In this document: one piece after another, positions 1-25,871 of the stretch | How positions within the stretch are numbered: position 1 is the stretch's first letter | Layout of the letters: every line of letters begins with the position of its first letter | Assembly: GCA_040877865.1 (NCBI GenBank) | Contig: JBBDND010000126.1 | Coordinates: forward strand, 1 to 25,871 | DNA: 25,871 nt | Direction of reading: 5' to 3' | DNA from: Bacteriovoracaceae bacterium | GTDB taxonomy: Bacteria > Bdellovibrionota > Bacteriovoracia > Bacteriovoracales > Bacteriovoracaceae | The notes under the pieces: model-generated | Told to the model about the DNA's origin: nothing | The model's database searches: none | Seen by the model: the letters and a program-made list of their open reading frames with translations, nothing else | Made by a program: the position numbers and the translations under genes

Positions 1-623
1 TTGAATCCAGAAGTGTCTGAAATCATTCTTAATAGTTCGCGATAGCCCACATCGTTGACATTGATGGATATTTTCTTGCCAACATATTTTTTTACGCCAG
101 ATTGAGTGAGGTTTTGCAAAATGTCTTCAACGCTTTGAGATTTAGGAATATTAATTCTCTCTTCCAGCTCTTCTTGCGCTTTGGAAACCTGAGCGCCCTC
201 GGCTCGTTTAAGAGTGGTCCTTGAAAAAGCTCCGAATCTATTTTCAATATTTAAAACAATTCGACTTCCTTTTTGTTCCAGGATGGAGCGAACATTGTCT
301 CTTAATTGGATGGCAAAACGAATGGCATTCTTTTCCCCCGGTTTTTTATAGGGCGAGACAAAAACGGCGCTGCCTGAAAATTCAGAGGTGTCTATTCCCC
401 TAAGCAGATTCTTTGGAGCCGCCACATTTTTGAGATCTAGAATGATTTGCTTGTCGTCTTTGATGTGAGTTCTTTCCGCAAAAGCTTCATTATCCAAATC
501 AATGATGAGTTTGGATATTTCGCCCTCTTGCAAAAAATTAACAGCTTTTATTTGAGCGGGATTCTCTTCTGAAACGGCCCATAGGCTCATAAAAGAGAAA
601 ATGCACAAAATCCATTTTAACAT
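1..623 (-). CDS. pilQ: Type IV pilus secretin PilQ, N-terminal part (runs off window edge)
   Basis: Manual translation from ATG at 623 (SD-like GGAAGAGG upstream) is open to the edge: MLKWILCIFSFMSLWAVSEENPAQ..., a signal peptide, then an AMIN-like domain (KLIIDLD...QIILDLKNV), then KKYVGKKISINVNDVGYRELLRMISDTSGF, which resembles the secretin N0 start. It lies directly after pilP. Confidence 0.9.
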   Translation of the reverse strand, partial: MLKWILCIFSFMSLWAVSEENPAQIKAVNFLQEGEISKLIIDLDNEAFAERTHIKDDKQIILDLKNVAAPKNLLRGIDTSEFSGSAVFVSPYKKPGEKNAIRFAIQLRDNVRSILEQKGSRIVLNIENRFGAFSRTTLKRAEGAQVSKAQEELEERINIPKSQSVEDILQNLTQSGVKKYVGKKISINVNDVGYRELLRMISDTSGF

Positions 624-666
624 ATAACCTCTTCCGTAAAGTTACTATGTCATTATCTTACCAAAT

Positions 667-1152
667 TTATTTAGAAATAGGAATAACTGTCTCTAAATAT
701 TCAAGTTCTCCATAAATATTTGTCACTTTTTCCACCAGAATTATACCTCCTGGCAGGATTGCTTTTATTTCGGCTTCATTCGGCCCAAGAGTCATGCCTT
801 CTTTAATAGTAAAAGTGGTTGGCTCATTGCCGACTTTCACAAAAGCTCTTCTTTCCGGGCCAATAAAAACTCCTGTTATTTTAATAGAGTCCAAATCCAC
901 TTGGCCTAATTGCGGCACATTGGTAAACACCCCTTTTTGAATAGGCGTGGTGGACGCTCTTTCAACCCTGGTCTTTAATTTTGGCGGTTGAAACGGATCG
1001 CGAAGCTCAAATGGCTCTTCAATATCGCTTAATTTTTTAAATACCTTTTCAACCTCGCTGGTGGCGGGAGCGCTCTGCGCAAAAGAACTGGTCACAAACA
1101 GGGCCAAAAGACTGAGGAGCGCGGAATTAATTAATATTGAATTGTTTTTCAA
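667..1152 (-). CDS. pilP: Type IV pilus assembly protein PilP
   Basis: RDPF motif and a C-terminal beta domain (LDSIKITGVFIG...RAFVKV...IKEGMTLG), located between pilO and pilQ. The track ORF starts at 1224, but TTG at 1152 gives a clean signal peptide (MKNNSILINSALLSLLALFVTSSFA) and a much smaller overlap with pilO. The start is inferred. Confidence 0.85.
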   Translation of the reverse strand: MKNNSILINSALLSLLALFVTSSFAQSAPATSEVEKVFKKLSDIEEPFELRDPFQPPKLKTRVERASTTPIQKGVFTNVPQLGQVDLDSIKITGVFIGPERRAFVKVGNEPTTFTIKEGMTLGPNEAEIKAILPGGIILVEKVTNIYGELEYLETVIPISK

Positions 1153-1741
1153 TTTCTTCCACCCCGCTTTTTTCTTTATAATTCTTATTATATCTAAAAG
1201 ACTCAACTTTAGTTTGTAAATCAATAATTTGAAAACGGCTGCGCACTTTTTCAGAAATATGCTTTATTTTAACTTCTTTCACATTAAGAATTCTTTCCGC
1301 CTTGGACAAGCTTTCAAAAAAGATCAGCGCTTGCAAAAAGGTGCCGCGTCCTTGGAATTGGTATTCTTTTGCAAAATAAAAGCCGTGATCCGCTTCATTT
1401 CCGGGAGATTGATTCGGCTGCTTCATTTTAAGATCAGTCGCCATATTACCCAGCAACTCTTGCACCTCGGCGTCGTTAACATCCGATGGCAACTGTTTTT
1501 GCACTTTTTCAATCTGCTTGACAACTTCTTGGACCCTGTCCTTGGTGGAGCTTAAATTCTTTTTAAACTCTTCTATTTGAGAAAGTTTAGTTTTCTCCCG
1601 CGCGATTTTGGTTTTCAAAACCGGCGTCTGGGTAATCAAATTTTGATAGGCTTCGTCTTTTTCAGAGTAAAGCATAAAAAGACCCTGAGCGGCATAAGCG
1701 ATAATAAACCAATGTATGTTTTTAATTAATACATTTTTCAT
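1127..1741 (-). CDS. pilO: Type IV pilus assembly protein PilO
   Basis: N-terminal hydrophobic segment, coiled coil, LPSDVNDAEVQELL, GTFLQALIFFESLSKAERILNV; located between pilN and pilP; 4-bp ATGA overlap with pilN. Confidence 0.88.
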   Translation of the reverse strand: MKNVLIKNIHWFIIAYAAQGLFMLYSEKDEAYQNLITQTPVLKTKIAREKTKLSQIEEFKKNLSSTKDRVQEVVKQIEKVQKQLPSDVNDAEVQELLGNMATDLKMKQPNQSPGNEADHGFYFAKEYQFQGRGTFLQALIFFESLSKAERILNVKEVKIKHISEKVRSRFQIIDLQTKVESFRYNKNYKEKSGVEEIEKQFNIN

Positions 1742-2331
1742 TCAAAACTCGCCACGGTTGCTTTAATCTCAAAAACCTCCAAATGCACATCATCCACCAT
1801 ATTGGGAATTGATTCCGGCCGTTCATAGCTGATATTTTTTTGAAAGAATATGGAATTCTTTAGGTTTTCAAGAAAGTTGCCTATATTTTTAAAATTTTTA
1901 GAATAACCTTGCATAGTGATGTCTTTATCATTGAGCTCCAACGAGGTAAGCCACACCCCTTCCGGAATATTTTCTGAAAGATACTTAAACACCTTAAATG
2001 GGTTTTGACGCTTATTGATAATTTGCTTTACCACCTCAAGCTTTTTTGCAAGTTTCGTTTCCCGATCTTTTAGAGCGTCAACTTGCTTTTCTATATTCCC
2101 CATCGCCGCCACTTTACCGCGAATTTCGCGATATTCTTTATTCAAGCTTACTTGTTTTGCCTGCTCCTTGGCCATGGCTTCCTCGTAATAAGACTCGATA
2201 AACCCCTCCGGCACATAAAGGATAACCAGCGCCAATACAATCATTTTGACATTGATTAAACTTAAATCAATGCCGCCAATATTGGTTAAAGAAGCCTCTT
2301 TTCTAGAAGGCGATAAGTTAATCTCAATCAT
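1738..2331 (-). CDS. pilN: Type IV pilus assembly protein PilN
   Basis: Starts MIEINLSP (PilN INLLP-like PilM-binding motif), then TM, coiled coil and IPEGVWLTSL...GYS...IGNFLENLKNS; TAATG overlap with pilM. Confidence 0.92.
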   Translation of the reverse strand: MIEINLSPSRKEASLTNIGGIDLSLINVKMIVLALVILYVPEGFIESYYEEAMAKEQAKQVSLNKEYREIRGKVAAMGNIEKQVDALKDRETKLAKKLEVVKQIINKRQNPFKVFKYLSENIPEGVWLTSLELNDKDITMQGYSKNFKNIGNFLENLKNSIFFQKNISYERPESIPNMVDDVHLEVFEIKATVASFE

Positions 2332-3425
2332 TATATCTTCCTAAGCCCAAGACCCATTGCCACCAATCCAGTGGTGGCGATACTGTCAATGTCTTCTTCA
2401 TTAAAGGCTTTTTTGTCGTATTCTATGGCGTCAAACGGATTTAAATATTGAGGCTCGATATCCACCACCTCTTGCAAGGTTTCGATAAGGCCTGGCAATC
2501 GACAACTGCCGCCGGTAATATAGCAGTACCCCACTTGCTCTGAAGAGCCCGCCGCGATAAAGAAGTTCAAAACTTTTCTAATCTCCCCCATCTGGCTTTG
2601 CAATTGAGAATGAATAATGGCCACAATTTCTTCCGGCAGATTTCCGTTTTCATCCCCTTGAGTTTTTAAATCTTCAGCTTCTTCATAGGAAACTCCCATT
2701 TGTCGCTGGATCTCTTCTGTAATAAGCACCCCGCCCACTGGAATTTCTTTGCTAAGAATAGGGCCGCCGTCTTTGTAAACCAAAACAGTGGTGGTTTGGG
2801 CTCCAAAATCAATGATTACGCTGCCCGCTTCACCAACGTCTTCCAGGGCGTCGCCCATGGCAAGCTCAAATAAATTATTAATGGCAAAAACGTTCAGATC
2901 CACTCTTTTGACGATAAGCCCCGCTTCCTGCAAATACTCCGTGTAGGTTTCGGCAACACCTATTTTTACCGCCGCCACCACCGCGTCAACCACGTCGTCT
3001 TCTTCAATCTTTGCAAGAATGGCGTAATCGACTTCAGATTCGTCCGCTCCAAAAGGGATGTACTGCTCGGGCTCCCATAAAATATTGTGTTCCACATCTT
3101 CTTTAGAGCCGTCTGGCACCTGCAATCTTTTACTCATGGTGTTTGGCCCGTCCATCCCAAGATTGCAAATACGCGCTTTAATTTTGGCGTCTAGCAGCGC
3201 TTGCTTCAGGGCGTCTACAATTTCTTCCGGCTTTTGAATTTCATCTTCTATAATGGCGGCTTCCGACAAAGGAATGGCGGCGTAGTGATCGAGTCTGTAA
3301 CGATTTTTTTTGGGATTGGATAAAAGCGCAAGCTTGACAGCGCTTAGACCGATGTCCACGCCAATGAGTTGGCCCTTTTCAAAATTGGCCATAAAATCTT
3401 TATATTTTTTTGCAAGCTCTGACAA
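2331..3425 (-). CDS. pilM: Type IV pilus assembly protein PilM (actin-like)
   Basis: IGVDIG, EQYIPF, IIDFGAQTT, ITGGSCRL, NPF and MGLGLR motifs of the FtsA/PilM family; TTG start. Confidence 0.95.
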   Translation of the reverse strand: MSELAKKYKDFMANFEKGQLIGVDIGLSAVKLALLSNPKKNRYRLDHYAAIPLSEAAIIEDEIQKPEEIVDALKQALLDAKIKARICNLGMDGPNTMSKRLQVPDGSKEDVEHNILWEPEQYIPFGADESEVDYAILAKIEEDDVVDAVVAAVKIGVAETYTEYLQEAGLIVKRVDLNVFAINNLFELAMGDALEDVGEAGSVIIDFGAQTTTVLVYKDGGPILSKEIPVGGVLITEEIQRQMGVSYEEAEDLKTQGDENGNLPEEIVAIIHSQLQSQMGEIRKVLNFFIAAGSSEQVGYCYITGGSCRLPGLIETLQEVVDIEPQYLNPFDAIEYDKKAFNEEDIDSIATTGLVAMGLGLRKI

Positions 3426-3436
3426 TTTCCCGTCCC

Positions 3437-3449
3437 TGATAAATTATCA
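3437..3449. promoter_or_regulatory. Perfect 6-1-6 palindrome TGATAA-A-TTATCA, putative operator
   Basis: Lies between the predicted pilM -10 box and the start codon. Confidence 0.4.
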
Positions 3450-3456
3450 ATAAGTT

Positions 3457-3486
3457 ATTATACCTAAAAGATTTTTCTTCTATCAA
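3457..3486 (-). promoter_or_regulatory. Sigma70-type promoter for pilMNOPQ
   Basis: Minus strand TTGATA (3486-3481), 18-nt spacer, TATAAT (3462-3457), in the pilD-pilM intergenic gap. Confidence 0.65.
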
Positions 3487-3505
3487 GGTTTTATACCGCA
3501 AAATG

Positions 3506-4291
3506 TTAATTAAAGCCAAAAGGATTAATTTGCGCGAATACCTGAGGAAAGAATATTTGTATGGCGGCTACCACTAGAATATATGGCCCAAAGGCCAAGG
3601 CGGTGTCTTTATTCATTTTTTTTGAAATGATAAGAGCTATGCCAATGACTGAACCTAGCAAACTACTCATAAATATAGTGTTCATCACCCCAACCGGTCC
3701 AAGCAGGACTCCCAAGATTCCAAAAAGCTTGATATCGCCGCCTCCAAGTCCAATTTGTCCTCTTAATTTGTAAAAAAGAAGCGTTACAAGGTAGGGACCT
3801 AAAAAGCCCACCAGTCCTCCAATCAGCCAATGGGGCAAAGGATTAGTTAGAATGGAGTAAGGCAGAGTGATCATTAATAAATAAAGATTTAATTTATCCG
3901 GCAGTATCTGGTGTTCAATATCGATTAGAAAATGGGCGAGAAATATGGCGGCGATGGAAAATTCCACCACAAAGCGCAACATTTCCAGGTGAGTGATTTG
4001 CAGCAAATTGATGTCGCTTGGAAAGAGCAAGAGCGCGAAAAGGCCGGTTAGCAACTCAACCAAGGGATAGCCCCAGCTGATGGCAACGTCGCACTCGGAG
4101 CACTTTCCTCTTAAAAGCAAATAACTAATTACGGGGATGTTTTCATGCCATCTGATTTTATGACCGCATTTAACGCAACTGGAGCGGGGCTTTACCACCG
4201 ACAAACCTCTAGGAATGCGATGAATCACCACATTTAAAAAGGAGCCGATTAACAAACCAAAAATAAAGACAAGGACCTGTACAGCAATCAT
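3506..4291 (-). CDS. pilD: Prepilin peptidase / N-methyltransferase
   Basis: IGSFLNVVIHRIP, two Zn-binding Cys pairs (CVKC, CSEC), catalytic Asp motifs IDIEHQILPD and GGGDIKL, multiple TM segments. Confidence 0.97.
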   Translation of the reverse strand: MIAVQVLVFIFGLLIGSFLNVVIHRIPRGLSVVKPRSSCVKCGHKIRWHENIPVISYLLLRGKCSECDVAISWGYPLVELLTGLFALLLFPSDINLLQITHLEMLRFVVEFSIAAIFLAHFLIDIEHQILPDKLNLYLLMITLPYSILTNPLPHWLIGGLVGFLGPYLVTLLFYKLRGQIGLGGGDIKLFGILGVLLGPVGVMNTIFMSSLLGSVIGIALIISKKMNKDTALAFGPYILVVAAIQIFFPQVFAQINPFGFN

Positions 4292-5067
4292 TAATCTAGA
4301 CTTTTTCTTTTAAAGAGATAGGCGATAATCAACAAAAGCGCCAAAGAGTAAACAAAACTATAACTCAGAGTTGCCGCGAGGTTGGCTCCTCCTATGTTGG
4401 ATTCATACAAAATATGGTCTTTTAAATTAAACCTGTAAAATCCCGGCAATACAAAGTCATAAAGATTTATCGCCTTTTGCAACCAGACGCGATTTAAAAC
4501 AAAAGAAAGGCTAGAAACTTCATGAATGGCGTAACCGGAAATATAAAGAAAGATTGTAAATAATATCGAGAGCACTTGGTTTGTAAGCAAAGATAGTAAC
4601 GTGATGACCAACAACACCACAATCGCCTCTAAAAATATAAAAAAGATTTGCCAACCGATAAGACTGTCAAAATTTCCGCCGGAAATAAAATAAACCAAGA
4701 GTGAAAGTGATGCTAAGATAGAGATGTTCATAGTCAAAACTCCTATCAAACCGAGCAACTTTCCCAAAATGAATTCCACTCTGGAGACGGGCCTTGAAAT
4801 AATCATATAAATAGTGCGACTTTCAATTTCTTTTTTAAGAAGATTGGCGCCAAAGAAGATGGCGATTGCGATAGAGCTTAAAGACAGCGCCCCCAGGCCA
4901 AAGTCAATAGCCACTCTCTGCGGAGCGCCATAGGTGAATTGATGAGCGACAAAAGTGATCACGACAAGACCAAGACCTAAGAAAAGAATATTGTACAAAA
5001 TCTTGCTCTTAAGGATTTCCATAAGAGTAAAACGGGAAATAATTAGAATTTTTTTAATATCTATCAT
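4291..5067 (-). CDS. pilI: ABC transporter permease, Myxococcus-type PilI-like
   Basis: About 6 TM segments with the KEIESRTIYMIISRPVSRVEFILGK motif of ABC-2-like permeases; lies between the ABC ATPase and pilD, as in Myxococcus and Bdellovibrio pil clusters. The symbol is the Myxococcus usage, not the Pseudomonas chemosensory gene. Confidence 0.75.
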   Translation of the reverse strand: MIDIKKILIISRFTLMEILKSKILYNILFLGLGLVVITFVAHQFTYGAPQRVAIDFGLGALSLSSIAIAIFFGANLLKKEIESRTIYMIISRPVSRVEFILGKLLGLIGVLTMNISILASLSLLVYFISGGNFDSLIGWQIFFIFLEAIVVLLVITLLSLLTNQVLSILFTIFLYISGYAIHEVSSLSFVLNRVWLQKAINLYDFVLPGFYRFNLKDHILYESNIGGANLAATLSYSFVYSLALLLIIAYLFKRKSLD

Positions 5068-5923
5068 CGTTTTTAGTTTTGTAGAAGATTTCCTCTAAAG
5101 TCGGTTTATGTTGGTTAACACTGATAATATTAACGTTATGCTCTATTAACTCTTTAATCGTAGCCTGTTTTTCTGAATCTTTAACTTCAATAGATTCAAC
5201 TTGATCATTTCTCATGTATCTTATGGTGGAAAAGGGCTTTAAATTTTTATTGATAATCATGTCCACTTTTCCTTCGTAATGAAGTTTGCCTTCTTTCAAA
5301 AAAATGACTTTTTCGCAGATATCCTCCACATCAGAAATGATATGGCTGCTAAAAAACACTGTTTTTCCTTGCTGATGAATTTCCACGATAATGTCTTTTA
5401 ACTCTTTTCTTCCTAAAGGATCCACTCCCGACAAAGGCTCATCCAAAATAATCAGCTCAGGGTCATGAATAATAGTTGATAAAAAACCTAACCTTTGAAG
5501 CATCCCTTTGGAGTAATTTCTTATTTGTCGGTCTAGGGCGAAATCAATTCGAAATTTGGGAGCCCATTTTAAGATCACTTCTTTAAGTATTTTGGAAGGA
5601 ACGTCACATAAGCTTCCAACGTACAGACAAAACTCACGACCAGTTAGAGAGGGATAAAAGTAAGGCCTTTCAGGCAAATAACCTACTTTAGAGAAAATCT
5701 CCTTTCGCGTGCTGCCAAGTCCAATATATTCAACCTCTCCCTTAGATGGCGGTATAAACTCCATTGCTATTTTCAAGCTTGAAGTTTTTCCCGCTCCATT
5801 GGCGCCCAGAAATCCCACCACCGTGTTTTTCTCAACCTCGAAAGAAACCTTCTCCAAAGCTGTGAACGATTTGGTAAAAATGTCCGTGTCAAAAACTTTG
5901 GTAATATTATTGAACTTCAACAT
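5054..5923 (-). CDS. pilH: ABC transporter ATP-binding protein, Myxococcus-type PilH-like
   Basis: Walker A GANGAGKT, signature YSKGM, Walker B LIILDE, H-loop SSH. The start is placed at ATG 5923 (MLKFNNITK) because the track start at 6007 overlaps the divergent gene. Confidence 0.85.
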   Translation of the reverse strand: MLKFNNITKVFDTDIFTKSFTALEKVSFEVEKNTVVGFLGANGAGKTSSLKIAMEFIPPSKGEVEYIGLGSTRKEIFSKVGYLPERPYFYPSLTGREFCLYVGSLCDVPSKILKEVILKWAPKFRIDFALDRQIRNYSKGMLQRLGFLSTIIHDPELIILDEPLSGVDPLGRKELKDIIVEIHQQGKTVFFSSHIISDVEDICEKVIFLKEGKLHYEGKVDMIINKNLKPFSTIRYMRNDQVESIEVKDSEKQATIKELIEHNVNIISVNQHKPTLEEIFYKTKNDDRY

Positions 5924-5929
5924 ACACTT

Positions 5930-5994
5930 ATTTTTATGGTTTACAGTTGTTCTGACAAGATTTATTGAAGTCTCCGGATAAATTAGGTTAAAAT
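5930..5994. promoter_or_regulatory. Back-to-back sigma70-like promoters for pilH (-) and the pilG-like gene (+)
   Basis: Minus: TTGTCA (5958-5953), N17, AAAAAT (5935-5930), 6 nt, ATG. Plus: TTGAAG (5965-5970), N18, TAAAAT (5989-5994), 5 nt, ATG. Confidence 0.45.
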
Positions 5995-5999
5995 GCGAT

Positions 6000-6833
6000 A
6001 TGACCATAACTCGTCAAAACAGCAATTTTATACACTCTCTGCTCTTTGTAACCCTCCTAATTTCTATGTTGTATGGCAGCCATTATTTAAAAAGAGCTTT
6101 TATGTACGGGAAAATCGAGGTCTCTGCGCAGGAGTCAGTCTTAAACTTCAACAGTAATTTCTTAAAAATATTTAGCATGGGTCAAAAGCGGCTGATATCA
6201 GACACGTTTTGGATCAAAACATTGCTTGACTCTGACCTGGAGCACTACAACAAAAGAGATCTAAACTCTTGGATGTATCTTCGCTTTAACACCATTTCGG
6301 AGCTGGACCCTCTCTTTAAAAGCAATTATGTGTTTGGCGGAAAATATTTGGCTATCGTGAAAGACGATATTCTCGGCGCCAACAAGCTACTTTTGCGGGG
6401 ACTTAAACACTTTCCGGAGGAAAAAGACATTATTCAGATGCTCGCTTTTAATTACACTTTTGAATTAAACGATTTTCACAATGGACATTATTTTTACAAG
6501 AAGTTAAGCCAGTTTCCGAATAGTCCGGAATTCATCTCCTCTCTTTTGGTGAAGATTCAATACGCCGACTCTTTGGATCTTGACGAGGCTCTGGCTTCCC
6601 TAAAAAGTCTTCTCAACAGCGAGAGCGACTTGAACAGCGCAATGGCCGCTAAACTTCAAAAAGATATTCACAACATAACCATCCAACTAGACCTAGAATG
6701 TCTAAACCTAGGGGGAAATAATTGCTCCAAAAAGGATCCAAACGGCATGGGGTACAAAAAAAGGAGAGGGGTTTATGTTGCCCCAGGAGATTATTCGCCA
6801 TACAAACTTCATATCAAAAGAACTAAACCATAG
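6000..6833 (+). CDS. pilG: PilG-like (Myxococcus PilG / Geobacter XapA-like) membrane-anchored helical/TPR-like protein
   Basis: N-terminal TM, then MGQKRLISDTFWIK, ISELDPLFKSNYVFGG, LLRGLKHFPE...LAFNY and C-terminal DPNGMGY, a pattern I recall from PilG/XapA accessory proteins; adjacent to the ABC pair. Confidence 0.65.
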   Translation: MTITRQNSNFIHSLLFVTLLISMLYGSHYLKRAFMYGKIEVSAQESVLNFNSNFLKIFSMGQKRLISDTFWIKTLLDSDLEHYNKRDLNSWMYLRFNTISELDPLFKSNYVFGGKYLAIVKDDILGANKLLLRGLKHFPEEKDIIQMLAFNYTFELNDFHNGHYFYKKLSQFPNSPEFISSLLVKIQYADSLDLDEALASLKSLLNSESDLNSAMAAKLQKDIHNITIQLDLECLNLGGNNCSKKDPNGMGYKKRRGVYVAPGDYSPYKLHIKRTKP

Positions 6834-6863
6834 TTTTTTAAGAGAATTCAGCAGGCGTTTACT

Positions 6864-7472
6864 ATGACTATTACAAATGAAAAAAAGGCTCAAAGGCATA
6901 TTAGTAAATATGAAAATACAAACTTTATTCATAGACACGTTTTAAACGCCTTTCAAAACAAGCTATTAACACTAATGAATAAAAAGTATAAAAATGTCTT
7001 AGAAATAGGCTGTGGGGAAGGATTGTTATTAAAATCTCTTCTAATCAAAGGCTTTATGACGGAAAGTTATTGTGGGATTGACACCAGAAGAGAGGCGATA
7101 AAAGTGGCGCAAGAGATTCACCCCAACTTTTCTTTTAAGTGGACGGCTTATCAAGATTTCGCAACCACAAAGAACTTCGATTTGATTATTTGCAGCCAAG
7201 TTTTGGAGCATTTAGAGGAGCCTTCACAATGTTTGCAAAAAATTGCAGAGCTGGCTAACAATGAAACAGATATTGTTTTGTCCGTTCCCTGGGAACCTTG
7301 GTTTATGCTTTCAAACTTTGTCAGGGGAAGGGACTTACTAAGTTTCGGAAACCATCCAGAACACATTCAACATTGGTCAGCGTCTTCTTTTCAGAAGTTG
7401 GCGAGAAAACATTTTAGCGCCAATCACTTGGCCCTTTCGTTTCCATTTTTGATAATAAAGTCGAACTTATGA
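6864..7472 (+). CDS. Class I SAM-dependent methyltransferase
   Basis: VLEIGCGEG (motif I), FDLIICSQVLEHLEEP, and SVPWEP...GNHPEHIQHWS; ATGA overlap with the next gene. Confidence 0.92.
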   Translation: MTITNEKKAQRHISKYENTNFIHRHVLNAFQNKLLTLMNKKYKNVLEIGCGEGLLLKSLLIKGFMTESYCGIDTRREAIKVAQEIHPNFSFKWTAYQDFATTKNFDLIICSQVLEHLEEPSQCLQKIAELANNETDIVLSVPWEPWFMLSNFVRGRDLLSFGNHPEHIQHWSASSFQKLARKHFSANHLALSFPFLIIKSNL

Positions 7473-9612
7473 TTAACAAGTTATCCCACCTTCAAAAACA
7501 TATCCCCCTTGCAACGTTGATATTCTCATGGTTTTCAATACTACATTTCGGCTTTTTCAATATCTTTAGCCAGAGCGACTTGTTCATGCAACACGCTCAT
7601 TACTCCGGTGATATTGGCGGTTTAACAAATATTTATAACTTTTTTCAACTAGGTGGAGTCTTACACAGGCCTCTGTTCGGGTATATCTCTTTAGATATTG
7701 TTTTAAACTACATATTCCGGGACGAGTTTATAATACCCAAGTTGATATCTATCATTATTGGTTCATTGAACGGGTACTTGGCTGTTATCTCATTCGAAAA
7801 TTTCAAAGGGTTTAAACTAACCCTTGAGCAAAAAACCATCACGCTTTTAACGTTTACGTTTTTACCAATATTTGGATGGAGATTGCAAGCTGGCCATTAC
7901 AGCATGATGTTTGCAATTAATTTTCTCGCTTTGAATGTTTGGATTTTGTCTTGTTTTGCGGCTAAGAGCTACAAGATTAAATACTTGTTTTTTTATTTTT
8001 TGGTTCTTTTTAATCATCTGACCTATCCCCCCATCGCGCAAGTTTTTATTTACATTGGTTTATCGCTAATTCCTTTATATGTGTACTACCTGTACAAAAA
8101 CAAGGATTCCCGCTCCTACTTCCTATACTTCTCAGGATTTAACCTCTTAACCGTACTTGCGCACTTCGACCAATTTTACTTGTTTTTACAATTATCCGCC
8201 TCCGGAGAATTCTCGAGATCGTATCAACCCGCGATTTACACTTACTTTCAAGCCTCATCTAAACACTTCCTTTCAATGTTTACTTTTAATAAATACTTGC
8301 TATCCAAGGTGGAGTTCCAAAGTTTTTTGTTTCATGAGTTCAATTATCCGATTTACTTGATCTCTCTTTTCCTATTGTTGAAAAACTTCAAAAAACATAG
8401 AGCGGTTTTTTATTACTTCATGTTCATCCTGACATGTGGTGTTGTTTTAGCCGCGGGACCCTTTGGGGTGGACGAGCTTTTCAAGCAAGTCCCGCTTCTA
8501 AAATCTTTTAGGGTGCCTGCCAGGTATTTTATAATTATAAGTTACGCTCTTGTTTTCTACGCTTTTTATTGTTTGCTTGACCAGACTCGCTCCGGCCCAA
8601 AAAATCGGATATTTTATCTCATCGGTCTAATCATACTCTGCAAGTTTGTAGGCCTAATTGTCATTGAAGGGCTCTTATTACTCGCAACTTTAGGTTACGC
8701 GTTGTCCGCGCTCTTTAAAAAACACGAGCTTCAAAGCTTTTCGATCATCGTTATCGCGCTTATCGCCTTGTTGAACATAAAGTTTTTCGATGAAAATATA
8801 AGTGTTATGAAAAAAGACTCGGAGAGACTAAGCGCTCAAAAGCTTAAAATTTTAGAGTTGGTGGCTTCCAAGAACCCGCTTAATAAATACTTCATAATGA
8901 ACGAGTTGACTCTCCCGCAAAAAAACACAGGCCTCTTTTTTAAAATTGGGAACTTAGACGGATATGGATTTCCAGGCATAAGGTTTATAAAACTTCACTC
9001 ATTCTTATTAGACGAACCCTTTAACAACCAAAGAGTTGTTTATAAGAGCTTGCCCCTGGAGAAGCATAACGTACTGAACAAGATGTTTAGGCTAAAGGGG
9101 CTTTTGAGTTACAAAGATTCTGGCTGGGAATTGGAGGAATATAAAAACTACCCTGTCCGAAAAAATGTCAAAATTCACCGATATGAAGACAAAACTGAGC
9201 TTTAAAAGATATCAAAACCAAATATGAAAATAATGAGTATTTCAAAAAAAATATATTTGTAGAAGAAAAATTTCCAAAGAGCGGCGAATTGAAGGTGTGT
9301 GATTTTAAAATTTCAGAAGTTTCCTCTAGGATCGTGATTAATGACATCAAATCCATAGAATATCCCTGCTTAATAGTTTTACCGTACAATTATTCTTCAT
9401 TATTAAAAGCCAATAATTCCAAACTATACGCTGTGGACTATGTAAACATCGGCCTTTTGGTTGAGGATAAGAATAAAGAACAAATTGTTGTCTCCGCGCG
9501 GTATGATTTTAAAAATTACATCATCGCCAAAGTCGGATTATGGTTCTTTTTGTTGATTGGATTTTCGCTTTATCAGTACAAGGTTGCGCATGTAAATAAG
9601 AGAGTTCATTGA
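7469..9612 (+). pseudogene. YfhO-like GT-C membrane glycosyltransferase split by a one-base frameshift at 9201-9203 (pseudogene or sequence error)
   Basis: The 578-aa polytopic ORF (FRVPARY, NLDGYG) stops at CTT TAA (9200-9205). The -1 frame is open from 9199 to 9612 and encodes a YfhO-like tail (CLIVLPYNY...AVDYVNIGLLV...ARY...KVGLWFFLLIG plus a terminal TM). Adding one T gives a 714-aa protein. Confidence 0.7.
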
Positions 9613-9822
9613 AGTTCCTAAAATGAATATGGGGTCTTTTCTATAAATTGAATATGAAAATAAAAGGAGAGATCCGACTATGGAAAAATACCAGAAGGAT
9701 GTGGGGATATAACTTTCGCCTTTCTTTTCTGATGCCACCCACTGAATTAAAAACCTTAGGCCAAAAAGCGCCTGGCCCAAACCGCCAATTAATAGCCATA
9801 AAGCTTTGACTGTTAGCAACAA
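9538..9822 (-). CDS. Stand-alone LAB_N (lipid A biosynthesis N-terminal domain) small membrane protein
   Basis: WLLIGGLGQALFGLRFLIQWVASEKKGESYIPTSFWYFSIVGSLLLFSYSIYRKDPIFILG...IYMRNL matches the LAB_N pattern; GGAG SD before the TTG start. Confidence 0.88.
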   Translation of the reverse strand: MLLTVKALWLLIGGLGQALFGLRFLIQWVASEKKGESYIPTSFWYFSIVGSLLLFSYSIYRKDPIFILGTSMNSLIYMRNLVLIKRKSNQQKEP

Positions 9823-9857
9823 TTTTCTCCAATAAAATGCTTTCTACTAATAATTGT

Positions 9858-9865
9858 ATTATAAT
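9858..9865. promoter_or_regulatory. Palindromic ATTATAAT giving a TATAAT -10 box on both strands between the LAB_N and GT2 genes
   Basis: Lies in an 80-bp AT-rich divergent gap; no convincing -35 box on either side. Confidence 0.3.
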
Positions 9866-9902
9866 ATCATAAGTATTTTAAAGAATTAAAAAAGTAATTA
9901 TT

Positions 9903-10847
9903 ATGGATGTTTCAATAATTGTGCCCGCTTTCAACGAGGGCGACTCTATTAAAGAGCTTTATGAAGAAATTAAAAGAGCCATGTCCGACAGGGTCTACAG
10001 CTTCGAAGTCATTATTATAGATGATGGCAGTACTGACAGAAGCCACCAAGTCATTAAAAGCATAAGTGAACATGACAGCAATTTCAAATACCTTTCCATG
10101 GTTAAAAACTGCGGTAAATCTGTAGCGCTTAATGAAGGCTTTAAAGTTTCATGCGGAAAATATATTGTGACAATGGACGCGGACCTCCAAGACGACCCTA
10201 ATGAAATTCACAATTTAATTTCCAAGTTGGAGGATGGTTTTGATGTCGTAACTGGATGGAAAAAAGAACGAAAAGATCCTCTTGAAAAAAGAATTCCATC
10301 AAAAGTTTTTAACCTTGTCTTAAGAGTTGTTTCTGGATTGAAAATTAATGATTTCAATTGCGGATTAAAGATATACAAAAAAGATGTGGTCAAACATTTA
10401 AAAATTTACGGGGAACTGCATCGCTTCATCCCAATGATTCTGCATTTCAAAGGATTTAACGTTGCCGAAATTCCAGTAAAGCATCGTAAAAGAAAATATG
10501 GCAAATCCAAATACGGGCTCCACAGATACTTTGTGGGGTTCATGGATTTATTAACCATTATTTTAACTGTAAAGTTTAAAACAAGACCATTGCACCTATT
10601 TGGAGGGGTAGGTGTATTAATTTTTTTAGTTGGTTTTTTGGTTTTATCATATCTGTCTCTGTTATGGTTTTTAGATATAAGGCCCATTGAGGCCAGACCG
10701 CTTTTCTTCTTGGGCATCCTCTCAGTGCTTTCAGGCATTCAATTTGTAACTACGGGGTTAATAGCGGAGTTAATCACAAAAAATGATCCAAACTTGGAAG
10801 AGTATATTTTAAAAGACACAAACATTAATGAACAAAGCGACTTATGA
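9903..10847 (+). CDS. GT2 polyprenol-phosphate glycosyltransferase (ArnC/DPM1/GtrB-like)
   Basis: SIIVPAFNE, IIDDGSTD, NCGKSVAL, MDADLQDDP, DFNCGLK, ELHRFIP, RKYGKSKY, plus two C-terminal TM helices. Confidence 0.93.
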   Translation: MDVSIIVPAFNEGDSIKELYEEIKRAMSDRVYSFEVIIIDDGSTDRSHQVIKSISEHDSNFKYLSMVKNCGKSVALNEGFKVSCGKYIVTMDADLQDDPNEIHNLISKLEDGFDVVTGWKKERKDPLEKRIPSKVFNLVLRVVSGLKINDFNCGLKIYKKDVVKHLKIYGELHRFIPMILHFKGFNVAEIPVKHRKRKYGKSKYGLHRYFVGFMDLLTIILTVKFKTRPLHLFGGVGVLIFLVGFLVLSYLSLLWFLDIRPIEARPLFFLGILSVLSGIQFVTTGLIAELITKNDPNLEEYILKDTNINEQSDL

Positions 10848-12484
10848 ACCCTAACAAAAATTTCGCGCGGGCCTGCGCTTTAATTTTGACCCTTGCATCT
10901 GCGTCCCTTTATATTGTCCCCTTTTTTAACGAACCAATCATGGTTGATGAACACCTTATCATTACCCCCTTAAAAGAGGTTGATTCCCTGTCGGGTTTGA
11001 TTTCTAAGTACAAAGCCAAAGAAATATATGACCTTCAACCTCTAAGAGATTTAAGTCATTTGTTGGATATTAAAATTGAATCGTTAACCGGGTTCAAACA
11101 AGCGCCACTTTTTAACAATCTAATTCTTCTTTTTGCCATTTGCGCTCTAATTTTTCATATCGCTGGCCGCTATCTAAATAAAAAAAAAGCTTGTTTCCTT
11201 GTCTCTATTTTCCTATTCCATCCTTTGGTTTTTCATATCTTTGTTGAATATACCTCACGCAAACACATACTAAGCTTTTTATTCGTTTTGTTGATTATCA
11301 AGCTTTATCTGGGAACGAATTTTCAGGGGAGGGCAAATAAAGTCAAAGGTTCTTTCCTCTTTGTCTTTTCTTGCTTGTCGCAACCTATCAATATTTTTCT
11401 CCCCGTGTACACTTTTATTTTAGACCTGAATCGGGGAAAGAGAATTAAAGAGGGTCTTAAAAACAACCTTCCCCTATTTATCACGTCCTTTCTCTTTGGA
11501 ATTGGGAACCTCTACTATTTTACATTTGTTTTTAAAGAAATCACAGGTGTTTCAAAAATTACATTTTTTAACCCGGGTGAAGCTTTGCTATCATTGGGAA
11601 GGTATTTCACTCAAATTTTTCTTCCTCTGAACTTCAGCATGTTTTATTTCCAGGGTTCGGTCCTTTCTTTAATCGGGCTGCTGCTCGGAGTGGTGTTGCT
11701 TTATTTTACAATCAAAAAGTTGAAACCGCTTCACGTTTTGATTACTTGGCTGCCGTTACTTCTTATTTTTTTCACTTTAAATTATAAAGTTACGAATGTT
11801 TTTCTTTTTAATACTTATCTGCTAACCCCTCTGACGTGTTTGCTTATCTTACTGGGGTTCATATTAAAGAGAATAGCTCTTAAACCTAGTCTCATGATTC
11901 TCCCCGCTCTTTTATTCTCCATTTCTTTAAAATACTCGCTTCTTCGCGCCGACCCCTTAAACTACTTCATTACATCGTATGAAAAAGAGCCTACCTGTCA
12001 AGTGCTTCAGTCGATAGTTCACTACTCAATGGATGAGATGGATTTAAATACTTTTAGTTCATATTCCAAAGAATGGCTAAACCGCAAATGCAATTATTTT
12101 AATAAAAAAAATGTTTTTCTTCGAAACGTTATCCTATCTCACATGATTTTAATTTCTCCTGAATTTGATAAACAGAAAAAACATCGGTTTTTTGAAGAAA
12201 AATTTATCAATGAAAGAGACAAACACATTCTTTTTGCGGCAACTGAGATTCTAAGCAAGAATTCAAATTCAGCTAAAATAACAGAATATTTAGCGTTTTA
12301 CAGCTCGGTTAAAAAAAAGACTGTCTTTGTTTCGAAAGGGACTTTCGCCGGAAAAATAGTGGTTAATCATTGCCAAAAATTTTCAGAAATAAAAGGCTGT
12401 GAGGACTTTCTTGCGTATTTTAAAAGAATGGAAAATGAAAAATTTGATGTCAAATATAAGTTGAAGATAGAGACTCCTCGTTAA
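10844..12484 (+). CDS. TMTC-like GT-C membrane glycosyltransferase with soluble C-terminal helical domain
   Basis: VDEHLI acidic pair after TM1, QPLRDLS (YRPL-like), FLFHPLVFHIFVEYTSRKHIL (HP..EAV..I.GR-like), CLSQP (LSKE-like), FLPLNFSMFY, NTYLLTP (ERYLYLP-like); ATGA overlap with the GT2 gene. Confidence 0.65.
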   Translation: MNPNKNFARACALILTLASASLYIVPFFNEPIMVDEHLIITPLKEVDSLSGLISKYKAKEIYDLQPLRDLSHLLDIKIESLTGFKQAPLFNNLILLFAICALIFHIAGRYLNKKKACFLVSIFLFHPLVFHIFVEYTSRKHILSFLFVLLIIKLYLGTNFQGRANKVKGSFLFVFSCLSQPINIFLPVYTFILDLNRGKRIKEGLKNNLPLFITSFLFGIGNLYYFTFVFKEITGVSKITFFNPGEALLSLGRYFTQIFLPLNFSMFYFQGSVLSLIGLLLGVVLLYFTIKKLKPLHVLITWLPLLLIFFTLNYKVTNVFLFNTYLLTPLTCLLILLGFILKRIALKPSLMILPALLFSISLKYSLLRADPLNYFITSYEKEPTCQVLQSIVHYSMDEMDLNTFSSYSKEWLNRKCNYFNKKNVFLRNVILSHMILISPEFDKQKKHRFFEEKFINERDKHILFAATEILSKNSNSAKITEYLAFYSSVKKKTVFVSKGTFAGKIVVNHCQKFSEIKGCEDFLAYFKRMENEKFDVKYKLKIETPR

Positions 12485-12495
12485 GAGGAGTCTCT
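12469..12495. terminator. Probable (bidirectional) terminator between the convergent GT-C gene and pilA
   Basis: Perfect 11-bp stem AGAGACTCCTC-GTTAA-GAGGAGTCTCT, a few nt after the double TAA stop of pilA; U tracts are weak. Confidence 0.75.
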
Positions 12496-12504
12496 TCGCA
12501 GTTA

Positions 12505-13101
12505 TTAGTATCCCGGCTGGACAATTGTTAATTTCTTATCCTGGTTCATGTTTATTATGCTTCTATCACCATCAGCTTCTTTGCCTCCCATAATGACTCC
12601 TTCTGCCGACAGTATAAAAGTTTGGGAGTCTCCATCTGATTGAGTCCCTAAGGCAGAGGTTTGCAGCCCCGAATCCACGACTGTGGCCCCCACACCTTTG
12701 CCAGCGGCAAACCAAGTGTCTCCATCGGCGGTCGCCAAAGTACGCGAACAACTATCTGAAAACAGGCCGGAACTCTCGGCGCTTTCATATGCCGTCGCGT
12801 TTATAGCCGCGGCTTGATCAATGCCAATCGCATAATATCTTGAATCCGCTTGAGTGGAAGGGTCATACCCCATGTAGGTAAAGCAGTTGTGATAAATCCC
12901 AAAATCCCCATAAAACGCCTGTTCGGCGGTGTACGCAGCCGCTAACTGCACCTTGGCTTCGGAACTTTTAGCCTTGGCCTGATAGGTTTTAAAGTTTGGA
13001 ACAGCGACAGCAGAGAGAACTCCAATAATCGCGACAACAATCATAAGCTCTACCAGCGTAAAGCCTAACTGATTGCTCAGTCTAGTGTTAAATCTTTTCA
13101 T
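12505..13101 (-). CDS. pilA: Type IVa major pilin
   Basis: 13-aa leader ending G|[24 protein letters not shown] with Glu5; strong SD (AAGGAG); follows pilC and has its own terminator. Confidence 0.95.
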
Positions 13102-13116
13102 TTTCTACTCCTTTCC

Positions 13117-13171
13117 CTTAAACATTGAGAGTTTAAGCTTTTAACCGAAGACTACATTGAGAGCAGTCTTC
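13117..13171 (-). promoter_or_regulatory. Twin stem-loops with identical 7-nt loop (UCUCAAU) in the pilA leader
   Basis: Minus strand GAAGACTGC-TCTCAAT-GTAGTCTTC (13171-13147) and CTTAAAC-TCTCAAT-GTTTAAG (13137-13117), immediately before the SD. Confidence 0.75.
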
Positions 13172-13264
13172 TAATATTAATATTTTAATCTAGTTCAATA
13201 ATTATTCGGCTAAAGTATTAATTAAGTTAAAAGTTTTTTTGCTTTCCTTTGTAAAACCAAACAC

Positions 13265-14494
13265 TTAGCCTCCCGCTCCGCCGGCCGACATAAAGATTGG
13301 CAGATACATGGCGATCAAAACCGTGCCAATCATGCCGCCTAAGCCAACTAAAATTGCCGGTTCTATCAGTTTGGTCATATTTTCAATCAGCTCTTCCGTT
13401 TCTTGCTCAAAAACATCCGCCACTTTGATAAGCATCTCGTCCAGGTTGCCGGTGGATTCTCCAACTTTCACCATTTGATTCACCAAAGGCGGAAAGTAGC
13501 GAATTCGTCCCAGGGGCTCGGTGATAGACTTCCCTTTCATAACCGCTTCTCTGACGCCTCGGATGTCTTTTTGGATTTGGGTGTTGTCTATGGTTTCGAT
13601 GCACACATCCAACGCCTCCAAAAGATCCACCCCGGCGCTAAGCATAGTGGCTAAGGTTCTGGTGAACCCGGAGAGATTGCCTTTAATTATAATTCCTCCA
13701 AACACCGGCGTTTTCATGGTGAAGCGGTCCCATTTTATTTTGCCTTCTTTGGTTTTAATAAAATTGACGAATAAAAAGCCGCCCACCGCAAAGGCCGGCA
13801 ACATTAAAAGCGTGTATTCTTGGAAGAAGTCGGAAGTGTCGATAACAAATTGAGTTACTCCTGGAATTTCCTGCCCGGAATCTTCCAACATGCCTACAAA
13901 TTGTGGAACAACAAACACCATCAGCCCCCACGTGACCGCCAGTCCAATCACCAAAACAATGATGGGATAGGTCATGGCGCCTTTTATCTTTTTCTTTATG
14001 GCCTCTTGTTTTTCCATGAATTCGCTAAGCTTGTTTAGAATGGTGTCCAAGATCCCCGCGGACTCTCCCGCTTTCACTAGCGAACAATAAAGTTTGTCAA
14101 AGCCTTTTTGAGCGGACATGCCCTCATGCAAAGATTTCCCCCCGCCCACGTCTTCCATCACTTTTTTGATGGCGACTTTTAAGGAAGGATTTTTTTCCTG
14201 CTTTGCTAAAATTTCCATGCACTCCAAGATGGGAACGCCGGCGTTTATGAGAATGGAGAGCTGTTTGGTGAAGCGGTTCAGCTCCAGTTTGCCAAAAGGC
14301 TTAACAAAGCCTTTTTCAACCATGAGCATGCCAAGGTCAATATCCAACGGACTGGGAGCGACGACTTTTTTGGTCCGCACGCCTTGGCGACGCAACAAGC
14401 GCTTAACGTGCCTGACGTCTTTGCCATCGATCTCGCCTTGGACCTTTTTGCCCTCGGCGTTTACTCCTTCGTATTTAAACTTTCCTTGCGCCAT
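13265..14494 (-). CDS. pilC: Type IV pilus inner-membrane platform protein PilC
   Basis: T2SSF family: FTKQLSILINAGVPI, AGESAGILD, KIKGAMTYP, FTRTLATMLSAGV, VGESTGNLD, MYLPIF. Confidence 0.97.
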   Translation of the reverse strand: MAQGKFKYEGVNAEGKKVQGEIDGKDVRHVKRLLRRQGVRTKKVVAPSPLDIDLGMLMVEKGFVKPFGKLELNRFTKQLSILINAGVPILECMEILAKQEKNPSLKVAIKKVMEDVGGGKSLHEGMSAQKGFDKLYCSLVKAGESAGILDTILNKLSEFMEKQEAIKKKIKGAMTYPIIVLVIGLAVTWGLMVFVVPQFVGMLEDSGQEIPGVTQFVIDTSDFFQEYTLLMLPAFAVGGFLFVNFIKTKEGKIKWDRFTMKTPVFGGIIIKGNLSGFTRTLATMLSAGVDLLEALDVCIETIDNTQIQKDIRGVREAVMKGKSITEPLGRIRYFPPLVNQMVKVGESTGNLDEMLIKVADVFEQETEELIENMTKLIEPAILVGLGGMIGTVLIAMYLPIFMSAGGAGG

Positions 14495-14503
14495 TAGTTA
14501 TTC

Positions 14504-15619
14504 CTACTTTTTTTCAATTCCCAGCATCTTGGCCATCTCTTCCGGGTTATTTGAATAAGACATGGCGGCCTCAGAGTCAATAAGTCCTTTGTCCAACGCC
14601 CGCTTGATGCTTTGATTCATAGTGACCATATGGCTTTTTTCCTGATTGATCTGCATCTGAGAATAAACCTGATGCAGTTTATCCTCTCTGACCAAGTTTC
14701 TGATGGCGGGAGTCATTCTTAAAATTTCTTGAGTCAAAACCCTGCCGCCACCTTTTTTGGGAAGCAGCTGCTGCGCCACCACTCCTTGCAAGACAAAAGA
14801 CAAAAGCGTTCTAATTTGTTCCTGACGATCCGCCGGAAAAACATTGATTACTCTTGAGATGGTTTGAATGGTGGAGTTGGTGTGAAGCGTTCCAAAAACC
14901 AAGTGTCCCGTTTCGGCGATTTCCAAAGCCGCTTCGATCGTTTCCATGTCTCTCAGCTCCCCCACTAGCACGATGTCGGGGTCTTGGCGCAAAAGACTTT
15001 TTAGCCCGTTTTTAAACTTTAAGGTGTCCACCCCAATCTCTCTTTGATTCACAATGCTGGATTTATGAGAGTGAACAAATTCAATGGGATCTTCCAGTGT
15101 TATAATATGCCCCGGCTCATTGGTGTTTAGCCGATCGATGATGGACGCCAAGGTGGTTGATTTGCCCGATCCAGTGGGTCCGGTGACCAAAATAAGGCCG
15201 TTGGAGACGTCTGTCATATCGAGCAAAACTTTGGGCAAACCCAATGATTCGAAATCCGGCACTTGCGTGGGAATTTGCCTAAACACGGCCGCGACTCCGC
15301 CTTTTGCATAAAAACAATTGGCCCTAAATCTGGCCAGGCCTTTGACGCCAAAAGAAAAATCAAGCTCCAAGTTTTTCTCAAGCTCCGAGCGCTGAGCTTC
15401 GGTCAATATTTGATACACCAATCTTTTTGTGTCGTCGGAAGTGAGCGGCCCGGTTTTCACTCTGACGATGTCGCCGGATATGCGCATGCCCGGGGAAGTT
15501 CCCACCGTTATATGCAAGTCTGAAGCGCCGTTGTCCACCATGACCTTAAAGAGTTGCTGTATTTGCAGATTTTGAGCTCCACCGGCCGCTTGTGTTTTAG
15601 TTCTTGTAGCATCACTCAT
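14504..15619 (-). CDS. pilT: Pilus retraction ATPase PilT
   Basis: ASDLHI, Walker A GPTGSGKST, EDPIE, LRQDPDIVLVGE, GTLHT and the AIRNLVRE motif. Confidence 0.97.
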   Translation of the reverse strand: MSDATRTKTQAAGGAQNLQIQQLFKVMVDNGASDLHITVGTSPGMRISGDIVRVKTGPLTSDDTKRLVYQILTEAQRSELEKNLELDFSFGVKGLARFRANCFYAKGGVAAVFRQIPTQVPDFESLGLPKVLLDMTDVSNGLILVTGPTGSGKSTTLASIIDRLNTNEPGHIITLEDPIEFVHSHKSSIVNQREIGVDTLKFKNGLKSLLRQDPDIVLVGELRDMETIEAALEIAETGHLVFGTLHTNSTIQTISRVINVFPADRQEQIRTLLSFVLQGVVAQQLLPKKGGGRVLTQEILRMTPAIRNLVREDKLHQVYSQMQINQEKSHMVTMNQSIKRALDKGLIDSEAAMSYSNNPEEMAKMLGIEKK

Positions 15620-15643
15620 TTTTTTACTCCTTAAATTAACTTC

Positions 15644-17314
15644 CTACAAATTGTCGGCGGCTGAATTGGACAAAGCCTCTTCCAAAGTGGTCAAACCTTG
15701 GGCGACTTTGGTCAGCGCCGACATTCTTAAAGTTTTCATGCCTTCTTTAATGGCGGTGGCTTTTATATCGTCGGAAGAGGCGTTTTTTAAAACCAACTCC
15801 CTTAACCTGGGACTCATCTCCAACACTTCATAAATGGCGAGTCTTCCTCTATACCCCGTGTTATTGCACGCTTCGCAGCCCTTGCCGTGATAGACCTTTA
15901 TTTTTTCCGCCGAAGCCGGCGCAAAACCGCACGCCACCAGCTCGGCCTTTGAAACATTGTGAATTTGCCTGCAGTTAATGCAAATTTTTCTGCACAGCCT
16001 TTGGGCCACCACCACATTCAAGGCCGCGACCACTAAAAATGGCTCAATGCCCATGTTTAACAATCTAGTGACTGTGGAGGGCGCGTCGTTGGTGTGCAAA
16101 GTGGACAAGACCATGTGCCCGGTCAAAGCCGCTTCCACCGCGATCTCTCCCACTTCAAAATCTCTGATCTCCCCAACCATTATAATATCCGGGTCTTGTC
16201 TCAGAAAAGCTTTGAGCACCGAGGCGAATGTCAGTCCCACGTCTTTTTTCACATTGACCTGGTTAATGCCTTCCAAGTTAAATTCGCAAGGATCCTCGGC
16301 AGTGGAGATATTGGTGTTTTCTTTATTCAACTCAGCCATGGCGGAGTAGAGCGTGGTGGTCTTCCCCGATCCAGTCGGGCCGGTGACCAAAACCATGCCG
16401 TAAGGGTTGTAAATTCCCCTTTGAAAAACATCAATTTGTTTTTGTTCAAACCCAAGCTTGGTCATGTCTAGCTGCAAATTTGATTGATCCAAAAGCCGCA
16501 ACACCACTTTTTCCCCAAAAAGGGTGGGCAAAGACGACACTCGGTAATCGATGGGTTTGCCGCCAATGGACAACTTTATCCTGCCGTCCTGGGGCTTTCG
16601 TTTTTCAGAGATGTCAAGCGAGGCCATAATTTTCAAACGGGAAATAATGGGCAACATCATGGATTTGGGAGGCCTGCCGACTTCCACCAAGGAACCGTCA
16701 AGACGAAATCTTACTCTAAAAATTTTTTCATACGGCTCGACATGTATGTCCGAGACCCCTTTAATAAAAGCGTCCGCCAAAATTCTGTTAACGTAGGTCA
16801 CGGTGTCTTGTCCGATATCTTCGGCTTTGACCTCTTGCTCGTTCTCGCTGTTGGACTTTATTTCGGTGACAGTGTGGATTAAGTCCTCAACGGAGTCTTC
16901 AACGCTGGCGTACAATTTTCTCCAGGAAGAAAGATTGGTTAAAATAAACTCTGTCGGCTTTTTTAATTCTTGTCCAAGTTTGGCCTTTGCCGCGACAACA
17001 GTGGGATCAAAAGTCGCCACTGTAACCTTGGCGCTGGTGACTTGGATGGGTATGGCCCGGTAGCTAATAACAAATTTTTTCTTTAAAGACTTAATCGTCT
17101 CTTTTGCCACCTTGGCGTTTTTTAAATCAATAAAAGTCAGGCCGTATTTTTCAGAGATAATTTTAGCGAATTTATTTTCGTCAAAGGAAGGCAAGCTCAA
17201 AAGCTCCAGCTCAGTCACCTCATCCTCGTCTTTGTTCATCATAAGCCGGCGCAACTCTTTCAGAGTCGCCATGCCAGTATTAGTTATGACATCAATAAAT
17301 TCCTTGCGGACCAT
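15644..17314 (-). CDS. pilB: Pilus extension ATPase PilB
   Basis: SDIHVEP, PQDGRI, Walker A GPTGSGKTTT, LRQDPDIIMVGE, tetracysteine Zn site (CINC...CEAC), GYRGR. Confidence 0.97.
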   Translation of the reverse strand: MVRKEFIDVITNTGMATLKELRRLMMNKDEDEVTELELLSLPSFDENKFAKIISEKYGLTFIDLKNAKVAKETIKSLKKKFVISYRAIPIQVTSAKVTVATFDPTVVAAKAKLGQELKKPTEFILTNLSSWRKLYASVEDSVEDLIHTVTEIKSNSENEQEVKAEDIGQDTVTYVNRILADAFIKGVSDIHVEPYEKIFRVRFRLDGSLVEVGRPPKSMMLPIISRLKIMASLDISEKRKPQDGRIKLSIGGKPIDYRVSSLPTLFGEKVVLRLLDQSNLQLDMTKLGFEQKQIDVFQRGIYNPYGMVLVTGPTGSGKTTTLYSAMAELNKENTNISTAEDPCEFNLEGINQVNVKKDVGLTFASVLKAFLRQDPDIIMVGEIRDFEVGEIAVEAALTGHMVLSTLHTNDAPSTVTRLLNMGIEPFLVVAALNVVVAQRLCRKICINCRQIHNVSKAELVACGFAPASAEKIKVYHGKGCEACNNTGYRGRLAIYEVLEMSPRLRELVLKNASSDDIKATAIKEGMKTLRMSALTKVAQGLTTLEEALSNSAADNL

Positions 17315-17372
17315 TAACTTTTCCTTGTGTTGTCTAAATGATCGGAATTTGGAGAATTTAATTTAAAGAAAT

Positions 17373-18053
17373 TTAAAGATTCCAAAACCTTAACGCATAC
17401 CGCGCTTGTCGGAATAAGAGCTCTTTGCCATCGAAATAATGGTGGTTGTGGGCATGACAAAAACTTGAGTGTTTAGGGAGATCATAATTAAAGTCCCATA
17501 TTTTTAGCTGTTTACTTGAAGCAAAGTCCAATGTGAATTCTCTGGAACAAGCGTTAATAATTAAGGGAGCCTTTTTTGCTTGGTTTAAATATCCTTCCAA
17601 GTTTTGTAAATTGCCGAGCTTTCTGCTCAATACTTTGTGGTCAATTTCTTCCGTTTCCAAGAAAGTTTTTGCCACTTTTGACATGGCTCCGTCACCCAAA
17701 ATGAGAACAGTCATGTTCTTTTCAAAAAATTTTTCCTTAAAAATTTCGTTAAAAGCTTTGGCGTCCGTGTTCGCGCCCCAAATGAATCCGTTTTCCAGCT
17801 TAACGGCGTTAACCGCTTGCAGCCGAGAAGCCGCTTCTTCGGAACGATCAACTTTTTTAAAAACAAATTTTTTATAGGGGGCGGTGACGCTAACCCCGTC
17901 AAAAGGCCCAAGCAACTCCTTGAGGGGAGGAATGTCCGCGAAATGCTCATAGTCCAACAACGTGTAATCCACCTTGTCACCGAGCAGTTCGGCATAAATT
18001 GAAGGAGACAAAGAGTGCTGAATATTTTCTCCAATCAAAGCAAGCTTTTTAAT
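17373..18053 (-). CDS. aroE: Shikimate dehydrogenase
   Basis: IGENIQHSLSP, SVTAPYK, AVN, NTD, ILGDGAM, DFNY. The start is placed at ATT 18053 because of the SD and the intact first beta strand; the track start is TTG 18038. Confidence 0.85.
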   Translation of the reverse strand: MKKLALIGENIQHSLSPSIYAELLGDKVDYTLLDYEHFADIPPLKELLGPFDGVSVTAPYKKFVFKKVDRSEEAASRLQAVNAVKLENGFIWGANTDAKAFNEIFKEKFFEKNMTVLILGDGAMSKVAKTFLETEEIDHKVLSRKLGNLQNLEGYLNQAKKAPLIINACSREFTLDFASSKQLKIWDFNYDLPKHSSFCHAHNHHYFDGKELLFRQARYALRFWNL

Positions 18054-18972
18054 TTAGCCGCTCCTTTATTTTTAACACGTCGCTGGCAATTTGAGCTTTC
18101 AATTGCTCTAACGATTCAAATTTTTTTTCATCTCTGATAAAGCTCTCAAAAAAAATCTCAACATCTTTTCCATAGGCCTTTTCATTAAAATCAAAAAGAT
18201 GCGCCTCAAGTTTTATCCCGCCGGATTGGTCAGTGGAAGGATTCTTGCCCACATTCATGGCGCCTTGGAACGATTTTCCATCCAAAAGACAAGAGATAGC
18301 GTAAACTCCTTCGCCGGGAATTAGGGCGGGATAGTCCAAATCCAAGTTTAGCGTGGGAAAACCAAGCTCCCTTCCCAATTTTTTGCCATGAACCACATTA
18401 GCCAGCAAACTATATCTTCTCCCCAGCAGTCTATTGGCTTTTTCAATTGAGCCTTCCAGCAACGCGTTTCTTATGAGAGACGAAGAGACCACTTCTCCGT
18501 CCAGCTTGAAGGCCTGGATTTTTTTAAATTCAACATCCCGCTTTTGCCGGGCAAGAACGGCGGCCGGGTCTTCTTTGTCGCGGCCGAAGGTAAAATCGTG
18601 TCCGGCCCAAAGCATTTTCAGGCCTTGGCGCGCAAACAGCCATTCTTTGGCAAAGTCCTCGCCGGTAAGCTTTCTGATATTTTCATCAAAAGCGACTTCA
18701 ACCAGGTTCTCAAGTCCAAGACCTTGTATTATTTTGAGTTTGCGCTCATAACGAGTTAAAAGATGGTTTTTTTGGGGATTAAAATACAATTCGGGATGCG
18801 GCCTAAAAGTAAAAACCGCCGGAACGAGGTCCTTTGCGGCGCACCTCTGCTTAAAACGAGTCAAAAGCTGTTGATGGCCTAAGTGAACTCCGTCAAAGTT
18901 TCCAATGGTCACCCCGGTCTCGCGGTTTTTGCAAAAATTTTTCCATTCCTCTAAAGAGCTAATTCTGTTCAT
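18049..18972 (-). CDS. ribF: Bifunctional riboflavin kinase / FAD synthetase
   Basis: TIGNFDGVHLGHQ, SSSLIR, LGRRY, GRELGFPTLN, EAHLFDF, IRDEKKF. Confidence 0.97.
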   Translation of the reverse strand: MNRISSLEEWKNFCKNRETGVTIGNFDGVHLGHQQLLTRFKQRCAAKDLVPAVFTFRPHPELYFNPQKNHLLTRYERKLKIIQGLGLENLVEVAFDENIRKLTGEDFAKEWLFARQGLKMLWAGHDFTFGRDKEDPAAVLARQKRDVEFKKIQAFKLDGEVVSSSLIRNALLEGSIEKANRLLGRRYSLLANVVHGKKLGRELGFPTLNLDLDYPALIPGEGVYAISCLLDGKSFQGAMNVGKNPSTDQSGGIKLEAHLFDFNEKAYGKDVEIFFESFIRDEKKFESLEQLKAQIASDVLKIKERLN

Positions 18973-20620
18973 TGCGCTTTAAAACGGCCGCGAATTCTTT
19001 TAAGCGTTTTCTGGGCACACGATATTTTTTTTGGGAACCGCTTTTGCGGTACTGAGCCTCGCACTTGTCTATCAAGTCATACAGATATTTCTTGGTTGAT
19101 GTAGACAACTCGGTTTTGGATATGATGTCTTTCATGTCAGCGCCTTCTCCAAAATGAGAAACTAAATTATGCAATCTTGAGTAATTTATGCCATTTTTAT
19201 TGATTTGTGAAATCAGATCGGGCCGCTCTTTGGCAAAGGTAAAAAGCCTGTCCCTAAAGGCGAACGCAAGGTACAAAAAGACGAATACTCCCAAAGCCGC
19301 CGTTATATAACTGGCGTTGTAAATATAGGTGTTTGCCGCGCGGTAAATGGGCTCGAAGAGCTTCTTTTGCTCAAATGACGGACTCGCGGGAGCCGCCGGG
19401 GTTTGTTCGGTTTTAAGGGGCTCGTCGACTGAAGCGTTTTTGGAGGAGCCTCCTTGTCCGGCGATGATAATTTTACCAATTGACAAGTATTCGGTTTTAA
19501 ATTGAAGCGCGTCTGGATCAAAATAAGAAAACGGAATTTTTTTATCTTCCAGCTCCATTCCGTCCCTTCCCAAATAGGTGTATAAAAACGTTTTCGTGGC
19601 GCTAAAGTCTTCTCTCACCTCCAGGTCGGCGTTGCTTTCAAACTCCTCAATATCGGGTTCGTCAAACAATTTGGGCGCGTCGTAAAGCTCTAAAGCTCCA
19701 GGCCCCTTTACCACCAATTTTAACTCTATGGGCTCGTTGACCACAAACTTGTTTTTATTGAGCTCAAGTTTAAAGTCATGCTTTCCCACCAGGCCGGTAA
19801 AGCTTGGCGGAACTCCTTGAGCGGGAAGAGCCTTCACTTTGATTTGAATTGGCCCGCTAGAAACGGTCATTTTTCTTGCTTGTCCCGAACGGGAGCCAAA
19901 ACCGAAGGTGTTAAACGGATTGGAGCCTCTATTTGAATACTGAACTCCCAAGGTTATGGGGTCGATTCTATACTCTCCCGCCTCTGTTGGAAAAAGTTGA
20001 GCGGTGTAAATCACTCTTCGAGTATAAATCTCTCCATTCATCTGAACCCGCTCGGCGCTCATTTTTTCTTGATGATAACGTTTAAGGAATTTGTTCAGTT
20101 TGGGAAACTTTTTGATGTCGGTGCTGGTAACCGGAACTTTGTTATAAAGATAATACCTGGCGAGTATGGACTCCCCGACAAAAACCTCCTCCTTATCCAC
20201 ATGCGCCCGCACCATGATGTTTCTGGCTTCTCTCGGAACCCTTAGAATGCCAATCCTTAAAGTTTCATGAGTTAATTTCTTTCCGTTTAATTCCACATTT
20301 ATGTTTCTTAAAAACGCGCTGCCGGGCCTAGTGGCGACCATTTCATAAACGACAGTCAAACTTCTTTCCGTGGCAAGCCTGCCGTTTATATAAGTGGTTC
20401 GCGTTCTGATGCCGGTTTCGTTTTTGGAAACAACGTCCAATCCAAGCGGATCAAAATGAATAATGGGGTCGGTGCCTTCGTCGGTTGTAATTTCGAAAAG
20501 AACCCTAAAATTTTCATTCACCAAAGGCTCTTTTGGCCGCACTTCAACCCGCACCGAGTCGGCGAAAAGAGACACGCTCCAAAAAGTAAATAAAAGCAAA
20601 AGCGTTTTCATTTTTACCAA
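18959..20620 (-). CDS. batD: BatD-like protein (signal peptide, Ig-like repeats, TM)
   Basis: Signal peptide, VFVGESI...YYLY, LFPTEAGEY.IDP, VPPSFTGLVG, IPFSYFDP, C-terminal TM; last gene of the MoxR-VWA block. Confidence 0.8.
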   Translation of the reverse strand: MVKMKTLLLLFTFWSVSLFADSVRVEVRPKEPLVNENFRVLFEITTDEGTDPIIHFDPLGLDVVSKNETGIRTRTTYINGRLATERSLTVVYEMVATRPGSAFLRNINVELNGKKLTHETLRIGILRVPREARNIMVRAHVDKEEVFVGESILARYYLYNKVPVTSTDIKKFPKLNKFLKRYHQEKMSAERVQMNGEIYTRRVIYTAQLFPTEAGEYRIDPITLGVQYSNRGSNPFNTFGFGSRSGQARKMTVSSGPIQIKVKALPAQGVPPSFTGLVGKHDFKLELNKNKFVVNEPIELKLVVKGPGALELYDAPKLFDEPDIEEFESNADLEVREDFSATKTFLYTYLGRDGMELEDKKIPFSYFDPDALQFKTEYLSIGKIIIAGQGGSSKNASVDEPLKTEQTPAAPASPSFEQKKLFEPIYRAANTYIYNASYITAALGVFVFLYLAFAFRDRLFTFAKERPDLISQINKNGINYSRLHNLVSHFGEGADMKDIISKTELSTSTKKYLYDLIDKCEAQYRKSGSQKKYRVPRKRLKEFAAVLKRNEQN

Positions 20621-22383
20621 TCCTTCTTTTCTCTTGTTTTTCTCTCAACCGTGTCAGCGTCAATCACTTTTTTCTGGAGTTGATTGTCGTCGGACAACAG
20701 CTGTTTTAAAATTGAAGGCATTTTTTCTTTGTCAATATCACCGCCTTCAGAATCCCCTTGCCGCTCTTTGTTTTGGTCTTCTTTGTCGCCTTCCTTCCCG
20801 TCTTTGTTTTTTTGTTCCTCGTCTCCTTCCTTTCCGTCTTGAGACTCGGATTGATCGCCGCCTTTGTCTTTTTGATCAGAATTGCCCTTGGAGCCGCCTT
20901 GTTGCTCCTTGCCCTCCTTGCCGCTGTCGTCTTTCTCGCCCTTTTCATTTTGTTTCTTTTTTTGTTGGCTAGCTTGGACTTGAATCGCCTTTAACATGTT
21001 AAGTTTTGTTTTTGCCGCCAATTCGTTGTTTATTTCTCCGGGGTTTTCTTTTAAATAATCCAAGAGCTTTGAATAAGTGTTCATGCCTTGTTGTATCTCG
21101 TTGGCCTTAAACTGGGCCGCTCCCAAATTGAAATGCTCGTGCTTGTTCTCTTGCGTCACCTTCTCCGGCAAAATCTCTTGAAACAAGCTTTTAGCGTCGG
21201 CGGCAAAGCCCTGTTTAAGCAACTCGGTGGCAAGCTTAAGTTTGCCGGCTTCTCCCAATTTGTTTTGCGCAAATCTCTTTTCAAGTCGCAGTATCTCTTC
21301 CGTCTTTTCAGGCTCCTCTTTCGGATTCATTTCCGGATTCGCTTGCAGGCCCCTTTGAGCCGCCGCGTTTGGCAAATAAAAGCCGGACATTGAGGTAGCA
21401 ATCAGCAAGGTTAAAGCGAATGTTCTAAAATTTTTAAACAAAAACGCCAAAATCAAGGCCAAAACGCCGGGAACCAACAAGTAATTGGCCAAAACAGGCC
21501 GAATTCGAAAATCATCCTTGGAGGCTTTTGTCTTCAAGGCCCTGTTAAAAAAATCCAGGATTTCTTCGGTGGGAAGAGAATAAGAGCTCGCCACCCAGTA
21601 TTTAAAATGCTCAACTTCTTTTCCCATGGCCTTTAAAAACTTTTCGTCCATCTTCGAGATCACCGTTTCGCCCTGATACTTTTTATTTCCTTGGAAAACG
21701 CCTCTAGAATTGCGCATGGGAACAGGAGCCCCCTTTGCCGTTCCCACCCCGACCACGGCGATGGAGACGCCTTCTGGAGCGCCAAGTTCAATCCCGCCGT
21801 CGGTTTCCTCGGCGTCGGTCAAAACCAAAATATTTCCAAAAGGCCGGTTTTCGCTATTGATAAAATATTGGATGGATTCTTGAATCGCCATGCTCAAAGC
21901 GGTCCCCCCCCTTTCCAAGTCCAGATTTTCCAAGGTGTTTAAGCGAGCCTCAATCAAATCGATGTCTTTTGTGAAAGGAACGATTCGCTTTTGCCCGTCG
22001 GAAAAAACCACAACGGAAATTTGATGGCCGACGGCCTTTTTTATAAAATGCTTGGCGAGCAACACCGCCTTTTGGAAGCGATTGGGGCGCACGTCTTCGG
22101 CTAACATGCTTGCGGAGGCGTCAATCAAAAGCACCGTTTTTTGATCGATTGTCTTGCCGGTGACGCGGGTTTCGGGACCGCGAAGATCAAGCAGCGCCAA
22201 GAGCAACAGCGCAAAGCCCGCAAAATAAAAGCCTCGGGAAATTTGTTGAAATCCGCTAGGTCGGTAAAACCAATGGTCTTTGATCCATTTAAAGTATTTG
22301 CTCTCAACCCTGATAGTCAAAATCCAAAACAAAGCCAGGCCGGCCAAAAGGAAGACAAAGTATTCTAAATGAAGGAAACTCAC
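20614..22383 (-). CDS. batB: VWA + TPR protein, BatB-BatC fusion
   Basis: MIDAS DASASM, GGT, LTDAE; then TM, TPR-like helices (HFNLGAAQFK), a low-complexity linker and terminal KKDW. The start is placed at GTG 22383 (AAGGAGG SD, GTGA overlap with batA); the track start is 22446. Confidence 0.8.
   Translation of the reverse strand: MSFLHLEYFVFLLAGLALFWILTIRVESKYFKWIKDHWFYRPSGFQQISRGFYFAGFALLLLALLDLRGPETRVTGKTIDQKTVLLIDASASMLAEDVRPNRFQKAVLLAKHFIKKAVGHQISVVVFSDGQKRIVPFTKDIDLIEARLNTLENLDLERGGTALSMAIQESIQYFINSENRPFGNILVLTDAEETDGGIELGAPEGVSIAVVGVGTAKGAPVPMRNSRGVFQGNKKYQGETVISKMDEKFLKAMGKEVEHFKYWVASSYSLPTEEILDFFNRALKTKASKDDFRIRPVLANYLLVPGVLALILAFLFKNFRTFALTLLIATSMSGFYLPNAAAQRGLQANPEMNPKEEPEKTEEILRLEKRFAQNKLGEAGKLKLATELLKQGFAADAKSLFQEILPEKVTQENKHEHFNLGAAQFKANEIQQGMNTYSKLLDYLKENPGEINNELAAKTKLNMLKAIQVQASQQKKKQNEKGEKDDSGKEGKEQQGGSKGNSDQKDKGGDQSESQDGKEGDEEQKNKDGKEGDKEDQNKERQGDSEGGDIDKEKMPSILKQLLSDDNQLQKKVIDADTVERKTREKKDW
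20720..20960 (-). repeat. Low-complexity Q/K/E/D/G-rich coding tract including a duplicated DGKEGD
   Basis: QQKKKQNEKGEKDDSGKEGKEQQGGSKGNSDQKDKGGDQSESQDGKEGDEEQKNKDGKEGDKEDQNKERQGD; boundaries approximate. Confidence 0.7.
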
Positions 22384-23351
22384 CCGACCTCCTTTAAAAA
22401 ATTCTTCCTGGACAGTTCGCATCCAATTAACAACAAAGCTCCCCATAGCAGAAAGCTGAAGTATTTTTCGTCATAGACCACTTGGTTTTGGCTTTTAATT
22501 TCGGTTTTTTCCAACTTTTGAATGTCGTCTAAAATTTCTTGCAAACTTTCTTTGCTTTCCGCCATGTAGCTTTTGCCGTTGGTCATGTCGGAAATTTCCT
22601 TCATGGTTTTCAAATCGAAGGATCCGCCGGGGATGGTTTGATATTGGGTGCCAAAAAGCCCTTTGCCTATAGGGATCTTGGCGTCTGACCTGGTGCCAAG
22701 AGTGATCGTGTAAACTTTGATATTGTTTTCTTCTGCAAGTTTCGCCGCTTGAATAGGCGTGACATTGCCCACGTTGTTAACGCCGTCGGTCAAAAGCACC
22801 ACCACCTTGTTTTTGGTTTTGCTGGCTTTTGCCCGCGCCACCGCCAAGGCAAGCCCGTCTCCAATATTGGTGCCGCTGCCTAAAAAACCTATTCTGATAT
22901 CGGAAAGAATCTGATCAACCAACGCGGGGTCGGTGGTCAAAGGCAGCATGGTAAAAACTTTTTCTGAAAATATGATGACACCCACTCGATCAGTGGGCCT
23001 TAGACTTGCAAACTCTCTTAGCTTTTCCTTGGCGACCTCCAGCCTGTTCGGTTTAATGTCGTCCGCCAGCATTGAGCGGGACACATCCACCACAAAGAAA
23101 ATATCGTTAACTTCAATGTTTGAAGGAACAAATTTTATAGGTTTTCGCGGGCCGGTCATGGCATATGAGACAAGAATCCAACCGGTGGCTCCAACCAAGA
23201 ACAACGCGAGTCTCAAAGGGAAAATCCCTCTTGTTTTAACCCGAGCGGGAGCTATTAATTGGGGCTTTTTAAAAACTTTCCAAAACTCCAAGGCCCAAAA
23301 CAACAGGCCGACCGCTCCAAGAATGGCAAATTCAGCTGATTTATATTCCAC
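22380..23351 (-). CDS. batA: VWA domain membrane protein BatA
   Basis: Two N-terminal TMs, MIDAS DVSRSM, GSGTNIGDGL, LLTDG, NIKVYTI, C-terminal TM. Confidence 0.88.
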   Translation of the reverse strand: MEYKSAEFAILGAVGLLFWALEFWKVFKKPQLIAPARVKTRGIFPLRLALFLVGATGWILVSYAMTGPRKPIKFVPSNIEVNDIFFVVDVSRSMLADDIKPNRLEVAKEKLREFASLRPTDRVGVIIFSEKVFTMLPLTTDPALVDQILSDIRIGFLGSGTNIGDGLALAVARAKASKTKNKVVVLLTDGVNNVGNVTPIQAAKLAEENNIKVYTITLGTRSDAKIPIGKGLFGTQYQTIPGGSFDLKTMKEISDMTNGKSYMAESKESLQEILDDIQKLEKTEIKSQNQVVYDEKYFSFLLWGALLLIGCELSRKNFLKEVG

Positions 23352-24066
23352 GTTTTAAACTCAAGTCCTTTTTAAAAGCCGCAAGAGAGCGCTTTATTTC
23401 AACTTCTTCTTCGGCCGTCCATTCAGGTTTATATTGAATCTCGTTAAGCAACCTAAAAAAGTTGTTCCTGGCCTTTTCATGGCAAGAAAAGTTCTCGGCA
23501 AGGTCGCTTCTCCAAGAGTAGATTTTTTCAACTTCCTCTCTGGTTTTAGCCTCGCTAACGCCCTTCAATATCTCTTCCATTTTCTTTTTCTTTTTCTCTT
23601 TCAGCGCCTTTAGGCGTTTTCTCTTTTTGTATTTTTTGTAAAGAAATGGAGCCGCTCCGGCAAAAACGAGAGCCGCCAGCCAAAGAAGCCATCCGCTCGC
23701 TTTTGAGAGAGCGTATTGGACGTCTTCAATCAAAAACTCTTTTAAATTGGGAGTTTTTTTATAGGTTATGTCGAATCCCTTTAAGAGGAATTTGTTCTCG
23801 CCAGATGGATTGGCCTCTTCCACGCTTTGCGGGTTTGCAACCATGACGCTCAATTTGTCTCCTTCCTGTTCTATCACATAAAAGACCCCGCCTATTCTTT
23901 TCCCTTGAAGCTTGGGAATTTTATTCTCGCCGTTTTCCGGCTTGATTGTGACTTCAAGCACGTCCCCAGTGGCGGCTTTCCCTTCGCCAAAAGGCTCCAA
24001 CGTGAACACCCCTCCAAAACAATTCATGGAATACAAGGCAATAAAAAGAACTCTACAACATCTCAT
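23341..24066 (-). CDS. Hypothetical membrane protein of the MoxR-VWA operon
   Basis: Signal-like N-terminus from ATG 24066, one TM followed by a Lys-rich stretch; occupies the usual slot between DUF58 and batA. The track start at 24174 overlaps DUF58 heavily. Confidence 0.7.
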   Translation of the reverse strand: MRCCRVLFIALYSMNCFGGVFTLEPFGEGKAATGDVLEVTIKPENGENKIPKLQGKRIGGVFYVIEQEGDKLSVMVANPQSVEEANPSGENKFLLKGFDITYKKTPNLKEFLIEDVQYALSKASGWLLWLAALVFAGAAPFLYKKYKKRKRLKALKEKKKKKMEEILKGVSEAKTREEVEKIYSWRSDLAENFSCHEKARNNFFRLLNEIQYKPEWTAEEEVEIKRSLAAFKKDLSLKRGI

Positions 24067-24880
24067 GAATAAAATTCTCCAAATACCTGTCTTTAACGGA
24101 AATCTTTCTATATCTGCCTTTAAGGGCTTCCATTTTTTCGGTGTTAGTTTTAACCAAAGACCCTCTTCCTCCAACTTTTGTAAAAATAGCGAATCTCGAC
24201 TTCTTTTCTTCGTCCACAGGGCTGGTCATTTTAAAACAATGCATGTTTGAGCGGTATAAAAGTTTATTAAGAGTTTCGAAGTCGTCCAAATGACTGAAGT
24301 CCGACAGCAAGACAACTTCTTTGGTTCTTGCCACAAAGGACTTTATCAACGCCAGTTTCTTATTCTGCTCTAAAAGGGACGCCAGCCTAAAATTAATATC
24401 CACTTGGCCGGCTTCGTTCAACACGCCCATTCTCTGCAGAGTGGAAACCAGCAACACAATGCCTTGCTGGCCGGAAGAGGCCGGCAAAATTTGGCTCTTG
24501 TCCGTAAACAGCGCCACTTTAACTTGATCCTTTGTCTTTTCCGCCAACAAATAAAGCAAACAAGCGATTTCCAAGGCGGCCTGAAGTTTGGACACCCCTT
24601 TGTAGCCAATCAACATGCTTTCGACCACGTCCAACACCACAACAATTTCGATATTTCTTTCTTCTTCAAACGTTTTGATAAAAGTATTATTGGTTTTTGC
24701 GGACAACTTCCAGTCGATAAAACGCACATCGTCCCCGGGCGTGTAGAGCTGGTGTTCTTTAAACTGAAGGCCGGAACCTTTGAAGTGCGACTTAAGCATC
24801 CCTATTGCAAAGGAGTTTGAATTTCTAAACAGATGGGATTGAATTTTCCCAACCGCTTTTTCAACTTCTTTAAAATTCAT
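24053..24880 (-). CDS. DUF58 family protein
   Basis: FKGSGLQFKEHQLYTPGDDVRFIDWKLSAK...IKTFEEERN, LSDF. Confidence 0.93.
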   Translation of the reverse strand: MNFKEVEKAVGKIQSHLFRNSNSFAIGMLKSHFKGSGLQFKEHQLYTPGDDVRFIDWKLSAKTNNTFIKTFEEERNIEIVVVLDVVESMLIGYKGVSKLQAALEIACLLYLLAEKTKDQVKVALFTDKSQILPASSGQQGIVLLVSTLQRMGVLNEAGQVDINFRLASLLEQNKKLALIKSFVARTKEVVLLSDFSHLDDFETLNKLLYRSNMHCFKMTSPVDEEKKSRFAIFTKVGGRGSLVKTNTEKMEALKGRYRKISVKDRYLENFIHEML

Positions 24881-24883
24881 TAT

Positions 24884-25831
24884 TTATACGCGCTCGCTTG
24901 CCATGTTGTACACCAACTCGTTGACATCAACTTTATCGATAACGGCTTCATAAGACAGAATAACTCTGTGTCCCAACACGCTCTTAACTATGGATAAGAT
25001 ATGCTCGGGCGAAACGAAGTCTTTGCCCGCCAACATGGCTTTAAATTTGGAAATCTTATAAAGCCAAATGGAAGCTCTTGGAGAAGCTCCCGCCTGAACA
25101 AGTCCTTCATACTTTTTATTAAAATATTTGGAACCAGGCCTGGTGGAGTGAACAATTTTCACAATCAAGTCTTTGACTTTCTCATCCACATAAACTTCAT
25201 CAACCGAAGCCTTCATCCCCATCAACTTCTCTCCGTTTAGTAGCGGAGCCATTTTTTGAAAGTCGCTCAATTTTAAATCCAAAATCGATTTCTCGGCTTC
25301 AAAATCCGGATAATCCACGCTTATCTTCATCATAAATCGGTCTAGTTGCGCTTCAGGAAGGTTGTAGGTCCCTTCTTGCTCTATGGGGTTTTGAGTGGCT
25401 AAAACCACAAAAGGAGACTTCAAAGGATAAGACTTTTCCCCAATAGTCACTTGCCGTTCCGCCATGGCTTCCAAGAGAGCCGCTTGCACTTTTGCGGGGG
25501 AACGATTTATTTCGTCCGCCAACACCAATTGTGTGAAGATCGGCCCAAATTTGGTTGAAAATTCTTCTTTTTGTTGATTATAGATCATTGTCCCAATTAA
25601 ATCCGAAGGCAACAAGTCAGGGGTAAATTGAATCCTTTTAAAATCCATGTCGCACAACTTGCTCATGATGGAAACCGACAAGGTTTTTCCAAGGCCGGGC
25701 ATGCCTTCAATAAGCAAGTGGCCTTCGCAGACCAGCGCGGCTACGATGGCTTCCAACATGTCGTCTTGCCCGTACACCACTTTTTTCGCCTGTTCTAAAA
25801 CAGCCAACACATCTTCTCTAATTTGAGTCAT
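24884..25831 (-). CDS. moxR: MoxR family AAA+ ATPase
   Basis: EGMPGLGKT, RIQFTPDLLPSDLIG, LADEINRSPAKVQAALLEAM, ATQNPIEQEGTYNLPEAQLDRF, GASPRAS; GGAG SD. Confidence 0.96.
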   Translation of the reverse strand: MTQIREDVLAVLEQAKKVVYGQDDMLEAIVAALVCEGHLLIEGMPGLGKTLSVSIMSKLCDMDFKRIQFTPDLLPSDLIGTMIYNQQKEEFSTKFGPIFTQLVLADEINRSPAKVQAALLEAMAERQVTIGEKSYPLKSPFVVLATQNPIEQEGTYNLPEAQLDRFMMKISVDYPDFEAEKSILDLKLSDFQKMAPLLNGEKLMGMKASVDEVYVDEKVKDLIVKIVHSTRPGSKYFNKKYEGLVQAGASPRASIWLYKISKFKAMLAGKDFVSPEHILSIVKSVLGHRVILSYEAVIDKVDVNELVYNMASERV

Positions 25832-25871
25832 AAGTTCTCCACATAAAACAATGTATATTTTAAATAATTAG

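Follow-up and report, generated by a model that had tools for sequence, protein, structure and literature searches.

A candidate pilin glycosylation cassette in the variable pilA-pilH interval of a Bacteriovoracaceae type IVa pilus locus

The window, that is, the whole 25,871-nucleotide stretch of contig JBBDND010000126.1 that was analysed, comes from an uncultured Bacteriovoracaceae bacterium of a predatory lineage and carries a type IV pilus cluster in which a cassette lies between pilH-pilI-pilD and pilA. The flanking genes, both on the minus strand, are pilH (5054..6007), encoding the ABC ATPase of the PilGHI set (ABC_tran E 1.4e-20), and pilA (12505..13101), encoding the 198-aa major type IVa prepilin (N_methyl E 3.4e-08), the proposed acceptor. 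A plus-strand block opens with orf277 (6000..6833), which encodes the PilG-slot protein, and continues with a class I SAM methyltransferase of 202 aa (6864..7472; Methyltransf_23 E 7.6e-21), a frameshift-split gene for a YfhO-like GT-C protein (7469..9612), a GT2 of the polyprenol-phosphate glycosyltransferase type (9903..10847; PF00535 E 1.1e-32) and a 546-aa TMTC-like GT-C with a C-terminal TPR domain (10844..12484), hereafter TPR GT-C, assigned from an AF2 model and fold matches. The 94-aa LAB_N small membrane protein (9538..9822; PF07578 E 6.8e-30) is encoded on the minus strand. Overlaps of 4 bp join the methyltransferase stop to the YfhO-like start and the GT2 stop to the TPR GT-C start; the LAB_N gene is divergent from the GT2 gene and shares 75 bp with the 3' end of the YfhO-like gene, and the TPR GT-C gene converges on pilA with a gap of 20 bp. 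No NDP-sugar genes occur in the cassette and no glycan polymerisation genes within the window. Every gene that the first-pass annotation had listed for this interval is present, LAB_N included, with its strand corrected to minus.

The pilus genes at either end follow a Myxococcus-type pattern. pilH, which has a GldA-type ABC protein as its best NCBIfam match, is syntenic in all relatives; since its homologues align from residue 17-29 onward, its true start probably lies near 5923. The orf277 product has no Pfam or NCBIfam match and combines a TM helix at its N-terminus with a helical domain behind it. Its homologues (34-41% identical) are divergent from pilH in every relative examined, and the opposite-strand arrangement is the norm of the family, not a local inversion. 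A profile of this family finds the gene that occupies the pilA-pilH interval of an Archangiaceae contig (hhalign 95.8%, E 6.5e-9), so that the initial label of PilG-like is supported by position and homology: judged by its slot and this match to the Archangiaceae gene, orf277 would encode a Myxococcus-type PilG. PilA has a leader cleaved after G13 and a best NCBIfam match to Myxo-type PilA; no obvious Ser/Thr-rich tract was seen in the window's protein.

The GT2 joins a GT-A catalytic domain to juxtamembrane helices and two C-terminal TM helices and resembles solved members over its full length, including ArnC (9bhc, E 3.6e-46, residues 3-293), GtrB (5ekp, E 4.6e-28, residues 2-292) and DPMS (5mlz), in keeping with its earlier assignment as a polyprenol-P-sugar synthase. 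NCBIfam matches to ArnC (E 6.4e-50) and PgfS (E 3.7e-42) both fall under the equivalog cut-offs, and hence no sugar is assigned. LAB_N scores 103.4 bits against a gathering cut-off of 26.7 and covers model positions 1-71 of 71. A LAB_N gene also adjoins a GT2 gene in three other genomes (G021, G022 and G031), and we consider the protein a candidate polyprenol-P-sugar flippase or utilisation factor. NCBIfam and PDB matches of the methyltransferase are generic only; distant methyltransferases occur beside related GT2 genes at locus L041 and in genome G010.

The two large membrane proteins, which the first-pass annotation had called GT-C types, have zero Pfam matches even at E 10. Their GT-C labels are based on structure models, fold searches and language-model look-alikes, and in the profile and structure searches of the ORFs both model confidently as GT-C folds. 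The first of them, however, is encoded by a broken gene. The 578-aa membrane ORF at 7469-9205 (plus strand) is the first piece of a YfhO-like gene of ~714 aa, interrupted by a 1-nt frameshift at 9199-9205; the second piece spans 9205-9612 (ORF 9289-9612), and both pieces align to one homologue, P0012 (712 aa). A contig from a sister sample (run X2) carries an extra T behind 9200 that restores an intact 714-aa frame. Intact and frameshifted alleles both occur in the sampled population. The model of the mended protein is of high confidence (pLDDT 88.3, pTM 0.90), with a β-domain and last TM helix spanning the break, and its fold matches are ArnT, STT3, PglB, AftD and YkoS. PF09586, the YfhO family, is absent from the window protein's Pfam results at E 10 and matches none of eight YfhO-like homologues at E 0.01. 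The protein is YfhO-like and not a YfhO family member, the resemblance residing in modelled architecture and language-model features. Its relatives adjoin UDP-sugar dehydrogenase and epimerase genes.

The model of the TPR GT-C (pLDDT 81.8) places 11 long helices ahead of residue 370 and paired helices at residues 371-542, and the protein's Atlas structure neighbours are TPR proteins; Pfam TPR models gave no match to the window's protein. From helix order and a basic N-terminus, we predict a GT-C fold with ~11 TM helices and a cytoplasmic N-terminus. The best fold matches are TMTC1-4 (E 5.7e-8 to 3e-6, TM 0.57-0.65), with alignments that extend to residue 530 and beyond, and further matches include ArnT, PglB and ALG12. 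The family profile reaches PMT_2+TPR(+DUF1736) proteins. Within the first loop, D35 is invariant across 13 family members and forms an acidic pair that reads D35-E36 in the window's protein and DD in most relatives; D63, Q65, P66, R68, D69, K140 and H141 are also conserved. The loop after TM7 contains a Y-x6-P-L motif in which P261 is nearly invariant in the family. Several relatives, P0003, P0005 and P0006 among them, match Y-x6-P-x-x7-P, whereas the final P is absent from the window's copy.

Comparison with related genomes identifies the cassette as an accessory insert in a pilA-pilH interval that is variable, as the test proposed at the outset had anticipated. None of the five same-genus genomes searched yielded the cassette, and unrelated cargo occupies the same slot in G033. 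At 35.6%, its GC content is the lowest of 490 windows of the MAG (median 44.3%). A low GC is in part what TM-rich genes would be expected to show, and pilH and pilI, which are core genes, share it.

Of the glycosylation genes, only the TPR GT-C recurs at pil loci beyond the window. Of 25 family members with readable context, 15 are pil-linked and ~10 lie away from pil genes. Besides the window, the pil-locus members are found at L002, L015, L018, L022, L023, L024, L026, L030 and L032, and at L028, where the gene is near pilI. Across about ten related loci, the pil-linked gene nearly always adjoins a pilin gene: pilins flank it on both sides in L022 and L026, and two TPR GT-C copies accompany two pilins in L002, L023 and L024. 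The gene runs in the direction of the PilG-slot gene as frequently as it neighbors pilA, and only copy 2 of L026 lies co-directionally downstream of pilA. Most pil-linked GT-C/TPR genes are without a neighbouring GT2, and the genes most closely related to the cassette's GT2, LAB_N, methyltransferase and YfhO-like genes reside in glycan loci of an ordinary kind, apart from pil genes. The first-pass annotation had counted homologous cassettes lying usually far from pil genes as evidence against its proposal; this holds for the nearest relatives of these other cassette genes but not for the TPR GT-C. In a second genus, the pil locus of G010 contains a non-orthologous set of low identity, comprising a TPR GT-C, a second GT-C-like protein, a PP-GT-type GT2, a methyltransferase and sugar epimerases, at a non-convergent site flanked by the PilG-slot gene and pilM.

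On the family tree of the TPR GT-C, pil-linkage changes at least 8 times, equal to the number obtained with shuffled labels, so that a copy's place on the tree bears no relation to its pil-linkage, which argues that the linkage is not one inherited accident. The expectation that pilA alleles co-vary with the cassette holds for the presence of the TPR GT-C. The window's PilA groups with the L022/L023/L024/L002 clade (99/97 support), as does its TPR GT-C (100/99 support), whereas its PilC groups with congeners that lack the GT-C. An AU test rejected the grouping of PilA with congeners (p 0.032) and did not reject the other way (p 0.174), and the apparent incongruence between PilA and PilC is marginal.

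The GT2, two GT-C-fold proteins, LAB_N and the methyltransferase make up the lipid-linked, extracytoplasmic glycosylation set that had been recognized at first reading. Together with the accessory character of the insert, the variability of the interval and the co-variation with pilA, this set favors a pilus-related role and parallels TfpW. We judge, with moderate confidence, that the block is a TfpW-like accessory system that glycosylates the pilus subunit, in a variable slot of a Myxococcus-type T4aP locus, and O-glycosylation of pilin is on balance our best reading of the cassette. The 4-bp overlap of the GT2 and TPR GT-C genes and the parallel set in G010 also speak for it. In this pathway, the GT2 would transfer a sugar from its nucleotide-activated form to undecaprenyl phosphate on the cytoplasmic side of the membrane, in keeping with its family assignment; the methyltransferase may methylate the sugar or its precursor, and LAB_N may aid the lipid-linked sugar in reaching the periplasmic face. 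The periplasmic TPR domain of the TMTC-like GT-C would then engage PilA, and the sugar would pass to pilin Ser/Thr residues before assembly, a step to which gene linkage, pilA co-variation and the TMTC and TfpW precedents point. The YfhO-like GT-C could add or extend a second sugar on the same or another target. We count against the pilin reading that the TPR GT-C gene converges on pilA, whereas tfpW follows pilA, as well as the ~10 family members away from pil genes, the pil-linked copies without a GT2, the glycan-locus setting of the relatives of the other cassette genes, the marginal PilA/PilC incongruence and a PilA that shows no obvious Ser/Thr-rich tract.

It is also conceivable, if fairly unlikely, that the cassette decorates a glycan and not a protein, namely one, polysaccharide or lipid-linked, on which the neighboring PilGHI ABC-2 transporter acts, or LPS/lipid A, as a Gtr/Arn-type three-component periplasmic system. 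The GT2 is most similar to ArnC, the GT2-LAB_N pairs of G021 and G022 have PMT_2-type GT-Cs and sugar epimerases as neighbors, at a distance from pil genes, and the neighbors of the YfhO-like relatives belong to UDP-sugar metabolism. A transporter-linked role is almost as good a fit as the pilin one, because the GT-C gene shares the direction of the PilG-slot gene as often as it adjoins pilA; pilH, moreover, is closest to GldA/DrrA-type ABC-2 ATPases used in glycan export. We take xapD to be the PilH counterpart near pilA in Geobacter. This gene (GSU1501) is required for about half of exopolysaccharide production (10.1101/114900), and three-component systems typically modify glycans (PMC11127046). 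However, the TPR GT-C finds its best structural matches in protein O-mannosyltransferases and a TPR tail suits a protein substrate, the constant neighbor is a pilin gene, even on both sides in L022 and L026, GT-C presence follows the pilA allele, and the window is without polymerisation genes.

Less probable again, the TPR GT-C could be a general periplasmic protein O-glycosyltransferase, often but not necessarily encoded in a pil locus, for which pilin is one of several targets or which acts on a different component of the pilus, for instance minor pilins or PilQ. PglL serves many Neisseria proteins in this manner. Numerous members of the family are encoded away from pil loci and without a pilin close by, the family forms one branch of the bacterial PMT_2+TPR proteins, which are very widespread, and streptococcal YfhO-type GT-Cs glycosylate many membrane proteins (PMC12041528); yet in L002, L023 and L024 the number of GT-C copies follows that of the pilins, and the PilA and GT-C phylogenies agree. 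That the block was acquired horizontally and lodges as a hitchhiker in a permissive intergenic site between convergent genes, with no functional tie to the pilus, would suit its low GC content, its absence from the five congeners searched and the cargo in G033, but is most improbable given that the family recurs at pil loci in many lineages and several arrangements, that G010 holds a functionally parallel set at a different, non-convergent site, and that TM-rich genes partly explain a low GC that pilH and pilI share.

Returning to pilin glycosylation, a broader and more speculative scheme, which we hold to be unlikely, is that the major pilin and the TMTC-like GT-C form a co-varying module, exchanged or retained as a whole in predatory Bacteriovoracia, while swappable donor cassettes (GT2, LAB_N, second GT-C and methyltransferase) diversify the pilus glycan under pressure from phage or prey recognition and the second GT-C exists within one population as on and off alleles. 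If true, LAB_N would correspond in bacteria to the helper through which GT-Cs gain access to lipid-linked sugar, a step to which, to our knowledge, no protein is assigned in most such systems. Type IVa pili serve in prey attachment and entry in Bdellovibrio-like predators and are phage receptors. If the pilin reading is right, the pilus surface chemistry of these predators would be variable and strain-specific, the very large bacterial family of TMTC-like GT-C/TPR proteins would gain a concrete, testable substrate, and LAB_N a testable role. A literature search found no pilin glycosylation system in Bdellovibrionota. The comparative pattern also flags cultured or near-cultured lineages that carry a minimal form (PilG-slot gene, GT-C/TPR and pilA) and are suited to experiments.

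Among known systems, metazoan TMTC1-4 with DPM1 and MPDU1, which carry out Dol-P-Man protein O-mannosylation, provide the best structural match for the 546-aa protein and share the logic of a GT2 lipid-sugar synthase, a small multi-pass helper, presumably with LAB_N as kin to MPDU1/PQ-loop proteins, and a GT-C with luminal TPRs. Sequence identity to TMTC1-4 is 10-13%, the window protein has far fewer TPRs, and a bacterial undecaprenyl carrier is expected. The GtrA/GtrB/Gtr*, ArnC/ArnEF/ArnT, CsbB/GtcA/YfhO and PgfS/PgfM1 systems likewise co-encode a GT2 synthase, a small flippase candidate and a GT-C, and the YfhO-type architecture of GT-C core, β-domain and last TM helix recurs here. YfhO-family GT-Cs O-glycosylate Ser/Thr-rich protein regions using GtrB/PgfS donors (PMC12041528). 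The cassette differs in having LAB_N in place of GtrA, GtcA or SMR/MATE flippases and two different GT-Cs inside a T4aP locus, the YfhO-like one falling below the Pfam YfhO model.

The closest parallel is TfpW (AAM52060.1) of Pseudomonas aeruginosa group IV strains (Pa5196/PA7), which has ~11 TM helices, a C-terminal TPR domain, a DDx motif in loop 1 and a Y-x6-P-F-x7-P motif in loop 4, and whose gene adjoins pilA, sometimes clustered with donor-synthesis genes (10.1101/2020.04.19.049825). The window's protein resembles it in its GT-C fold with ~11 TM helices, in a C-terminal TPR domain predicted to be periplasmic and in an acidic motif of the DDx type within loop 1, and its Y-x6-P-L in loop 4 corresponds to part of the TfpW motif there. 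It is encoded by a pilA-adjacent gene in a variable accessory slot and expected to use a polyprenol-phosphate monosaccharide donor whose synthesis genes are sometimes clustered. The likeness is one of fold, motifs and position; no protein named TfpW was among the matches of the family profile search. Unlike tfpW, the window's gene converges on pilA rather than following it, its product lacks the motif's final proline, and the donor would come from an ArnC/GtrB-type GT2 in place of the PRPP/DprE D-arabinofuranose route, with a second, YfhO-like GT-C, LAB_N and a methyltransferase added. Despite these differences, the cassette is a variant of the known TfpW theme and not a new kind of system.

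The T4aP locus in the window is of the Myxococcus type and lies on one complete 25.9-kb contig of a 1.68-Mb MAG that is 78% complete. The organisms to which related contigs are assigned put the lineage in Bacteriovoracaceae/Halobacteriovoraceae (Bdellovibrionota). On the minus strand, pilQ', pilP, pilO, pilN, pilM, pilD, pilI and pilH occupy positions 3-6007, and pilA, pilC, pilT, pilB, aroE and ribF follow from 12505 onward. Between pilH and pilA we found the genes that the first-pass annotation had described there: orf277 (6000-6833), a SAM methyltransferase (6864-7472), a 578-aa membrane ORF (7469-9205), a 107-aa ORF (9289-9612), a GT2 (9903-10847) and a 546-aa membrane ORF (10844-12484), all on the plus strand, with a LAB_N gene (9538-9822) on the minus strand. 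A 4-bp overlap joins the methyltransferase to the 578-aa ORF, and another joins the GT2 to the 546-aa ORF, which converges on pilA with 20 bp in between. The plus-strand block is not an inversion of the Myxococcus order, as orf277 homologues are divergent from pilH, on the opposite strand, in every relative examined. GC content differs inside the pil locus (1-6007 versus 12505-17314), with pilH, pilI, pilN, pilO and pilP at 36-39% and pilA, pilC, pilT and pilB at 46-48%, against 44.3% for the genome. Further along (17373-18972), aroE and ribF are separate genes, and only the N-terminal shikimate dehydrogenase domain was detected in the 221-aa aroE product; related loci L002 (14577-16172), L022, L023 and L024 carry one ORF of 531-535 aa with FAD synthetase, flavokinase and Shikimate_dh_N matches.

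Homologues of the two large membrane proteins are scarce, and neither protein matched Pfam (even at E 10) or NCBIfam. The 546-aa protein was modeled by AlphaFold with a pLDDT of 81.8 from a 13-sequence alignment; eleven long helices come first, and paired helices take over from residue 371. In Swiss-Prot its top structural matches are to TMTC1-4, which are protein O-mannosyltransferases (E 5.7e-8 to 3e-6; query-normalized TM 0.57-0.65), and in the PDB its fold matches ArnT, PglB, ALG12 and AftA at a probability of about 1. The profile of this TPR GT-C family reaches bacterial PMT_2+TPR proteins, some with the TMTC-type DUF1736 domain. The first-loop residue D35 does not vary across the family, and D63, Q65, P66, R68, D69, K140 and H141 are conserved. 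An uncontrolled complex prediction of the protein with mature PilA scored 0.01 and speaks neither for nor against binding.

The 578-aa ORF is shorter than its homologues (660-810 aa). The closest of these, P0012 (712 aa), extends its alignment into the 107-aa ORF as well (E 7e-17), and frame 2 ends at a stop at 9203-9205 while frame 1 is open from 9199; the two ORFs are therefore one gene split by a single-base frameshift, with the 107-aa ORF its tail rather than a separate gene. A read-through model with X at the break (pLDDT 88.3, pTM 0.90) comprises a GT-C core, a β-sandwich and a last transmembrane helix, the β-domain spanning the frameshift site. Fold matches are to ArnT, STT3, PglB, AftD, B. 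subtilis YkoS and a lactococcal protein. The likeness to YfhO lies in architecture and language-model features, and the Pfam YfhO model returned no match, so the protein is named only YfhO-like. Contigs from four sediment-metagenome runs of one study contain the frameshift stretch. The contig of one run, X1, equals the window at the frameshift (9196-9205), and that of another, X2, has one extra T behind 9200, which restores a 714-aa frame. The difference may reflect a genuine on/off polymorphism in the population, in which case the frameshift is not fixed, or it may stem from an assembly slip at about 7x depth; contigs cannot separate the two cases.

The GT2 shows full-length similarity to the solved enzymes ArnC (E 3.6e-46, residues 3-293), GtrB and archaeal DPMS, which identifies it as a polyprenol-phosphate sugar synthase; its scores fall far below equivalog cut-offs, so that no sugar can be named. 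LAB_N matches cleanly over the full model, and a literature search on LAB_N/PF07578 returned unrelated papers only. The methyltransferase is a generic class I enzyme. No Pfam or NCBIfam match was found for orf277; at profile level it matches the gene that separates pilA from pilH on an Archangiaceae contig, which favors its earlier labeling as PilG-like. Taken by family and fold, the cassette is well supported as a lipid-linked extracytoplasmic glycosylation pathway. Elsewhere in the MAG, a second GT-C, an ArnT-like PMT_2 protein of 454 aa, is encoded on the 2.8-kb contig C209 (1024-2388); no PP-GT-type GT2 or LAB_N was found in the MAG besides those of the window, which might also serve this protein.

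The block has the character of an accessory island. At 35.6% GC, the segment 6864-12484 is the lowest of 490 equal-size MAG windows (median 44.3%, sd 1.9), with TM-rich genes and pilH/pilI being GC-poor as well. No homologues of the TPR GT-C or LAB_N were found in the five same-genus genomes searched, and a GT2 homologue occurs only in G004 (45% identity), on a contig without pil genes. In three of these congeners (G001, G003 and G005) the pilC-pilH interval measures 1.6-1.75 kb and contains nothing but pilA and an orf277 homologue; in G002 the pilC and pilH ends lie on separate contigs. Scans of 5800-13400 for promoters and terminators gave nothing above shuffled expectation, and a repeat search there found no flanking repeats marking an insertion. 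Other cargo occupies the same slot in the more distant genome G033 (locus L016, 3418-10009), where the pilC-pilG interval holds a sigma-54 activator, pilA, a dockerin-domain protein, a 366-aa pilin-like protein and a 546-aa ORF unrelated to the TPR GT-C family.

The first-pass annotation had suggested testing whether swappable cassettes co-vary with pilA alleles. The window's PilB, PilT and PilC share 82-92% identity with congeners and 72-86% with the clade of GT-C-bearing loci L022, L023, L024 and L002; for PilA the order is reversed, at 47-49% and 58-60%, respectively. Trees place the window's PilA (99/97) and GT-C (100/99) with the GT-C-bearing clade, and its PilC with congeners (92/98). 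By AU test, grouping PilA with congeners was rejected (p 0.032), and the reverse constraint on PilC was not (p 0.174). The PilA and GT-C trees agree, and the incongruence with PilC amounts to a single event, suggestive of cassette exchange rather than proof of it.

Gene linkage, this co-variation, the protein-directed closest structural relatives and the TfpW precedent together suggest that PilA is, on balance, the probable acceptor. The main rival, which we consider unlikely yet credible, is that the cassette instead decorates LPS/lipid A or a glycan linked to the PilGHI ABC-2 transporter. The nearest GT2 relatives (46% identity) lie beside a methyltransferase, a B12-radical SAM enzyme and a PMT_2 GT-C, GT2-LAB_N pairs elsewhere lie beside PMT_2 GT-Cs and epimerases, and YfhO-like relatives lie beside sugar-nucleotide genes, in each case away from pil genes. 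This half of the block resembles a portable module for decorating glycans. Lipid A mannosylation is known for B. bacteriovorus, and we retain it only within this rival.

The recurrent part of the block is the TPR GT-C, found inside the pil locus in L002 (a TARA scaffold), L015 (G010), L018 (G023), L022, L023, L024, L026, L030 and L032, and near pilI in L028, an Archangiaceae contig. At pil loci a pilin gene almost always adjoins it directly; L002, L023 and L024 have two copies with two pilins, and in L026 two copies flank a single pilA. A further ten members with enough flanking sequence to judge have no pil genes nearby, and a general protein O-glycosyltransferase is a rather improbable alternative to action on PilA. 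In the family tree (25 rows), linked and unlinked members are interspersed, with 8 changes of state, the mean for shuffled labels, indicating that pil linkage arose or was lost many times over instead of being handed down from one chance event. Recurrence at pil loci is confined to the TPR GT-C and does not extend to the relatives of the GT2, LAB_N and YfhO-like protein.

An independent parallel occurs in G010, a genome of another genus, where a TPR GT-C lies downstream of pilD and about 6 kb between the PilG-slot gene and pilM encodes a 469-aa membrane protein, a methyltransferase, a PP-GT-type GT2 (27% identity), an NAD epimerase, a UDP-GlcNAc 2-epimerase and another GT2. The 469-aa protein is GT39-like by a language-model lead only, and shows no sequence relationship with the YfhO-like family. 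On this contig (C57, 36500-58000; L015 and L053), pilD-pilI-pilH is inverted relative to pilB-T-C-A, an arrangement of G010's genus. That a functionally similar, non-orthologous set sits at another position of a pil locus argues against a functionless hitchhiker, which we regard as very improbable.

Among known systems, the closest to decoration of PilA is TfpW, the pilin glycosyltransferase of Pseudomonas aeruginosa group IV strains. This enzyme combines 11 TM helices with a periplasmic TPR domain, and its loops 1 and 4 carry the motifs DDx and Y-x6-PF-x7-P, respectively; tfpW adjoins pilA, with donor genes sometimes clustered alongside. In the window's 546-aa protein the same architecture, the acidic motif and Y-x6-P are present, but the proline that ends the loop-4 motif is absent. 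The cassette would represent a variant on the TfpW-type theme in Bdellovibrionota, a phylum without any described example so far.

What the first reader, a model, noticed from the sequence alone, without database searches (positions are those of the whole stretch)
13117..13171. Two different stems carrying the same loop (C-UCUCAAU-G) directly upstream of the pilA ribosome-binding site
Seen: hairpin 1 (9 bp with one G-U, GAAGACTGC/GTAGTCTTC) and hairpin 2 (7 bp, CTTAAAC/GTTTAAG) have mostly unrelated stem sequences but identical 7-nt loops and closing pairs. They are 9 nt apart, and the second abuts GGAAAGGAG. On DNA this is a 10-bp direct repeat ACATTGAGAG (13122-13131, 13154-13163) spaced 32 bp, about three helical turns. 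Inference: divergent stems with a conserved loop suggest selection on RNA structure, for example a tandem site for an RNA-binding protein or sRNA, or a stabiliser that lets pilA mRNA exceed pilBTC. The loop is not the CsrA GGA motif, and I recognise no known element.
Basis: partly seen in the sequence, partly recalled or inferred. Interest (0 to 1): 0.7.

Follow-up and report, generated by a model that had tools for sequence, protein, structure and literature searches.

The report
Conserved twin-hairpin RNA leader of pilin gene
The messenger RNA leader of the main pilus-subunit gene in a family of predatory bacteria (Bacteriovoracaceae) carries two small hairpins with freely varying stems but the same seven-base loop; it looks like an undescribed, pilin-specific RNA control element whose binding partner is still unknown.

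Summary
Observation confirmed. On the pilA-sense (minus) strand, 13171-13147 and 13137-13117 form 9-bp and 7-bp hairpins. Their stems are unrelated and both carry the top C-UCUCAAU-G. The second hairpin ends 3 nt before AAGGAG and 16 nt before the pilin ATG.

The same layout precedes the major pilin gene in most Bacteriovoracaceae sampled: 18 of 22 genomes chosen by protein homology alone, and more than 45 species in all.
- **Loop:** U1 C2 U3 A5 A6 never vary. Position 4 is U, C or A, and position 7 is U or C.
- **Stems:** they covary strongly (87% paired against 52% in shuffles). All four Watson-Crick closing pairs occur.
- **Strand:** G-U pairs outnumber A-C mismatches 29:10, which points to sense-strand RNA.
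- **Spacing:** hairpin spacing is 29-78 nt, so there is no DNA helical phasing.

The loop word is 21-fold enriched in these leaders. No real copy lies elsewhere in this genome or in five complete relatives. It was absent from the seven pilA leaders of other Bdellovibrionota families examined. I found no match in Rfam 15, in the papers searched, or in earlier notes of this scan.

It is therefore a new, family-restricted, pilA-dedicated cis-regulatory RNA. The mechanism is untested. My best guess (about 50%) is a tandem operator for an oligomeric RNA-binding protein that controls pilin translation or mRNA stability. Rivals are a factor-free stabiliser, an sRNA target, and a guanidine-II-like ligand sensor. 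A DNA site is essentially excluded.

The parts
13265..14494 (-). pilC (T2SSF-type platform protein), the gene upstream of the leader
   Evidence: Pfam T2SSF, E = 3.8e-66. pilB (15644-17314) and pilT (14504-15619) lie further upstream on the same strand.
13182..13230 (-). Predicted promoter region. TTAAC (13230-13226), N16, CCGAAT (13209-13204), N16, TAAAAT (13187-13182). It can be read as a sigma-70-like -35/-10 pair (CCGAAT/TAAAAT) or as a FliA-like TTAAG-N16-CCGATA box. Either way the transcript would start upstream of HP1.
   Evidence: Sequence. Relatives carry (C)CGAnA, N16-18, TA(T/A)AAT. A -10-like hexamer ends 4-9 nt before the base of the first hairpin in 26 of 45 leaders. The Bdellovibrio attack-phase consensus TTAAG-N16-CCGATA is taken from PMC3627812. 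No transcription-start data exist, so this is inference.
13147..13171 (-). Hairpin 1: 9-bp stem (one G-U) with heptaloop UCUCAAU (13162-13156). It lies about 4 nt downstream of the predicted transcription start.
   Evidence: Model R1 scores it 21.6 bits. Orthologous hairpins with covarying stems are seen.
13138..13146 (-). Unpaired 9-nt linker (GGUUAAAAG). Its length and sequence are not conserved in relatives.
13117..13137 (-). Hairpin 2: 7-bp stem with heptaloop UCUCAAU (13130-13124). The end of its loop lies 22 nt before the ATG here, and 17-30 nt before it in almost all relatives.
   Evidence: Model R1 scores it 28.7 bits, E = 0.0016, the best hit in the genome. Positional conservation is shown.
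13108..13113 (-). Shine-Dalgarno AAGGAG, left unpaired in the predicted folds
12505..13101 (-). pilA, the major type IVa pilin (198 aa), carrying the N-terminal methylation motif [15 protein letters not shown]
   Evidence: Pfam N_methyl, E = 3.4e-8. Orthologues were found in 22 of 22 family genomes sampled.

Best explanation
The two hairpins are a conserved cis-regulatory RNA element in the 5' untranslated leader of the major type IV pilin mRNA of Bacteriovoracaceae.

**Anatomy.** Each hairpin is a scaffold of arbitrary sequence that displays the heptaloop U-C-U-H-A-A-Y. Most leaders carry two hairpins; some carry one or three. The first sits at or near the predicted 5' end of the transcript. 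The last sits at a fixed distance just upstream of the Shine-Dalgarno sequence.

**Proposed mechanism (inferred, not shown).** The identical loops are repeated docking sites for one dedicated trans-acting factor, most likely an RNA-binding protein that binds as a dimer or oligomer. Occupying the hairpin next to the ribosome-binding site would set translation initiation. Occupying the 5'-terminal hairpin would affect mRNA decay. Together they would tune pilin output separately from pilBTC.

**Shown here:** the structure, its conservation, its strand, and its restriction to pilA leaders.

**Inferred:** that it is transcribed as part of the pilA mRNA, that a factor binds it, the nature of that factor, and the direction of regulation.
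For: 1. **Loop conservation.** Across 88 leader hairpins from more than 45 species, U1, C2, U3, A5 and A6 never vary.
2. **Stem covariation.** 87.2% of cells are paired, against 51.7% in shuffles and 34-47% in slid registers. All 8 pairs show changes on both sides. The covariation score is 0.919 against 0.237. RNAalifold on 11 whole leaders predicts both hairpins, with 11 of 13 pairs compensatory.
3. **Independent control.** The loop word occurs at 15.2 per kb in the 127 nt upstream of pilA, against 0.71 per kb in the flanks. At least 5 of 6 flanking pairs form in 91 of 106 leader copies, against 16 of 239 background copies.
4. **Strand.** There are 29 G-U pairs against 10 A-C mismatches in the stems, so the pilA-sense RNA is the folded strand.
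5. **Dedication to pilA.**
   - In the window's own genome only the two leader hairpins are non-coding hits.
   - In five complete relatives, 6 of 7 hits at E <= 1 are pilA leaders and the seventh lies inside a 505-aa ORF.
   - Across 151 family genomes, about 17 of 22 new best hits lie upstream of pilin genes.
6. **Position.** The end of the last loop lies 17-30 nt before the ATG in almost every leader, while hairpin spacing varies from 29 to 78 nt. A -10-like box ends 4-9 nt before the base of the first hairpin in 26 of 45 leaders.
7. **Against base-pairing as the readout.** Position 4 differs between hairpins of one leader (G008: A, C, U; G121: C, A, C). A single complementary RNA therefore cannot read every loop. 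No conserved complement exists within the pilA mRNA. This favours recognition by a protein.
8. **Weak hint of co-transcription.** In relative G008, one 151-nt piece from a wastewater run labelled RNA-Seq spans all three hairpins, the SD and the ATG in one stretch. That the run is RNA is a guess.
Against: - No factor has been identified, and there is no binding, expression or transcription-start data for any member.
- The motif is small. A heptaloop conserved for its own fold (the U-turn signature C-U-N-A) on stabilising hairpins could work without a partner.
- Four of 22 family genomes have pilA with a short leader and no motif, so the element is dispensable.
- Some leaders have one hairpin or three, so a strict dimer model is too simple.
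- The candidate protein class I checked, small single-RRM proteins, is present in all 104 family genomes searched, including those without the motif. It therefore gives no phyletic support.
- The whole-leader folding z-score in this window is unremarkable, at -1.47.
Confidence: 0.5

Rival explanations
1. The element is a factor-independent stabiliser or insulator. The 5'-terminal hairpin shields the pilA mRNA from 5'-end-dependent decay. The hairpin next to the SD keeps the ribosome-binding site from pairing with upstream sequence. The loop is conserved because this heptaloop (a U-turn type fold) is especially stable or nuclease-resistant.
For: The first hairpin begins within a few nt of the predicted start in most leaders. 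The SD is left unpaired in the predicted folds. Pilin is an abundant structural protein for which a long-lived mRNA makes sense. 5'-terminal hairpins that protect mRNA are established knowledge (for example ompA; my recall).
Against: A purely structural role does not explain why five loop bases never vary in 88 hairpins while the stems are free. It also does not explain why the same loop is absent from every other leader in the genomes searched. Nor does it explain why all hairpins of a leader carry the same loop. Generic stabilisers normally use diverse, often tetraloop, hairpins.
Confidence: 0.2
2. The loops are recognition loops for a trans-encoded sRNA or a cis-antisense RNA. The loops would start a fast kissing contact through a YUNR U-turn, as in antisense control systems.
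For: C2-U3-N4-A5 fits the YUNR motif in all 88 loops (the motif definition is from my recall of Franch et al. 1999). Position 4 is the same in the hairpins of one leader more often than shuffling predicts (12 concordant non-U pairs against 3.1 +/- 1.5). A co-evolving partner could produce that pattern.
Against: Several leaders carry different position-4 bases in their hairpins (G008 A/C/U, G124 A/U/C, G121 C/A/C). One complementary RNA cannot match all of them. No mirror-image hairpin exists elsewhere in this genome or in five complete relatives, although the models search both strands. A 7-nt contact needs extension into the stems, which are not conserved. A cis-antisense RNA would solve that problem, but no conserved antisense promoter was seen. 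The G-U against A-C bias favours the sense strand only.
Confidence: 0.12
3. The element is a tandem-hairpin ligand sensor built like the guanidine-II (mini-ykkC) riboswitch. The two identical loops would bind a small molecule or ion and associate, changing access to the adjacent SD.
For: The architecture is the same: two stem-loops with identical conserved loops, free stems, a linker of variable length and sequence, and a position immediately 5' of the SD. The description of guanidine-II comes from PMC5558903.
Against: The loops are 7-nt UCUHAAY, not ACGR. There is no Rfam hit. The loops have no conserved self-complementarity: UUAA is palindromic, but the C and A variants are not. Leaders with one or three hairpins exist. 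A structural pilin gene is an unusual target for a metabolite switch.
Confidence: 0.06
4. The element acts at the DNA level. The 10-bp direct repeat would be a tandem operator for a DNA-binding regulator, or a -35-like TTGAGA box for an antisense promoter, and the hairpins would be incidental.
For: The repeats lie just downstream of the predicted promoter, where a repressor could act. The complement of the loop (TTGAGA) resembles a -35 hexamer, and the scan pairs it with a weak -10 on the plus strand.
Against: A DNA site does not explain the compensatory changes in the flanking arms or the excess of G-U over A-C. Repeat spacing runs from 29 to 78 bp with no helical periodicity. The -35 resemblance is lost in the commoner TTAAGA and TTTAGA variants.
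Confidence: 0.03

Closest known systems
Guanidine-II riboswitch (mini-ykkC, Rfam RF01068)
   Same: Two small hairpins capped by identical conserved loops, with free stems and a linker of variable length. It sits directly upstream of the Shine-Dalgarno sequence (PMC5558903).
   Different: Its loop is the tetraloop ACGR with C-G closing pairs and loop-loop pairing. Here the loop is the heptaloop UCUHAAY with any closing pair and no conserved self-complementarity. Its downstream genes are guanidine carboxylase and SugE rather than a pilin. Rfam gives no hit.
thrS translational operator of E. coli (threonyl-tRNA synthetase autoregulation; my recall)
   Same: Two similar stem-loops in a leader, one next to the ribosome-binding site, are bound by the two halves of a dimeric protein that competes with the 30S subunit.
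   Different: The thrS loops mimic the tRNA-Thr anticodon loop, and the binder is the gene's own product. Here the loop does not fit an anticodon loop in the register that covariation supports. The product, a membrane pilin, is an unlikely RNA binder.
CsrA sites in the flagellin (hag) leader, within the FliW-CsrA-Hag homeostasis circuit of Bacillus subtilis (my recall)
   Same: The mRNA for a filament subunit carries two hairpin-borne copies of one short loop motif. One copy is 5'-proximal and one is at the SD. A dimeric RNA-binding protein binds them to couple subunit synthesis to assembly.
   Different: The CsrA motif is GGA in the loop, and CsrA is a global regulator with many targets. The loop here has no G at all, and the motif occurs only at pilA.
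YUNR U-turn recognition loops of antisense-controlled RNAs (hok/sok, CopA/CopT, ColE1 RNA I/II; my recall)
   Same: These are 6-7-nt loops on short hairpins, sometimes several in tandem. The YUNR signature is present here as C-U-N-A.
   Different: Those systems have a fully complementary partner RNA. None was detected here, and position 4 differs between hairpins within single leaders.
U1A protein sites (U1 snRNA hairpin II and the paired sites in its own 3' UTR; my recall)
   Same: A 7-nt loop sequence presented on a helix of arbitrary sequence is read by an RRM domain. Two adjacent copies bind two protein molecules for autoregulation. Small single-RRM proteins are encoded in every genome of this family that was searched.
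   Different: That system is eukaryotic and its sequence is different (AUUGCAC). There is no evidence that the bacterial RRM proteins bind this leader.

Membership tests
Guanidine-II riboswitch (mini-ykkC) | Two hairpins with identical loops, free stems and a variable linker, next to the SD | tested here: met
   This matches the architecture only.
Guanidine-II riboswitch (mini-ykkC) | ACGR tetraloops closed by C-G, and a match to the Rfam covariance model | tested here: not met
   The loops are the 7-nt UCUHAAY. There is no Rfam match, even at E <= 10 in the window or E <= 1 in 8 relatives.
Guanidine-II riboswitch (mini-ykkC) | Controls guanidine carboxylase or SugE-type efflux genes | tested here: not met
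   The downstream gene is always a type IV major pilin.
CsrA/RsmA-bound leader | GGA core in hairpin loops and/or overlapping the SD | tested here: not met
   None of the 88 loops contains a G. The only GGA is in the SD itself.
YUNR U-turn antisense recognition loop | A Y-U-N-R tetranucleotide in a 5-7-nt loop | tested here: met
   C2-U3-N4-A5 is present in all 88 loops. Whether it forms a U-turn in three dimensions cannot be tested here.
YUNR U-turn antisense recognition loop | A complementary partner RNA (cis-antisense or trans sRNA) | tested here: inconclusive
   No mirror hairpin occurs elsewhere in the genomes searched, and there is no complement within the mRNA. A single-stranded 7-nt site in an sRNA could not be detected. 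No strand-specific RNA data exist.
5'-terminal stabilising stem-loop (ompA type) | Hairpin within a few nucleotides of the mRNA 5' end | tested here: inconclusive
   A -10-like hexamer ends 4-9 nt before the hairpin base in 26 of 45 leaders, and 10 nt before it in the window. This is a prediction only, with no transcription-start mapping.
Intrinsic (Rho-independent) terminator of pilC | G+C-rich stem followed by a U tract | tested here: not met
   HP1 is followed by GGUUAAAAG and HP2 by GGAAAGGAG. The terminator scan finds neither.
Dispersed palindromic repeat (REP or MITE-like) | Many copies per genome in intergenic regions | tested here: not met
   Only the pilA leader carries it in this genome and in five complete relatives.
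Any curated Rfam family (release 15) | Score at or above the gathering threshold | tested here: not met
   There are 0 matches in the window. Only chance-level sub-threshold matches were found, none explaining the hairpins.

The most novel reading that the evidence does not exclude
The hairpins are the RNA half of a pilin homeostasis circuit peculiar to Bacteriovoracaceae. A dedicated loop-reading protein, possibly one of the family's small RRM proteins, or a small ligand would occupy the repeated UCUHAAY loops. That occupancy would couple pilA translation to the state of pilus assembly or to the attack-phase/growth-phase switch. This would be analogous in logic to FliW-CsrA-flagellin but built from unrelated parts.
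Probability: 0.2. Interest if true: 0.8.

Novelty: new variant of a known kind. Interest (0 to 1): 0.62.

Why it matters
Type IV pili are needed for prey invasion by Bdellovibrio-like predators (for example PMC4237445 and PMC3818213, listed). Nothing is known about post-transcriptional control of their pilin.

This is a compact orphan RNA motif backed by strong covariation. It has a single, functionally obvious target gene and a clear family-level distribution, which makes it unusually tractable. A 60-80-nt RNA could be used directly as bait to find its reader. Loop and compensatory stem mutants are easy to design. It would add a new family to the short list of tandem-hairpin regulators in which only the loops are conserved.

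If the partner turns out to be a bacterial RRM protein or a small ligand, the interest would reach well beyond predatory bacteria.

Tried and rejected
- **RNA evidence for the window.** No RNA holder was listed.
- **RNA evidence for relative G008.** Only wastewater runs labelled 'METAGENOMIC RNA-Seq' were found, and that they are RNA is a guess. Their read-length pieces lie on 1353-2094 of L116, which is the leader plus the pilA coding region. Parts without cover are not evidence. One piece has a strand-switch joint near the hairpins, which is probably an artefact.
- **uORF or start codon in the loop.** AAUG occurs in the window's hairpins, but the AUG is lost in the UCUUAAC loops and in hairpins with U-A or A-U closing pairs. 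The reading frame is not conserved either.
- **Loop-loop kissing between HP1 and HP2.** UUAA is palindromic, but the UCAA and UAAA variants are not, and mixed leaders exist.
- **Loop as anti-SD.** CUCU could pair with GGAG, but that leaves the invariant A5 and A6 unexplained and gives only 3-4 weak pairs.
- **Anticodon-loop or T-loop mimicry.** The register fixed by covariation puts C where U33 would be.
- **Intramolecular complement of the loop in the pilA mRNA.** Matches are sporadic only.
- **Genome-wide repeat family.** Rejected.
- **Terminator of pilC.** There is no U tract.
- **DNA helical phasing.** Spacing is 29-78 nt.
- **FliA (sigma-28) promoter.** The window has TTAAC-N16-CCGAAT, which resembles the Bdellovibrio consensus. 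The same CCGA box also sits 16-18 nt upstream of a TATAAT-like hexamer, as a -35 would. The promoter type is left open.
They are present in 104 of 104 genomes, so the test does not discriminate.
- **Other families of the phylum.** Model R1 gave 2 hits in 125 genomes at E < 0.01, which is the chance level. Seven pilA leaders from other families (f13, f14, f18, f21, f24) show no motif. The gene after pilC in three further families is a different pseudopilin with no motif.
- **Literature.** Searches found no description of this motif.

Full report
**1. The observation**

The window carries pilB (17314-15644), pilT (15619-14504), pilC (14494-13265) and a 198-aa type IVa pilin (13101-12505), all on the minus strand. 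The wider pilus cluster includes pilMNOP, the prepilin peptidase and an ABC pair.

- HP1 is GAAGACUGC / UCUCAAU / GUAGUCUUC at 13171-13147. It has 9 pairs, one of them G-U.
- A 9-nt linker follows.
- HP2 is CUUAAAC / UCUCAAU / GUUUAAG at 13137-13117, with 7 pairs.
- Then come GGAAAGGAG and the ATG at 13101.

Both hairpins appear in the minimum-free-energy and centroid folds. The leader's overall folding energy is not unusual (z = -1.47). In the window's own genome (1.68 Mb, 78% complete, 44% G+C) the 9-mer CTCTCAATG occurs 13 times, which is the chance expectation. Only the two pilA copies lie in hairpins. One genome therefore cannot show whether this is meaningful; related genomes can.

**2. 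Taxon and relatives**

Record titles of pilC-matched contigs name Bacteriovoracaceae, Halobacteriovoraceae and Bdellovibrionota MAGs.

The intergenic DNA itself matches only close relatives. In those relatives the picture is already clear. G002 has both hairpins with different stems, and both loops have changed to UCUUAAU. G005 keeps UCUCAAU on stems AAAGGGUC/GGCCUUUU and CUGAAC/GUUCAG.

A pattern search for two copies of CTCTYAATG 15-45 nt apart in 237 family genomes gave 33 matches, against 3 for the reversed control. Seventeen of the 33 lie directly upstream of a GFTLVELM(I/V)VVAIIG pilin. The rest lie in coding sequence without stems.

**3. Covariation**

I aligned 44 hairpins without gaps, anchored on the loop. 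They come from 22 leaders, each contributing HP1 and HP2, and were chosen by loop word or by pilC homology with only a weak pairing filter. For the 8 pairs next to the loop:
- 87.2% of cells form standard pairs, against 51.7% +/- 2.1 in shuffles (0 of 500 shuffles reach the observed value).
- In the six registers slid by one to three columns, 34-47% of cells pair.
- Every pair shows changes on both sides.
- The covariation score is 0.919 against 0.237.

RNAalifold on 11 complete leaders, given no structure, returns exactly the two hairpins, with 11 of 13 pairs compensatory. In the stems, G-U pairs outnumber A-C mismatches 29 to 10. The folded strand is therefore the pilA-sense RNA, not its complement and not duplex DNA.

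**4. An ascertainment-free control**

I used 55 family loci, many of them found by protein homology only. The word TCT[ACT]AA[CT] occurs at 15.2 per kb in the 127 nt upstream of pilA, against 0.71 per kb elsewhere in the same loci. At least 5 of 6 flanking pairs form in 91 of 106 leader copies, against 16 of 239 background copies.

Among the 22 family genomes sampled evenly and found with the PilA protein alone, 18 carry the motif (counting one with an 8-nt loop variant). Four have short leaders without it.

**5. Definition of the motif**

Across 88 distinct leader hairpins:
- Loop positions U1, C2, U3, A5 and A6 never vary.
- Position 4 is U, C or A (69, 21 and 9 in the 99 loops tallied), and never G.
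- Position 7 is U, rarely C.
- The closing pair can be C-G, U-A, A-U or G-C.
- Stems are 5-11 bp and often extend through internal loops.

Most leaders have two hairpins. Genus g4 (including G008) has three. G014 has two loops that fit the loop word, plus a UUUCAAU hairpin and a proximal 4-bp UCUUAAU hairpin. A few leaders have one. In G197, which has two tandem pilA paralogues, both are preceded by the motif.

The end of the last loop lies 17-30 nt before the ATG in almost every leader. Loop-to-loop spacing varies from 29 to 78 nt. This removes the 'three helical turns' idea.

**6. Specificity**

- **Own genome.** A covariance model of the single hairpin (R1) ranks HP2 first in the window's genome (28.7 bits, E = 0.0016). 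The other hits lie inside ORFs. A direct scan finds 9 sites with 6 of 6 pairs among 1514 loop words, and only the two pilA sites are non-coding.
- **Family.** In 151 family genomes, about 17 of 22 new best hits are upstream of pilin genes and about 5 look like chance, in line with the E-value cut-off.
- **Complete relatives.** A broader model (R2) run on five complete relatives at E <= 1 returns seven hits. Six are in pilA leaders and one is inside a 505-aa ORF.
- **Outside the family.** R1 gives chance-level hits only, 2 of 125 genomes. Seven pilA leaders from five other Bdellovibrionota families show no motif.

The element is therefore restricted to one family, as far as sampled, and to one gene.

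**7. Is it in the transcript?**

No transcription start is mapped. In most leaders a TATAAT or TAAAAT hexamer, preceded 16-18 nt upstream by (C)CGAnA, ends a few nucleotides before the base of the first hairpin. The gap is 4-9 nt in 26 of 45 leaders, with a mode of 6. In the window, TAAAAT is at 13187-13182 and HP1 starts at 13171.

The CCGA box, together with TTAAC 16 nt further upstream, also resembles the FliA-type attack-phase promoter of Bdellovibrio, TTAAG-N16-CCGATA (PMC3627812). I leave the promoter type open. Every candidate, including read-through from pilC, puts both hairpins in the mRNA.

For relative G008, read-length pieces from wastewater libraries labelled RNA-Seq include one that runs unbroken through all three hairpins, the SD and the ATG. 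That these libraries are RNA is a guess, so this is only a weak hint.

**8. Mechanism**

The anatomy is that of a repeated docking site. Arbitrary helices present one invariant loop. One copy sits at the edge of the ribosome-binding site and one at the predicted 5' end.

Several simple readings fail:
- There is no U tract, so it is not a terminator.
- There is no GGA, so it is not a CsrA site.
- There is no conserved AUG or reading frame, so it is not a uORF.
- There is no conserved self-complementarity, so kissing between the hairpins is unlikely.
- There is no conserved complement in the mRNA.
- The SD is left free in predicted folds.

The loop fits the YUNR U-turn signature (C-U-N-A), which keeps an RNA partner possible. 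However, hairpins of a single leader can differ at position 4 (G008: A, C, U), and no mirror hairpin exists elsewhere.

I therefore favour a protein reader that binds as a dimer or oligomer and controls translation initiation and/or decay of the pilin mRNA. I put this at about 50%. The rivals are a factor-free stabiliser (about 20%), an sRNA or antisense target (about 12%), a guanidine-II-like ligand sensor (about 6%) and a DNA site (about 3%).

One pattern remains unexplained. Position 4 tends to be the same in all hairpins of a leader (C,C in this window, G005, G244 and G141; C,C,C in G122; A,A,A in G123). There are 12 concordant non-U pairs, against 3.1 +/- 1.5 under shuffling. Relatedness and base-composition drift could contribute, but co-evolution with a reader is also possible.

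**9. Known relatives and novelty**

Rfam 15 has no match in the window or in eight relatives' loci. Full-text searches found nothing on such a leader. Earlier notes of this scan do not mention it.

The closest architecture is the guanidine-II riboswitch: two hairpins, identical loops, a variable linker, next to the SD (PMC5558903). It fails membership on loop sequence, covariance model and gene context. The closest analogues in logic are the thrS operator and the CsrA sites of the flagellin leader.

I rate it a new variant of a known kind: an orphan cis-regulatory leader RNA family with strong comparative support and an unknown partner.

Noticed in passing
window 13245-13267 (minus strand), and the same position in L013, L018, L023, L026, L034, L036 and others: A conserved box, roughly TAAGTGnTTGAaatTAC, begins at or right after the pilC stop codon in many family members. 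It lies about 100-130 nt upstream of the first hairpin. It could be a regulator site or part of another promoter.
   Followed up: partly
window 13204-13230 (minus strand): TTAAC-N16-CCGAAT resembles the FliA-type attack-phase promoter consensus of Bdellovibrio (TTAAG-N16-CCGATA, PMC3627812). The same CCGA box also sits 16 nt upstream of TAAAAT, as a -35 would. The promoter class of pilA is ambiguous.
   Followed up: partly
G000:C252:195-407 and 104 of 104 family genomes: Small single-domain RRM_1 proteins (about 90-170 aa) are encoded in 1-6 copies in every family genome searched. Among 14 control genomes the family rings in only two (Synechococcus and Bacteroides). They are candidate loop readers, but their distribution does not track the motif.
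   Followed up: partly
L116 1370-1392 (G008), and L110, L113, L115, L081 (genus g4); L122 (G014): Genus g4 has a third motif hairpin about 110-120 nt upstream of the ATG. G014 carries up to four hairpins: two loops fit the loop word (UCUCAAC, and UCUUAAU on a 4-bp stem next to the SD), a third is UUUCAAU, and a UCUUAAC hairpin lies about 139 nt upstream of the ATG. Copy number of the module is therefore flexible.
   Followed up: partly
leaders of G122, G123, G005, G244, G141 and the window: Loop position 4 tends to be the same base in all hairpins of one leader, even where sister species differ (CCC against AAA in genus g4; CC against UU in genus g1). This may be co-evolution with a reader, or drift in composition. 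It is unexplained.
   Followed up: partly
L106 (G163), L112 (G021), L118 (G161), L129 (G156): Four family genomes have a pilA orthologue with a short leader and no motif hairpin. These are natural loss cases that could be used for phylogenetic profiling of the unknown factor.
   Followed up: no
L116 1380-1440 (run X2, record 4): One 151-nt piece switches strand within the hairpin region (minus strand 1380-1440 joined to plus strand 1429-1518). This is probably a snap-back library artefact at a structured RNA. It is a single record.
   Followed up: no
L087 and L105 (G197:C8:70434-71465): Two tandem major-pilin paralogues. The first has two motif hairpins in its leader. The second has one, next to its SD.
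   Followed up: partly
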